This document shows, piece after piece, positions 1 through 50,573 of a stretch of 50,573 nucleotides of DNA. The stretch covers positions 1-50,573 of IMG/VR virus record IMGVR_UViG_3300014656_006075. One strand, 5' to 3'. Position 1 is the first letter of the stretch. The number at the start of each line of letters is the position of its first letter. The translations under genes and the position numbers were made by a program. The stretch is from a virus (Duplodnaviria > Caudoviricetes). Under the pieces are notes generated by a model. The model worked only from the letters and a program-made list of their open reading frames with translations. It was not told the origin of the DNA and did no database searches.

Positions 1-492
1 TTCCCAATCTTGACCACCAACTAAGTCTTCATCATCAAGCCAGGGTTGGACACCTATTCTTTTCAATCTGGAATACAATTTGCGAACAACAGGTTTATCT
101 TCAGTAGCATGACATAGAAACGCTTTAAGTTTTTGACCATTTGATTTAGCTTTAATTTTATTGTTGACAACTTCTTTTTTTACCATTGGCTTATTTACCC
201 AGATAATTTTATCAGGAAGCAACCACCTTACTTTTAAAACCTCTCTATACAAGAAAAATATACCCGCAGCTGCTTGGCGTTGAGTTGAGTGGGATAAATT
301 AAGATCTTCTACTATATAATTTAGAAACACAGTTATGTCATTCATATCTAAATTAAGTGGATGAACCTTTTTATGAAATATTACATACCTTTTAATCCAG
401 TTTATATATAGTGATTGAGTCCCTTGGCTCAATTTTTTTTCGGTCATTTTTGCCCGAACCGCATCTAATAATTTTGGTGGTTTGTTTTTCAT
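1..492 (-). CDS. Integron-integrase N-terminal (SAM-like/core-binding) domain fused to a TIR domain; runs off the window edge
   Basis: Not in ORF track; translated by hand from ATG 492: MKNKPPKLLDAVRAKMTEKKLSQGTQSLYINWIKRYVIFHKKVHP...STQRQAAAGIFFLYREVL (IntI N-terminus pattern), then in frame KAFLCHATEDKPVVRKLYSRLKRIGVQPWLDDEDLVGGQDWE (bacterial TIR_2 start). Confidence 0.85.
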   Translation of the reverse strand, partial: MKNKPPKLLDAVRAKMTEKKLSQGTQSLYINWIKRYVIFHKKVHPLNLDMNDITVFLNYIVEDLNLSHSTQRQAAAGIFFLYREVLKVRWLLPDKIIWVNKPMVKKEVVNNKIKAKSNGQKLKAFLCHATEDKPVVRKLYSRLKRIGVQPWLDDEDLVGGQDWE

Positions 493-509
493 GCTCTTTA
501 TTTTGATAT

Positions 510-729
510 GGCTAACGTTGTTGCTTTTAAGCAGCCGCCCATAGCGACAATGCTAAACCAACAACCCAGTTATTAAATTATAGCCATGCTTAATTTTCCA
601 TGCAAGCATGGCGGCTTATTTACTTTTTAGTAACTACCCAAAACAAAAAACTCTAACGAAAGACGCTAACCTTATAATTACAACGAAACCCATACCGTTA
701 TCGCGGTCTGTTTGAAAAGCGGGTTAGGC
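510..729 (-). mobile_element. attC site (220 bp)
   Basis: R'' GCCTAAC overlaps the upstream gene's stop; R' GTTAGCC at 510-516; arms gcttttaagcagccgc / gcggtctgtttgaaaagc pair with extrahelical G and T. Confidence 0.85.
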
Positions 730-1821
730 GATATTTGAGAAAAAATTCGAAAACAAATAATTAGAAATTATGCCAGTTATTATAGCTGTAATTATCGCTG
801 CAAAAAATGATAACCATTTTTTGTTTAACTTTTTTAGTACTCGATCTTTGTGTTTTTTTGATTCTTTTGTTAATAAAACAAAACTTGGTTCTTGAGTGTC
901 TGCAGATCCCTCGACCCATGCAGCAAGAAATATTGATATCACCATTGATAAAATCACAAATACTACTAGCGCAAAATAATATCTTGACCAAGCTCCTCCA
1001 GCAACAAAATTTGTTAAATAATCGACTTTATTATTCAACGCTTCTAATGAACCATTCTTAAACATATTAATTCTATTTGTAACCTCTTCGATTCGGTCAC
1101 TTGCAAAACTATTTGCTGAAACAAAGCCATAAATAAGAGATGAGAGAAAAAATGATGTAGCAACACCGAATGAGATCTTGCCGCTATATCTACGAATAAA
1201 AGATTTTATTTTAGAGTCTTTCTGTAATATGGAATTTATGTGGTTGGTAAGCAAAGATTCAATATCTGCACCCCAAGTTCTTGCTGTATGTTCTATTCTA
1301 AAATTTATAAAACCTCTTTCATACTCTGGTTTATGTAACAGAATGACACTGTCACGGTCAAATTCAGGAAGGAACCTTCCAGAAGAAACAAAAGAAATCA
1401 GTATCTTTTGTTTTTCAGGTATTTTTTTGTCTGGGAACGTAACAATAAAATCCCAAGACATATGAACTGAAACAGAAGATATAGGTCGGACTTCATTGTA
1501 TGTTAATAATTCATCGATTTCATTAAATTCGACAGATGAATTATCTGAAAAAAATATACGTGCTGAGAATTTTGCTAAAGAACCATCGTTTTGTTGGGTT
1601 ATTCTTTGCAGAATAAGATAATTGATGTTCCTCAATTCATCATAATTAATCTCGAATATACCAAACATACCTTTGCTAATAGATTGAGGATTACCAAGTA
1701 AACTCTTTATGAAATTTTTAAATTCTCCATCATTAACTGGCAGTGTAATAAATCCTTCTTCAGTTTGATTTAATATTTGTTCCTTGTCTGTTTCTGCTTC
1801 AGATTTGTTTTGTTTAGCCAT
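724..1821 (-). CDS. Cassette-borne membrane protein of unknown function (about 3 C-terminal TM helices)
   Basis: 365-aa ORF bounded by complementary cores GTTAGGCG / CGCCTAAC; hydrophobic segments in C-terminal half. Confidence 0.8.
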   Translation of the reverse strand: MAKQNKSEAETDKEQILNQTEEGFITLPVNDGEFKNFIKSLLGNPQSISKGMFGIFEINYDELRNINYLILQRITQQNDGSLAKFSARIFFSDNSSVEFNEIDELLTYNEVRPISSVSVHMSWDFIVTFPDKKIPEKQKILISFVSSGRFLPEFDRDSVILLHKPEYERGFINFRIEHTARTWGADIESLLTNHINSILQKDSKIKSFIRRYSGKISFGVATSFFLSSLIYGFVSANSFASDRIEEVTNRINMFKNGSLEALNNKVDYLTNFVAGGAWSRYYFALVVFVILSMVISIFLAAWVEGSADTQEPSFVLLTKESKKHKDRVLKKLNKKWLSFFAAIITAIITGIISNYLFSNFFSNIA

Positions 1822-1843
1822 ATTATCCCCAAATAATTATTAC

Positions 1844-2062
1844 GCCTAACGTAGTTGCTGATAAGCCGCCGCCCATAGCAGCAATGACTTACTAACAACG
1901 AATATTTATAATTAGTAGCCGCATTAAATTGTCCCCAAATGCGGCGACGCTACTTAACTTTTACAGACTACATAGAACAAAATGCTTTACGAAAAACGCT
2001 AACCCCTAAAATACTCAAGCGCCAAATCGCATCGGCGGTCGGTCTTGAGCAGCTGGTTATGG
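1844..2062 (-). mobile_element. attC site (219 bp)
   Basis: CCATAAC ... GTTAGGC cores; arms gctgataagccgccgcc / ggcggtcggtcttgagcagc; visibly similar to the attC at 510-729. Confidence 0.85.
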
Positions 2063-2956
2063 CGCATTTTTTAGCAAAAAGATATAATTTCTCGAATCAG
2101 AATCTATTTCAATCAAATATTTTTCGTAATCGATCGTATCAGCTTTACGATTTTCAATAATTAATTGAAAACCAATTTTCGTTGGTAATACAATCTTGTC
2201 AGCGATTTCTATATTTGGGAAAAACATAAATGGTTCGATTATCCCACTTTCATGACTCTTAAGTACGACTGGATTACCCGTAGTGTATTCAATAAATATT
2301 TGATCATTTTCAATTTTGTATTTTACAATAGCATCCCGGGGGTATATTTTATTGATATATCTTTTATTTTTATATGTGATGTAAAATGGCTTCGTTTCTA
2401 GCGTTATAGTTTGAGCTGAAGAATCAATTTTTACGTCATGTGTATTTTTCCATGCTACTTCTTCTTTACCATAGACCATTTTGTAAAATATATTTGTAGA
2501 ATCATATGCAAAAACTTCATCATCATCTGTCGAGATGTTATAAGTAGCTAGTGAATACTTGGTTAGATTTGGAATAGTATCAAATTCAGATTTGTTGAAT
2601 ATGTCTGAAAATGGTAGAGTAAAAACCTTTTCAATATTTGAGTTTGCACCTATTTGTACAATTTCATCGATCATAGATGAATAGAAGCGGTTTGAGAATG
2701 CAGGAAAAAGCATATCGAATGATTTCACATTTACGATACAATCTGAATTTCCTTTGTTTACAAAAGTTACATTAAAAACTACATCCCATGAATTATTAAG
2801 TTTTTTAACTAGGTAGATACTTTTAGGATGTATCTCGTTAATAGGTCTATTAGAATAGTCTAATATTTGTGAAGAAATTAAGTATACGGCTACACCGAAA
2901 ATAGATGCAATCAGATGTGTCGAAATCGTTTTTAGTATTTTCTTCTTCTTTGCCAT
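2057..2956 (-). CDS. Cassette-borne protein with N-terminal membrane anchor, unknown function
   Basis: Start reset to ATG 2956 (MAKKKKILK) because the ORF-track start at 3016 lies inside attC; stop lies in the R'' box. Confidence 0.8.
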   Translation of the reverse strand: MAKKKKILKTISTHLIASIFGVAVYLISSQILDYSNRPINEIHPKSIYLVKKLNNSWDVVFNVTFVNKGNSDCIVNVKSFDMLFPAFSNRFYSSMIDEIVQIGANSNIEKVFTLPFSDIFNKSEFDTIPNLTKYSLATYNISTDDDEVFAYDSTNIFYKMVYGKEEVAWKNTHDVKIDSSAQTITLETKPFYITYKNKRYINKIYPRDAIVKYKIENDQIFIEYTTGNPVVLKSHESGIIEPFMFFPNIEIADKIVLPTKIGFQLIIENRKADTIDYEKYLIEIDSDSRNYIFLLKNAP

Positions 2957-2967
2957 ATTGTATTGCG

Positions 2968-3133
2968 CTATAACGACGTTGTGTTTAAGCGGATGCCCAA
3001 CGGTTTCCGCTGTCACATGCCACGATTTATTGATTATGTTAGTTAATTACTGCCTACTTCATAAAAACAAGACAATGCTAAACTGCAAAAGTTACGACCG
3101 GCTGAAGCATTCCGCTTGTAACACTGGTTAGGC
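2968..3133 (-). mobile_element. attC site (166 bp)
   Basis: GCCTAAC ... GTTATAG cores; arms gtgtttaagcggatgc / gcattccgcttgtaaacac. Confidence 0.8.
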
Positions 3134-3148
3134 AGTTTTTATGTATGC

Positions 3149-4288
3149 TTACTTATATAGTACACGTAAAAATTTACTCCACATACTTTCTGTATGAAAC
3201 CTTAAGCCTATTGAGCTTGTGCCGCTGTATGGGTCATAATAGTGATAATAATTTGGGAAGCAAATATTCACCCCATTGTAATTATGCATATTTTTGCCAG
3301 CAAAGTTTGAATTCATCATATTTGAAAAGCAATTCTTAGTCAGTTCAACTAATTGTTTTTGAGCAACATTAGTTTCTTGATCACCAAGTGCTATCAAAAA
3401 ACTATATAAATCCGTATATGTATTTCCAAAGATTTTAATCTTCTTAGTGTCGAAATTATTGAGTCTATTAGGATTATTAATGTAGTGCTCAAGTACTTTA
3501 TTAAAAGAATTATTGAATTCTTGTACTCGTTCAAGGTTGACGCTGCATAGTGTGAGCTTATCACCATATTGCTCATTGATGTATTCTTTGTGTAACGAAA
3601 TTATTTCAGTACATAATTCTTGTCCATCCGTGTCAATATTGGATTTAATATATTTATCAAAATATGACAACATACCTCGCCAATGAACAAAGCCACTAAT
3701 ATCCTCACTACCAATAAAGTATTTTGAACAATCTTTTAATTGATAAATGGCTTCCATAGAACCCATATAACAAGGCGCTGTAAACATAACGAGTTCAATT
3801 TTATTGGAAGACAACAAGGCAACCTCAATTTCCCTTAAAGTCAAATTATCACCTTCCTGAGAACTATCCCAACAAGTGCCTTTGTAACCACCCCCATGGT
3901 TATAAAATGCTACAATTATTTTTTCTGCTGGATAATGTTCATTTGAATAATTAATAAACTTTATAAGAGTTGTAGAGTCACCCATATTTGTTTCGCCAAG
4001 ATCTAATAATTTGATAGGATTGCTTCGTTGATCAATAAAATAATAAGCACCTCCAGCTTCTTTTGTATCACTTAACACCAAATAATTAATATCGTCATTT
4101 GATGAAACACGATCTGAAAAATCGTTTAGTGGATCATAAATGTTTTTGTTATCGGCGGCACTGTAAAACAAATAAGTCCATTTTTTGAGCTTGTTTCGTT
4201 CTAGATTATTATTCTCAGTTTGTTTTCGCTGAGTATAACATGCAACGAAGAACAAAACCACAGATAAATATGTAATTATTTTTAACAT
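3149..4288 (-). CDS. Clostripain-family (C11) cysteine peptidase lipoprotein, first cassette
   Basis: Lipobox FVAC, WTYLFYSAADN, NMGD, catalytic NHGGG and APCYMG; flanked by perfectly complementary GTTAGGCAGTT / AACTGCCTAAC. Confidence 0.85.
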   Translation of the reverse strand: MLKIITYLSVVLFFVACYTQRKQTENNNLERNKLKKWTYLFYSAADNKNIYDPLNDFSDRVSSNDDINYLVLSDTKEAGGAYYFIDQRSNPIKLLDLGETNMGDSTTLIKFINYSNEHYPAEKIIVAFYNHGGGYKGTCWDSSQEGDNLTLREIEVALLSSNKIELVMFTAPCYMGSMEAIYQLKDCSKYFIGSEDISGFVHWRGMLSYFDKYIKSNIDTDGQELCTEIISLHKEYINEQYGDKLTLCSVNLERVQEFNNSFNKVLEHYINNPNRLNNFDTKKIKIFGNTYTDLYSFLIALGDQETNVAQKQLVELTKNCFSNMMNSNFAGKNMHNYNGVNICFPNYYHYYDPYSGTSSIGLRFHTESMWSKFLRVLYK

Positions 4289-4307
4289 GTATAGTATTTT
4301 GTGAACT

Positions 4308-4395
4308 GCCTAACATATATTTAGCAAGACCCCTAAACGGGGATAAATTCCTCTTTGTTTTCTGTTATTCCCGAAATATTGTCGGGAATAACGAC
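4308..4395 (-). mobile_element. Probable attI region
   Basis: GTTAGGC core preceded by ctaaatatat with no attC arm; 11-bp perfect inverted repeat at 4364-4392 nearby. Confidence 0.55.
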
Positions 4396-4470
4396 TATTG
4401 TATTTGTCTAATACTAGCTATAATCTTCACTTATAGTATAAAAACAAACTATTTTGCGTGAATACCAATG

Positions 4471-4510
4471 CGTTAGAACGGAAAAATTTTCCGATCTAAC
4501 GACTCGTTAG
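4471..4510. repeat. Near-perfect 15-bp inverted repeat plus overlapping short inverted repeat
   Basis: cgttagaacggaaaa-a-ttttccgatctaacg; ctaacg-act-cgttag. Confidence 0.7.
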
Positions 4511-4580
4511 TCCAGAACATTTTTTACTCCACAGCGTTCTTAGCTACATGAGTATAGATTAACGTCGTTAAAACAGATGA
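4507..4580 (-). pseudogene. intI: 3' remnant of a tyrosine recombinase, likely integron integrase
   Basis: SSVLTTLIYTHVAKN, then after a frameshift CGVKNVLD*; matches the IntI tail (GH)SDVxTTMIYTHV...GVxSPLD; similarity ends just where GH should be. Confidence 0.6.
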
Positions 4581-4853
4581 TATTGTTATGAAACATGCAG
4601 CACCATTTAATAAATCTATCTATGCTTTATGTGGTCGTCTTTGGTATGTACTTCCCCAAGTATGCAGGCAATATAAAACTTTTAAACATTAAAGCAAAAC
4701 AATTCTGAGTCTTGGTAACTGTCCTAGTTGGAACCTAAAACTATTCCTTGTTTATGGCATCTAGTCACAACGCTATCCACGCTTACAACTAGGCGTAAAC
4801 CCCCAGTTAATTAAATCATCACTTCCATAATCATTGCAAATCATTATACGCCT

Positions 4854-7800
4854 TTAATATCTGAACGGATATTTTATTTGTTTTTCTTCTTTCTTGTCAT
4901 CTTTTTTGCTGCCCTTTTTGATCAAGCTATTAATCCTATGAGTAGGAATTCCCGTAAGCTCTTCAACAACCATTGAGGGATTCTGTACTGTTTTCAAAAC
5001 TGACTTTCCAAGTCTGCCAAATGGCAACCAGCTAACTGCCTGACCTTGGAGTTTTTCCCAGTCACCTGAATTGATGAAGGATATGGCATTGAACAATACC
5101 CTTGAACTTGGGGGTGAAACTGTCTGAAGTATATTAAACGGATGCGGTAAGCTACCATAAAATGCACGTTCCCTTTCCTCACTGTCACCATAAAAGAAGT
5201 CTGCAAGATCCTGAAGATACGAGAACGGGGGAGCCATAGTCGATTCAAACAATGTCCCAGGCAATACACTAGCTAAGGTAAACATGAACATATCAGCAGT
5301 CATAATTCTCCTGAACCTTTCGAACTCAGTAGTCCCAGGAGCGAACCCTGCATCCCTACCAGCTTTATACCATTCCTTTCTTAATTTTAATGAGTTCCAC
5401 GCCCATAACTGGAACCTAGAATAGATCTTGCCTACATTGGTCGAAGCGAACATTGGTCTGTTTGCATTGTTATAAAGGAACTGAGTTGCAGCTACACCTT
5501 TATTTGCCAATTCAATTAGCCAAGGATGATCCTTTTCGAGTGTAAGTCCATTAGCAGAAAAGACCTCTCTTGCCTTGAGATAATGAGCCATCCATGATCT
5601 AGTCCTAAGATGGACTTCAGACTTTCTCATAAACCAGCCAGCTCCTTCAAGAACACTATCAGCCATGTCACCAAAATGTTTTTTGGCTACTGATCGAACT
5701 GTATCTTCAGAGTATGCTTTGCGTTGTTTCATCATCTTCACGATATCCGACATAAATTCTTTTGGCTTGCCAGCCTTAAACTTACCTGACAACATCATTT
5801 CATTTTTGAACATGGATTCAACTCCACCATGAGACTCAACGAAACTGGTAATATCATTCCAGCCATTGAAATCCACGAAAACATTTTCACGCAACCATTT
5901 TTCATCAGTCGCTTTTTTCCAATGTTCAAATCCTGTACTGGATACCGTTGTAACAGTACCACCAACTATATTGTTAACCATCGTTCTTGTATGAGTCAAT
6001 AATGACATCAAGTTCCATTTAGCATCAACCTGAGACACCCAGTATAATTTTCTGGATACATCGATATCGTATAGCTGACTGAGCTGCTGTCTTACATTTG
6101 GATCTAATGCTTTATATTCATCACTATCAACTTTTGGTAATTGCTTGAAGAAATTCTTATTTCCGAAAAACTTCCTGGAAATATTCTCGACCTGCTTTTT
6201 GTATGCTTGGTCAGTAAATGCATAGTATAAATTATTCTTAACTTTGTACTGCTTATGAGATCCATCCTCACTATTAATCCACTTATCGGGGAATAGGGAA
6301 GGTCGCCCTGTATTGATCATGTTGAACTGAGTCATGAAAGCTGACCATGCTTCATTGTGTTCACCCATTGGCTTATCAAAGGATTTAGTTTCCAAATTCC
6401 AAGTACCTTGCTTGAACTGATTAATCGAACGTCTATTCAGGAATGAGTTAATTGCAGTCCAATAGCTACGGGACATTTTGTTCTCGTAACTTTTCAGAAC
6501 CCCTAAACTTTTCTCCCAACCAGGAGTCGGATTATCTTTGCTTCTAGCTGCCATGTTCCAGGCTCTAGGCTTAATGTTTTCTACATGCTCAAGTTTGGTG
6601 ATCGGTCTTTCCAATCTTGATTCCCAGTCCTGTAATATATCTGATGAATTCTCGTTACCATTTATTAGCTCAGACATTCCATTAATCTTAGCCTGAGTTT
6701 TATTATCCAGAGACTTGCCTGATAAATCAATTTCGCCCAGATTCTTTTCGATCCAGTTTTTTACTATCGTTTTATCATAATTCATGTGAGGGAAATAGTT
6801 AGCATACTGATGATCCTGAAGTTTCAGATCCTTGTACTCCATCCAGTTATCCTTGTTAATTTTAGTTTCCTTCAGCATATCAAGGATCTCTCTACGAACA
6901 TTAAAATTCTCAATCTGACCCACGACAGGAGAAAGGTTATCAGCCTCAGCCAATCGGAATAACGAGTCCATTGTAGCAGGGATAGTTTCGCCTCGTTTCC
7001 ATGCTTTGTACATTCCTGATTCTTTTAGTTCAGCGACAGACTCAAATTGCTTGTCAACTAACCGACCAACGGTTTCAAGTATACCTATCTGAATGTTCTC
7101 AATATTCTCCTGATGATACACACGTTCCATGAACTGCATACCTAAGAACTCAGGCTTAAAGTGAGACATTTGACCATCCATATGCTTAGTCATCTTATCA
7201 AGGTTCAGATACCCACCAGTCATAATACCAGGTTTCTTCAGCAGATCCTGACCAGCTTGAGAGAATATGTATTTCTTTGCAACCTTCTTAGACCAATTCG
7301 TCATTTCACGATCCATGTAATCAACCATTTCCTTAGCTGTCAATGATTTCTGTAACTTAGGTACGTAAAATTTATCACCTTTACCTTCCATCCTATCAAG
7401 CAATCGCTTACTCTTAATCCAGTTATTCGCGTATATGTCTGATTCGCCATTGGATTTCCCGCGCTGATTTTCCCTTCTATCAATTGCAATCTCTATTAGC
7501 TTATCACCAACGCCTGCATAATTTATATTCATCTGGTCAATCATTATCTTAACATCAGAGGATTCGTAATCATCCTGAATCGCATTAGTCCAACCTTCAA
7601 TCTGGATCTGTGTGCTATTGGATCTATTTTGAATTACTCCAAGTGTGCTTGAAAATACCTTGGCTTCGCCCAGTACCATTTTGCCAGGTCTGGTAATTAC
7701 ATTAATCTCCTTGTTAATCTTGATAGGATCTTGTGCATACATTTTAGCAGCAAAGGTTTTCACAGGTACAAAGTAGTGCCACCACTTCAGAGGAACAGGC

Positions 7801-10800
7801 TTGTTCTTGCCTGTCATAATGCCTCGGAGCATATCAGTAAACTCAATGTACTCCCTTGCACTTGAGATCCTTGGCATAGTTGAACCTACAAGATCTACAT
7901 CATTCAATCCGTTCCTTCTTAGCTGCTCACCAAGGAATAACGCTTGAAAATCTCGAATCTGCTCAGGGTATCTGTAAAAATAATCCTTCATAGTCTTATC
8001 AGCTAAATCCAACTCTTTATCGTAACGTGTAGCTGGTCGATCCTTCTCAGCATCCCTGGCTATAATTTTAGCTTGATCCACTGTGACATTCTGAAGGAAT
8101 TCATAATCGGGAATTGTATCTTCGCCCTGGATGACATCGTTTTGAGCATAATCCTTATTGATCTCAAGCTCAGTACGGGAGAGTTCCTCTTTGCTAACTG
8201 CCTGACTAAGTTCATTATACCTATGTCCAGTAAAAATTTTCACTTCATTACTCACGAACGGAAAGTCAAAAGCCCAAGAATCGATATTCGTAGCCATCCA
8301 TTGATCTTTGATTTGCTTCTCAGTTAGACCCTGTTCATCCAATCGCCATTTATTATTCTTCAGGAATGAATCCCAGTTTTCTTTTTGTGGTCTGAATGTA
8401 GATAGTAGCATTGTATCGAAAAGTTTCTGGAAGTCTTCAGACATCATTGACTGACTTCTAATAGAACTTAATTCCTTTTCGATCTCAGATTTTGCTTGCC
8501 TAACTGCTTCCATGTCTGCTTTCTTTTTACTTCCTTTTGGGATAAGAACTTGCTCAATGTATCTTTCCTTCAATTCCCAAATGTTATCCCTTAGCTCGTT
8601 AATCTGATTAGTTGTAATATCTTTCGGCATATACTTTTGAGCTGCTTCAATCGAGACAAGGTTCATAATATCCTGAGATAAGATTTCCCTGGCTTTCCTG
8701 TATGCTTCAGTAGGATTCTCAGCTAATAGTTTTTGATATTCGGGAGTCTTCAGCCAATCATTAAATTGTCCCAGATCTATTCGACCCAGTACAGTTTTAA
8801 TTTCTTTACTTGCACGTCCATACTTTTGAGAGAGGATAGTCAAGTTCTTGCCGTACTCATTAGATAGCCAAGGGTATACTTCATGGTGTCCAAATTCTAA
8901 CTCAGACATCATCAACCCAGCATTAAAAAATGGATTCTTAATTTCTCCACCAAGTTCAGTCCTTTGCTTACCCAACTCACTTACGATTTCAGGTAAAGTC
9001 AAATCCTTACCATTTAGCTTGCCCTGGTTAAGTAGACTGTTTACTTTTTTCAGTGGATGCTCTTTAACCGATTTCACAAAATCCTTCATGATTTCTGGAT
9101 CGGTAATTCCGTAGAGTCTCTTTCCAAATACTTCCATAACTTGATCGGAAGTAACCATTTTCTTTCCGTCAGCAGCATCAGCAGCACTGTTGATTAAAGT
9201 CCTTTTCAGAGCTTGAAACTGCTCCATTGCATCAGGTCGTGGAACAAACTTTGAGTTCGGATCTTCCAGCATACCTTGTAATATTTTTGTTATGTTGATA
9301 CCTGGTCCAAGTAGTGCATTTCCTTCAGTTGCAAATCTGTTCACCTTATACATGATCTTGGAATCAGCCATTGAGAAAGGATTATTCATCATTGCTTCTT
9401 CCTTAGCTGGCAGGTTCACATAGAAAGGGGAGTTTTCACCTTTTGCGTCAATCTCAACTTCAGCTATTGTATCATCCTTCAGACCTTTGTCAAATTTCTT
9501 GGTAGCTTTCAGGCGTTCGATTTCCTTACCTGATAATTTTTTCCATTTGCCATTGCTGTCTTTTTGGTGATACTCATACCAGTCATTCTTGACAGCCTGG
9601 AACTCTCTCTTTACTGCTGTTGGCATATTTGTATAGATGAAACCTTTGTCGATATCCAAGTCAGCACCACCTGCATTTGCCATGTCTTTCGGATGCAGTA
9701 TAGATCCACTTCCAGCAAGTTCAGAGAATCCTACTATTTTCAAGATTCTTACACCTGAAGGGGAATCAGTCGGAACTCTTTGCAGAGCTATTGAGAGATA
9801 ATCTTCCATTGTCGCTTTTTTAGCGGTATCAGTTTCATTCTTGTGTAGCTCAATTGCTTTCTCAATCTCAATCTTTCCATCGAGCCAAGGGATCTTGTAA
9901 TTTCTCAACTTCTCACCGAGTATTACTTCACCTTCCTGTAAATGAATACCTTGCATGAGATCAGGTCTGTACGGCTGGAATATGGTTGAAAAACTTCCTT
10001 CAGCTTTCGGTCTTACAACTTCATTTCTAATGGCATTTTCAACTACCTTTTCAAAATACGCGCGAAGCAATCTGTGATTCATTATAGCGGGGGTCAAGTT
10101 CATGTTATTCTTTCCACCCCAGAGTTTCATTATTTTTTCAGCTCCACTTACAGTACCTTCAATTTCTTTCCTTAGCCTATCAGCAGAATCAATTCCCAAT
10201 TCATGTTCGGAAACCATATTGTCACGTAAAGCATTTATGTAATGATTCATCAGTTTTCGATAGACTGCATCATTCTTACCTGCATATAAGACATCTATTT
10301 TTGCTTGCAATGATAACTTTTGCGGGTCTAGATCCTTGGAGTTTAACTTCCCATCCTTATACATATTGTATCTATTCATTTCATCAGCATCACCAATCAT
10401 CTTCTGACGAATCATATTATTCCACCAGGTAATCCCTTCAGGAAATCTTTTGGAATCCATTCCACTAGCTAACTGAGTTTTGTAGCTTGTATCCTGTAAT
10501 TGGGAATGATGTTCACCACCTTCAGTCAATGTGAATGATTCATGTGGGATCTTATACATATTTTCTGCTACTGACATATCAACTTGGTTAGCAGTCCCAG
10601 ACTCATAAAAGTCCCAGGAACCTTCCTTCGTGAAATGAGAATCATACACCTTTCGCTTACCTATCTGCTTTGCTGAAGTGGTATTCAATACGGTATGAAC
10701 ATTTTTATCAGTCATAGCCTTGGACATTTTTTCACCAGCTCTATGATAAGCAAACTTGCCTAATAACATTCCTTCGCCTTGAGCAGCATGAGTAAGAGTA

Positions 10801-13631
10801 CCTTTCTGAGATCCTGTATTGATATCCAGTCCAAGCTGCTTAGTCATGCCGTCATATATGTCATCCCTAACGTAAATTACTCCATCAACATGAGTATCAA
10901 CTTTTATTTTCTCAAAGTTACCAGACTTGTTTTTTACCCAGCGCATAAGATCCGCTGGACCCTCTGCCATTGTCATGCCGTTCTTATTAATTGCATTGAC
11001 AATAACTGTGTTCAGACCTTCCTTGGCATCAGCAGGGAAGTATTCAGGTTTCATGATGAAGAAACCATTGTTTAATAAAGATATACGTTTATTAAGTGCT
11101 TTCGGATTAGCTAGTATATGACCAGCATCCAGGGCTTGCATTGTTTCCTCAATGGAGTCAAACTTGTTTAGCTTCTGGATGACATTCATATTGTTAGCCC
11201 ACTGAAGAATTTTGGCTTGTACCTTTGGATCATTCTTATCTGGATTCACTTTGCCAAAAACTTCTTTCATGTATTCACTATACTGAGTCCTAAGTTTGGA
11301 ATTAGGATTCATTTTCTGGATCTTCGATACAGCACTCTTAGCTTCTCCCATTATGGATTCAGCTTGAGCAAATTCCTGAATAGGTGCTTTGTAAACCAGC
11401 AAGTTTCCAGAATCCTTTGAGCCACCAAAAACCACAAATCCCTCACCAGCCAACTGTTCTGTTAGCTTGAGGAAATCCGCTTCGTTGAACTCTCTATCCT
11501 TAACCCATTTGCCTGACTCTTTATCTGAGAATCCACCAGGAGAATCATATAGTTTTCTTTGACCCTGATTCGTCCAGATATTCTTTATGTTGTAGAATTC
11601 AAAGTCTTCGCCATAATGTTCCTTCATAGCTTTCACTAAATAAGGTTCAGTTTTCCATTGCTGTACAGAGTTGCCATCAGCATCGTACTTATAGGGTCTG
11701 ATAGTCATTCCATCACCCCTGAAGTCGATTATACCCTGTGGAATTACTTTGAGCTGTGAAGCCTTCTCAAATGCGTTCTTGAATACATTCCAGTTTTCGC
11801 TGCTCTCAACAAGATCCAGCCCTTTATACTTAGCTTTCAGCGTTTCCATGAGCTTAGGGAATGATTCATTTTCGTGATCCTTGAAAATATCAATGATCTC
11901 TTTTTCACGACTGACTATCTTATCAATTTGTGTTTCGGTAGGTAAGTCTTTGAACTGTTCACTACCCAATGACTCAAATGCGATATTGAATGTAGATTTT
12001 CTGTGTATCGGATTAAGCTGCTTGTCTTCAGCATAGGTATCAATTTCAGACAATCTAACACTAAGTTCAGTCTTCTCGAATTCAGCAAATTTCTTCATGT
12101 TATCTACATACTGAACATCAAGTTTTCTCGACTCGATTTCGTTCTGGATAACATCCCTTGCTTCCTTGGCTATATGTTCTCGACTAACTTCAATTGCCTT
12201 AGTTCTTAATTCCAACGTCAACGCTTCAGCATCCACAAGAGGATCATTTAATTTCTCAGCATTGTCCTTCAGTAGCTTATCATAAGACTCTTGCATCTTG
12301 GTGAATTTAACTGCATCATAAAACTGTGTGAATCTATGATCCTTTAATTGCATGGCTTCATTATTAGTAATTTCACCAGTAGATCTTTGAGCTTCAATTT
12401 CGTCCATGTGCTGACGATAGACTTCTTCGATATTCTTTGAGATCCTGATTCCAGCTTCTGATACATCATAGTAATCTGAGTTCTTGCCATTGGCTACTTC
12501 GAAAGTTCTAAGACCTTCGAGAGTAATTTGGTTCAATACTTCAGCTTTTGCACCTGCTGGTAATATAGCCCAGCCTGGAAGTTTCTCAGGTTGTGACATT
12601 GCCATTTCAGCCAGCTTACGGGGAACTTCAATATTGTCCTTCTTATACATTTTCCCTGGTGCTTCCTGAATAAACTCCATAGCCATCTTTTGTTCACCTG
12701 ACATTTCGCCAGCTCCAAAGTATGCACCAAGTAAATAATTATATATCTGTAATTCGGTAGGTTGCTCGTCTAACGTAGCAGGTAAACCCATGAAGATTGA
12801 ACTTGATAGAACTCTTGCAACTCCTTTCCATTCCAGATCCCCAGTGTTAGGATTTTTCACAAGATTCTTCATAGCTCCCATGAATCCATCCTTACCAAAA
12901 TTTGTAGCAACTCCTGAAGGAAGTGCTTCGCCTAATGCACCGAAAGCAGCTCCACCCATCAAACCATGCTGGAAACTTTCCATCATTGCATCAGTACCTT
13001 TTGTCCAACTAGATATTGCTGAAGCAGTTCCAAGATGAAGACCAGACTCCACCATCTTCTCAGCTCCATATCCAAGCCTCACAGCCATTTGTTTACTGAC
13101 ACCCAACTTGCTCATTGCGTTCATGCCAACGAAGTTCTTAGCAGCCTTTCCAGCCTTTACCAGCCCTGTCATTTTGAGAACCTTATCAGCTCCCATCATT
13201 GGAATTGATTTGAACGTAGCCATTCCTTCAGCGACCTTTAACACCTTTGTAACTTTGCCAATAGCAGATGCACCCTTGAATAACCGTGCGGTATTTGCGA
13301 CTCCTTTAGCAACCAGAGATCCAGCCGTACCCAGTCCAGGAATAATTCCCATGAATCCAAGTAAGTGACCAATCGAGCCAGCTATGCTATCGTAAGTGTT
13401 TTTTTCCTCAACTAATCCAGGGTCTAATGTCGTGAAGCCTTCAACGAATCCATTGATAAGATTTCCAACTGTGTTAACTAAGTTGAATTCGCTTGCTTCT
13501 TCGTTTCTTTGGAAGGGGATATTGTATTGTGTGTTTGCCTGTTGAATGTAATCGACTGTATCTTCATCGAATACATGAGGGTTTTGTTGGTATACAGCAT
13601 TAATTGCATCAAGCTGATCCTGTGTCATCAT
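4854..13631 (-). CDS. Giant ejection protein with two-barrel (crAss/YonO-like) RNA polymerase motifs; putative virion RNAP
   Basis: HVDGVIY (~916), LLGKFAYH, TSAKQIG, QRVPT (~1284), GGADLDIDK (D1324-D1328); Gly/Ala-rich hydrophobic N-terminus; LPD38-like C-terminus; last gene of the virion arm. Confidence 0.8.
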   Translation of the reverse strand: MMTQDQLDAINAVYQQNPHVFDEDTVDYIQQANTQYNIPFQRNEEASEFNLVNTVGNLINGFVEGFTTLDPGLVEEKNTYDSIAGSIGHLLGFMGIIPGLGTAGSLVAKGVANTARLFKGASAIGKVTKVLKVAEGMATFKSIPMMGADKVLKMTGLVKAGKAAKNFVGMNAMSKLGVSKQMAVRLGYGAEKMVESGLHLGTASAISSWTKGTDAMMESFQHGLMGGAAFGALGEALPSGVATNFGKDGFMGAMKNLVKNPNTGDLEWKGVARVLSSSIFMGLPATLDEQPTELQIYNYLLGAYFGAGEMSGEQKMAMEFIQEAPGKMYKKDNIEVPRKLAEMAMSQPEKLPGWAILPAGAKAEVLNQITLEGLRTFEVANGKNSDYYDVSEAGIRISKNIEEVYRQHMDEIEAQRSTGEITNNEAMQLKDHRFTQFYDAVKFTKMQESYDKLLKDNAEKLNDPLVDAEALTLELRTKAIEVSREHIAKEARDVIQNEIESRKLDVQYVDNMKKFAEFEKTELSVRLSEIDTYAEDKQLNPIHRKSTFNIAFESLGSEQFKDLPTETQIDKIVSREKEIIDIFKDHENESFPKLMETLKAKYKGLDLVESSENWNVFKNAFEKASQLKVIPQGIIDFRGDGMTIRPYKYDADGNSVQQWKTEPYLVKAMKEHYGEDFEFYNIKNIWTNQGQRKLYDSPGGFSDKESGKWVKDREFNEADFLKLTEQLAGEGFVVFGGSKDSGNLLVYKAPIQEFAQAESIMGEAKSAVSKIQKMNPNSKLRTQYSEYMKEVFGKVNPDKNDPKVQAKILQWANNMNVIQKLNKFDSIEETMQALDAGHILANPKALNKRISLLNNGFFIMKPEYFPADAKEGLNTVIVNAINKNGMTMAEGPADLMRWVKNKSGNFEKIKVDTHVDGVIYVRDDIYDGMTKQLGLDINTGSQKGTLTHAAQGEGMLLGKFAYHRAGEKMSKAMTDKNVHTVLNTTSAKQIGKRKVYDSHFTKEGSWDFYESGTANQVDMSVAENMYKIPHESFTLTEGGEHHSQLQDTSYKTQLASGMDSKRFPEGITWWNNMIRQKMIGDADEMNRYNMYKDGKLNSKDLDPQKLSLQAKIDVLYAGKNDAVYRKLMNHYINALRDNMVSEHELGIDSADRLRKEIEGTVSGAEKIMKLWGGKNNMNLTPAIMNHRLLRAYFEKVVENAIRNEVVRPKAEGSFSTIFQPYRPDLMQGIHLQEGEVILGEKLRNYKIPWLDGKIEIEKAIELHKNETDTAKKATMEDYLSIALQRVPTDSPSGVRILKIVGFSELAGSGSILHPKDMANAGGADLDIDKGFIYTNMPTAVKREFQAVKNDWYEYHQKDSNGKWKKLSGKEIERLKATKKFDKGLKDDTIAEVEIDAKGENSPFYVNLPAKEEAMMNNPFSMADSKIMYKVNRFATEGNALLGPGINITKILQGMLEDPNSKFVPRPDAMEQFQALKRTLINSAADAADGKKMVTSDQVMEVFGKRLYGITDPEIMKDFVKSVKEHPLKKVNSLLNQGKLNGKDLTLPEIVSELGKQRTELGGEIKNPFFNAGLMMSELEFGHHEVYPWLSNEYGKNLTILSQKYGRASKEIKTVLGRIDLGQFNDWLKTPEYQKLLAENPTEAYRKAREILSQDIMNLVSIEAAQKYMPKDITTNQINELRDNIWELKERYIEQVLIPKGSKKKADMEAVRQAKSEIEKELSSIRSQSMMSEDFQKLFDTMLLSTFRPQKENWDSFLKNNKWRLDEQGLTEKQIKDQWMATNIDSWAFDFPFVSNEVKIFTGHRYNELSQAVSKEELSRTELEINKDYAQNDVIQGEDTIPDYEFLQNVTVDQAKIIARDAEKDRPATRYDKELDLADKTMKDYFYRYPEQIRDFQALFLGEQLRRNGLNDVDLVGSTMPRISSAREYIEFTDMLRGIMTGKNKPVPLKWWHYFVPVKTFAAKMYAQDPIKINKEINVITRPGKMVLGEAKVFSSTLGVIQNRSNSTQIQIEGWTNAIQDDYESSDVKIMIDQMNINYAGVGDKLIEIAIDRRENQRGKSNGESDIYANNWIKSKRLLDRMEGKGDKFYVPKLQKSLTAKEMVDYMDREMTNWSKKVAKKYIFSQAGQDLLKKPGIMTGGYLNLDKMTKHMDGQMSHFKPEFLGMQFMERVYHQENIENIQIGILETVGRLVDKQFESVAELKESGMYKAWKRGETIPATMDSLFRLAEADNLSPVVGQIENFNVRREILDMLKETKINKDNWMEYKDLKLQDHQYANYFPHMNYDKTIVKNWIEKNLGEIDLSGKSLDNKTQAKINGMSELINGNENSSDILQDWESRLERPITKLEHVENIKPRAWNMAARSKDNPTPGWEKSLGVLKSYENKMSRSYWTAINSFLNRRSINQFKQGTWNLETKSFDKPMGEHNEAWSAFMTQFNMINTGRPSLFPDKWINSEDGSHKQYKVKNNLYYAFTDQAYKKQVENISRKFFGNKNFFKQLPKVDSDEYKALDPNVRQQLSQLYDIDVSRKLYWVSQVDAKWNLMSLLTHTRTMVNNIVGGTVTTVSSTGFEHWKKATDEKWLRENVFVDFNGWNDITSFVESHGGVESMFKNEMMLSGKFKAGKPKEFMSDIVKMMKQRKAYSEDTVRSVAKKHFGDMADSVLEGAGWFMRKSEVHLRTRSWMAHYLKAREVFSANGLTLEKDHPWLIELANKGVAATQFLYNNANRPMFASTNVGKIYSRFQLWAWNSLKLRKEWYKAGRDAGFAPGTTEFERFRRIMTADMFMFTLASVLPGTLFESTMAPPFSYLQDLADFFYGDSEERERAFYGSLPHPFNILQTVSPPSSRVLFNAISFINSGDWEKLQGQAVSWLPFGRLGKSVLKTVQNPSMVVEELTGIPTHRINSLIKKGSKKDDKKEEKQIKYPFRY

Positions 13632-13664
13632 TATCCTAACCTCGTATGTCGTGTCCTAACGTAT

Positions 13665-13689
13665 AAAAAAGCCCCCGATAAACGAGGGC
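13665..13689 (-). terminator. Intrinsic terminator
   Basis: GCCCUCG-UUUAU-CGGGGGC-UUUUUU. Confidence 0.75.
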
Positions 13690-13700
13690 AGCATAATCAT

Positions 13701-13904
13701 CTAAACTGTTTCAGTCTTTTTCGTTCTCAATAAATAAATTCCAATTCCTGCAAATGCTTCCAAACCAAGTATTAATGCTATTGTTTCTCTCCACAATGGC
13801 TTTTCCATATATGGGTTCCAATGCCCATCCATTAAAGGAGATATTGTCAATATAACCGCCACTAAAATACCAACTGCAAGTATCCCGATTTGTTTCGAAT
13901 TCAT
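13701..13904 (-). CDS. Small two-TM membrane protein (moron-like)
   Basis: 67 aa, two hydrophobic helices, followed by its own terminator. Confidence 0.7.
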   Translation of the reverse strand: MNSKQIGILAVGILVAVILTISPLMDGHWNPYMEKPLWRETIALILGLEAFAGIGIYLLRTKKTETV

Positions 13905-13952
13905 ATTTTCTCTCTGAAGTTAATAGGAGATCGAATATACTCAACTTGGATA

Positions 13953-14840
13953 TTACTTCCCACCACCATTCTGACTTTGAGCTTTCAAAAAGTAGTCTAA
14001 CATACTCTGACTTTCTTCTCCAAGACTTACCCCTTTACCAGAAACATCCATAAGATAAGGAAGAACTTCCATCTGAAAACGTTTCGCAATGTCTGGATCG
14101 CTTAATGCTGTTTGCGGGTCTTTATAAATTTGCTTCAACAATTTTTTTGCGGAATTTAATTGCGTTGTGTCTTTAGCCGTAGTAGTGTTTGGTAACGGGA
14201 ATGGCATACCAAAGCCCATAATTGAACTTCCACCAAGAAGTGGGGGCATCATGCCGAAACCTTTTGTATGATTCGTCATTGTATTATCACCTAGACCTAA
14301 CGGGGTTGGATTCCCGACTTCACCCTTGAACGATTCTCTTTTCGTCTTAGCATCAGCGTAAGTTTTATATGCCGTATAACCCTGGATCATACTTGAAGGA
14401 ACTGCACCTGGCGTTCTATCAGTTGACATATTACCAGTGGCAGGATCTGTAAACCATTTCTCGTTTTCAAGCTGCTTATTCATTAGCCCAATGCGCGCTT
14501 TTCTTTCGCCAGCCCCTGCATCAACACCATACTTTGAAGATGCTGCACTTACATCAGTTCCATATTTACTTGAGGCTGCACTTGTGTCAATGCCATACTT
14601 TTGCATTTTTGAATTCAGGTTAGCCAAGTCCCAATTCTGAGTTAGAGATTTATCCCTATATCCAGCATTGGAATCAAACTCAGTTTTCCTGGCTCCCATT
14701 TGCTCACCGAACTGACGTTGGTTCTCTAGGAACTGCTTCATCTGCATGTCCATCTGACTATTATAACGTTCGTCATCTTTCTTACCTTGCTGACCACGCA
14801 TATATGAATCTAATATCGATTGTCCAAACCCAAATTTCAT
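13953..14840 (-). CDS. Putative ejection/internal virion protein
   Basis: Q/M/G-rich with three 11-aa repeats (KYGxDxSAASS); lies just before the giant protein. Confidence 0.65.
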   Translation of the reverse strand: MKFGFGQSILDSYMRGQQGKKDDERYNSQMDMQMKQFLENQRQFGEQMGARKTEFDSNAGYRDKSLTQNWDLANLNSKMQKYGIDTSAASSKYGTDVSAASSKYGVDAGAGERKARIGLMNKQLENEKWFTDPATGNMSTDRTPGAVPSSMIQGYTAYKTYADAKTKRESFKGEVGNPTPLGLGDNTMTNHTKGFGMMPPLLGGSSIMGFGMPFPLPNTTTAKDTTQLNSAKKLLKQIYKDPQTALSDPDIAKRFQMEVLPYLMDVSGKGVSLGEESQSMLDYFLKAQSQNGGGK

Positions 14841-14852
14841 GTTATCCTCTCA

Positions 14853-15356
14853 TTAAAATATTTTACTTAACCAATCAGTTTTACCGATCTGATTACCCAA
14901 CATACCACCTAAGCCTGAGAATATATTGTCCATAAAACTTGCATTAGTTTCAGACTTCCACATTTCGCCCTGACCATATCCCTGATACATATTGCCAGCA
15001 TTATTTCTAAGGTTACTTGCTTGATCCATTCCCATACCTAAAAGTCCAGTTTTGAATCTGCTCGTAGCTGTGGAAACAGTGTCTCTGTTCTTGGTGTTAA
15101 TCGCTTTCATCTGGTTATTAGCCATTAAAGCAGATCCTGACCCACTCATTCCATTAGCCTTTGACATTCCAAGAAGGGAGTTCATTGTAGGAGTTGCTGA
15201 GGCGACATTCCTTTGTATATCTTTGTTGTACCCATCAGCAGCGTTCTTATAGAATGCACTATTCGGGTCCATAAATTGATTGGCTTGACTATTGTATTTA
15301 TCACCGTAATCCTTCATCCAGGAATTCGGATTATTTGCTACACTTATTCCAAACAT
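14853..15356 (-). CDS. Putative ejection/pilot protein
   Basis: N/G/M-rich with amphipathic GLGGMLG C-terminus; synteny. Confidence 0.6.
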   Translation of the reverse strand: MFGISVANNPNSWMKDYGDKYNSQANQFMDPNSAFYKNAADGYNKDIQRNVASATPTMNSLLGMSKANGMSGSGSALMANNQMKAINTKNRDTVSTATSRFKTGLLGMGMDQASNLRNNAGNMYQGYGQGEMWKSETNASFMDNIFSGLGGMLGNQIGKTDWLSKIF

Positions 15357-15428
15357 CGTATCATTTCCTTATCATAAAATCACAAGAATATAACCAATTA
15401 ATCAGTTCTGATTTTGTAATGCAGGTAA

Positions 15429-15593
15429 CTATTTTTTCTCTTTGGGTTCCTTTTCGAACAATTTACCCGAAGCCATATCCTGTAAAGCGGCCTGGTAGCC
15501 TTTACTGAAGTTGTAATCAGCTAACATCTTTTCCATTCCGTTATCAATTGCTTTGACCTTATCAAGAGCTATCTGTTTTTGTTCCTCACTCAT
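15429..15593 (-). CDS. Hypothetical protein (54 aa)
   Basis: Hand-translated MSEEQKQIALDKVKAIDNG...KEKK*; ATGA overlap with upstream gene. Confidence 0.65.
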   Translation of the reverse strand: MSEEQKQIALDKVKAIDNGMEKMLADYNFSKGYQAALQDMASGKLFEKEPKEKK

Positions 15594-15868
15594 ACGTCTT
15601 CACCATCCTTCCATTTGTCATTTTCTTTAAGTTTTTCATATGCTTTCTCAACCAGCTTGTCATTCGCTGAGAAATCGAAATCTTCATCGTACACTGTAAG
15701 TTCATCATATCCCACTGGTAAATAACCTTCATCCCTGGCTTGACGGGAGATATAAAGCGCAATAGTAATCGTTGCTTTCTTATGCACAAAGTCAATATTG
15801 ATTGCAGATACTTTGTGATAATCCGCATCAACGCCCTGTGGTGTTTTTCTATTTTTTTTGATTGCCAT
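15590..15868 (-). CDS. Small tail-associated protein
   Basis: Start reset to MAIKKNRK after AAGGA; typical small gene following tail fibres. Confidence 0.6.
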   Translation of the reverse strand: MAIKKNRKTPQGVDADYHKVSAINIDFVHKKATITIALYISRQARDEGYLPVGYDELTVYDEDFDFSANDKLVEKAYEKLKENDKWKDGEDV

Positions 15869-15887
15869 TACAATTGTTCCTTTATTT

Positions 15888-17897
15888 TTATGCTGGGAAT
15901 GATGGATTTTCCAAATCGTATATACGTTGTTCAAGGGCAGCTATCGTAGCCACTGAGACACTTGATTCCGTTATGATCCCATACATATTAGTTGTTAATA
16001 AATTTGCTGGTTTCGGATAATTACCAGTGGTTTGACTAATCCCAGGCATCCTGAAACTTCCAGAGAATCCTGATGCTTGAAGCCAGTTTGAACACCCGAT
16101 AGCACTATGTACCCCAGTTTGTAGCCCTACACCATCCCATGCTTCATATGGGATTAAAGTACCTGATAATGAACCGACTGTCCAGCTATCCCAGTAGAAT
16201 GTGATACTGTTACCAGCACTAATTTCAATTCGTGAGTTGCTGTTTGAACTTTTATAGGCGACACTAACAAGAGTCCCAGTCTGGATGTTACTTGCAGATA
16301 AATAACTTGTAGCTATCAATCCACCATCAATGATTGTCTCACCTTCTAATGCTGCTAATACAGTTGCGTTATTGCCTACCCAACTCGGCAAGTCATCCTG
16401 ATCTAACTTTGACAATATTAAATCATGTGTTGCACCACCTGTAATAACTAACATGCCTCTTAGGAAAATGTTCTGTCCATATAACCCGTAACCAGTAGGG
16501 TAGTAGGGAGTTTCTTCTGTTCCGAAGTTATCATCAAGCCCGTCTAAGAGTCCCATCCTAACTTTTGGTAAGGCATTGAAGAACGCATCAAATGAATCTG
16601 TTCCGTCCTTCACATCAATGTATGGAGCGTTCTCAAAGTCTGAAGTCAGGAGTATTGATCCTTGTCTGGTAACATCAGTTTTATTCCCAACCTTTACGAA
16701 TTCGATACCATCTGAGTTATCTTCAAAGTCCTTCCATGAGAGTGTACCGTCCAGTAATCTTATTTCAGCCTCACCCTCAGTATCAATCCTTGTTACTTCT
16801 GCTTTGACCCAGTACATTTCTACCTGAGTTGCTGTCTCGTCAAAATCCTTCCTATACGATAAGAGTAAGTCACCTACCTTAAAGTCGGGTCCACCTTGCT
16901 CCCAATTCACTGTATAATCAGGAGTGAAAAAAGTTGTTTCACCAGCACTTATTTCTAAGCCCACAGTATCAGATTGAATGGTTAATTCCATATTCAGCTC
17001 TAATGAAGTCGCTTCCAGTGAAGCTATTGTCGTGCTTCTTGTAATTCTAGATCCTGTAATCGCTGAACTAATTGATACGCTCATAGTCGGGACATCAATA
17101 TGTTGCCAAACTCGGAACGATGTTACAGCGGGACCAGTAGCAGCAGAGACAAAAGTACTACTGGTCGTAACTTTAGGTAGCATTGTGGCTGGTGTTCCGC
17201 TTAACTGAGCAGTTACCCCTATTCCCAATATTCTAGGTGTTACAGTCGCCCCAGTAAGTCCAAGGGCAAGCGTAGGAACATCGGTCTTCTGACTTGCAGA
17301 ACTAACCAATGACGTAACTTGTGCCAGGGTAGTTGTCGTATCAGTTCTTAATATTGGTAACAAAGTAAGTGTACTGAGTTGCAACCTTTTGGTACTGATA
17401 AAGAGAACATTAGAAATCAACGTGGTCTGTGTAATAGGAGCGTTCGCACCTAATAGAACAGGAGAGCTATCAGTTGATACTTTTGCTGTTACATTGATCG
17501 GAGTTCCCAAAATGAGAACCGTTGATATATTCGATATAAATTTAGGACTTGTTACTGCATTATTATAAGTAAGCCCAACAGTAGATATATTAATCACTAC
17601 CTTAGTCGTGATATTTGCATCTGTAACTTGAGCATTAACTTTATCCGTACTTGTACTCAATTTAGGAGTTGAGCCAGGTAACATGATCTGTAAGTTTTTG
17701 GTAGCTGAAAGTATATCAGTAGCCAGGGAAACGTTCGTCACTGGAAGGCTAACATTCAGGTTCGTGGTAGTACCTTGAGCCTTTGTACTGGGAGTCATGG
17801 CAAAACTTGACAATACTAGAACAGTAGTGAATACAGCAGATACTTTAGTTGTATTAAATTTACTTATAGACCCAACTATATCCCGTCCAATTAACAT
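15888..17897 (-). CDS. Tail protein: Thr/Val/Ser-rich N-half plus conserved phage tail domain
   Basis: VGNKTDVTRQGSILLTS-APYIDVKDG-KVRMGLLDGL-GYGLYGQNIFLRG block recognised from FCB-group phage tail proteins. Confidence 0.7.
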   Translation of the reverse strand: MLIGRDIVGSISKFNTTKVSAVFTTVLVLSSFAMTPSTKAQGTTTNLNVSLPVTNVSLATDILSATKNLQIMLPGSTPKLSTSTDKVNAQVTDANITTKVVINISTVGLTYNNAVTSPKFISNISTVLILGTPINVTAKVSTDSSPVLLGANAPITQTTLISNVLFISTKRLQLSTLTLLPILRTDTTTTLAQVTSLVSSASQKTDVPTLALGLTGATVTPRILGIGVTAQLSGTPATMLPKVTTSSTFVSAATGPAVTSFRVWQHIDVPTMSVSISSAITGSRITRSTTIASLEATSLELNMELTIQSDTVGLEISAGETTFFTPDYTVNWEQGGPDFKVGDLLLSYRKDFDETATQVEMYWVKAEVTRIDTEGEAEIRLLDGTLSWKDFEDNSDGIEFVKVGNKTDVTRQGSILLTSDFENAPYIDVKDGTDSFDAFFNALPKVRMGLLDGLDDNFGTEETPYYPTGYGLYGQNIFLRGMLVITGGATHDLILSKLDQDDLPSWVGNNATVLAALEGETIIDGGLIATSYLSASNIQTGTLVSVAYKSSNSNSRIEISAGNSITFYWDSWTVGSLSGTLIPYEAWDGVGLQTGVHSAIGCSNWLQASGFSGSFRMPGISQTTGNYPKPANLLTTNMYGIITESSVSVATIAALEQRIYDLENPSFPA

Positions 17898-17974
17898 TCG
17901 TTAGTTCCCTTTGAAATATTTGAGGAATTGATTATAGTGCCTGTTTCTTAAACCTGTTTGCAATATCGTTATCC

Positions 17975-19054
17975 TTAAATTATATTTATAGTCTGTGGAA
18001 TAAATGTTGCTACTGCTGGAAGATCATAAACTACTACCAGTTTTGGGTCTGAAGACGTACCTGTTTGATCTACTGAATCAAACATGACACGATCTTTTGT
18101 ATAAGAAGCCGCCCAGCTAGGTTGAAAATTGTCCAGATCAGGCGTTGATCTAAACGCCAAAGAAATAACTCTTGATGAGATCATATGAGCCTTACCTGCC
18201 GAGTTTAAGGCACACTCATTATAAGAACCTATCGAAAAATCGGATAGTGCCCAATCAGAAGCCATGAATCTGACCGTTCCAAAATTTTCAAGGTAACAAC
18301 CATCGTTAATTAAATCGTTGTATGTAACTGGATAATGACCTGTAATATTTTGCGGATAGTCCCATGTTATCTCTGCTGATTGTCCCGCAACTGATAATAT
18401 TGCCGATGTAGCTACGTATGCGCTACCGTACAAATTTACATCAAAAGTCAAAACGCCTCTGTATAAGTACCTAAACTGATTGGTTACACTCCCACAGTAA
18501 TACCCACAACGTATAAAGAGTGCATTAGTGTCGCCAAGAGCAGTGTCAGTCCGTGAGGCAGACCAAGATTGTCCTGAACTGGATGAGGTCGAAAAATAAT
18601 AGCCGTCACAAGTATAAGAACCACCGTAAGTTGTCTCTGAATATAGCGTTAAGTCGTAAAACCCAAAACTCCATTCAGGTAAATGCTTATCAATAAATAA
18701 CCAGTCTAAAAAATGAACAACCCACCATATAGGGGCAAACCCATAATACAATCGCTTACTATATTTGTGGTGTGTTCTAGTAATCATTGTTTTTGAACCA
18801 TCATCGTTATCAATTATATATTTGTCTGGTTTTATTTCAGATATATATTTTCCTTTTGACTCAGCATCTTGGTCAATCCGCAGTTTATGTCTGAACCAAT
18901 ATTTTATTACAGGTGCATTAATCAACCATATCAATTGTTTCTGCCAATCAATTATTCTCTGATCGAAACATTGGAAATATCCTTTGTTTTTTGATCCATG
19001 CTTTTTAATGTGTCGCTTCAATCGCAAACTTCTATATACACTCAGCAATGACAT
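17975..19054 (-). CDS. Putative tail or receptor-binding protein
   Basis: Beta-rich C-terminal domain ending SSDPKLVVVY; within tail cluster. Confidence 0.55.
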   Translation of the reverse strand: MSLLSVYRSLRLKRHIKKHGSKNKGYFQCFDQRIIDWQKQLIWLINAPVIKYWFRHKLRIDQDAESKGKYISEIKPDKYIIDNDDGSKTMITRTHHKYSKRLYYGFAPIWWVVHFLDWLFIDKHLPEWSFGFYDLTLYSETTYGGSYTCDGYYFSTSSSSGQSWSASRTDTALGDTNALFIRCGYYCGSVTNQFRYLYRGVLTFDVNLYGSAYVATSAILSVAGQSAEITWDYPQNITGHYPVTYNDLINDGCYLENFGTVRFMASDWALSDFSIGSYNECALNSAGKAHMISSRVISLAFRSTPDLDNFQPSWAASYTKDRVMFDSVDQTGTSSDPKLVVVYDLPAVATFIPQTINII

Positions 19055-19313
19055 CCCTGTTCCCCTTTTGTGTTTGAATAATTTCTTTCAAATCGTCCTC
19101 AATTTCAGCCAACATTATTGATCTATCTTCATACCATAAAGCAAACTCATAAAATCTTGATGTTCTTACATATTGATTTTCAGTTTCGCCTGTTTCTTCA
19201 TTTAATATGTCCTGATAATCACCCTCATATAAACAAGCGTTAACTATAACAGCATTATCCTGAGTGATACTATTTACGTCCAGTATGGAGTTTATTTTAT
19301 AATCGCAATACAT
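19032..19313 (-). CDS. Hypothetical protein
   Basis: 93-aa ORF overlapping its neighbours in the operon. Confidence 0.65.
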   Translation of the reverse strand: MYCDYKINSILDVNSITQDNAVIVNACLYEGDYQDILNEETGETENQYVRTSRFYEFALWYEDRSIMLAEIEDDLKEIIQTQKGNRDVIAECI

Positions 19314-19494
19314 TTTTATCTCTCAACTGATTTAGTTTACGTTCAATGCGTTCATCTGTCATTGGTTCTTTATTGAACAGGTAGATGTCCTTGCCATCCA
19401 CTTCGGCATGGATTTTGTCCTTGCCTTTCTTAGACTTACCCCGACCTTTTACCTTAACAACTTTCTCTTTTTCCAGCTTAATCTTCTTAGCCAT
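19297..19494 (-). CDS. Small basic hypothetical protein
   Basis: 65 aa, Lys-rich, AAGGA upstream. Confidence 0.6.
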   Translation of the reverse strand: MAKKIKLEKEKVVKVKGRGKSKKGKDKIHAEVDGKDIYLFNKEPMTDERIERKLNQLRDKNVLRL

Positions 19495-19504
19495 CTTAAT
19501 ATCC

Positions 19505-20593
19505 TTATGGTAATTGGAATGATAATATTACACCTAAACCTTTTGCACCTGTACCAGCTACATCGACATCAATAGCAATAAAATCACCTGTTGAAACGTC
19601 ATCATAAGAAGCGTTTATAACAGGAGCCGTAACTGCTGATAGAGAAGAGTTTTCACTTGCATCAATAGTTATTCTGGTAGAAAGCATATCTTGTGTATCT
19701 GTAATATTCCTAACCTGAACCGTTGGCAAACCTGAGCTTGAAACAGTTGTTACAAATGCTTCACAATCAACTAGATTCATTCCGTTCAATTCTAATGGAA
19801 CCATAAATATGTATTTGCCATCACCTGTTGCAACGTCAGTAGCATCATCAAATACTTTGATAATGACAGCCTTCTTGTGATCGTGACTTGCATCAGCCTT
19901 GCCATTCCACGTTGACTTTTCAGTGTCAGTTGTAAACCTATTACTTGAATCCTGGGTAATAATACTTGGTGCATGACTCGCTGGATGTGTATAGTTATTA
20001 GCATCAGACGGAGCGTGTGCAGATCCAACGTGAGTTTGAATATTTGTGTTCTTTGGTTCATAAACAGTTGAGTGATTATGATCACCAGCAGCTTTACCGT
20101 TCCAGGTAGACTTTTCAGCATCAGTCACAAATCTATTATCTGTGTCCTGAGTTATGACTGAAGGTGAATGACTCGCTGGATGTGAGTAATTATTCGCGTC
20201 ACTCGGAGCATGAGTTGAATTCTTATGATCTGTATTCGCATCAACTTCAGCTTCCAGGTCAGCCATAAAGACTTCACTTACAATTAGAGCTACACCATAA
20301 TTGGTATCAGCCTTAATCGAAAGACTGGTTGTTGATCCTTCCTGTAATTCGGTTCCTGTTAATACCCTTACAGATTTAGAAGTTACAAGAAAGTAGTCTA
20401 TATCATTTGAAGACTTCCAGTTCTTAATCTTACTTGGATCAGGGTATAGAGTTTCATTCCAAATGAGAACAATGTAACTTCCCACTGTCGCAGGGTCATC
20501 GAATCTATCAGACTCGACCCCTGCATCAAATGTTATGTTAGTCCCATCGTATGAAACCACTGGGGAATAAGCTAAATTCTTGTATGCTTTCAT
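19505..20593 (-). CDS. Tail fibre protein
   Basis: His-rich fibre repeats HPASH...RFVTDAEKSTWNGK; C-terminal GDFIAIDVDVAGTGAKGL domain. Confidence 0.75.
   Translation of the reverse strand: MKAYKNLAYSPVVSYDGTNITFDAGVESDRFDDPATVGSYIVLIWNETLYPDPSKIKNWKSSNDIDYFLVTSKSVRVLTGTELQEGSTTSLSIKADTNYGVALIVSEVFMADLEAEVDANTDHKNSTHAPSDANNYSHPASHSPSVITQDTDNRFVTDAEKSTWNGKAAGDHNHSTVYEPKNTNIQTHVGSAHAPSDANNYTHPASHAPSIITQDSSNRFTTDTEKSTWNGKADASHDHKKAVIIKVFDDATDVATGDGKYIFMVPLELNGMNLVDCEAFVTTVSSSGLPTVQVRNITDTQDMLSTRITIDASENSSLSAVTAPVINASYDDVSTGDFIAIDVDVAGTGAKGLGVILSFQLP
19895..20212 (-). repeat. Duplicated 41-codon fibre repeat (195-bp period)
   Basis: HAPSDANNYxHPASHxPSxITQDxxNRFxTDxEKSTWNGKA twice. Confidence 0.85.
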
Positions 20594-20596
20594 TTA

Positions 20597-21022
20597 TTAC
20601 ACCTGGCTAATTTCTAAGACAACACCATCTTGAATTTGCAGAACGAAATCTGCCGCAATAGGAGTCTGTGGAAGCCCATCCTGAATATGTAAAAGTGGTG
20701 TACTGGTTGCAGGTGTACCTGTTGACTGGTAAATCACTGCCTGTTGAATCAGACCAGCATTTAATCCTACCCAACTTGGATCATCACAAGTCAACTGCAC
20801 CTTGTCATTTCCATCATCCTGGACAACTGTCTTAGTCGTCAGAGTAAATCCACCAGCAGTATAACCTGTGCCTGAGACTTCGCCAATAACATCAGTGAAA
20901 TCATGGTCCTTGTCAACCGTGTATGTGTTATCAAGTAACATCAATTTGAAAGTATCGGTATCCCAGTCAATTGTACCGTTGAAAAAGTTCGCCAATCCTT
21001 TGTTATAGATCTTGTTTGCCAT
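20597..21022 (-). CDS. Small virion/tail structural protein
   Basis: IDWDTDTFKLML...EVSGTGYTAGG motif of a widespread phage structural family. Confidence 0.7.
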   Translation of the reverse strand: MANKIYNKGLANFFNGTIDWDTDTFKLMLLDNTYTVDKDHDFTDVIGEVSGTGYTAGGFTLTTKTVVQDDGNDKVQLTCDDPSWVGLNAGLIQQAVIYQSTGTPATSTPLLHIQDGLPQTPIAADFVLQIQDGVVLEISQV

Positions 21023-21059
21023 AGTTCTTTTTCCTTATTTACGTGACTTGTTAATTGTA

Positions 21060-22145
21060 TTATTTACCATCATCTTTTTTACGTACTATCTTCTTTACTT
21101 TACCTGTCGTAGCCACTAACAATGTCCCGTTAGTTGCCCTGATTTGCTGGAATAACAATTCCATTACAGATAATTTGTTCCTTACTCTTAAATTGTCCAC
21201 TTCAAGCTCAACTACTTTTGGTCGATCTGAAGTCGTGTCAACATTATCTATTGAGGATAAAGCCCACCCATATCCACCAGCTCCAAGTCCTGATACTATA
21301 TTGCTAGAAAATGATTTTGACCCACTTCTTTGAATAAAGATTTCGCCCAGGAATCCATCACCACATCTTCCGTTCGGGAATGTCGTTGATGTACGAAGAT
21401 TAATATTCGCGCCTACTTCGTTAAATTTCCTTGCGTAAAGACTAACCCTTGTCCCAGGTACTGCGTCACTGGTCAACGCTCCAACCCAAAAACTCAGGTA
21501 GCTCGGGAAGGGTAATGATGTGATTATCTTTTCAACTCTCTCAACTCTTGGATCAATTGGAATGACCTCAAATACGAACCACTCTTTTACATAATTCGTA
21601 TAACTGTATTCAATCGGGTAGGGAGCCATCGAAAGAACTTTATATGGATCTCGTTGGTCTTCTTCAATTCTAGCCATAATAACATAGTTTGTGAACTTCG
21701 CTTTACTGCTACTATCCACTGTAACCCCATCAGCCTGAATCTCGTTTACGTACCCGCTTCCCACTCTATTTAATTGTAGGTCAACTCGGTATGTGCCAAC
21801 TTCGTCACCTTCCTCATGGATTATATTATTCCAGGACAGCTTTATATAATCGTTGCTCTCAGAAGTTTTTTCCCCATCGGTAGAGCTATTGTTAACTTGA
21901 ATGGGAGTTCCATTCAGCTTCAATATTTCTGCTTTTAATCCAGTCACTTCAATAGCGCGAACATGATCGTAGGTAGAAGTTATTCCAGCTATCTCAACAA
22001 CAGGAGTTACTGTTTTCGAAACAGGGGAGTAAGCCTTTAACGTAGCTTTCTTGCTGCCATTATCAGATAGTTCATCAATACGTTTATGTAAATATTGTAA
22101 CTGTCTATCAATCGCATCGTTTCCAGTTCTAGGACTTCTAGCCAT
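21060..22145 (-). CDS. Tail protein
   Basis: C-terminal ELEVDNLRVRNKLSVMELLFQQIRATNGTLLV motif. Confidence 0.65.
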   Translation of the reverse strand: MARSPRTGNDAIDRQLQYLHKRIDELSDNGSKKATLKAYSPVSKTVTPVVEIAGITSTYDHVRAIEVTGLKAEILKLNGTPIQVNNSSTDGEKTSESNDYIKLSWNNIIHEEGDEVGTYRVDLQLNRVGSGYVNEIQADGVTVDSSSKAKFTNYVIMARIEEDQRDPYKVLSMAPYPIEYSYTNYVKEWFVFEVIPIDPRVERVEKIITSLPFPSYLSFWVGALTSDAVPGTRVSLYARKFNEVGANINLRTSTTFPNGRCGDGFLGEIFIQRSGSKSFSSNIVSGLGAGGYGWALSSIDNVDTTSDRPKVVELEVDNLRVRNKLSVMELLFQQIRATNGTLLVATTGKVKKIVRKKDDGK

Positions 22146-24499
22146 TATCGTTTACCTGCCTTTCTCCTAAACACCAGAGTAACTGAGTTCGCGACTTTAT
22201 CACCAACTGAATCAGTGATCCTGAACTTTATCCATTTTGCTTGAGGATAGTCACCAGCAACTTTAATGTCATCATCTGTCAGTGTCACCCAATTTGTAGA
22301 ATTGGTCATGAATTCGATTTTAAGGCTACCAGTTGCATCAATGATCAACTTGTATAGATACTTCAACTGGCTGGATTCGTTCAAGCCTAGCTCACCTGAG
22401 ATCCATTCCCAGGGCATCCCTGCACCCTTACTGAGAATGTCATAGACTCCACTGTTAGATACCAGGTAAATGTCGCCCTTTGTACCTGTGAATAATCCTT
22501 TGATTAGACTAAGCCCACTGAATGAGTAATAGTCCCATCGTTTCTTTACAATGTTCACTACCCAGCAGGCAACTTCCGTTCCAGATGATAGGGCAAAGGC
22601 AAAGATGATTGACTGTCTTCTTGCATCGAATAATGTCCAACTATCAGTATAGGTCAAACCATGCCAGCTCTGAGTTCCATATTGTATTGGGTAAGAAACT
22701 GGTGTTACTTGGTTTTCAATTACTCCATAAGCGTTATTGCTATCATACCAGAAAAGCCCGTAATCAGTGACTATCAGGGAGTCCTTACTTGAGCAGCCTA
22801 TATTCGGAAATGTATCCTCAATATATAAGCCAGTAGGATTAATTCTGTATGTATTAAACTTTGTGAACACGTAAACCCTGCCATTGTAACTTGCCATAGC
22901 AGTAGGCTTGTCAGGTAATTTCAGATAGTCATTAGTCCAATTGAACTGTTGATACCTGAATGGCAATGATTTGAATATCATATATGGTGCATCAGGAAGT
23001 TCTTGCTGCATACATTGACCAACGAACAATTCATTATTCAGCTCACAGGCTAATCCCCATGTAACTGAAAAATCTGAAAGGTCTTCACTGATCCCTGAGC
23101 TATCTTCGAAAGTTGGACCAATGTTCCCGTAGTCGAAAAACGTCAAAACTTTATCTGGTCCTGAATTACTCCATCTACCTTGGTTAATAGAGTATGATCC
23201 CACTAAGCGGAATTCTTCGCTAGGGACAGTTGAGTGCATTGCTGCTTCAGCCCGATATATATTAATCCCAGTTACTCGCTTGTCTAAAGAAGCGTAATTT
23301 TTGATTCTACACTCTATCCTTCCCTTACTTGCACCAGTATAGATGTTGATAGGAGTGACGTTTTTCTTAGCTAAAGGAGATTCGTGTAATCCGTTATATA
23401 TAAGGCTATGCGTATATAAATATGTCGTATTCTTTTGGAATATTTCGCCTGGGTAATTATGGTTCCCAGTTATCTTAATAATTTCAGAGCTTGCAAAGTT
23501 GCTATACTCAACATTAGACACAGCTAAAGATTCAGCATTGGCGTTCGCAATGCTTACTGTCCAGGTGTCACCAGCAGCCCACCCAAGGAGTGTTCCAAAT
23601 TGAACAGATAATCCTTGTCCAAGATCGTAGGATTGTCCGCTTTCTAATAGTTTCGAAGTACCGTTGATCTTGATTGTCGTTTGATTATCAATCTTGTATG
23701 AGCCTGATCCCGCCTTGATATAATCAAAGGCTACACCGTCAGTTAATTCTCTGGAATACCAATAGGGAGCATCAAGGTAAACCACATCACCTACTGTCTT
23801 AGCAACCATCATTTCCGCACTGACAGGCATATAAACTGCACCTGTAAATCCACCAGAGTATATGAATAGTTCGTAGCTCAACAGTATCGTTTGTCCAGCA
23901 GCTAATCCATGCCCTGCATAGGTAAACATAAAATAATCATCATCACTTACAGTAATATTAAACCCAGAGGCTTCGACATCAGTTACACTTGCTATCTCGA
24001 TTGTCTTGGTCCCGCCATAAGAGGTTATAGCTCCATTGATTTCAAACTCGTCAACTCCTGAATTACCCGATCCTTCAGTTACCAACGTAGCCCAGGGAGT
24101 GAAATCATTATAAAAGAGTTCGCTTACTGCATCACCAGATCCAACGAATACAGATCTGTTTGAAGGAACCAATGTACAAGCTGAAACTGCAATCCCAGGG
24201 TCAGCAAGATTGTGAGAACCGTAATAGTCTTCAATGTACTTTATAGCTGATCCGTCATGGAACACCATCGTTTCAGTATCATCAGATTTCTTCAACCATA
24301 CAGCTCTTTTTGCTGTCTTGGCATCTTGTTTGTCGCCATCAGCAAGCAATGGCTTAGGGATACCTTTCAGTTTTCCTTCAGCAAATACCGATTCAATATT
24401 CTTCGATGATGAAGCAGCATTAGCAGGAATATCCTTACTGTCTGGATTCCTCATAATACCCATATTGAAAGTCTCTATATTTAACGTATCTTTACTCAT
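22145..24499 (-). CDS. Tail nozzle/stabilisation protein (P22 gp10 / tubular B-like)
   Basis: 784 aa, N-terminal FNMGI, beta-propeller-like repeats, IGCSSKDS, position after adaptors. Confidence 0.7.
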   Translation of the reverse strand: MSKDTLNIETFNMGIMRNPDSKDIPANAASSSKNIESVFAEGKLKGIPKPLLADGDKQDAKTAKRAVWLKKSDDTETMVFHDGSAIKYIEDYYGSHNLADPGIAVSACTLVPSNRSVFVGSGDAVSELFYNDFTPWATLVTEGSGNSGVDEFEINGAITSYGGTKTIEIASVTDVEASGFNITVSDDDYFMFTYAGHGLAAGQTILLSYELFIYSGGFTGAVYMPVSAEMMVAKTVGDVVYLDAPYWYSRELTDGVAFDYIKAGSGSYKIDNQTTIKINGTSKLLESGQSYDLGQGLSVQFGTLLGWAAGDTWTVSIANANAESLAVSNVEYSNFASSEIIKITGNHNYPGEIFQKNTTYLYTHSLIYNGLHESPLAKKNVTPINIYTGASKGRIECRIKNYASLDKRVTGINIYRAEAAMHSTVPSEEFRLVGSYSINQGRWSNSGPDKVLTFFDYGNIGPTFEDSSGISEDLSDFSVTWGLACELNNELFVGQCMQQELPDAPYMIFKSLPFRYQQFNWTNDYLKLPDKPTAMASYNGRVYVFTKFNTYRINPTGLYIEDTFPNIGCSSKDSLIVTDYGLFWYDSNNAYGVIENQVTPVSYPIQYGTQSWHGLTYTDSWTLFDARRQSIIFAFALSSGTEVACWVVNIVKKRWDYYSFSGLSLIKGLFTGTKGDIYLVSNSGVYDILSKGAGMPWEWISGELGLNESSQLKYLYKLIIDATGSLKIEFMTNSTNWVTLTDDDIKVAGDYPQAKWIKFRITDSVGDKVANSVTLVFRRKAGKR

Positions 24500-25014
24500 T
24501 AGTCTGTCTCGTATAATCTATTTAGCCAGCCAGCACGATACTTTTCGCTCGTAGGTCTGTTCTTAATTATTTCATCGTATTCTGAAGAAGACATGAAGAT
24601 AAACAGACTGTAAAGCGAAGGTTGATATCTAACTCTGTTAATAGCAGAAATAGTTTTTCCACCTATCAGTCCATCCTCAATTAAGTTTTCCATGTACCAT
24701 CTATTCAAAGTCTTCTGAACTGTCTTCACAGGTTTCTTAAATGTTTTCTGTCCTTTCGGAGAAGTGTTGAATCCTATGTCAAAGATTTTAATTGCTAATC
24801 TTTCGCTTTTAATCTGGTCGTAAGCAGGCAACCAGAAGTCACTAAAAGCCAGCTCTTTAGCCCTCTCAATAGTCAGATTCTTTATATCTTCATCAGGATA
24901 TGATCTCTTACTGAATCCCCATCTGGTTTCACCACCTGGATCGTCAGGATCATTTACGTATCCCTTTTCACGTTTCATTAATTTCGGGAATGCTATTTCG
25001 AATCTTTCTGTCAC
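24499..25014 (-). CDS. Endolysin, glycoside hydrolase family 108
   Basis: EKGYVNDPDDPGGETRWG, DGLIGGKT, GWLNR. Confidence 0.9.
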   Translation of the reverse strand: MTERFEIAFPKLMKREKGYVNDPDDPGGETRWGFSKRSYPDEDIKNLTIERAKELAFSDFWLPAYDQIKSERLAIKIFDIGFNTSPKGQKTFKKPVKTVQKTLNRWYMENLIEDGLIGGKTISAINRVRYQPSLYSLFIFMSSSEYDEIIKNRPTSEKYRAGWLNRLYETD

Positions 25015-25436
25015 GACTGTACCCCTTTAATTTTTTCATCGGTTCGTCTGAATGAATACACACTCGCTACACCACCCCAAGCGTACCAAAACTCAGAAGG
25101 AAGATCGATGCTTGGTAATGATCCACCAGTAAAATGAGCTATCCAAGGGAGTATTATGTAGTTAGTAAACAAGGCGAATAAGCCACCATAAAGAATCGTT
25201 GGTCTGGCTCGTTTCACGTAATTATCTTTCTGCTCTAACTCAGCTACCATCACCTTAGCTTTGGCATCCACAACTGTTTTCTCATACTCCAATGCGTTCA
25301 ATTTTGCAGCATTTTCAATTTGTAATAACTCATTCTTCAGTTTTAGTTTTTCTTCATCTGAGGTACTGAGATTGTCAATCAAATTTGTAATCGGACTAAT
25401 AATCGTCCCGACTAATCCTAAAATTCCTTCAAACAT
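25011..25436 (-). CDS. Holin (3TM/GTA-type)
   Basis: TSDEEKLK coiled coil, RARP, TM helices; adjacent to lysin. Confidence 0.8.
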   Translation of the reverse strand: MFEGILGLVGTIISPITNLIDNLSTSDEEKLKLKNELLQIENAAKLNALEYEKTVVDAKAKVMVAELEQKDNYVKRARPTILYGGLFALFTNYIILPWIAHFTGGSLPSIDLPSEFWYAWGGVASVYSFRRTDEKIKGVQS

Positions 25437-25699
25437 TACATAGCTCCCATTTTACTTAATGCGAATACAAGTCCCAGAATGATCGTGATCTGAGCAGCTA
25501 ACGAAACAGCTTTTTTCCAGTATGCATACGGACTCATTGAGTTGTAAACCCTTTGCTCAAAGTCAGCGCGTTCATATCGTACCTTAGCACCCCCGCCATT
25601 TCGCACGTAGACATACTTAACCAAGTCTCGGACTTCAGTCATTAAGGTTTCTAAATTTTCTAACTCTTCGCCTTTAGTGCATTCGTGTTCATTCATCAT
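25436..25699 (-). CDS. Small membrane-anchored protein in lysis cluster
   Basis: Start reset to MMNEHEC after AAGGA; C-terminal TM helix. Confidence 0.6.
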   Translation of the reverse strand: MMNEHECTKGEELENLETLMTEVRDLVKYVYVRNGGGAKVRYERADFEQRVYNSMSPYAYWKKAVSLAAQITIILGLVFALSKMGAM

Positions 25700-26297
25700 C
25701 AGTTCCTTGGAAATGCCATTCCGATTTATCATTTCTTGAATTTGCTTCTTTCTTCGCGTCAATTACTTGTTCTCTATATTCACTCTTCCAGTACCTAACC
25801 ATGTTGCGATCAATGCCTAGCATGTTAGTTCCAGTAGTGTATGAAGCCATTGTCACAGGAGTTCTTGCATACAGCTTCTCAAGGATCTTAGCTATAATGG
25901 CATCGGAGTATTTTTCAGGAATTGTCAGAGAGCTTGTTTTGCCCGTCAATGGTGTTGGCTTTGCGTAATACTCCAACTCAATGCTTGTGACAGGTGAAGG
26001 GATAGCTGTAATTGTGGTATTGTCAATCTGTATGACAACGAATTTGCCATTAATCATGACGATCTTGAAAAGCGTCTCAATGGTACTACCATTTTCAACT
26101 ATAAATTTGTAATTATCAATCTTCTCAAAATCAGTCGGGAGATCTGTTTCGACTTCCGTTAAGCTAATTACTTTCCTGATTATGCCAGTCTCTGAAGCAA
26201 ATTTTTCTTCAGTCTGATTGGACATAGAAAGCAATTGAGTTATTCCCATTCTTGGGAATGTCATTTGTACTGTTTCGATTATATGCTGTAATGTCAT
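25689..26297 (-). CDS. Head-tail adaptor/ring protein
   Basis: MTLQHIIETV, LPTDF, IELEYYAKP, IPEKYSDAI pattern. Confidence 0.7.
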   Translation of the reverse strand: MTLQHIIETVQMTFPRMGITQLLSMSNQTEEKFASETGIIRKVISLTEVETDLPTDFEKIDNYKFIVENGSTIETLFKIVMINGKFVVIQIDNTTITAIPSPVTSIELEYYAKPTPLTGKTSSLTIPEKYSDAIIAKILEKLYARTPVTMASYTTGTNMLGIDRNMVRYWKSEYREQVIDAKKEANSRNDKSEWHFQGTDDE

Positions 26298-27406
26298 TAT
26301 CTACTCGTAGTTAAGTTGTATTCATTCCTCAGCGAAGGAATCAACTGCAACATAGCTTGAGCTGTCTGGATACTTGCAGCTCTCAACCCTGCTTCTTCCT
26401 GAATTTGTGCTGAGTATATCTGTACGTTTGATTGGAATTGTTCTAATTTTGTACGGTATTCAGTAACCTTTGCTTCGTAACTTTTTGCAGCATTGAACTG
26501 CTTCTCTGTCAAGTCTTTCTTAAATTCTTGGTCATACACAGCCGCAAGTTTCTGCTGCTGAACTCTTAATTCTTCAATTGCCTTCTGGATCTTTGCCTGG
26601 TAAACCACGTTATCTTTATTGAAGTTATTCAATCTCTCATACTGTGATTTCTGGAACTCGTTTAATTCAAGCCCAGCCTTACTTGAAAACGCCTGTACCA
26701 TTTCAGCATCATCTTGTGATAAACTTGCATCCATTCCTGTGTAACTGATTGTTGTATCATCCACTGTGTAAGTCGGGACATTTGAGTCTACCAGTGTGTG
26801 ATCCAAAGTAAGGGGAGTAACCCCGTTAACTCCATCGAAGTAAATTGTAGATAATGCTATTTTGTCATCATCAGTTAATGCGAAATCTGGCGTGCCAATA
26901 AAGACAGGTATGCCAATAGCAGAAGTGCTAATACTTCGAAGGGAATCACTAAATGCTTTGATAGCTGCTTGAATCGAGCCATACAAAACAGTAGCCTGAA
27001 TCATGTGAGAATTGTACTTGCCTAACGTTGTTCCTGTAACCGAGACAGTTGGAAATTTTATCAGTTCAATATCACCACCACCAGGCAGGATATACACTTT
27101 GCCATTGGAATAATAATGAACAGGGGAATCTTCAGTCGCAAACCACATGGACTTCGGATCTGATGCTAGAGCCTTTTGATCAATAGGTATGTTGATTGTA
27201 GGCTGATTAGCTTTATGCACATGCTTTATCAACCCGTTAACTGTATAACCATCCACAGTAACAGCAGCCGATTCAGAGATCTGATCGAAATAACGTTCAC
27301 CTAGTTTCCTGGCAACATCTTCAGAACCAGCTTCAAGCCATGCTTTCAATGCTGTTGTATCTGAACTAATGCCTATGTATGATTCAACTGTACCCTGTAA
27401 GCTCAT
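26297..27406 (-). CDS. Adaptor-like virion protein with long coiled coil
   Basis: SPVHYYSNGKVYILP; Q/E/K-rich C-terminus; downstream of capsid. Confidence 0.6.
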   Translation of the reverse strand: MSLQGTVESYIGISSDTTALKAWLEAGSEDVARKLGERYFDQISESAAVTVDGYTVNGLIKHVHKANQPTINIPIDQKALASDPKSMWFATEDSPVHYYSNGKVYILPGGGDIELIKFPTVSVTGTTLGKYNSHMIQATVLYGSIQAAIKAFSDSLRSISTSAIGIPVFIGTPDFALTDDDKIALSTIYFDGVNGVTPLTLDHTLVDSNVPTYTVDDTTISYTGMDASLSQDDAEMVQAFSSKAGLELNEFQKSQYERLNNFNKDNVVYQAKIQKAIEELRVQQQKLAAVYDQEFKKDLTEKQFNAAKSYEAKVTEYRTKLEQFQSNVQIYSAQIQEEAGLRAASIQTAQAMLQLIPSLRNEYNLTTSR

Positions 27407-27420
27407 TCTCTATCCTTTGG

Positions 27421-27445
27421 AATATAAGGGGAGCCGAAGCCCCCC
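27421..27445 (-). terminator. Intrinsic terminator after capsid genes
   Basis: GGGGGGC-UUCG-GCUCCCC-UUAUAUU. Confidence 0.75.
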
Positions 27446-27451
27446 ATTATT

Positions 27452-27835
27452 TTAGCCGAATATTTTGGCTGTGATTGTGTTCAGTGATTCATCTACATCC
27501 ACTGTATACCTGATTAGGTAGTATGGAGCAGGGTATTCATTAAGATCCACGACACCAGAAACCAGAGTGTCATCTGTAATGTCAGCTACGAGAGCATCTT
27601 TCAAAAGGAATGGAGTTGATCCATCCGCTTTCAATGATCCGCATAACGCCACATCGATATTAGTTCCTGTTACAGCAGAAGCCTGAAATTGGAAACCTAT
27701 TGTCCTAGCTTCTTTTGAAAGGTCAGGACGAAGATCCTTTATCACATCAGAATACCCAGAGCCAGCAGCTGCGGGCAAAGCGACATTTTCATCTGCCACA
27801 TACATCCTGTTTATTACGTCATCATTCCAGCTCAT
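27452..27835 (-). CDS. Putative capsid decoration protein
   Basis: 127-aa beta-rich ORF directly after the major capsid gene. Confidence 0.55.
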   Translation of the reverse strand: MSWNDDVINRMYVADENVALPAAAGSGYSDVIKDLRPDLSKEARTIGFQFQASAVTGTNIDVALCGSLKADGSTPFLLKDALVADITDDTLVSGVVDLNEYPAPYYLIRYTVDVDESLNTITAKIFG

Positions 27836-27838
27836 AGA

Positions 27839-29161
27839 TTACGCTCCCTGCTTAATGGTCATGATCTGATGATTTTCTATTAACGTCATACCGACACCTT
27901 CATCAGAGAAGTATCTGTCTTTAACGCCATCATAACCGTTATCAGTTTTGATGTTATGGTCGAAACGGGAAGCCCTGTATGTTGCATGGAAAATGTTCGC
28001 CATGTCAGGGATACAGATTGTTTGATTGTAGTTTCCTCTCAACGCTTTAGTTGGAGTTAAGTGTAGATCTCCATGAGGGGTTGAAAGAATACGTACATTG
28101 AAACCAAGCTTGTTTCTTTTCTTATCTGAAAGTTCTATATCCCAACCTGCACCACCAGCTACGCGAGAAGCAGCTAACAGTTTAGACCAGAAACCAAGCG
28201 CACCACGTCCAGAGAAACCAAATTTCGTATCACCATCGGCAGAGTTTGTGAATATCTTCTCGAACTGATCAACAGAGTTAGAATAGTCGTAAGCAGCACC
28301 ATTGATTGAGAAACGGTTTTGATTGTCACCAGAGTCAGAACCATAAGTCTCTACGATTGGGATAAATCCCATTGTAGTTCTTACGACCTTACCATCGGAG
28401 TCAGTCAACTTACCGTCTACAAAACTGTTAGCCCCAGACATATTAGTACCAAGTGGCGACCAACCTTTAAGCCATGTATCTTCCTTTTGAAGAGAGTGAA
28501 GCATCTGCTTATCTTTACGGAGTCTAGCAAGTTCGTTGCTATAACCTTTAAGAGCAGCTTCGTACAAAGTTCCTGTAACTTCAACAGGTGTTTCAAAGAT
28601 TTGGCATTGGTTCTGAACTAAGGTTAGTTCGTCAGCCCATGCTTCTCTTGAATATCCACCTTCACCATTTGCGTTACCAGTAACAACGAAATAGTCATCG
28701 TTAGCTAACACGATAGCAATTGGAGAAGTCAGTTTGAATTTTACTTTAGTGCCATCTGTTACAGATAATAGATATGCACCACCTTTTTTAACGCCATCTT
28801 TTGACCAGACATCGAACGTGAAGTTCTTGTAAGAGTCATCAGCTGTATTGTTTTTCTCACCAGCAAGACCAAGAGTAGTACCATCCTTGATAGTGACATC
28901 TGCTGAAGCTGTTCTGTCAGCGGGAATTGTAACATTACTTGTTACTTGAAATTGCATCTTTAGGACACCAGTTCTATGTTCGAACATCTTGAACATTGGA
29001 TCTGGAATCCCTGTCTTCGTATTCCCATGCATAATAGCAGTAGTATACGGTGTTATATCTGTGTGTAACTCCCTGGTGAAATTCGGGTCCATTAAGACAT
29101 TACGTCTTTCTAGCATCAATGTACCAAGAGCGCCACCAGCAAATAGTGTTTTAGCACTCAT
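27839..29161 (-). CDS. Major capsid protein (SU10/DUF5309-like)
   Basis: ITPYT, FKMFEHR, NQCQIFET, RTTMG, STPHGDL; follows portal and scaffold. Confidence 0.8.
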   Translation of the reverse strand: MSAKTLFAGGALGTLMLERRNVLMDPNFTRELHTDITPYTTAIMHGNTKTGIPDPMFKMFEHRTGVLKMQFQVTSNVTIPADRTASADVTIKDGTTLGLAGEKNNTADDSYKNFTFDVWSKDGVKKGGAYLLSVTDGTKVKFKLTSPIAIVLANDDYFVVTGNANGEGGYSREAWADELTLVQNQCQIFETPVEVTGTLYEAALKGYSNELARLRKDKQMLHSLQKEDTWLKGWSPLGTNMSGANSFVDGKLTDSDGKVVRTTMGFIPIVETYGSDSGDNQNRFSINGAAYDYSNSVDQFEKIFTNSADGDTKFGFSGRGALGFWSKLLAASRVAGGAGWDIELSDKKRNKLGFNVRILSTPHGDLHLTPTKALRGNYNQTICIPDMANIFHATYRASRFDHNIKTDNGYDGVKDRYFSDEGVGMTLIENHQIMTIKQGA

Positions 29162-29175
29162 AATCTTTATCCTTG

Positions 29176-30117
29176 TTAATAGGTCTCAAATAGTTTCCCA
29201 GTATTGCCAGCCAAATCTTTATAAAAGTTATTTTGGAATTGATCGCCATTGGGTTGATTGTTTCCACTTCCGTTTGCGGTAGTAATACCAGCACCGTAAG
29301 TATGGTTGTTGTTTCTAGCAGCTAACTGAGCAGCTTTGTCACGAACACTTTGAGCGTTGTTTTGAGCTGAGTTAACGCGCCCTTTCTTGAAGTTGTAATA
29401 CTCAACAAGATTGGGAATCGACATAGAGTTGGGATCGGACATATCCTTTATGAAGTCATTCACGTCATTGCCTTGGAGTCCATAGCCAAGGGTCAATTCA
29501 TTGCGAAGATTATTCATAGCGTGGTCCTGTTCAGTAACTTGTGCCGACTCTGTGCGTAATTTTGCAAAGTCTTCACGTTCTCTTCTTAATCCTTCCATCT
29601 GATAGTCGTACATCTGATCCCTGAACAGGTCATTTGCCTGTCTGAATTTGTATGATTCACTAGAAGGGTCAGAGACTGCTTCTATCTCATTGAAATTCTG
29701 GGGTCTACTTGGTCTGGCTGGTACTTTTAGCTGATTGTCTTGGACAGCATCAGCAGGCTTGCCAGCAAATACTTGTTGTAGCAATGCAGGGTTGCTTTGT
29801 AAATGTTTTGCAACAGCTACGAAACTTGGGTCAACACCTTCGTACTGAGTTTTCAATTGGGAGAATTCATTATTGAGCTTGTCGTGTTTCTGTTGCCAAT
29901 ACTGAAATCTTTTTTCCTCACCACTTAGATTTTGATTTGGATCTGTAACAGCATCCGCGTTAACAGGATTGTTATCAGTCATAAAATTTGCTGGATTATT
30001 AAAATCCATGTTATCGTTACTTAACTGGTCATTACCAATTGCCGTATTGTTCGGAGTCAGATTATCCTGAGAATCCGCGGCAGCATTAGGTATGTCTTCA
30101 GTGTCAAAAAAGCCCAT
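29176..30117 (-). CDS. Scaffolding protein
   Basis: Acidic, N-rich disordered N-terminus and coiled coils; between portal and capsid. Confidence 0.7.
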   Translation of the reverse strand: MGFFDTEDIPNAAADSQDNLTPNNTAIGNDQLSNDNMDFNNPANFMTDNNPVNADAVTDPNQNLSGEEKRFQYWQQKHDKLNNEFSQLKTQYEGVDPSFVAVAKHLQSNPALLQQVFAGKPADAVQDNQLKVPARPSRPQNFNEIEAVSDPSSESYKFRQANDLFRDQMYDYQMEGLRREREDFAKLRTESAQVTEQDHAMNNLRNELTLGYGLQGNDVNDFIKDMSDPNSMSIPNLVEYYNFKKGRVNSAQNNAQSVRDKAAQLAARNNNHTYGAGITTANGSGNNQPNGDQFQNNFYKDLAGNTGKLFETY

Positions 30118-30127
30118 CGTGTTATCC

Positions 30128-32335
30128 TTATTTATTATTCATCGTTACTTTATTATTCATTTGCATAGTTCGTTTCTGCATAGCTAACTCGTCATTGAGT
30201 CTAGCTTCATATAGCTGAGAAGCCTTATTGACATCGGATCTGTTTTCATTCAATCCAGTCTTGAACTTCTCCACTTCAACTTTTTTCTCAAGGTGTACAT
30301 TCTCTCTTTGAAGAGTCTGCATGTCACCTTCGAGTTTTTTAATTTGATCCTGAGCTTGCTGTAAGGCTTGCTGCATCTGATTCATTTGTCCAGATCTCTC
30401 AAGCACACCTTCAACGTCAGCTACTTCAGTCTTCATCAGGAATTCTTGCTGATCGATAAGTCCAGCACCATAGAGTTCCTTGTAGTATTCTGCCATAGCC
30501 CATCTGTTTGAAGGAAGCATGGAGCCAGTTACAACTATCAAATCATACGCTCCAACGGTTACGTCATTGATCTTGCCAATAGCATCCCCAAAGTCAGAGT
30601 ACATCGGTTGATTGATTGAAACTTCTCTTGTAGGTAGATTATTAGGCTGAAGAAGTCTTATAGCCCTTGGCTCAGTGTAAACTTTTTGAATCAGGTTGAC
30701 CACTACCTTAGCCAGCGTATTGATTGCACCTTCAATATCATCCCTTTTAGATTTGATTCTTCTTTGACCAAACTCGTCAAGCTGAACAGTCCCTTTGAAT
30801 GTATTTGGAGCTTGTGAAGCGTCACCTTGCTGCATAGCAAAGATTCCCATCATTCTCTCAATCTCATACATTTTATCAGCTTTGTTCTTGTATAACTCAT
30901 TCGGTAAAGCAGGCGGTTGGACCACAATAGGATTACCAATCTCAGCGTTAAATTCGATCACAGCCGTTCCAGCTTTCTGCCATTCCTCTTCGACTTTTTT
31001 CCGATCAACGGAACCTTGCGGAATTAATAATTTGACATTAGTGGAGTTTGAAGCATGCGCTACGATTAGCGATTCAATCTTGTTAATCTGTTCTTGTAAG
31101 CCCTTAACCAACCTCACATCACTCATTGGGTACGGTGTGCGATTATGATGATTCATAATAGTTACTATTGGATAATTGCTTATAGGCATGACTGATTCAT
31201 CGAACAGTACGCCACCAATAGATATAATTCTTTGTATTTTAGTCTGGACTATCTTGTCAGTTAACAGGATACCAGCTTCGATTGCTTTTGACATTGGGAG
31301 AATTACTAATTCGACTGTGGAGCCAGGAATACTATATTGGTTTTCTGGTCCAGGAGCCATTTCAGGTTCGCCAGTTTGAGGATTTTGCTCGTAATGGAAT
31401 ACTCCACCAGTCTGCTCGTAAATTTGTAAAGCCTGCTCGACCTCTTGATCAGCAGTAATCCATTGTTCACCTTCCTGAGAAACTTGTACTAGGCAAGGAT
31501 CTTGTAAAAACTCTTGGAACTCAGCTAAGGAGAATATCCTTTCATTACCAGTCTGTTTATTGAAGACATTAATTTCAGTTACTTTGATTTTGGAATATCT
31601 TTGGAGTGCTTCAGCTTTCTTGTGATAGTTCTCTGTAATAGAGTCTTGGTTTGCAATGTTCCTACCGCTTATCGGCTGATTGCTCTGGAAAGTTTCCTTC
31701 ACAAATTTCAGGAGTTCCTTTTTATCAGGATATATATCTTGGATCTGTTCAAACGAAAGTATTTTTGATATGATTATATGAGCTGCATCCCTGGCGTAAG
31801 GATCTTTACTGTTAGGATCTATGAATACATCAAATGGATCAAGTGATTCAATCATGATCTCACCTTTACCAAATGCTCCATGAGGATCTACGTAAGTAAA
31901 AAGAACACCCATGCCTTTAACGTAATAGTCATCGACTGCTGTTTTAAGATGCATGTTGCCATCAGAACCATTCCAGATGTGAGACATTAGATCTGCAAAT
32001 ACTTTTCCTGTCTTTCTGTCTGAGTCTTCTTTGGCGGTAGCTGAGAAAGCTGGCTTGTTTGCCGTAAGCATTGCCTTTGCGTTCTCAACTGCTGATTCAA
32101 TAACGTTGTGAATTACTGGGGATTGTCTTTTCTGCTTCAGATTAAATATGGCTTTTTTGGAGAGTTGATCGCCTCTACGGAAATCGTCATCTTCTTTCGC
32201 TTTGATATCCCAAGAGCTACGTGAACTACGATAAATTTCAAGTAGCTGCTGAGTTAGTTTTACCTGCTTTGGAGTCTCATAAGCCATTTGGGAGATGTAC
32301 TTCTCCGCACCTTGATTCATATCGTAAATGTTCAC
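30128..32335 (-). CDS. Portal protein (P22-like)
   Basis: 735 aa, DPFDVFIDP, YPMSDVRLVKGLQEQINK, C-terminal coiled-coil barrel. Confidence 0.85.
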   Translation of the reverse strand: MNIYDMNQGAEKYISQMAYETPKQVKLTQQLLEIYRSSRSSWDIKAKEDDDFRRGDQLSKKAIFNLKQKRQSPVIHNVIESAVENAKAMLTANKPAFSATAKEDSDRKTGKVFADLMSHIWNGSDGNMHLKTAVDDYYVKGMGVLFTYVDPHGAFGKGEIMIESLDPFDVFIDPNSKDPYARDAAHIIISKILSFEQIQDIYPDKKELLKFVKETFQSNQPISGRNIANQDSITENYHKKAEALQRYSKIKVTEINVFNKQTGNERIFSLAEFQEFLQDPCLVQVSQEGEQWITADQEVEQALQIYEQTGGVFHYEQNPQTGEPEMAPGPENQYSIPGSTVELVILPMSKAIEAGILLTDKIVQTKIQRIISIGGVLFDESVMPISNYPIVTIMNHHNRTPYPMSDVRLVKGLQEQINKIESLIVAHASNSTNVKLLIPQGSVDRKKVEEEWQKAGTAVIEFNAEIGNPIVVQPPALPNELYKNKADKMYEIERMMGIFAMQQGDASQAPNTFKGTVQLDEFGQRRIKSKRDDIEGAINTLAKVVVNLIQKVYTEPRAIRLLQPNNLPTREVSINQPMYSDFGDAIGKINDVTVGAYDLIVVTGSMLPSNRWAMAEYYKELYGAGLIDQQEFLMKTEVADVEGVLERSGQMNQMQQALQQAQDQIKKLEGDMQTLQRENVHLEKKVEVEKFKTGLNENRSDVNKASQLYEARLNDELAMQKRTMQMNNKVTMNNK

Positions 32336-32379
32336 TACTCACCGTATTATCTAAACATATCATCATCGTATCAGGCAAC

Positions 32380-32408
32380 AATATAAGCCTGTAATCGTGT
32401 TTAAACAA
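32380..32408 (-). promoter_or_regulatory. Weak sigma70-type promoter upstream of portal
   Basis: TTGTTT-N17-TATATT. Confidence 0.45.
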
Positions 32409-32426
32409 TTTATCAGACCTACATCG

Positions 32427-32470
32427 CTACCTGCATTACATTCATTTATTCACATATCTACCTGCATTAC
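32427..32470. repeat. 13-bp direct repeat CTACCTGCATTAC, 31 bp apart
   Basis: Exact copies at 32427-32439 and 32458-32470. Confidence 0.85.
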
Positions 32471-33981
32471 GCCTCTTGCCAGTCATCTTCTACTTGCAAC
32501 TGAATTTCTGACAAATATTTATCCATATCGGGGTTCTTGTTTACTACGCCATGGTAGGGAACATAGAGTCCTTTTACTGCATAGTAGTATCCATCAATAA
32601 GGTCATCATGTTTTCCGCGCGGGAACATCAGGAGTTCATCTTCAAATTCTTGCATCCCTACTTTTAGATACACTTTGCCTTGAGCGAACCTTGGCTGCAA
32701 TGATTCTATACGTTTGGATTTTGCTGTTCTCGGATTATTCTTCAGCTCAAGCCCTGGAATGAATATGCCTTTCTTGATACAGACTTCCTTCAGGTAATCC
32801 CGAAGCATTTCCTGATATCCAGTTGTTTCAATCTGAGTTCTTCTAGGCTTATAGTTATTGTAGTTTACGAGAACCTGTCTACCAACTTCCATTGGTGGAA
32901 CTCGTTTCCTGAAGTAAGGAAGACAATAGACATTCTGAGATCTGTCTACTGCTATTGGAAATATTACAGAGTAATCCGCTGACTGCTGAATTGAGCTTGC
33001 TGGATCTACGCCCATGAATACATTAACAGGAACTATCTTATTGACTGATCCTTCACCTTTCAAGTAGGTTATGTTCAGGTAAGCATCATCACCCCTGTAT
33101 TCAAGAGTTCCATCCCAATGCTTAATGTAGTCTTCTCTGAAGAGCTGATCTTCATCACCAATAATCTGACACATCCGTTCCTTGTAGAATACAGATACCT
33201 TTCCGATTATTTCCAGATCCGCTTTCTCAGCCAGTAGTTCTTCGACTGATTTCATTTCAGCCCATAATGAAACCGTTTCACCATCTTCATTTTCATAGAG
33301 ATAGCTGTAATGTTTCGTTACCCAACGCTTCATCATTTGGAGCTGCATAATGATGGATCTTTCGTTGAGCGGAGTTCCGATAACGATCATACGACCTCTA
33401 TCAGCATCGAGAGCAGGCACAGCAGCTTGTAGGAGCCACTTGAAGTTATTCTCCATACCTTCTTTCGTCTTCGTATTGTTCTCGTCTTCGGGGTCATCCA
33501 GGATAATCAGAGTTGGTCTTTGTCCACCTATGTTCATCCCTCGAAGCATCTGTCCCATACCTTTGCAGATAATTGCAGATCCATCCTTCAGGACAATTTC
33601 AGTAGAAGTCCATTTCTTAGCTGACTGCACTCCCCAGTAGCCAAACAGTTGTCTGAAGTTTTGATTGTAGTCGAGAATGTCTTTAATGGTTTGTAGGATA
33701 TTAATCGCGTGACCTTGCGTTCGGGATACAATGATGATTACTTTTTTATCACGTCCGAACATCAGGTGATGGATTATATTAAGAATTGCTACTAAGGTAG
33801 TTTTTGCAGATCCGCGGGGAGCAATGATATTCAGGAACTTGATAGAAGTATCAAGAATGAGATCTGAAAGTTCATAGTGAAATGCTGGTGAAGGTTTGGT
33901 TACTGCTTGAGCAAAGATAGCTTTACCCAATAGCACCAATGATCCCTTCAATTTCTGAAGTATTTCCAACTTTGTTGACAT
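32467..33981 (-). CDS. terL: Terminase large subunit
   Basis: APRGSAKTT Walker A, IILDDPE Walker B, VIGTP, nuclease GVDPA...DYS, HDDLID. Confidence 0.95.
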   Translation of the reverse strand: MSTKLEILQKLKGSLVLLGKAIFAQAVTKPSPAFHYELSDLILDTSIKFLNIIAPRGSAKTTLVAILNIIHHLMFGRDKKVIIIVSRTQGHAINILQTIKDILDYNQNFRQLFGYWGVQSAKKWTSTEIVLKDGSAIICKGMGQMLRGMNIGGQRPTLIILDDPEDENNTKTKEGMENNFKWLLQAAVPALDADRGRMIVIGTPLNERSIIMQLQMMKRWVTKHYSYLYENEDGETVSLWAEMKSVEELLAEKADLEIIGKVSVFYKERMCQIIGDEDQLFREDYIKHWDGTLEYRGDDAYLNITYLKGEGSVNKIVPVNVFMGVDPASSIQQSADYSVIFPIAVDRSQNVYCLPYFRKRVPPMEVGRQVLVNYNNYKPRRTQIETTGYQEMLRDYLKEVCIKKGIFIPGLELKNNPRTAKSKRIESLQPRFAQGKVYLKVGMQEFEDELLMFPRGKHDDLIDGYYYAVKGLYVPYHGVVNKNPDMDKYLSEIQLQVEDDWQEA

Positions 33982-34034
33982 AAGTGTACCTATGCTGTGA
34001 TTAAAATCTCAGCACCACGTACCCATATGTTTTG

Positions 34035-34069
34035 AAAAAGGGCATACCCTAAACTCAGGATATACCCTT
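34035..34069 (-). terminator. Intrinsic terminator upstream of terL
   Basis: AAGGGUAUAUCCU...AGGGUAUGCCCUU hairpin running into a U-tract. Confidence 0.65.
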
Positions 34070-34094
34070 GTACTTTCTCTTTGACAGAGTGAAA

Positions 34095-34397
34095 CTATCT
34101 TGCCATTGTTTCCCCGAACAGCTCTAGGAATTCAGCAGCAATCCCAACCTGAAGTTCACCAAGACGTACAACTGTATCTTTGTTATCCAGGATTTTATTA
34201 ATGTCATAATTGCTAAGGTCTTCACGTATATCTTGGATCTTAGCTGTTGCATCGATCTTTTTGTTCTCAGCATCATCCCAGGCTGATTCCAAACGTCTTT
34301 TGAGTTTGTTCTTAACCAATGGAGCTTTCATTGATTTCCTTAACTCGTCAGTTGCGTTATAGATTGTTTCGAATATGCCTGCTTTCTTTTCTGCCAT
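34095..34397 (-). CDS. Hypothetical coiled-coil protein
   Basis: 100-aa ORF with AGGAG. Confidence 0.7.
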   Translation of the reverse strand: MAEKKAGIFETIYNATDELRKSMKAPLVKNKLKRRLESAWDDAENKKIDATAKIQDIREDLSNYDINKILDNKDTVVRLGELQVGIAAEFLELFGETMAR

Positions 34398-34408
34398 CTG
34401 TACTTCTC

Positions 34409-34996
34409 CTATGAGTTTTGATCTAAATGTATTTGTTTTGTTTTAAGTAAATTCGTGTTAAGTGTTACTTTGTCAGGATCATGGTTCGGTTCTGGATCGT
34501 CAATGATCCACTTAAAAGGTTTTTCTCCTTGTATCTGTCCAGTAAGCATTGTCTGAGCATACAGTTTGTCTTGTACTCTATCCCAGTCTTTACTGCCTTC
34601 GTATCTAGCTCCTCGTCTGCTTTTGAATGTACGTCCTCTCCTTTCTTCAGAGATTACAAAATCCTCGATATCCTCATGAGTTATCTGCCTGCCAAATCCT
34701 ACATGCCGTTTTATCGATTCTATATCCATATCACTTAATCCCATATCAAAGGCGTACTTATTCGGGGGGTTTAGCTGATCGTACATCTGCTTGTGAGATA
34801 GATTTGTCTTGGAAGGAACTGCATGGTCAACTCCATAAGCAACTTTATATCCTGAACCTAACGAACCAGCCAGATACCCAGCTGTTGCCCTTCGAGCAGC
34901 TTCAGCCATCATAGTTTCATGTTCACTCTTACGTTTCAATTCTTCAGGAGAATAGACATCGAAAAAGGATTTTCTATCTCCCCAATTATTAGCCAT
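34409..34996 (-). CDS. Hypothetical protein
   Basis: 195-aa ORF, translationally coupled. Confidence 0.65.
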   Translation of the reverse strand: MANNWGDRKSFFDVYSPEELKRKSEHETMMAEAARRATAGYLAGSLGSGYKVAYGVDHAVPSKTNLSHKQMYDQLNPPNKYAFDMGLSDMDIESIKRHVGFGRQITHEDIEDFVISEERRGRTFKSRRGARYEGSKDWDRVQDKLYAQTMLTGQIQGEKPFKWIIDDPEPNHDPDKVTLNTNLLKTKQIHLDQNS

Positions 34997-35208
34997 TAGA
35001 TCTTGCCTATGAATCTCGTGGGTTCATCACCTGAGATCCCGCCAAACAAGTTGTTATGAAACTTAAACTTGGTAGGGAAGAGTTGTCTTTCCATTACTTT
35101 ACTACATTCAGGGCAAAGGACTTCAGGATCTTCAGCCATTGGGTGTTTAACATTCATCTGATTCCCGCATCCACCTTTACTAAAAAAACATCTATAATCG
35201 TATGTCAT
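34996..35208 (-). CDS. FmdB-like zinc-ribbon protein
   Basis: MTYDYRC...CG...CPECSKVMER. Confidence 0.75.
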   Translation of the reverse strand: MTYDYRCFFSKGGCGNQMNVKHPMAEDPEVLCPECSKVMERQLFPTKFKFHNNLFGGISGDEPTRFIGKI

Positions 35209-35360
35209 TTCGCATCCCCTTTTAATATCACAGGACCACGTTCGTAGAATTTACAAGCCATTACTTTTGCATCCTTAGTCTGCTTACATATTTGAGAGCA
35301 GCTTTGACATTTGCCAGCAAATAAATGCTTATTAGTTTCGTAAAAACCAGTCTTCTCCAC
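35205..35360 (-). CDS. Small Cys-rich protein (51 aa)
   Basis: Hand-translated from GTG: EKTGFYE...CQSCSQICKQ...CKFYE; fills operon gap with overlaps at both ends. Confidence 0.6.
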   Translation of the reverse strand: MEKTGFYETNKHLFAGKCQSCSQICKQTKDAKVMACKFYERGPVILKGDAK

Positions 35361-35623
35361 TAAGCTATCCTCGTTACCTGTTTACGTACTTTGAATATCT
35401 CCCAGAACCATCTGTCCAGGTCGAACTCCATCATGTCAACTCTTGTCTTTGGATCAAACTTGAATTCATTCTGAAGATCCTGTAACTCTTTTACAAACTG
35501 ATCAGAGTGTTTGACCTTCCATACTTTTCTATTCCAGTCAAAGGATCTTAGCTCTTTTGGTAACGCTTTAATTAATTCGTTGACCTTGTGTCCAAGACCG
35601 TAATTCCAATCAGTCTTCTCCAC
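35360..35623 (-). CDS. Hypothetical protein
   Basis: In ORF 35360..35767; start probably GTG 35623; LPKELRSFDWNRKVWKV. Confidence 0.6.
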   Translation of the reverse strand: MEKTDWNYGLGHKVNELIKALPKELRSFDWNRKVWKVKHSDQFVKELQDLQNEFKFDPKTRVDMMEFDLDRWFWEIFKVRKQVTRIA

Positions 35624-36446
35624 TTCCACTATCAACCAGTTCAGCATTTGGGATACTATCATTGTTCTTCTCCAATAAAGGTTTTTCAGTACTCTTTTCG
35701 ATCTTGATTCTTCTTTCGTCCTCGACACCTTCTGAAAGCTGTTTCCAGGAGAATTCTTCAGATTCAACCGACTTCACTATCCTGTCATTCAAGCCTAGAT
35801 AGTGATCAAACTTATCAAGGGCTACTGTCATATCTTTTGCGTTTCCACCCTTCTCAGCTATCTCAACTGCCTTGATTCTCTTTTCAATGAGCCAGGTCTT
35901 ATCTGCCCCTTTATCACTAAGGACTACACTTAATTCTTTATCAACCATAGCTTTAACTTCCTCTGTTTTGAACAATCTTCTTACCGTTGCAGCTGCTATG
36001 TATTGATCGGGTCGATAAGCCTGACCTAATCTATTCCAGTCAATAGCACCCGCAAGCATCATTTGAACATAAACCTTTACAGTATTTCGGGTCCTAAGCC
36101 TGTTAGCTTCAGCAACTTGCCAGCTATGAGCTTTCTGGTAGTTCCATGAGTTGTATAACAGATTCTCAAGGAAATCCAGCTTAACCTTTGTACTCACAAA
36201 CCTTCTTCCGAAAGCAGTCTGGACTTGTTTATTCGGACGGCGTCTGTGCCTTGGTGTATAGAGCTTAACCATTAACAGTTCACCAACCCATCCGTCATCC
36301 GATAAAGCCCAAATCTGCCCTACATCTTCAGCATCACATTCTTTCCAGTACTTGTACGGTATCTTGAGATCATCAGCTTCATGCTGCTCATAGATCTTAA
36401 ATTCCTTAGTTCCTTCTTTTGCCAGCTTCCGTATTATCGTTTCCAT
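35610..36446 (-). CDS. Hypothetical protein, candidate terminase small subunit
   Basis: C-terminal helical HTH-like/oligomerisation pattern; upstream of terL; function inferred from position only. Confidence 0.45.
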   Translation of the reverse strand: METIIRKLAKEGTKEFKIYEQHEADDLKIPYKYWKECDAEDVGQIWALSDDGWVGELLMVKLYTPRHRRRPNKQVQTAFGRRFVSTKVKLDFLENLLYNSWNYQKAHSWQVAEANRLRTRNTVKVYVQMMLAGAIDWNRLGQAYRPDQYIAAATVRRLFKTEEVKAMVDKELSVVLSDKGADKTWLIEKRIKAVEIAEKGGNAKDMTVALDKFDHYLGLNDRIVKSVESEEFSWKQLSEGVEDERRIKIEKSTEKPLLEKNNDSIPNAELVDSGSGED

Positions 36447-36711
36447 TTTTCATCAACTCCTGAATATCCTTATCTGTCAGAATGTAGATTTCGGAAGAAA
36501 ATGTCGTGCTATGGTCATCGTTCTTGGTCTTTTTTAGAGTCCAAGCCAATCGAGCAATTTTTTCAGAGAACAGTTGTACTACTTGTTTCTTGGCAAACTC
36601 AGTGGCCATCTTCTCACTTCTGAAAAGGTTAGTTCTTAAATTAAGGTCCACCTTCACTTTTGCTTTTGCCAGTAACTCTTCCATTTGCTTTGTCATCGTG
36701 TCTATCCGCAT
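36406..36711 (-). CDS. Hypothetical protein
   Basis: 101-aa ORF in operon. Confidence 0.6.
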   Translation of the reverse strand: MRIDTMTKQMEELLAKAKVKVDLNLRTNLFRSEKMATEFAKKQVVQLFSEKIARLAWTLKKTKNDDHSTTFSSEIYILTDKDIQELMKNGNDNTEAGKRRN

Positions 36712-36752
36712 CCATCATATTATCATTTATAAAATTCATCGTCATCATCGTT

Positions 36753-37307
36753 CTAGTTTAATTGTTCGCGTCTTACAACTTTTAGTTCTTTTGCAACTTT
36801 TGGGTTAGCCTTAAACTGAACACTTGCATCAATAGCTTTTGATAGTAATCCAAAGGCTTCATCATGAGCAGGGGATTTGTCAACTTCCATTAGAGCTGTG
36901 TATTGTTCAAGGTACGGCTTGGTTAAAAGGTCAGTGTCAATTGCTGCAGAAATAAGACATCCCAAAATATCATTAGAAAAGTCTTCCTCATAAGCTGATT
37001 CTTTCTGCTCCAGGATAACCTCACCCAGTTTCCTTTTAATGCGCGTAAGATCCTTCTCCATCTTGGAAGCAGGGGAGAGTTTCAATGCTCCGATGTCAGC
37101 CTGCATAGCTTTAAGGGTTTCTGTCAGTGAGGCTATCCTGGTATCAACCTGTTTGCTTCTTAAATCCAAAGTTTCAGCAAAGGCGACAGTCATTTTGAGG
37201 CTATTAGCGAAGGAATTCGTGGATACTTTATCAAGCTTGGCTTGAAATTCAGTTCGTAGGTCTTCTTTGACTTTCTCAAGTCTGGTTTTAGTTACTAAGT
37301 TAAACAT
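36753..37307 (-). CDS. Coiled-coil hypothetical protein, first gene of the leftward arm
   Basis: 184 aa; RBS is AATGGAGTGCGAACCTT-ATG. Confidence 0.75.
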   Translation of the reverse strand: MFNLVTKTRLEKVKEDLRTEFQAKLDKVSTNSFANSLKMTVAFAETLDLRSKQVDTRIASLTETLKAMQADIGALKLSPASKMEKDLTRIKRKLGEVILEQKESAYEEDFSNDILGCLISAAIDTDLLTKPYLEQYTALMEVDKSPAHDEAFGLLSKAIDASVQFKANPKVAKELKVVRREQLN

Positions 37308-37510
37308 AAGGTTCGCACTCCATTAGTTTAGGTTAAAACTTTTATATATGGCTTTGAAAAGGAGGCGGGGAACAGGACAGAATGAAGATCCTATCCCCCT
37401 GTTTTGCTTGAGGTAACCAACCAACTAATCAATGTCTATGTCAATCGTACAGTTAATAAAAAACTTTAAGCAATCCATATAAAACTATATAAATAAATCA
37501 CTTGAAAATA

Positions 37511-37539
37511 AATGTAGACAACAGATACAGGTAATGCAA
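37511..37539 (-). promoter_or_regulatory. sigma70-type promoter for the leftward arm
   Basis: TTGCAT-N17-TACATT. Confidence 0.6.
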
Positions 37540-37969
37540 GTGAAAAGGTACGTCTATCCTAAAAAAATTACTTAGCTAACCAGATCCATGTAAACAAGTT
37601 GGGTTACAGGGTCGGAATTCCCGTTGAGATCCTGACAATATAGCCAGTAGCAGACAAGAAGTGACAAAGTGAGGGGAAATAGTAGGGTTACAGGGTGGGT
37701 GTGGCAAGGGTAGTCATCTCAGGGATCACAGTAGGGTGCTCCTACCTGCATAACATCTGAAAAATTATAATATAGTGGGGGTGGGTGATATACAGGTTAT
37801 CCCGACCCTTGCCAGAAAGGGTGTACGGGGTCGCAATCCGTTGAAATTTCCGTTGTAGCCCACAGGTTAGCTGCTTGGATCATGGCAAGGCTCAGTCCCT
37901 AGCAACTGGCGTTGCCTTGCTTCATATCAACGCTCAATTCATTTAATCATTTATACTAAGGAGTATATC

Positions 37970-38311
37970 ATGGCTTTGATTACTAAGTGTACCAACCCAG
38001 CTAAACAGTATCTATCTAAGAAGAACAAGTGGAAGGTTGTACAGGACTCTGAAGAGAACACTGTCTACAATACTAGACGTGTCAGAATGTCCTTCGATGA
38101 TCATGTAGCCATTCATGAGACTGTAATGGGTTCCAAATTGTTAGCTTTAGCAGCTGAACTGGACAATCCAAAGGTCGTTATCAATAAGGATGCAGAGTAT
38201 TCATTAGTCCATAACAAGGATGGTGATAAGTTTCATAGAACATCTGAAGCTGGCTCTAAGTTTACTGTCCTTACATATACACAGCGCACTACTGCACAAG
38301 TTGAGTGGTAA
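37970..38311 (+). CDS. Hypothetical early protein
   Basis: 113 aa, AAGGAG RBS. Confidence 0.75.
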   Translation: MALITKCTNPAKQYLSKKNKWKVVQDSEENTVYNTRRVRMSFDDHVAIHETVMGSKLLALAAELDNPKVVINKDAEYSLVHNKDGDKFHRTSEAGSKFTVLTYTQRTTAQVEW

Positions 38312-38447
38312 CTATAAAGGGGTGTTCCAATACGGAGCATCCCAACTCATATGTTCACTACACCCTCAAGCAGTATCCATGAATTAATCCCAGCAATACC
38401 AGCGTAATGCCAGTAACCCAAATAACGATCATCCAACGGAGAATACA

Positions 38448-38696
38448 ATGTACCCAAACTATTTAATTAGACTTAGTGAGTGGATAACTATCCGCGCACA
38501 AAGAGGACTCAGTGCAGGTATTTTAGCTCAGGCTAGAGACCTATTAACATTAGCAGATGAACCCAGTTTACCAAATGTCATGCTCCAATCAATGAAACAG
38601 GATGTAATGACTCAGCTGATTAACTGGCGGTCAGAGTTCTCAGAAACAAATGAAATTGACTTCCTCATAGGTGAGGTAAGCAGGAGTTTACAGTAA
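38448..38696 (+). CDS. Hypothetical early protein
   Basis: 82 aa, GGAG RBS, hairpin downstream. Confidence 0.7.
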   Translation: MYPNYLIRLSEWITIRAQRGLSAGILAQARDLLTLADEPSLPNVMLQSMKQDVMTQLINWRSEFSETNEIDFLIGEVSRSLQ

Positions 38697-38818
38697 TACT
38701 CCTTGGATAACCCCCTGTAACCCAGCAATGGAGCAGGGGAGTTTATTTAATTAACCAGGACATGCATGACATTTTAACTATGCCATAATAATAATGGACT
38801 CTTGATTGAGTCCCGCTG

Positions 38819-39025
38819 TTAATTCAGGCATATGTCCAATTTTATTAATAACTCACGTACTTCAGCAGTATTCGGAAGCCATAAGGCTCCTTTATTCCAG
38901 TGTCCATGCTTGGATACAAGGTCTAATGTCTGTCTGAAGTCTCTTTTGCCTTTATTATAGTCAGCGGGGTAAGGTCTGAGGATAGTATATTCATTACTAT
39001 TCAAGATTGCTCTTGTAGTGATCAT
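38819..39025 (-). CDS. Counter-oriented 68-aa protein with its own promoter
   Basis: RBS AATGGAGTGCGACC-ATG; promoter at 39065-39093; hairpin GGACTC/GAGTCC after the stop. Confidence 0.75.
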   Translation of the reverse strand: MITTRAILNSNEYTILRPYPADYNKGKRDFRQTLDLVSKHGHWNKGALWLPNTAEVRELLIKLDICLN

Positions 39026-39064
39026 GGTCGCACTCCATTATTGTATCCAGGGAAATAGAACTTA

Positions 39065-39093
39065 AAGTTATTACAGAAAAGCAGTTAAGTCAA
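39065..39093 (-). promoter_or_regulatory. sigma70-type promoter
   Basis: TTGACT-N17-TAACTT. Confidence 0.6.
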
Positions 39094-39154
39094 GTCATTT
39101 AAAGTAGTTTGTCACATAGGCAGACATTTTGACAATAAGTCATAGGAGCATTAC

Positions 39155-39412
39155 ATGGAAAGGTTTGCAGTTGTGTTATTACTGGTAACAAATTATGCAG
39201 ATTATCTGACAGCAGTAACATTTTCAAGAGGGTTAGGTAATTGCTGGTTTCTCAGCTTTGAACGTGATCCGATAAGCGTTGTATTTGATCTCTTTGCTGA
39301 TGGACATATCACACCTTCAGTTAATGGTAATCGGATGTCAGATCTTTCAATTGATGAAGTAGAAGAATATTTAACCAGGACACTTGGTATCCCTGTATCC
39401 AAGACAGGATAA
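39155..39412 (+). CDS. Hypothetical protein
   Basis: 85 aa, AGGAG RBS. Confidence 0.6.
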   Translation: MERFAVVLLLVTNYADYLTAVTFSRGLGNCWFLSFERDPISVVFDLFADGHITPSVNGNRMSDLSIDEVEEYLTRTLGIPVSKTG

Positions 39413-39449
39413 TTTGGAACTAAGACCTTTTTGAATAAGTTGATTAAAA

Positions 39450-39752
39450 ATGATCAAAGGCAGAATAATTCTATTTAGCAGCAACTCTGACGTTGACTCC
39501 TTCCTCACTAATAACTGTTTCGATTGCGGAAGAGTATTCCACGATCCAATACATCTAGCGAACGAAAAGTCAGAATTCAAATGCGCTTTACTCGAACAAT
39601 TATCAACAAAGAACCTTAAAGAGTCTGTTATCTCACGAGAGAACCTTCACTGTTCTGCCCCAATAGCATTAGCCAAAGAGTATGGGTTCAAGCCCTTCAA
39701 GCATTGGAAATGTGTTAAAAGAACTCCTAGGGACAATCTATCAGCCAAGTAA
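39450..39752 (+). CDS. Hypothetical Cys-rich protein
   Basis: NNCFDC...C...C pattern. Confidence 0.6.
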   Translation: MIKGRIILFSSNSDVDSFLTNNCFDCGRVFHDPIHLANEKSEFKCALLEQLSTKNLKESVISRENLHCSAPIALAKEYGFKPFKHWKCVKRTPRDNLSAK

Positions 39753-39827
39753 TCGGATACAGAGGTCTTATGTATTTTGAATTAATTTCATGCGTAGAAA
39801 TGTAAACTTAACATAAATTAATCAACA

Positions 39828-39856
39828 TTGCAACTTAATTAATTAAGACATATTAT
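39828..39856 (+). promoter_or_regulatory. sigma70-type promoter
   Basis: TTGCAA-N17-TATTAT. Confidence 0.6.
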
Positions 39857-39995
39857 ACTTGCTATGTTTTATTTTGATTTGATCACAATTTTAGATGTGC
39901 GAACCTGAATATAGGAACCAACTGATTAACGCACAGGGGGAACCAAGATAAAACTAACGGGAGTGCGAACCCAATAACCATAAGGAGAACTGTAT

Positions 39996-40844
39996 ATGTT
40001 CCAGGAAAATCAATACCCAGACGTAGAAGTAGTAGAAATATTAGCAATTGAAACAGAACCATTATTAGCTTCAACTCAATTCAAACAAGAGGTCATCACC
40101 GATCTCAGCCAGTTTTATAACCCAGTATGTGAACAGCCACTTGAATACGTGTCACCAATTTATAATGACATTGTAATCAGCAACGAGTTCAAAGGTATTT
40201 ATGACGGATTAACTGGTCAGCTCATTCACCCTCACTTAAATAGCTACAAGGTAGTGACTAATCAAGAAGTCATTGAGCCTGTACTGAACGTATTAACAAA
40301 CCTCGGTTTTAATTATCAGTTCGGAAAGAAACAGTCATACTGTCACTTAGGATGGATGAAGCTGCAAGTTATATTCCCTGATATCCTATTCCTTGACAAT
40401 GATTCAAAATCCGCTTTAACTCTTGATATTTATAACAGTTACAACAAATCCTACAAAGCTATTATGCAATTTGGTGGACTCAGAGAAGTCTGTACCAATG
40501 GCATGACCCTATGGAAGATATTAGGCAGATATGTACGTAAGCATACTTCTGGATTCAATATTGATGAATTCAAAAGAGTTCTGAATAAAGGCATGCAAAG
40601 TGTGCCAGTGGTCCAGGAGCGTATTCAATTACTTGAAAGTATCGAAGCAAAAAGTGAGCTGTTATTAGCTATTGAGAATGAATTTCCTAAAGCTGTGAAG
40701 GAATATGTTAATGTTGAACATAAGTCAGGGATGTCCGAGTGGGACGTGTACAACATTTTAACTCATTACATCAGCCATGAAATCAAGAAGCAACATTTGA
40801 TCGCTGATTATTCTAACAGAGCAAGTCAGCTCTTTAATCTCTAA
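39996..40844 (+). CDS. DUF932/DUF945-family protein
   Basis: YKVVTNQEV, YNSYN...GGLREVCTNGM, WDVYNILT. Confidence 0.8.
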   Translation: MFQENQYPDVEVVEILAIETEPLLASTQFKQEVITDLSQFYNPVCEQPLEYVSPIYNDIVISNEFKGIYDGLTGQLIHPHLNSYKVVTNQEVIEPVLNVLTNLGFNYQFGKKQSYCHLGWMKLQVIFPDILFLDNDSKSALTLDIYNSYNKSYKAIMQFGGLREVCTNGMTLWKILGRYVRKHTSGFNIDEFKRVLNKGMQSVPVVQERIQLLESIEAKSELLLAIENEFPKAVKEYVNVEHKSGMSEWDVYNILTHYISHEIKKQHLIADYSNRASQLFNL

Positions 40845-40859
40845 TCCAGGAGTACGAAC

Positions 40860-40991
40860 GTGTTAATATTTACTCTTTCAGTCATTGCAACAGGTCTATT
40901 AACTTGGTTTTACTTCATGCATAGGAGCATGAGGTTTACACAGAAGATGGTTAAGACCATTTATCTAAACAACTTACAGAAAAATGACTGA
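40860..40991 (+). CDS. 43-aa single-TM peptide
   Basis: Hand-translated from GTG: LIFTLSVIATGLLTWFYFMHRSMRFTQK...; RBS GGAGTACGAAC. Confidence 0.55.
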   Translation: MLIFTLSVIATGLLTWFYFMHRSMRFTQKMVKTIYLNNLQKND

Positions 40992-41007
40992 AGTCAATTT
41001 ATTTCTA

Positions 41008-41036
41008 TTGCATTAATAATTTACTTTAAGTAAGTT
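41008..41036 (+). promoter_or_regulatory. sigma70-type promoter
   Basis: TTGCAT-N17-TAAGTT. Confidence 0.55.
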
Positions 41037-41109
41037 ATCTATCCCTATACAGGGAAACAAGTTATACAACGGAGTGCGAATCCGATTTTCTTTTTACAAG
41101 GAGGACTGT

Positions 41110-41895
41110 ATGTCTGAGGCAATTCTATACGTGGGTAAATCTGGACGTGGCAAGACCACATCTGTCAGAACCCTTAACCCTGCTGAAACTTATATCATTA
41201 GCGTGATCCCTAAACCTTTACCTTTCCCTGGCTGGAAGCAATCATATTTCGAGAACTATTTTGACGAAAATGGTAGTGAAATCCAAGGCAATAGGATGAT
41301 AGTGTTTGGGAATGATTTCGATCTTCGCGCATTAAGTGATCCTAAGAACACAGCTAACAGAGACAAATTCCTGAACGTGAGTAACGAAATAGTTAAGAAG
41401 CTCAGGAATATTTCCGCTTATCTACCCCACATTAAAACCATCGTGATTGATGACAGTCAGTACCTTATGGCATATGAAGCAATGGCTAAGGCAACTGAAA
41501 CTGGCTATGGTAAATTCAATCAAATGGCACTTAACTTCTTCAGTATTATCCCCATATCTCAGAATCTCAGGGATGACATTAAAGTATTTTTCCTTCACCA
41601 TGTTGATGACAGTGATGCAACTAACGTTAGAGCTAAGACCCTTGGTAAGATGATCGATTCTACGATCACGCTTGAAGGTGTTTTCTCGACCGTATTGTAT
41701 GCCGACATGAAGACAAAAGGTGGCAAGAACGAGTACTTAATTCATACTCAAGGTACAGAATTCAACACTTGTAAATCTCCGATGGGAATGTTCATTAACT
41801 CTGTCATACCCAATGATTTGCAATATGTTTGCGACTGTGTTGATGCGCATAACAATGGTCAAGCTGTACCTGTTCTGCCTAAGTTAGCTGCATAA
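41110..41895 (+). CDS. AAA_24/Sak4-like ATPase (phage recombination)
   Basis: GKSGRGKT, IVIDDSQY, KTLGKMID, CKSPMGMF; start reset to MSEAIL after AAGGAGG. Confidence 0.85.
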   Translation: MSEAILYVGKSGRGKTTSVRTLNPAETYIISVIPKPLPFPGWKQSYFENYFDENGSEIQGNRMIVFGNDFDLRALSDPKNTANRDKFLNVSNEIVKKLRNISAYLPHIKTIVIDDSQYLMAYEAMAKATETGYGKFNQMALNFFSIIPISQNLRDDIKVFFLHHVDDSDATNVRAKTLGKMIDSTITLEGVFSTVLYADMKTKGGKNEYLIHTQGTEFNTCKSPMGMFINSVIPNDLQYVCDCVDAHNNGQAVPVLPKLAA

Positions 41896-41947
41896 TCAAG
41901 CTGGATTTTCCAGCACAAATAACAATTCAAATTTAACATTAATCCTA

Positions 41948-42631
41948 ATGGGAGAAATACGTATGCCAAAAATGAACTCAAATCACTCGACTGGTGGTCA
42001 AAGTAACTCAATTGTAGAAGGTGTCTATTTATCACCTGCTCGTATCAAAGCGATTGAGCTTAACCAGAACAATTTGGACGGTGAAGGTAAACCATTCAAT
42101 CTTGCATTAATAGTAACCCTGGAAACAGGTTCTGGTGATAAAGTATTCGATAACAAATTATTCATAGCTGGTAACTTCGCTGAATCATTTAATGGGTGGG
42201 GTCCAAGACTTCGCCATTTTGATACACTGTTACAGTCTTCAGGTGTTTACAACTACTTTGATGCTGATACAATTGCTCAGTATGGCAATCAGCTAGAACT
42301 CGGTACATTACCCGCTTCCTTGATTAACACTGCTACTGGTAAAGAGATCCAGGTCGTACAGTATATCAACAGAATGTATGGAGGTAAAGCCCGTTCAACT
42401 GTTTGGGAGCAGACTTTCCCGATTGATGCTGAAAGAGAAGATATTAAAGCTGAATGGGATAAATGGCAGGGATATCTTATTAAAAACGCAAAGAAGAATC
42501 CTTTCCAGCCTGAGTTGATGGGTATGACTGAATCAGATCAAACCTCATTCAATCATGGTGCTAACGTGGGTCAATCTACTGTTAATGTAGCTGCTCATGC
42601 TGGTGTCGAAGAACGTCCGATGATCATTTAA
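41948..42631 (+). CDS. Putative single-stranded DNA-binding protein
   Basis: Follows the Sak4-like ATPase; OB-like beta pattern (EGVY...IKAIE) and flexible tail; start may be 41963. Confidence 0.5.
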   Translation: MGEIRMPKMNSNHSTGGQSNSIVEGVYLSPARIKAIELNQNNLDGEGKPFNLALIVTLETGSGDKVFDNKLFIAGNFAESFNGWGPRLRHFDTLLQSSGVYNYFDADTIAQYGNQLELGTLPASLINTATGKEIQVVQYINRMYGGKARSTVWEQTFPIDAEREDIKAEWDKWQGYLIKNAKKNPFQPELMGMTESDQTSFNHGANVGQSTVNVAAHAGVEERPMII

Positions 42632-42644
42632 TAATACAGGGCAT

Positions 42645-42676
42645 AAAAAAAGGGTCTAACCAAAAAGGATAGACCC
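42645..42676 (-). terminator. Intrinsic terminator of the sRNA
   Basis: 7-bp stem plus U7; no minus-strand CDS upstream to explain it. Confidence 0.8.
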
Positions 42677-42734
42677 AAATGCCTCGAAAGGCTTTCAGTT
42701 AGCAATGGAGTGCGAACCCTTATGAGAACTGAAT
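42645..42734 (-). ncRNA. Predicted ~90-nt antisense small RNA with three hairpins
   Basis: Promoter at 42739-42767; stem UUCAGUU/AACUGAA enclosing CUCAUAAGGGUUCGCACUCCAUUGCU; GCCU-UUCG-AGGC; terminator GGGUCUA...UAGACCC-U7. Confidence 0.8.
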
Positions 42735-42738
42735 GCGA

Positions 42739-42767
42739 AATATAGTAGAGTAACCATACACATGCAA
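42739..42767 (-). promoter_or_regulatory. sigma70-type promoter of the sRNA
   Basis: TTGCAT-N17-TATATT pointing against the early operon. Confidence 0.75.
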
Positions 42768-42828
42768 GTGGAACTAGGTACAAGTACCGATAAAAGATTT
42801 AACGTTATCCATTTAGGAGTATACAATA

Positions 42829-43086
42829 ATGGCACAGAAAACAGCAAGATTTATATTATTAGAATGGCTAAGGTCAAAGAAAGGCAGATTGATTAGGACT
42901 CACAATATCGAAGACGAAGTAAAAAGATACGGAGTCTTAGCTTACAATAAAACACACAATGGCAGTTCTTACTCAAGAGCCTTCCGAGTCATTAAAAATG
43001 ACGTTGCACTCATGCGATCGCATGGTTTTGAAATTCAGCAGTCTAATGACCCCGACTCAATTGAAGGGACATGGCTCGTAACATAG
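42829..43086 (+). CDS. Small putative winged-helix DNA-binding protein
   Basis: 85 aa, basic, SSYSRAFR helix then beta hairpin; precedes primase. Confidence 0.55.
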   Translation: MAQKTARFILLEWLRSKKGRLIRTHNIEDEVKRYGVLAYNKTHNGSSYSRAFRVIKNDVALMRSHGFEIQQSNDPDSIEGTWLVT

Positions 43087-43095
43087 GAGTACTTA

Positions 43096-44946
43096 ATGAA
43101 CAAATTCACTGAATTCACTTTCGGTAAACGACACGAAGGTAAGGCAGTAGACGTGAACGGATTAGGTCAATACCTGAAAACTGCTCAGGCTACTGGCGCA
43201 GAGTTCTTCAGATCCATTTTTTATTTCGATGAACAGATTCTTCAGCACTTAAAGACACGCAAATCTCCATCAGGCTACTTAGGCAATTACCACCTTGATA
43301 ATATAACCTTGGACATAGATAAGGGGAAAGAAACCGATACAACAACGCTGCATCGAGCTAAAATGTTTTATGAACAGTTAAGGGATGATTGGAATATTAA
43401 CGAAGACGAAATCCAATCATGGTTCTCAGGTACAGGGTATCATTTTGTCATACCTGACATATTTGGATTTGAACCCGCTAACGATCTTCCAGATACAGTT
43501 CGTAAGACTCTAGCGCGCGAATTTGAAGGAATAGACACATCGTTTTACAACAACTCAGGATTGATTCGGGTTGGCTACACAATTAATCACAAGACTAAAT
43601 TATACAAAACTCCATTACATGCTGAAGAACTTTTGAGTGCTAAACCTGAAGACATATTCGCGTTAAGCAAACAGCCTAGAACTGACTTTCATTTCACAAA
43701 GTATTTATCCAAGAATGTTACTCACCCAGGTAGAATATTACTATCCAATGGCGATAAGAAACAAATGAAAATGAGTCAACACAACACTACTAATCGAGTG
43801 ACTTGTATGCAATCTTGTTATGCCCTTGGTGAAGAAGAAGGGACCCGTCATCTTAGAATTATGCGTTTAGCTAGTTGGCAGCGTAGAAATGGAACTCCGA
43901 TTGAAGGAACTGTTGCAATGATACAGGCTTATGCTCCATCATTAGATCCCTATGCAGTCGAGAGGGATGTACGTTACACTTACGATAAAGAGTATGAGTT
44001 CGGATGTAATGATAGCATAATGAAAGAGTTTTGTTCCAGCAAATGTTTGTTCTTCAAGGGCAAGAACTTCCTACCTGGTATTGTTACAGCTCAAGAAATG
44101 GAGAAAGAGTACGTTCAATATACTCGTGATCTTCAAGGTGACAACGTAATCGATCTGAAAGATGTCTGGGACTTAGAAGAAAATTTCAGAATTCTTCCAG
44201 GGAACTTAGTTAATGTCATAGGACCATCGGGCAGAAATAAAACTGCACTTGCTCAGAATCTTGCTGTTAAGTTAGCTAAAAAGACTCTGTACATTTCCAC
44301 CGAGTTCGGTAATCAGCAGCTATACAGACGATTCGTTCAAATTGCTAGAGGTATGGACAAAGAATCAGTCCAAGAGCATTATCTGGTTAATACAAACCAT
44401 TACTCTAATGATGTTCGCAATATTGGATACGTAAGGGACACTCCTGATCTCATAGAACTTGAACAGATTGTCAAAGATTCTGATAAACACGTAATTATCA
44501 TTGATACAGTACATGATATTGATATCAGCGATCAACCAGACGGACTCAACAAAGAGAAACGTTTAGCTATGGAGCTGAAGCAGATGGCTGAAAGATATAA
44601 AGTCATTATTATCATGGTTCAACATACCAATAAACAATCCTCAGAACATAGGACGAAAGAAGGTAGCATAGAAGCATCTGAATTATCAATGTACTCAGGA
44701 CTTGGATCGAGTGCATTTACTCAGAAATCTGATATTGTTATCGGCATTACTGGTGAACGAAATATGTCAGCCAGGACAGTAGAATGTCTCAAGGCTAGGG
44801 ATGATCCTAGTTTCAAACTCTTCTTCAACGTTGATATGAAAACATTCATCTTTCACCAGGTATCATTAAAGGATGAACCGATTGATCGAATAGCAGCGCA
44901 TCAACCAGATAGACCTATCCATCAATTAACCTTTGGAGGAAACTAA
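43096..44946 (+). CDS. AEP primase(-polymerase) fused to an SF4/DnaB-like helicase
   Basis: TLDID, FSGTGYH, Cys cluster CND...FCSSKC, GPSGRNKT, ISTE, IIIDT, MVQH, KARD. Confidence 0.85.
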   Translation: MNKFTEFTFGKRHEGKAVDVNGLGQYLKTAQATGAEFFRSIFYFDEQILQHLKTRKSPSGYLGNYHLDNITLDIDKGKETDTTTLHRAKMFYEQLRDDWNINEDEIQSWFSGTGYHFVIPDIFGFEPANDLPDTVRKTLAREFEGIDTSFYNNSGLIRVGYTINHKTKLYKTPLHAEELLSAKPEDIFALSKQPRTDFHFTKYLSKNVTHPGRILLSNGDKKQMKMSQHNTTNRVTCMQSCYALGEEEGTRHLRIMRLASWQRRNGTPIEGTVAMIQAYAPSLDPYAVERDVRYTYDKEYEFGCNDSIMKEFCSSKCLFFKGKNFLPGIVTAQEMEKEYVQYTRDLQGDNVIDLKDVWDLEENFRILPGNLVNVIGPSGRNKTALAQNLAVKLAKKTLYISTEFGNQQLYRRFVQIARGMDKESVQEHYLVNTNHYSNDVRNIGYVRDTPDLIELEQIVKDSDKHVIIIDTVHDIDISDQPDGLNKEKRLAMELKQMAERYKVIIIMVQHTNKQSSEHRTKEGSIEASELSMYSGLGSSAFTQKSDIVIGITGERNMSARTVECLKARDDPSFKLFFNVDMKTFIFHQVSLKDEPIDRIAAHQPDRPIHQLTFGGN

Positions 44947-45144
44947 ATGTCAATAATAACATACGTGCTGAAAACTGACATTATAGCAGTTGCCTTTCAA
45001 GTGAATGATGCAAATGTAATCGTTCAGGCTGGACCATATTTACATTGGACAGTTGGACAGAAAGCAAGCGTCATTGACAATTGGCTAAGAAAGAAACAAT
45101 ACAATTATTCAGTCACTGAAGTTAAGGAGCAAGCCAATGGCTAA
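44947..45144 (+). CDS. Hypothetical protein
   Basis: 65 aa, GGAGG RBS. Confidence 0.65.
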   Translation: MSIITYVLKTDIIAVAFQVNDANVIVQAGPYLHWTVGQKASVIDNWLRKKQYNYSVTEVKEQANG

Positions 45145-45319
45145 GTATAAGCGTATGGAAGCTCCTGAGAACTGTGGTAACTCATGTAAGATGTGCGTTT
45201 TGAATGGTCAGAATCCTCCATGCAACAAAAGTATATACCAGCATTTATTTGAGTGCTGGGATGATACCAAAGCATATTATTTTATTAAGGTTTCAGAAGA
45301 AAGGAAGGTAATTGTATGA
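45137..45319 (+). CDS. Small Cys-rich protein
   Basis: 60 aa, CGNSCKMC. Confidence 0.65.
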   Translation: MAKYKRMEAPENCGNSCKMCVLNGQNPPCNKSIYQHLFECWDDTKAYYFIKVSEERKVIV

Positions 45320-45346
45320 AAGTAATACTTGATAAGGGCAGCTCTA

Positions 45347-45895
45347 ATGCCTAAAGAAATTTATAAACTAATTACCTACGATAGTGAGGAAGAAATACAG
45401 TTTGTGAAATGGTTAGAGCTGGCTCAGGAAGCTGGACTTGTTGAAAGATGCGTCTATCAGCCTGGGTCATATCTGCTGTCTGATAAAGTTCAATACACTG
45501 AAGAAGTGGAGCTGAAGACTAAGACCAAAACTGTGCATAAGACCTTATTCCATCCTCACGAATATACGGCTGATTTCCTGATCTATTTCAATAAGATATT
45601 CTTTCAATTCTTTCCTGGATTATTACGCCCAGCTCATAAAGACACCAAGACTGCTGTTGTGGTTGATGTGAAGGGCTTGTATAACCAGAACGATGCATGG
45701 AGAAGATTCTCTATTGACCAGAAATGGGTTTATCAGATATATGGTGTGTATGTCAACAAAGTTATTCCTGAGCAATTCTTTTCTTTCACATTTGTTCCAG
45801 ATGAAATTGCCTGGATAAAGGGTAGGAAGAAGCCTACCAGGATTAAACGATTTAGTAAATGCAAACTGTTCTCGGAAGTGGAGAACACATTTTAA
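45347..45895 (+). CDS. PD-(D/E)XK endonuclease (DUF1064-like)
   Basis: YDSEEE, YQP, YTADF, VVDVKG; start likely MPKEIY. Confidence 0.75.
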   Translation: MPKEIYKLITYDSEEEIQFVKWLELAQEAGLVERCVYQPGSYLLSDKVQYTEEVELKTKTKTVHKTLFHPHEYTADFLIYFNKIFFQFFPGLLRPAHKDTKTAVVVDVKGLYNQNDAWRRFSIDQKWVYQIYGVYVNKVIPEQFFSFTFVPDEIAWIKGRKKPTRIKRFSKCKLFSEVENTF

Positions 45896-45920
45896 CAGTT
45901 AACCAAGGAGTGCGAGCATT

Positions 45921-46613
45921 ATGGCAAGTTTAATTAAACTGGAAAATGAATTACTGATGATCCAACGTGAATTTATGGAATCATTCGATACAAATACTGG
46001 TGAACAAATAGCAGACACTGAAGCAACAGAAGACAAGATGTCGATTCTTGGGAAACAGGTAGCTGCAAAGAAAGCTGGATATGTAAAGTTCCTGAAAAGT
46101 GGTAAGCTAAAGGATCTGCAAAAACGCGGTGAAGACATGATTGCAAATATCAATCGTGAAATTACTCAGATCAGCTTTCGAGAAACAATGATGAAGAAGA
46201 CATTACATCATTCGATAACTGAAGAAGGTTCATACATGACGATCTTTGATGAAGAAACAGGCAAGCCTGACTTGTATGTAACACCATCATTTGATATTAA
46301 GAGAACTGTGGATATGGAGAAGGTTCCTGGCAACTGTCCAAATCTTCAATACTCTTTACCTAAGCTAACCATTGGAGAATACGAGTCCGTCATGTCTGCT
46401 ATGAATCATTCGTATATGACGATTAACGGATCAATGGAAAGAAGCACGATAATTTCTGCTATGCGCAAATTTACTGAAGATGCAGTTTCCTCAATTGGAG
46501 TAAAAGCACTTCAGGAGATTGATCCAAAACATCCCGCAATTAAAGAACACCTTACACCAACGGTTAAGATCACTAAGACCTTGCCTCAAGAACTGAAGGA
46601 GAAAGCAGCCTAA
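45921..46613 (+). CDS. Gp157/Gam-like coiled-coil protein
   Basis: N-terminus SLIKLENEL...DTNTGE...K..GYVKF resembles siphovirus Gp157; RBS GGAGTGCGAGCATT-ATG. Confidence 0.5.
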   Translation: MASLIKLENELLMIQREFMESFDTNTGEQIADTEATEDKMSILGKQVAAKKAGYVKFLKSGKLKDLQKRGEDMIANINREITQISFRETMMKKTLHHSITEEGSYMTIFDEETGKPDLYVTPSFDIKRTVDMEKVPGNCPNLQYSLPKLTIGEYESVMSAMNHSYMTINGSMERSTIISAMRKFTEDAVSSIGVKALQEIDPKHPAIKEHLTPTVKITKTLPQELKEKAA

Positions 46614-46837
46614 TGTTAAAACCAATCACTTTCGGAGTAAAGAAGAATGATAACAAAGAGAATTCGACCAAGAATAGACATTTCCAAATGGTTTTATTTG
46701 AGCTATTTCTTTTTTCTGCCTCTGCTCATACTACTCTTGCAGGAACTTCTGTCACAATAGGAATCGGTCTTACAGGTAAGGCTGACTGTGGCTTGTACTT
46801 CAATCTGCTAGATAGAAAGGAGCAATTAGATGCTTAA
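46613..46837 (+). CDS. Hypothetical protein
   Basis: 74 aa, translationally coupled. Confidence 0.55.
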   Translation: MLKPITFGVKKNDNKENSTKNRHFQMVLFELFLFSASAHTTLAGTSVTIGIGLTGKADCGLYFNLLDRKEQLDA

Positions 46838-47489
46838 ACATATAATCACGACCAAATGCGATAGGACTTGCTCTTATTGCATTATGAAGAATGTATCCGT
46901 TGACGAAAAGTACAACTTAGAAGAGTTACATGATTTGTATGCTACACTTGCTGTTGATTTTGAACAGATAATGATCACTGGTGGAGAACCTTTAATGCAT
47001 CCAATCTTCTTAGATATCGTTGAAGCAGCTAGACTATTCTTCAAAGAGGTACACTTGACCAGTAGCAGAACAGAAGTGGCTCAAGATCCTGGCATCGCTT
47101 CATTGTTTGATAGCGTCACTATTACATTTCATTCATTTGAACACATTCCTAAAGTCAATCCCTGTGTCCCTATCTATGCCTCAATCATGGAAGGGGATTA
47201 TGAGGAAATTCTACCGATGTTATTCAAGACAATGGGATATGCTGGATTAACGATCAACGAGAATCATTGGGAGCCTAATAGGATTCGATTCTGGGATCTA
47301 CCTAAGCCAAACAATTTCTCAATCAGACTGAATGAGTCAGGAAAGTGCTGCTCAGACATGGAAATGATTTTACCCAACTTGGAAGTAATTGATAGTTTTG
47401 AAAAATTTATGGAGTGCGAAAATGAACCAACCTGTAATACTAAAACACTGGAACTTCGAAGGAATAGTCCCGTTCATCAGGAATTTTGA
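46830..47489 (+). CDS. Radical SAM protein
   Basis: CDRTCSYC, ITGGEPL. Confidence 0.85.
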   Translation: MLKHIITTKCDRTCSYCIMKNVSVDEKYNLEELHDLYATLAVDFEQIMITGGEPLMHPIFLDIVEAARLFFKEVHLTSSRTEVAQDPGIASLFDSVTITFHSFEHIPKVNPCVPIYASIMEGDYEEILPMLFKTMGYAGLTINENHWEPNRIRFWDLPKPNNFSIRLNESGKCCSDMEMILPNLEVIDSFEKFMECENEPTCNTKTLELRRNSPVHQEF

Positions 47490-47745
47490 TTTAGAACAGG
47501 ACTTCTTAAATGCCTATGGTTTAGAAATAGACCATTACAAATGTGAACCTGAAGAACTGTTAGTCATTGAGGAAATGCTAATGGCTATGCAGTCAGATCT
47601 TCCTACCGATACTCATTACGAGTTCAAAGATCCTCAGCCCGATTCCTTCGATCTCTATAAGGTAAGAAGGGAGCGGTCAAATCCCCTGTATAATCTGTTG
47701 TGGATTCCAATGAAAAAGCTCATGCTTTGGGGAGCTACTGCATGA
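47422..47745 (+). CDS. Hypothetical protein
   Basis: Start reset to MNQPVIL after ATGGAGTGCGAA. Confidence 0.65.
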   Translation: MNQPVILKHWNFEGIVPFIRNFDLEQDFLNAYGLEIDHYKCEPEELLVIEEMLMAMQSDLPTDTHYEFKDPQPDSFDLYKVRRERSNPLYNLLWIPMKKLMLWGATA

Positions 47746-47963
47746 CACATATCGCTTACGAAGTATTTATTGACCAGGGATCGGATAAAGGAACCATGAC
47801 AATAGCTCATGCAAATTCCGAAGCTGAACTCAAACTGGAAATCTCCAATCTACTCAAAGGTGATTATGAACTGAAGGATCTCCATGCTGATAAATGGAAG
47901 TATGTTCATGCTGTTGGAGTTCCTATCGGAGAGCTGGATCTAAAAAAACTAATGAAAGACTAG
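47742..47963 (+). CDS. Hypothetical protein
   Basis: MTHIAYEV..., ATGA overlap with upstream gene. Confidence 0.6.
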   Translation: MTHIAYEVFIDQGSDKGTMTIAHANSEAELKLEISNLLKGDYELKDLHADKWKYVHAVGVPIGELDLKKLMKD

Positions 47964-48271
47964 TAGAGTCGAGGCTGAAATTGGATAAGTTATACATAGC
48001 TGCATTTTCGTTTATTTCAGGGGAATACAACATATCTTTTAAGCAGACTATCCTTGCAAAAAGTCACCTTGAGGCAGACGACAAAGTTGTTGATTACCTA
48101 AGAAACCTCTACGGTCCTGATGGATTAGTAGAGGAAGAAGAACACAGATTCCTTTACGAAGGTGGGGAAATTGCCGTTGAGTTCATATACCTGAAAGAAA
48201 CGGATTCCCAAAACCTTGCAAATTATTTGTTAATTCCTAATTGCTTGCCAACAAAAGAGAAGGCTGCTTAA
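47894..48271 (+). CDS. Hypothetical protein (true start likely near 47981)
   Basis: ORF track; N-terminus overlaps the previous gene. Confidence 0.55.
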   Translation: MEVCSCCWSSYRRAGSKKTNERLVESRLKLDKLYIAAFSFISGEYNISFKQTILAKSHLEADDKVVDYLRNLYGPDGLVEEEEHRFLYEGGEIAVEFIYLKETDSQNLANYLLIPNCLPTKEKAA

Positions 48272-48296
48272 TTGCAGCTTTCCAAGGAGATATAAA

Positions 48297-49817
48297 ATGT
48301 TTAATGCTGAATTCTTTCCTACACCCAAATGGGTGATACGAAAAATGATTGAGCCTTACTTGAAAGGGCTGCATGAAAGAGTGATACTAGATCCTGAAGC
48401 TGGCAAAGGTGACATCCTGGATTATATTGCAGATGCTTCAGGCAGCTATTGTCCACCTAAAATGTATTGTGGTGAAATCAATAGAGATCTTCAGTTTATA
48501 TTATCGGAAAAGAAATACAGGCTGATCACTGAAGACTTCCTGAAATATTCAGGAGACCTGTTCTTTGACCTCATTGTAATGAATCCACCATTTAGCAATG
48601 GAGTGGATCATTTACTAAAGGCATGGGAGATCCTTGATGAAGGTGACATCTGCTGCTTATTAAATGCTGAAACTATCCTGAATCCTCATACTGAGAAAAG
48701 GAAACTGTTAGCTACTATAATTAAAGATAATGCTGGCGAAGTTGAACACCTTGGACAATGCTTTAAGGATGCTGAAAGAACTACTCAAGTAGATGTTGCT
48801 ATGGTACGTCTGAAGAAAGTTAGCGGTTCTAAACGTGTGGACTTCGAATTCAAGAGTACATCTTCTGAACCCAGACTTAACCTTGATGAAAATATCATTA
48901 ATGATGCTGTTGCTACAAGGGATGTAATCGGTAACATGGTATTGCGTTTTGAGCAAGTGAAGGAATTGTTTGTTGAGCATTTGAAAGTCACTGAAGGGAT
49001 TAGGTTTTATTCTAACGGTTTAACAAGTACATACGATAAATTCATGGATGAATTCGGTACAAGTGGGGCTAATAAGCTGAAGTATAATGAATTCTGTGAC
49101 CATTTAAGAACAAGTGTATGGAAGCAAGTCATTACTCAGATGGGTATGGAAAGATACATGACTCATAATGTCCGAAGTAATTTCAACCAATTCATAGTGA
49201 CTCAAGGAGCTATGGACTTCACTAAAGAAAACGTCATGAACTTGATTCGAACATTGCTGCTAAACAAAGAAACCATCCTGGAACAAGCTGTGGTTGAAGT
49301 TTTCAATATGCTGACTAAATATCACGATGAAAATAGATGTCATGTTGAAGGCTGGAAAACTAACGATAAGTGGAAGGTGAATAAGAAGTTGATTCTTCCA
49401 AACTGGGTAAAGTATGGTGCTTACATGTCAAGTCACGATATTAGTCAATACGGTGATAATTTCGGAACCAATTACAGCTATGACAGTGAGTATTCTGACA
49501 TTGACAAGGTAATGTGTTATATCAGTGGAACTAAGTATGAGAAATGTCTAACGATCCGTAACACCTTAGAGCATAAATTTCATGAACTCGGGAAAGTATA
49601 TTCTGGCACGTTTAGTAATACTTGCGAGTCTGAATTCTTCGATATTAAATTCTTCAAGAAGGGAACTGTTCACCTAACCTTCAAAGATGAATTCCTATGG
49701 CAAGAATTCAACATGAGAGCTTGTGATGGTAAACAATGGCTGCCTGAATCAGAAAAGAAAACCTGGCAGGAGTCAAAAGTTCAGGACAAACAAACATTAT
49801 TTAGTGAGGTTGCCTAA
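48297..49817 (+). CDS. N6-adenine DNA methyltransferase with DUF4942-like C-terminus
   Basis: FFPTP, ILDPEAGKG, MNPPF, FDIKFFKKGTVHLTF. Confidence 0.85.
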   Translation: MFNAEFFPTPKWVIRKMIEPYLKGLHERVILDPEAGKGDILDYIADASGSYCPPKMYCGEINRDLQFILSEKKYRLITEDFLKYSGDLFFDLIVMNPPFSNGVDHLLKAWEILDEGDICCLLNAETILNPHTEKRKLLATIIKDNAGEVEHLGQCFKDAERTTQVDVAMVRLKKVSGSKRVDFEFKSTSSEPRLNLDENIINDAVATRDVIGNMVLRFEQVKELFVEHLKVTEGIRFYSNGLTSTYDKFMDEFGTSGANKLKYNEFCDHLRTSVWKQVITQMGMERYMTHNVRSNFNQFIVTQGAMDFTKENVMNLIRTLLLNKETILEQAVVEVFNMLTKYHDENRCHVEGWKTNDKWKVNKKLILPNWVKYGAYMSSHDISQYGDNFGTNYSYDSEYSDIDKVMCYISGTKYEKCLTIRNTLEHKFHELGKVYSGTFSNTCESEFFDIKFFKKGTVHLTFKDEFLWQEFNMRACDGKQWLPESEKKTWQESKVQDKQTLFSEVA

Positions 49818-49987
49818 TGGCTAAATACGAAGTAACATTATCAGAAACCGCATTTAAGACTATGACAATTGAAGCCAACAGTGAAGATGAAGCTAAAACA
49901 ATAGCTCTCGATTCTGAAGACGTATGCTTTGAAACTTATGGTGACATGGAAGTTGACAACATTGAAGAAATCAAAGGAGATGACTAA
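49817..49987 (+). CDS. Small acidic protein (DpnD/PcfM-like pattern)
   Basis: Hand-translated MAKYEVTLSETAFKTMTIEANSEDEAK...; 56 aa. Confidence 0.65.
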   Translation: MAKYEVTLSETAFKTMTIEANSEDEAKTIALDSEDVCFETYGDMEVDNIEEIKGDD

Positions 49988-50147
49988 TGGTGCATAGAGG
50001 CAAGAACGTATACGAAAGATACTTAAATGGAATAGGGGGTAAATCAATGACTGGAAAAATACATTCCCTTGGTGATGAATATATTGTAAAAGATTACATT
50101 TTCCTTATTGCAGATGAATTCGTAAATTTCACTGTATTTTAATCGAG

Positions 50148-50573
50148 GTGATGAATTTGAAAGAGAAAAAACCTATTGCGTCCTATGATACTGATGGCAA
50201 ATATAAAGAAACATATACTTCATCATTTTCTGCTGCAAAGATTCTTGGACTAGACTTAGGCAATCTCAACAAAGCTATAAGTAAGGATAATAAGTGTGGC
50301 GGATTCTACTGGCGTAACATTACGGGTTCAGCTCCAAAGACAATCGAAGTAAGGAAATATATTCGTAGCAGGAGAGCAGTCCCTGTGGACATCTACATCA
50401 GACCAATGAAACTGTTTGGTACAGCTTCATGTATCCAGGAAGCAGCCGACATGACTAACTTAACTCGGAATAGCGTTAGGGTTCATTTGAGAGATGGTAC
50501 GTGGACGAACAAATCAGCTACTCGATGGAGAAAGGAAGCGTTACCTGATTACTTCTTCAAAGTTAGACCGTAA
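50148..50573 (+). CDS. NUMOD1-repeat DNA-binding protein
   Basis: PIASYDTDGKYKETYTSSFSAAKILG...CGGFYW plus a second repeat. Confidence 0.75.
   Translation: MMNLKEKKPIASYDTDGKYKETYTSSFSAAKILGLDLGNLNKAISKDNKCGGFYWRNITGSAPKTIEVRKYIRSRRAVPVDIYIRPMKLFGTASCIQEAADMTNLTRNSVRVHLRDGTWTNKSATRWRKEALPDYFFKVRP

Follow-up and report, generated by a model that had tools for sequence, protein, structure and literature searches.

The tag in its prophage setting

Why should one nine-nucleotide sequence recur before a subset of the genes of a single prophage, and what reads it there? The window analysed here is the whole stretch of 50,573 nt, and its element is an integrated prophage that lies beside a tRNA-Ser gene in a groundwater bacterium and carries podovirus-like structural genes. 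The host is placed among Ignavibacteria-like MAGs through named relatives alone. The nearest phage relatives found (primase-helicase 43-46%, portal 46-54% identity) lack the tag, and a 2925-aa ORF gave no match in Pfam, PHROGs, NCBIfam or PDB sequences, nor did its central 1300 aa in the ESM Atlas.

The initial annotation had reported seven exact copies of GGAGTGCGA, and we recovered all of them at the same places and on the same strands. Its expectation of about 0.4 copies per 50 kb was too high, as 100 shuffles of the window give 0.08 and none of them (0/100) reaches seven. All seven lie inside 10 kb (37313-47419), in the non-structural part of the prophage, while the structural genes (724-33981) contain no exact copy. 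Both strands are used, and 7/7 copies are co-oriented with the flanking genes. Since allowing one mismatch adds just four sites (11 in total in the window, against 4.97 expected), the signal resides in the exact copies. The tag extends to GGAGTGCGA(ACC), with the two changes described earlier, C>T at 41081 and A>G at 45916, both present; the near-copies proposed at 40849 and 39897 also proved real. A scan of the host genome outside the window (~3.9 Mb) found the tag to be rare, with six copies scattered over six contigs and unclustered, compared with seven in the prophage. The copies and near-copies are as follows.

37310-37321 (9-mer 37313-37321), minus strand: copy 1, GGAGTGCGAACC, ending 5 nt before the ATG at 37307 of a 184-aa gene (36753-37307), the first of a leftward operon
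39028-39036, minus strand: copy 2, 2 nt before the ATG of a 68-aa gene (38819-39025)
39960-39972 (9-mer 39960-39968), plus strand: copy 3, GGAGTGCGAACCC, in the leader of the DUF932 gene, 27 nt before the ATG at 39996, with no start codon directly after it
41071-41083 (9-mer 41071-41079), plus strand: copy 4, GGAGTGCGAATCC, in the leader of a Sak4-like ATPase gene, 30 nt before the ATG at 41110
42707-42719 (9-mer 42707-42715), plus strand: copy 5, the hub, in a 198-nt intergenic gap, its minus strand being the anti-tag; 6 nt before an ATG
45907-45915, plus strand: copy 6, 5 nt before the ATG of a 230-aa gene (45921-46613)
47411-47419, plus strand: copy 7, inside the end of a radical-SAM gene, 2 nt before the ATG at 47422 of a 107-aa gene that overlaps the radical-SAM gene
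40849-40857, plus strand: one-mismatch variant GGAGTACGA, 2 nt before the GTG at 40860 of a 43-aa hydrophobic ORF
39897-39905, plus strand: partial copy GTGCGAACC, tail only, in the DUF932 leader farther upstream than copy 3
35209-35219, minus strand: GGGGATGCGAA, related to the tag with two mismatches, immediately ahead of the ATG of a 70-aa zinc-ribbon gene

The copies had all been described as lying at translation starts or in leaders. This holds in that five stand at start codons and two in leaders, but the start at the hub heads just a 7-codon ORF, at 42724. Copy 1 shares 15 identical nt with the hub copy, and the near-tag region of the zinc-ribbon gene has 9 nt (ATGCGAAAT) in common with 42733-42741, next to the hub. 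The label Gp157-like, given previously to the gene at 45921, fails: this gene has no Sipho_Gp157 match even at E<=1, and it is the gene at 36753-37307 that has the sole match to that family, a weak and sub-threshold one (E 0.027).

Position relative to start codons

Five copies are placed 2, 2, 5, 5 and 6 nt before an ATG and the 40849 variant 2 nt before a GTG, so that their GGAG serves as a Shine-Dalgarno core; the genes behind the two leader copies have an AAGGAG of their own. In a survey of start regions, GGAG at -11 or -14/-15 falls inside the range of host Shine-Dalgarno sequences, which peak at -10/-9 and for which -14/-15 represents the tail of the distribution. The 16S 3' end is canonical (GGATCACCTCCTTT) in 2/2 same-family genomes, which stand in for the truncated 16S of the window genome itself, and therefore only the GGAG of the tag pairs with it; neither of these two 16S sequences contains an 8-mer complementary to the tag. 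The TGCGA tail is not enriched at host starts, where it reaches at most 3/1952 start regions at any offset. An extended Shine-Dalgarno sequence common at host ribosome-binding sites, which the initial annotation had named as the finding that would speak against its own reading, is thus rejected. The eight target-site regions show no unusual structure (z -1.42 to +1.08).

We consider that the tag most likely acts in mRNA, at translation initiation. It is a private, strand-specific mark in which a Shine-Dalgarno core, GGAG, is fused to a tail, TGCGA(ACC), that the ribosome cannot read, and it singles out a subset of the non-structural genes.

An action in DNA instead, either as an asymmetric repressor operator resembling the L5 stoperators or as a piece of a promoter specific to the phage or of an initially transcribed sequence, appears to us very improbable. 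The sites are asymmetric, oriented with transcription and mostly intergenic, and they head likely transcription units; the prophage adjoins a tRNA-Ser gene and no CI-type repressor was recognised; relatives identified by their portal carry a different 15-mer repeat that resembles a phage-specific promoter, 12-40 nt before early-gene starts and just past terminators; and a comparison with stoperators is made in the part of PMC3203893 used here. However, six sites hold GGAG at Shine-Dalgarno distance, where a promoter would leave no leader, and their spacing to the start codon is inconstant (2, 2, 2, 5, 5 and 6 nt). Upstream of the copies no conserved block is as long as a promoter, and an ACAGGG box stands at varying distances from the tag (22, 27 and 71 nt on the plus strand, 81 nt before the 37313 copy on the minus strand). 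The copy at 47411 sits within a coding region. The tag does not resemble a sigma-70 promoter, since none of the hexamer-pair sites listed by the scan (30, against 36.5 expected) coincides with any copy. No sigma or RNA polymerase family was found in the window; the alternative raised initially, a phage-polymerase promoter, is unsupported by the 49 scanned ORFs (0/49 match RNA polymerase families) and is at odds with the start-codon spacing.

A candidate antisense RNA at the hub

The minus strand of the hub has the anatomy of a small RNA gene, with the following elements.

about 42644-42736, minus strand: candidate antisense RNA of ~90 nt (93-nt fold, MFE -29.2, z -4.09)
42733-42694, minus strand: SL1, a hairpin whose 26-nt loop contains the anti-tag
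42692-42681, minus strand: SL2, a GCCU-UUCG-AGGC hairpin
42645-42676, minus strand: SL3, an intrinsic terminator, GGGTCTA..TAGACCC followed by seven T
42739-42767, minus strand: promoter-like TTGCAT-17-TATATT, directly upstream of the candidate RNA
37511-37542, minus strand: CACTTGCAT-17-TACATT, upstream of the leftward operon, sharing a 9-mer and the spacing with the promoter-like site at the hub

No shuffle was as stable as the candidate RNA (0/200), and its MFE structure accounts for 30% of the ensemble. Of the eight terminator-like sites in the window, only three combine a compact, strong hairpin with a run of T. Among these three, the site at 42651 on the minus strand alone runs antisense to the neighbouring genes, and its place is just past the anti-tag. 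The promoter-like pattern has four matches, all on the minus strand, against 0.93 expected. A point against an antisense RNA is that the hub hairpins would form in plus-strand mRNA as well (z -3.2). In the one metatranscriptome containing part of the phage, assembled contigs covered only 39420-39606 and 43194-43637, with none on the hub locus; in all other runs the sequence is identical. An Rfam scan of 33000-50573 at E<=1 returned two sub-threshold matches, CRISPR-DR36 and suhB (over the terminator), and no c4.

The candidate reader would be this minus-strand RNA of ~90 nt (~42734-42645), the apical loop of its first hairpin presenting the exact complement of the tag. Nine to 15 contiguous base pairs would cover the Shine-Dalgarno sequences of the genes starting at 37307, 39025, 45921 and 47422, while at the DUF932 and Sak4-like genes the leader tag would be covered together with a second block over the gene's own Shine-Dalgarno sequence. 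A single RNA would in this way lower the output of these genes at once and so serve in immunity or timing. The tag, where it sits, its scarcity in the host and the gene-like layout of the minus-strand locus are observed; production of the RNA, its pairing and repression by that pairing are what we infer from the sequence.

Complementarity between the hub and the tagged genes

Exact matches tile hub positions 15-35, which correspond to the loop. Predicted duplexes of the hairpin with the start regions of four genes reach -37.0, -36.1, -33.9 and -32.5 kcal/mol, against a background of 800 host start regions with a mean of -13.1, a standard deviation of 3.8 and a minimum of -30.4 kcal/mol. Further matches lie outside the tag itself.

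39984-39992, plus strand: second block GGAGAACTG, over the true Shine-Dalgarno sequence of the DUF932 gene
41100-41108, plus strand: second block GGAGGACTG, over the true Shine-Dalgarno sequence of the Sak4-like gene
48592-48605, plus strand: TTAGCAATGGAGTG, 14 nt identical to the left part of the hub loop, inside a methyltransferase gene, in the codons after NPPF

The DUF932 block contains 8 nt (GAGAACTG) identical to 42724-42731, beside the hub copy, and the Sak4-like block differs from that at 42724 by one G:U-compatible change. An 8-nt match of this kind is found in 29/1882 host start regions. A point against the antisense reading is that overall just 2/53 phage start regions have a match of at least 8 nt to the hub flank, with ~0.8 expected. 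The match in the methyltransferase gene may be a target or may be due to chance.

These similarities can be read in another way. In the DUF932 and Sak4 leaders as at the hub, the elements follow one order, an ACAGGG box, the tag and GAGRACTG, so the likeness between leaders and hub can reflect common descent rather than selection for pairing. The copies could accordingly be duplicated leader or ribosome-site cassettes without any trans-acting reader, the hub being a decayed cassette that has lost its gene, which we regard as very unlikely. The shared order runs on to an ATG in all three plus-strand intergenic regions, the start codon at the hub stands at Shine-Dalgarno distance although it opens merely those seven codons, and other start-site families recur in the phage (CATAGGAG before three genes, and CATAGG without AG before two more). 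The hub is also not more central to the similarity than other copies are. On the other hand, duplicates of 9-15 nt evolving neutrally would not keep 9/9 core positions in seven copies amid diverged flanks; the conserved tail contributes nothing to rRNA pairing, and cassettes leave the opposite-strand terminator and promoter-like element unexplained.

The position of the hub among the copies also bears on the antisense RNA. In an all-against-all comparison, the mean antisense values are similar for the copies at 42707 (-26.8), 39960 (-27.6) and 37313 (-26.7), and the hub is therefore no better an antisense source than two other copies, which weighs against the antisense reading. The initial claim of a small RNA locus is thus borne out in its anatomy (promoter-like element, anti-tag loop, UUCG hairpin and orphan terminator) and weakened by the hub being no more a centre of complementarity than two other copies.

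A further point against RNA pairing is that the nine core bases are invariant in 7/7 copies while the flanks vary, as is more typical of a fixed-width protein site. A protein, whether repressor, activator or sequence-specific endoribonuclease, might bind GGAGUGCGA in mRNA in the manner of T4 RegA or RegB, the 42707 copy then being a decoy, a site of autoregulation or the remnant of a start. We judge this unlikely, less so than the cassettes or an action in DNA. The strand-specific placement at start codons would suit such a protein. In addition, GUGCGAAC can form a GNRA-type mini-hairpin, GU[GCGA]AC, which the changes at 41081 and 45916 preserve as G:U pairs; both had been taken earlier as wobbles favouring RNA pairing, an argument that no longer discriminates because the mini-hairpin explains them equally well. 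The part of PMC3014915 used here provides the RegB/RegA precedent at early start regions, and many small phage ORFs lack an assigned function, including the 70-aa zinc-ribbon gene with its near-tag start. Against a protein reader, no RegA, RegB or other RNA-binding family match was found (in 49 window ORFs compared with PHROGs and in those compared with Pfam and NCBIfam), and both the orphan minus-strand terminator with its promoter-like element and the second complementary blocks at DUF932 and Sak4 are left unexplained.

Taken as a whole, a start-associated mark read by a phage antisense RNA is the reading we prefer, at a probability that falls somewhat short of even. Strand bias, start-codon position and rarity in the host fit the RNA regulon proposed initially; the wobbles do not discriminate. 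An RNA-only regulon, in which a single Hfq-independent RNA would recognise a private extension of the Shine-Dalgarno sequence and silence at least six lytic genes scattered over both strands as a prophage immunity or timing switch, is possible, and we lean against it.

Comparison with known systems

The CI RNA of phage P4 offers one comparison for small-RNA immunity in phages. In the part of PMC12197685 used here, the c4 RNA of P1/P7 pairs from its loops with a ribosome-binding site. Our candidate would likewise be a small phage RNA with loops complementary to the surroundings of ribosome-binding sites elsewhere in the phage, blocking translation as a form of immunity, and in silico such a loop is present as the anti-tag in the 26-nt loop of SL1. 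Unlike c4, the locus matches neither RF01695 nor any other Rfam family. Whereas c4 controls one operon and is processed from its target transcript, at least six genes scattered over both strands have the target in common here, and the candidate would be transcribed antisense to an intergenic copy of the tag.

Like the tag, the stoperators of L5 and cluster A phages are short asymmetric sites in many copies, which follow the direction of transcription and lie in short gaps between the genes of a temperate phage. They work in DNA, by way of the repressor, and keep no set position relative to start codons, unlike the tag with its GGAG at Shine-Dalgarno distance.

In T4, according to the part of PMC3014915 used here, RegB cleaves GGAG in the start regions of early genes, aided by the 3' context, and RegA represses ~30 mRNAs. 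The candidate system would be similar in exerting phage-wide post-transcriptional control at GGAG-containing or start-proximal sites of early mRNAs. The T4 sites in that account are loose (GGAG plus context, or A+U-rich), whereas the tag is an invariant 9-mer.

The closest parallel that we draw is with the SAS of cluster K mycobacteriophages, described by Pope et al. in 2011 (PMC3203893), whose reader was still unknown in 2025 in the parts of PMC3203893 and PMC12699233 used here. As described there, SAS is also a short asymmetric repeat with a Shine-Dalgarno core. It keeps one orientation, stands a few nucleotides before the starts of some genes only, occurs solely in the non-structural region and is almost missing from the host, and the conserved bases on its flanks are unable to pair with 16S rRNA. 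The spacing of SAS is 3-7 nt before starts; here five of seven copies and the variant lie at 2-6 nt and the others at 27 and 30 nt, in leaders rather than at starts. The sequences are unrelated (GGAGTGCGA here, GGGATAGGAGCCC in SAS as given in that source), as are phage and host, and the copy number is seven here compared with the 11-19 described for SAS. One copy here also falls in an apparent antisense RNA gene, a placement unreported for SAS in those parts of the literature. The tag is hence an analogue of the cluster K SAS and not a member.

This last difference turns the long-standing question of the SAS reader into a concrete hypothesis. If it is true, phages would address chosen mRNAs of their own by a private code that extends the Shine-Dalgarno sequence, a general and undescribed route of addressing, and the antisense RNA would represent the long-sought type of reader of SAS-like elements. 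It would also bear on the silencing of lytic genes in temperate phages without a classical repressor and on the design of orthogonal translational control. Should the antisense reading fail, the locus would still provide a clean new SAS-like example outside the actinobacteriophages.

A start-associated tag in the non-structural region

We found that the tag GGAGTGCGA, a 9-mer in which a Shine-Dalgarno (SD) core GGAG is followed by a TGCGA tail, occurs seven times in the window against 0.08 expected, a number reached by none of 100 shuffles. The initial annotation had claimed seven exact copies within 10 kb, and this was confirmed, all of them lying in a 10.1-kb non-structural stretch. All seven run in the sense of the neighbouring genes (chance ~0.008) and fall inside one fifth of the window (chance <0.001), both values by our own arithmetic. 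Allowing one mismatch adds little (11 sites in all vs 4.97 expected).

Tag copies in the window
37313 (-): exact match
39028 (-): exact match
39960 (+): exact match
41071 (+): exact match
42707 (+): exact match
45907 (+): exact match
47411 (+): exact match
40849 (+): one-mismatch variant GGAGTACGA, 2 nt ahead of the GTG of a 43-aa ORF

Five copies end 2, 2, 5, 5 and 6 nt ahead of an ATG, namely those of the genes starting at 39025, 47422, 37307 and 45921 and of a 7-codon ORF at 42724. The GGAG of these start-proximal copies stands at -11 or -14/-15. In a set of 1952 long host ORFs, GGAG is commonest at -10/-9 (89 and 87 cases) and is counted 59 times at -11, 17 times at -14 and 10 times at -15, with a background of 3.5; the GGAG of the tag can therefore act as an SD, close to the optimum at -11 but less well placed at -14/-15. 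The DUF932 and Sak4-like genes carry the tag 27 and 30 nt ahead of their ATG, without a start codon directly after it, and each has an AAGGAG(A/G)ACTGTAT start region of its own. The tag is often conserved further as ACC, with AATGGAGTGCGAACC common to the copies at 37313 and 42707, and GGAGTGCGAACCC to those at 39960 and 42707.

Considering these positions, we think it likely that the tag acts in the mRNA, at initiation. An extended SD was rejected, since only GGAG pairs with the 16S rRNA and the TGCGA tail is rare before host starts. The pairing follows from the 16S 3' end, which is canonical (GGATCACCTCCTTT) in two genomes of the same family; in the prophage's own genome the 16S breaks off at model position 873. 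Neither of the two family 16S sequences contains an 8-mer complementary to the tag. The initial annotation had allowed that the motif might be equally common at host ribosome-binding sites, and this is not so, as TGCGA never exceeds 3 occurrences at any one offset. A host-wide motif was likewise rejected: the whole genome holds 13 copies, 7 in the window and only 6 outside it, scattered one per contig over six other contigs.

A role of the tag at the DNA level appears improbable to us. No listed sigma-70 hexamer pair coincides with any copy, and the sequence 5' of the copies is only loosely A/T-rich. The promoter for a phage RNA polymerase that had been proposed as an alternative found no support either, as no RNA polymerase or sigma-factor family was found in the window, and a promoter would not hold GGAG at SD distance, with spacers of 2-6 nt, in six places. 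We did not observe an RNA structure common to the target copies (z -1.42 to +1.08 in 8 regions).

A candidate antisense RNA at the hub

The copy at 42707-42719 (+), which we call the hub, lies in a 198-nt gap between genes for 227 and 85 aa. Its minus strand would encode an RNA (42736-42644) with three predicted hairpins.

Elements of the candidate RNA
42767-42739 (-): promoter-like TTGCAT-17-TATATT, ahead of the RNA
SL1 (-): predicted 7-bp stem UUCAGUU/AACUGAA with a 26-nt loop CUCAUAAGGGUUCGCACUCCAUUGCU
SL2 (-): predicted GCCU-UUCG-AGGC hairpin
Terminator (-): predicted GGGUCUA..UAGACCC, then seven U

The SL1 loop is exactly complementary to the tag and its common flanks. The 93-nt RNA folds with a minimum free energy of -29.2 kcal/mol (z -4.09, with 0/200 shuffles as stable), this structure making up 30% of the ensemble. 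A scan of the 50-kb window for hairpins followed by a T-run gave 8 sites, with compact strong ones only at 13670(-), 34039(-) and 42651(-); the first two stand between co-directional late genes, and 42651(-) alone is antisense to its neighbours. A minus-strand transcript ending at 42651 would carry the anti-tag hairpin at its 3' end. Regarding the promoter-like element, TTGCAT-N16-18-TANANT has four matches where 0.93 are expected, every one of them on the minus strand, CACTTGCAT-17-TACATT is repeated at 37542-37511 (-) ahead of the leftward operon, and no hexamer is more enriched upstream of host genes than TATATT.

By short-word BLAST, exact matches to the hub within the window tile its positions 15-35, that is, the loop.

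Exact matches to the hub
37310: 15 nt
48592: 14 nt
39960: 13 nt
39028: 12 nt
47409: 12 nt
41071: 10 nt
38724: 10 nt
45907: 9 nt
39897: 9 nt

At 48592 the match falls in the codons that follow the NPPF motif of the methyltransferase gene, and it may reflect either a target or chance. The start regions of 53 phage ORFs were scored for their duplex energy with SL1, and 800 host start regions served as comparison (mean -13.1, sd 3.8, minimum -30.4).

SL1 duplex energies at tagged genes (kcal/mol)
DUF932: -37.0
Sak4-like: -36.1
36753 gene (start 37307): -33.9
45921 gene: -32.5
38819 gene (start 39025): -27.0
47422 gene: -21.8

The untagged late genes 27452 (-25.1) and 26297 (-22.7) outrank the 47422 gene, and the energy at the one-mismatch variant (40860) is only -17.6. 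The DUF932 and Sak4-like leaders score best owing to a second block over their real SD (GAGAACTG and GAGGACTG, respectively), which corresponds to 42724-42731 in the 5' arm of SL1; among host start regions, 29/1882 hold a comparable 8-nt match.

Assuming that the tag acts in the mRNA, it is possible, and we propose it tentatively, that this antisense RNA reads it. Several observations weigh against it. When every copy was taken in turn as the antisense source, no signal singled out the hub as the centre of complementarity, its mean of -26.8 being no better than that of 39960 (-27.6) or 37313 (-26.7). An ACAGGG box, the tag, GAGRACTG and an ATG follow in the same order at the hub and in the leaders of DUF932 and Sak4, so that their similarity may be paralogy. 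A match of at least 8 nt to the hub flank occurs in only 2/53 phage start regions vs ~0.8 expected, and the contigs of the one RNA run are confined to 39420-39606 and 43194-43637, with the hub outside both. Finally, the invariant 9-nt core is what one would expect of a protein site; that a protein reads the tag in the mRNA nevertheless seems unlikely to us, and the remaining weight falls to a tag without a dedicated reader. The initial annotation had taken the wobbles at 41081 and 45916 as favouring RNA pairing. They do not discriminate, as a mini-hairpin GU[GCGA]AC is equally preserved. If the antisense RNA does pair with its targets, a long loop-to-linear contact like that of c4 would be needed, since Hfq was not found in the host genome, which is 86.6% complete and leaves its absence unproven.

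Other repeats near the tags

ACAGGG has 8 copies on the plus strand, 6 of them within the 6-kb early region (37606, 37690, 39933, 41049, 42636 and 43432), and each intergenic tag copy on the plus strand has one of them 22-71 nt upstream; ACAGGGGGA also lies 81 nt upstream of the copy at 37313(-). ACAGGG may be an operator or promoter box. Between the divergent operons extends a 660-nt non-coding, relatively G-rich region (37308-37969) with no significant RNA fold on either strand. It contains two direct copies of GGTTACAGGG (37602 and 37686), and a third, inverted at 38713, lies in the 5' arm of a terminator-like hairpin (38709-38736) and reaches into its loop, where AGCAATGGAG, a 10-nt stretch of the hub, is also found. 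Allowing one mismatch, GGTTACAGGG has 7 matches vs 1.25 expected. In the divergent region between the 68-aa (-) and 85-aa (+) genes, the inverted repeat TTGTCA-N-TGACAA (39109-39136) looks operator-like by its sequence and falls at a listed sigma-70-like site.

Prophage setting

The window is an integrated prophage, the reverse strand of one end of a 142.6-kb contig in a groundwater assembly (genome 3.96 Mb, 16 contigs).

Modules and border
724-37307 (-): terminase, portal, major head protein, SU10-type adaptor, holin, endolysin, 2925-aa ORF
From 37970 rightwards (+): early/replication genes (DUF932, Sak4-like ATPase, primase-helicase, resolvase-like, radical SAM, DUF4942 methyltransferase)
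About 50842-50931, just beyond the window (L112, 19616-19705): tRNA-Ser(GCT), abutting the prophage right end

The tRNA-Ser gene, followed by host TonB-receptor, PEGA-domain and citrate-lyase genes, is likely the attachment site. The left end of the prophage extends past the end of the contig, and the window showed no integrase. A weak NUMOD1 match was obtained for the final phage ORF (50148-50679). The 2925-aa ORF of the structural module (4854-13631, -) has no match in PHROGs, Pfam, NCBIfam or PDB sequences, nor its central 1300 aa in the ESM Atlas; its size is reminiscent of virion-packaged giant proteins. We also observed a clostripain-family (Peptidase_C11) gene near the left end (3149-4288, -) and a gene for a short radical-SAM protein in the early region (46830-47489, +).

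Relatives

Four other runs contain the same phage at ~99-100% identity; the three single-base differences seen are isolated ones and fall outside all tag copies and the hub. In run X3, word depth is 86 over a 20.4-kb contig that stops at 43247, and the DNA rightward of it occurs only in short pieces of depth 1-4; this step at 43245-43247 may reflect an assembly break or a mosaic relative sharing the left part only.

DNA similarity was limited to short chance pieces in 400 other genomes of the order and was absent from GenBank phages. The primase-helicase alone gave no relatives in viral, genome or metagenome contigs, 3 weak matches in GenBank phages and 8 distant ones among 165 other genomes of the family searched. 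No such tag was seen in 80 relatives of the Sak4 protein (at most 43% identical), in 80 of the portal (up to 54%) or in those of the primase-helicase (up to 46%). For a 15-mer of the tag, viral contigs gave 19 single matches, none with a second copy and apparently all chance; the 11-mer ACAGGGTGGGT, which the window shares with L155 and L161 but in the opposite orientation relative to the portal, is probably chance as well.

Phages with a 50%-identical portal (L161 3750-6223; L188 4343-6690; L186) carry 7 copies of a 15-mer of their own, TTCCTCTATGTATAA, in early-gene sense, 12-40 nt ahead of starts and immediately behind bidirectional terminators. It has the look of a single-element, phage-specific promoter and is reminiscent of the phiEco32-type TAATGTATA element; the promoter-like 10-mer of the relatives is not enriched in the window (73 vs 73.2 expected). 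The distant primase-helicase relatives L208, L213 and L258 hold 6-9 copies of GGCTATTGA / GGCTACTGA or of the palindrome GCTAATAGC, on both strands.

Comparison with known systems

The candidate RNA matches no Rfam family. A literature search, largely by titles, found no published phage system with a private ribosome-site tag mirrored in an RNA loop; one joining phage early genes, anti-SD and small RNA found nothing, and the mentions of the 9-mer among those listed were unrelated by title. The minus-strand RNA would work in the manner of the c4 RNA of P1/P7 (excerpts of PMC12197685). T4 RegA/RegB (excerpts of PMC3014915) and the L5 stoperators, mentioned in PMC3203893, offer models for the rival readings.

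Judging by the excerpts at hand, the closest described thing to the tag is the start-associated sequences (SAS) of cluster K mycobacteriophages, 13-bp asymmetric repeats with an SD core, found at 11-19 non-structural genes, 3-7 bp ahead of their starts, and absent from the host (PMC3203893). Their reader, "RNA or protein", was unknown in that paper and still unresolved in 2025 (excerpts of PMC12699233). As far as these excerpts describe the SAS, the tag agrees with them in every positional criterion, whereas sequence and phage are unrelated; we therefore regard the tag as an analogue of the SAS.

Follow-up and report, generated by a model that had tools for sequence, protein, structure and literature searches.

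Between the SSB-like gene and orf85/primase, in the early region of this prophage of an uncultured bacterium, lies a gap of 197 nt, which raises the question of whether its minus strand, which runs against the early genes, carries a gene for a small RNA and, if so, which transcripts such an RNA might read. The window, that is, the whole stretch of 50,573 nt that was analysed, had been described in a first-pass annotation as containing, on the minus strand at 42645-42767, the sequence TTGCAT-17-TATATT followed by about 90 nt that fold into three hairpins and end in U7, with no protein encoded on that strand. These coordinates and the fold hold (Table 1). TTGCAT, a 17-nt spacer and TATATT (within TATATTTC) are followed by a predicted RNA of 89 nt (42733-42645) whose minimum free energy (MFE), -29.2 kcal/mol, corresponds to a z of -4.75 and was equalled by none of 200 shuffled sequences. 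Credible minus-strand ORFs are lacking at the locus, the sole ones being of 50-51 aa, with a TTG start, and beginning upstream of the -35 hexamer. A search of the whole window with Rfam 15 at gathering scores gave 0 matches. At the sequence level, the locus therefore shows what is generally expected of a small RNA gene: a promoter of its own, no ORF and an intrinsic terminator.

Table 1. Predicted elements of the candidate RNA gene and its putative target sites (positions in the window)
Feature	Position	Strand	Remark
Predicted non-coding RNA, ~89 nt	42645..42733	-	5' end deduced from where the -10 element lies; U7 tract as 3' end
-35 hexamer TTGCAT of predicted RNA promoter	42762..42767	-	hexamer and 17-nt spacing same as host tRNA-Tyr promoter
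-10 element TATATTTC (TATATT core 42744-42739)	42737..42744	-	fits host consensus TAnnTTT(G/C)
Hairpin 1: 7-bp stem UUCAGUU/AACUGAA (42733-42727 with 42700-42694), 26-nt loop CUCAUAAGGGUUCGCACUCCAUUGCU	42694..42733	-	
Seed UCGCACUCC in hairpin 1 loop, complement of GGAGUGCGA	42707..42715	-	
Hairpin 2: GCCU-UUCG-AGGC	42681..42692	-	predicted fold
Intrinsic terminator: 25-nt hairpin 42676-42652, then U7 42651-42645	42645..42676	-	hairpin -13.9 kcal/mol
Putative target A: ribosome-binding site and AUG of 184-aa first gene of leftward operon (36753-37307)	37304..37323	-	core 9-mer 37313-37321
Putative target: SD of 68-aa ORF (38819-39025), 2 nt before ATG	39028..39036	-	-14.6 kcal/mol
Putative target: 5' leader of DUF932 gene (39996-40844), 27 nt before ATG, own AAGGAG	39960..39968	+	-20.0 kcal/mol, best of 59
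Weak 1-mismatch copy GGAGTACGA, 2 nt before GTG of 43-aa membrane-like ORF (40860-40991)	40849..40857	+	-5.8 kcal/mol
Putative target: 30 nt before ATG of Sak4-like gene (41110-41895)	41071..41079	+	-16.9 kcal/mol
Putative target: SD of 230-aa gene (45921-46613), 5 nt before ATG	45907..45915	+	-13.5 kcal/mol
Putative target: 2 nt before ATG of 107-aa ORF (47422-47745)	47411..47419	+	-10.4 kcal/mol

The promoter was judged against a host consensus, TTGnnn-N17-TAnnTTT(G/C), derived from the sequences upstream of host tRNA genes. In its strict form, this pattern was found in 6 of 39 tRNA upstream regions, versus 0.0025 matches per 100 nt per strand genome-wide (194 matches in the 7.9 Mb of both strands). 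The promoter of the candidate RNA gene, TTGCAT-N17-TATATTTC, is identical to that of host tRNA-Tyr in both hexamers and in spacing. It is one of four strict matches in the window, a total that is not above the Markov expectation (1.85, sd 1.5). A palindrome that precedes the -35 hexamer, GGTACAAGTACC, is present in a single copy and is not significant (34 of 100 shuffles have one). The terminator, GGGUCUAUCC-UUUUU-GGUUAGACCC followed by U7, has the longest T-run of the approximately six hairpin-plus-T-run sites on the two strands of the window, and the three other clean sites of this kind (34039, 13670 and 4486) each follow the 3' end of a sense-strand gene. The terminator lies about 90 nt downstream of the host-type promoter. 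Because the strict promoter is rare in the genome, terminator-like sites are few and both elements are on the minus strand of an otherwise plus-strand region, their pairing by chance is unlikely. We infer from this arrangement that host RNA polymerase would transcribe the RNA from a housekeeping-type promoter, against the early genes, and that the intrinsic terminator would end the transcript. The metatranscriptome run X1 (5% of sampled words; searched over 30574-50573) yielded two contigs, 39420-39606 and 43194-43637, neither of which covers the RNA locus.

The fold itself is uninformative about the strand, since the complementary plus-strand sequence gives a fold that is as good, indeed slightly better (-32.5 kcal/mol, z -5.07), and the promoter and the U-tract alone give the strand. 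The plus-strand fold would fit a reading in which no minus-strand RNA is made and the hairpins are a processing, stability or pause element in the early mRNA between the SSB-like gene and orf85, the features of the opposite strand being coincidental. Consistent with this, the nearest relative, L054, has a plus-strand hairpin in the same gap, and a generic sigma-70 scan does not have the RNA-gene promoter in its list (score 8/12), although the host-specific consensus does list it. We nevertheless consider such an mRNA element improbable. Read on the plus strand, the strong hairpin has A7 before it and AAAUGCC after it, and it is a terminator on the minus-strand reading only, and the coincidence of a rare strict promoter with a terminator-like site on one strand would have to be accepted as well.

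In the MFE fold of the candidate RNA, UCGC is the apical tetraloop of hairpin 1, and the ACUC portion of the seed is base-paired in a weak inner helix within the RNA's own loop. The UUCG of hairpin 2 is closed by a U-A pair, not by the extra-stable C-G. When Rfam matches at E values up to 10 were considered over 42550-42900, suhB and a miRNA model were recovered, and no c4-like or other phage RNA family. The sub-threshold matches include three small RNA families, all on the minus strand: suhB/mmgR (RF00519), ncr1241 and sbrA, with 26.3, 26.2 and 16.5 bits versus gathering scores of 41, 60 and 45, respectively. They resemble the candidate RNA in having a small hairpin, a terminator hairpin and a U-tract, and their alignments leave its putatively functional loop uncovered. 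Identity with suhB/mmgR was rejected, its score being below the gathering score, with hairpin 2 and the terminator alone aligned and the model's central single-stranded region deleted. The candidate RNA thus stands outside the known families.

The same annotation had claimed that the complement of the hairpin 1 loop recurs in front of dispersed genes. This is so for a core 9-mer, GGAGTGCGA, found at six gene starts or leaders, but not for the complete 22-mer loop complement, for which a search allowing up to 3 mismatches gave a single match, the RNA locus itself. The core has 13 copies in the 3.96-Mb genome, 7 of them within 10.1 kb of the prophage early region (binomial P ~1e-15), or 6 of 12 if the locus's own copy is left out (P ~3e-13). 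The early-region copies lie between 37321 and 47411. No copy was found among the structural genes at 1-34000, the tags being confined to the early non-structural region, and 0 of the 6 host copies are at a real gene start. The host uses Shine-Dalgarno (SD) sequences, with a peak at -12..-8; the 3' end of its 16S gene is missing from the assembly. Four of the six copies outside the RNA locus are the ribosome-binding site itself, 2-5 nt before the start codon, and for these the loop can be called antisense to ribosome-binding sites, as had been proposed. The other two, in the DUF932 and Sak4-like leaders, are 27-30 nt upstream and are not the ribosome-binding site, a separate AAGGAG being present. 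The notion of many sites, or of a whole set of lytic genes, was overstated: there are six exact sites and one weak site with one mismatch, all early and non-structural, and none precedes a structural gene. The 9-nt core is invariant among the copies and the flanks differ, a pattern that points to a seed regulon rather than to recent duplication. The flank substitutions, wobble-compatible in 2 of 4 cases, were uninformative, as was a comparison of the locus copy as the "centroid" of all copies. The core substitution at 40849 (G to A) would not be wobble-compatible.

Pairing was scored by a windowed, accessibility-corrected method, which replaced full-length RNAduplex, whose duplexes were over-extended, and 59 start regions were ranked. 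Six of them are predicted to pair with the RNA at -10.4 to -20.0 kcal/mol; the next best reaches -6.6 and the median is -0.9. With 60 shuffles of the loop, a mean of 0.53 start regions were at -10 kcal/mol or better, with a maximum of 5, and 0 of 60 reached six. The antisense complementarity to phage 5' regions noted in the first-pass annotation is, at the level of prediction, supported. At target A (37307 start), the match to the loop consists of AAUGGAGUGCGAACC and UUAUG (15 + 5 nt, 1-nt gap), spanning -16..+4, with a duplex energy of -32.3 kcal/mol, or -16.5 after accessibility. The 45921 start matches through GGAGUGCGA and UUAUG, and CAGTT/AACTG stems flank the motif both in this region and in the RNA locus. 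A host-type promoter-like site is found at 39093-39063, by the 68-aa minus-strand ORF. The 107-aa ORF overlaps the end of a radical-SAM-like ORF, and its gene call is less certain. The 43-aa ORF is a doubtful target, since its site is ninth of the 59 in predicted energy. This hydrophobic ORF, with a 1-mismatch tag as its ribosome-binding site, would be the natural partner if the RNA were the antitoxin of a type I toxin-antitoxin system; a host mRNA would be the alternative target if it were a host-directed prophage small RNA, and prophage small RNAs that act on host genes are known, as noted in the account of phage RNAs in PMC12197685. Either role appears very unlikely, given the weak pairing at the 43-aa ORF against -10 to -20 kcal/mol at the six exact sites and the placing of the host 9-mer copies away from real gene starts.

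The tags of the prophage recall a kind of motif described in Cluster K mycobacteriophages, the start-associated sequences (SAS). In the parts of Pope et al. (2011, PMC3203893) that deal with them, SAS are described as a short asymmetric motif with a Shine-Dalgarno core, present in 11-19 copies, in one orientation and in the non-structural part of the genome, a few nucleotides ahead of start codons and seldom found in the host, with a conservation that goes further than pairing with 16S rRNA explains. Their role is still given as unknown in the corresponding passages of papers of 2011, 2024 and 2025. The prophage motif is likewise short and asymmetric, with an SD core, in multiple copies of one orientation in the non-structural region, and rare in the host, and its conservation, too, seems to exceed what 16S pairing would account for. 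However, it has another sequence (GGAGTGCGA versus GGGATAGGAGCCC) and belongs to another host phylum, there are 7 exact copies rather than 11-19, two of these are 27-30 nt upstream of the start, and no inverted repeats like the ESAS were seen with it. As the sequence differs outside the GGAG core, we regard it as an analogue, not a homologue, of SAS. The prophage also differs in having a putative dedicated antisense RNA gene, with a predicted promoter and terminator of its own, that carries the complement of the tag. A partial counterpart was found in Adephagia, in which the single SAS copy of reverse orientation, located in a non-coding gap of 432 nt, makes up the loop (10 nt, CCUCCUAUCC) of a hairpin of about 20 bp. 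Pairing in this Adephagia-type hairpin is 89.2% across 7 phages, with 2 compensatory pairs. The anti-SAS loop is absent in 6 of 12 sampled Cluster K phages, among them Pixie, which Pope et al. (PMC3203893) list among the SAS-bearing phages in the same account, so an antisense partner is no general requirement of such tags.

The occurrence of SAS in phages without an anti-SAS loop is one of several observations consistent with GGAGUGCGA being a tag that works in cis, with a protein or the ribosome as its reader, as has been proposed for the Cluster K SAS. The copy at 42707 would then be a further tag, or what is left of the start of a gene since lost, and the minus-strand RNA, if made, would act in cis only, where SSB meets orf85-primase, through its antisense sequence or through convergent transcription (by transcriptional interference or duplex cleavage), its complementarity to other transcripts being a by-product. 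All seven early-region copies, that of the locus included, point the same way as the genes around them, and an ATG with a 7-codon ORF comes after the copy at the locus. The flanking stems that the locus has in common with the real 45921 start region, and the perfect complementarity of the RNA to the plus-strand transcript of the gap, fit such a tag as well. We nonetheless hold this explanation to be unlikely, although it deserves serious consideration: whatever function it is there for, an RNA that matches six other transcripts perfectly over 13-20 nt would pair with these, the 7-bp stem of hairpin 1 displays the complement of the tag in its loop, and the early region yielded no recognisable candidate for an RNA-binding protein.

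The order of the SSB-like gene, orf85 and primase is kept in L054 (orf85 43% identical, E 1e-19). The gap is of 57 nt in L054 and of 197 nt here, which suggests that the RNA module is an insertion. Neither the RNA nor the gap had a recognisable homologue in the phage database (distant mode), in 60 related genomes or, by nhmmer and blastn-short, in 183 loci, and a 20-mer of the loop was absent from the viral contigs and metagenome contigs searched. The RNA has no paralogues in its own genome. Relatives of the neighbouring proteins are similarly scarce: the viral contigs and 400 genomes of the class gave none for the SSB-like protein, and the viral contigs gave none for orf85 and the 184-aa and 230-aa proteins, while Sak4 relatives are at most 44% identical and the nearest primase is 46% identical. 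The motif was lacking in 176 of 178 loci, and the two with copies were cut-outs of the window's own contig. An 11-mer was present at most three times per genome in 400 other genomes of the order, never clustered and about as frequent as a reversed control. A search for enriched 9-mers as analogous tags in relatives returned ordinary SD variants only, such as GGAGTA; a 10-copy word in L007 was rejected, as it proved to be an unrelated tandem repeat. Hfq was not found in the genome, which is 86.6% complete.

Small phage RNAs with loops complementary to repeated sites in phage mRNA, acting in trans to silence phage functions, are known from the immunity systems of P1/P7 (c4) and P4 (CI), where they are processed from the operon under their control, one operon each. 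The candidate RNA resembles them in size, in the complementarity of its loop to repeated phage mRNA sites and in the trans action proposed here. However, it has a predicted promoter of its own, an antisense orientation within the replication module, and sites on both strands, in five or more separate transcription contexts. Identity with the P1/P7 c4 type was rejected on account of the RNA's own promoter and terminator, its opposition to the flanking operon, the spread of the sites over 10 kb on both strands and the lack of a c4-like Rfam match. In T4, a single protein can act on the start regions of many early mRNAs and bring about their joint shut-off, as do the translational repressor RegA and the endoribonuclease RegB, which recognises GGAG; the proposed factor here differs in being an RNA, with recognition by base pairing to a 9-nt tag. 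The sar RNA of P22 and the OOP RNA of lambda are described in the relevant part of PMC12197685 as short, terminator-ended antisense RNAs with a host-type promoter, convergent with phage genes, that block the ribosome-binding site or trigger cleavage and act in cis on the overlapping gene only. The candidate RNA is likewise short, terminator-ended, served by a host-type promoter and convergent with phage genes. In contrast to sar and OOP, the plus strand opposite it holds no real gene, and its best matches are elsewhere in the genome.

The explanation towards which we lean, with modest confidence and from the sequence alone, is that the SSB-like/orf85 gap harbours a gene for a trans-acting antisense RNA of about 89 nt with a regulon of tagged early genes. 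The seed UCGCACUCC in the loop of hairpin 1, together with flanking complementarity, would pair in trans with the tag GGAGUGCGA on six early transcripts. At the four sites where the tag is the SD sequence (37307, 39025, 45921 and 47422 genes), pairing in vivo should block the 30S subunit, so that the sign of regulation would presumably be negative; in the DUF932 and Sak4 leaders, it may act via a ribosome standby region or via cleavage of the duplex. The early plus-strand transcript through the gap, a perfect complement, could titrate the RNA at high levels of early transcription. As for the biological role, where the first-pass annotation had thought of maintaining lysogeny or timing development, we can only guess at the damping of leaky early expression in the lysogen or at a shut-off of the early genes. 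A more general view, which we put forward tentatively and consider possible rather than probable, is that phages mark an early-gene regulon with a start-associated tag, all of it controlled by one RNA with an anti-tag loop, the prophage, the clearer case on account of the RNA's own predicted promoter and terminator, and the K1 Adephagia-type phages being independent cases.

The antisense RNAs known to govern phage development each act on one gene or operon. The host promoter consensus, TTGnnn-N17-TAnnTTT(G/C), is a by-product of this analysis that is useful for annotating a poorly studied lineage. If the proposed mechanism is true, it would offer a testable explanation for SAS, as the anti-SAS hairpin of Adephagia can be mutated, with a direct readout on Mycobacterium smegmatis mc2 155. 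One RNA reading a 9-nt tag on six early transcripts would then be an RNA counterpart of T4 RegA/RegB, and would constitute a simple and portable route by which a phage may build a post-transcriptional regulon.

The candidate RNA, a predicted transcript of ~89 nt, lies in the 197-nt gap between the SSB-like ORF and orf85, the ORF preceding the primase gene. As described in the first-pass annotation, the minus strand carries TTGCAT (42767–42762), a 17-nt spacer and TATATT(TC) (42744–42737), followed by three predicted hairpins: a 7-bp stem closing a 26-nt loop, a short hairpin with a UUCG loop, and a terminator that ends in U7. No credible ORF was found on this strand. The predicted RNA has an MFE of −29.2 kcal/mol (z −4.75), and none of 200 shuffled sequences was as stable. 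The proposed comparison with Rfam gave zero matches at gathering scores; with E-values up to 10, only three sRNA families matched, all sub-threshold, on the minus strand and spanning hairpin 2 and the terminator. The candidate RNA is outside every curated RNA family. A perfect palindrome, GGTACAAGTACC (42777–42788), just upstream of the −35 hexamer, is a possible operator; it is present as a single copy and is not significant (34 of 100 shuffled sequences contain one).

Coordinates of the candidate RNA, the main prophage features and the Adephagia hairpin
Feature	Position	Strand	Remark
Structural genes	from ~34000 downward	minus	
P22-like portal	30128-32335	minus	
TerL	32467-33981	minus	
Leftward operon	37307 to 34095		eight genes; terminator at its end, 34039
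Early and replication genes	from 37970	plus	
SSB-like ORF	41948-42631		227 aa
Candidate RNA	42733-42645	minus	promoter from 42767
orf85	42829-43086		
Primase/helicase	43096-44946		next after orf85
Adephagia anti-SAS hairpin	30650-30703 of the Adephagia stretch (L189)		~58,649-58,702 of record JF704105

The prophage lies on contig C3 of a 3.96 Mb genome (16 contigs, 86.6% complete), with a tRNA-Ser gene adjoining its right end and the contig end as its left end. The nearest primase relative is 46% identical. Because the named primase relatives are MAGs of the Ignavibacteriaceae and Ignavibacteriales, a host from this lineage is probable. At 1–492 (minus strand), an ORF truncated at the contig end unusually joins a phage-integrase N-terminal SAM-like domain to the first part of a TIR domain. 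The tail region contains a 2925-aa ORF (4854–13631, minus strand), with a clostripain-family (Peptidase_C11) gene downstream (3149–4288, minus strand). The divergent control region (37310–37970) is a non-coding stretch of 660 nt with a higher G+C content, the repeat GGGTTACAGGGT at 37597 and 37681 and several inverted repeats; neither strand showed unusual folding (z −0.56 and −0.31), and the sole Rfam match, to CRISPR-DR36 (26.3 bits), was sub-threshold. For the leftward operon, a promoter-like site of the host type was observed at 37539–37509.

The promoter of the RNA locus was absent from the list produced by a generic sigma-70 scan, and the host's own promoter signal was therefore derived from the regions upstream of the host's 39 tRNA genes. 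The pattern recurring there was TTG(A/C)(A/C)n-N16-18-TAnnTTT(G/C) (for example, at C13:1134363 and C13:964586, on another host contig), the housekeeping promoter thus combining a sigma-70-like −35 with a Bacteroidota-like −10 element. The tRNA-Tyr operon promoter, TTGCAT-N17-TATATTTC, matches the candidate promoter in both hexamers and in spacer length. The strict pattern was found in six of the 39 tRNA upstream regions (100 nt each) versus 0.0025 per 100 nt per strand genome-wide (194 matches in the whole genome); the window has four matches, including the candidate, with an expectation of 1.85 (sd 1.5), and thus no excess. Scanning both window strands for T-runs preceded by a stable hairpin yielded about six sites, among them the RNA-locus terminator (−13.9 kcal/mol, U7), and the three other clean terminators (34039, 13670 and 4486) each follow the 3' end of a gene on the sense strand. 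The central argument for an RNA gene is that this rare promoter and rare terminator lie ~90 nt apart on one strand, in a region whose genes all run in the opposite direction. The plus strand of the locus folds equally well, so the direction of the RNA is indicated solely by the promoter and the U-tract; a structural element on the plus strand, with no minus-strand RNA, would agree with this folding, and we consider it unlikely.

Two further promoter-like sites overlap face to face at 39803–39856: TTGCAA-17-TATTAT on the plus strand (39828–39856), ahead of the DUF932 leader, and TTGCAA-N17-TAAGTTTA on the minus strand (39833–39803), behind which no terminator was found. A partial tag, GATGTGCGAACC, lies at 39894–39905. 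At 38720–38760 (plus strand), a hairpin CCCCUG...CAGGGG with a T-rich tail, after an 82-aa gene, has the look of an early terminator; its loop carries AGCAAUGGAG, which matches the RNA locus over 10 nt, at about chance level.

The complement of the RNA loop had been claimed to recur in front of dispersed genes. This did not stand for the full 22-mer, with no copy at up to three mismatches, and did for its 9-nt core, GGAGTGCGA, which is present 13 times in the whole genome, counting both strands; seven of these copies fall in the early region (37321 to 47411), each oriented with the local genes. This clustering has a binomial P of ~1e-15 (~3e-13 without the RNA locus's own copy). The 22-mer search is blind to a 1-nt gap, and a survey of every called gene's start region exposed gapped matches: AAUGGAGUGCGAACC-UUAUG at 37307, the first gene of the leftward operon, and GGAGUGCGA...UUAUG at a 230-aa gene (45921). 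The host relies strongly on Shine-Dalgarno sequences, and the tag's GGAG is within the host spacing range. In four of the six other copies (37307, 39025, 45921 and 47422), the tag is itself the Shine-Dalgarno sequence, 2–5 nt ahead of the start codon; the remaining two are farther upstream, 27 nt from the DUF932 start codon and 30 nt from that of Sak4, and both of these genes have their own separate AAGGAG. A copy with one mismatch lies ahead of the GTG start of a 43-aa membrane-like ORF. The core is invariant and the flanks differ across copies, as would be seen in a seed regulon. None of the six host copies lies at a real gene start, and a toxin-antitoxin or host-directed role of the RNA appears very unlikely.

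The tagged 107-aa ORF (47422–47745, within the stretch 47389–47745) overlaps the 3' end of a radical-SAM-like ORF (46830–47489) by 68 nt; the overlap may be real, or it may reflect a single gene with a frameshift or a wrongly called end. A 14-nt identity to the RNA locus (TTAGCAATGGAGTG, 48596–48609, plus strand) inside a DUF4942 methyltransferase-like gene may be due to chance or be a coding-region target.

Loop duplex energies against 59 start regions placed the tagged regions at the top (−32.3 to −21.1 kcal/mol; median −11.0). With the opening energies of both partners added, six start regions scored −20.0, −16.9, −16.5, −14.6, −13.5 and −10.4 kcal/mol, the next best being −6.6 and the median −0.9. 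Sixty RNAs with shuffled loops had a mean of 0.53 start regions at −10 or better, with a maximum of five, none reaching six. UCGC forms the apical tetraloop in the RNA's own fold, and several targets are predicted to form a mirror mini-hairpin, GG(A)GU-GCGA-A(C/U)CC, making a loop-loop first contact between RNA and tagged targets plausible. The most likely reading, to which we give slightly more than even confidence, is that a trans-acting antisense RNA represses six early transcripts that share the tag. Its main rival, which is possible but rather improbable, takes the tag as a cis signal and the RNA as a local antisense only. Explanations beyond those considered are given very little weight.

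The one metatranscriptome run covered 5% of the sampled words of 37001–47000 and gave two contigs (39420–39606 and 43194–43637), both off the RNA locus. Searches of the phage database, IMG/VR, JGI metagenomes, GTDB genomes and the fetched loci revealed no homologue of the RNA or its gap, and none of the motif cluster or of the target proteins. The order SSB-like gene, orf85 homologue (43% identity, E 1e-19) and primase is conserved in the nearest relative, L054, in which the gap is 57 nt and contains only a plus-strand hairpin; the corresponding gap in a second relative, L004, is 63 nt. The RNA module is thus a lineage-specific insertion, judging from these gap lengths versus 197 nt.

The tag behaves like the start-associated sequences (SAS) of Cluster K mycobacteriophages, described as a 13-nt asymmetric motif containing the Shine-Dalgarno core, with 11–19 copies in a single orientation in the non-structural half only, 3–7 nt ahead of start codons and rare in the host (PMC3203893). 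The same text leaves the reader of the SAS as "either RNA or protein", and the passages on SAS in papers from 2024 and 2025 still call its role unknown (PMC11373665, PMC12699233). Our literature search found no paper containing both "start associated sequence" and "antisense", and the accessible text of a 2025 phage sRNA review lists none as targeting a repeated start motif (PMC12197685).

The right 31.6 kb of Adephagia (JF704105) contains 16 forward SAS and one reverse copy at up to two mismatches (0.6 expected). The reverse copy, the single one of these K1 mycobacteriophages, sits in the 432-nt non-coding gap from gp92 to gp93 and, on the gene-sense strand, provides the 10-nt loop CCUCCUAUCC at the tip of a ~20-bp hairpin, in a region with a z of −4.14 for 141 nt. 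Upstream lie two smaller hairpins and a −10-like box, TAGACT, that is conserved. The hairpin stretch matches 146 Cluster K records, 11 of which were fetched to give, with Adephagia, a sample of 12 phages. An identical loop on diverged stems was found in six (Adephagia, Bella96, Curiosium, Validus, Peanam and LilPharaoh), and the Ekdilam loop reads UCCUCCUUCCCC; Shandong1, SirPhilip, Yuna, Keshu and Pixie had no anti-SAS loop at this stretch and were left out of the hairpin alignment. In the seven aligned phages, 89.2% of 139 cells were paired versus 37–49% with a slid partner; two pairs had changes in both partners and seven in a single partner. The Adephagia-type hairpin is a separate, independent example of a start-associated tag accompanied by a hairpin loop that bears its complement. 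Pixie is reported to bear SAS by Pope et al. (PMC3203893), and its fetched stretch without the loop shows that the hairpin partner is not universal among tag-bearing phages. The candidate system described here is new as the joint form of two known kinds, phage antisense regulators and start-associated sequences.
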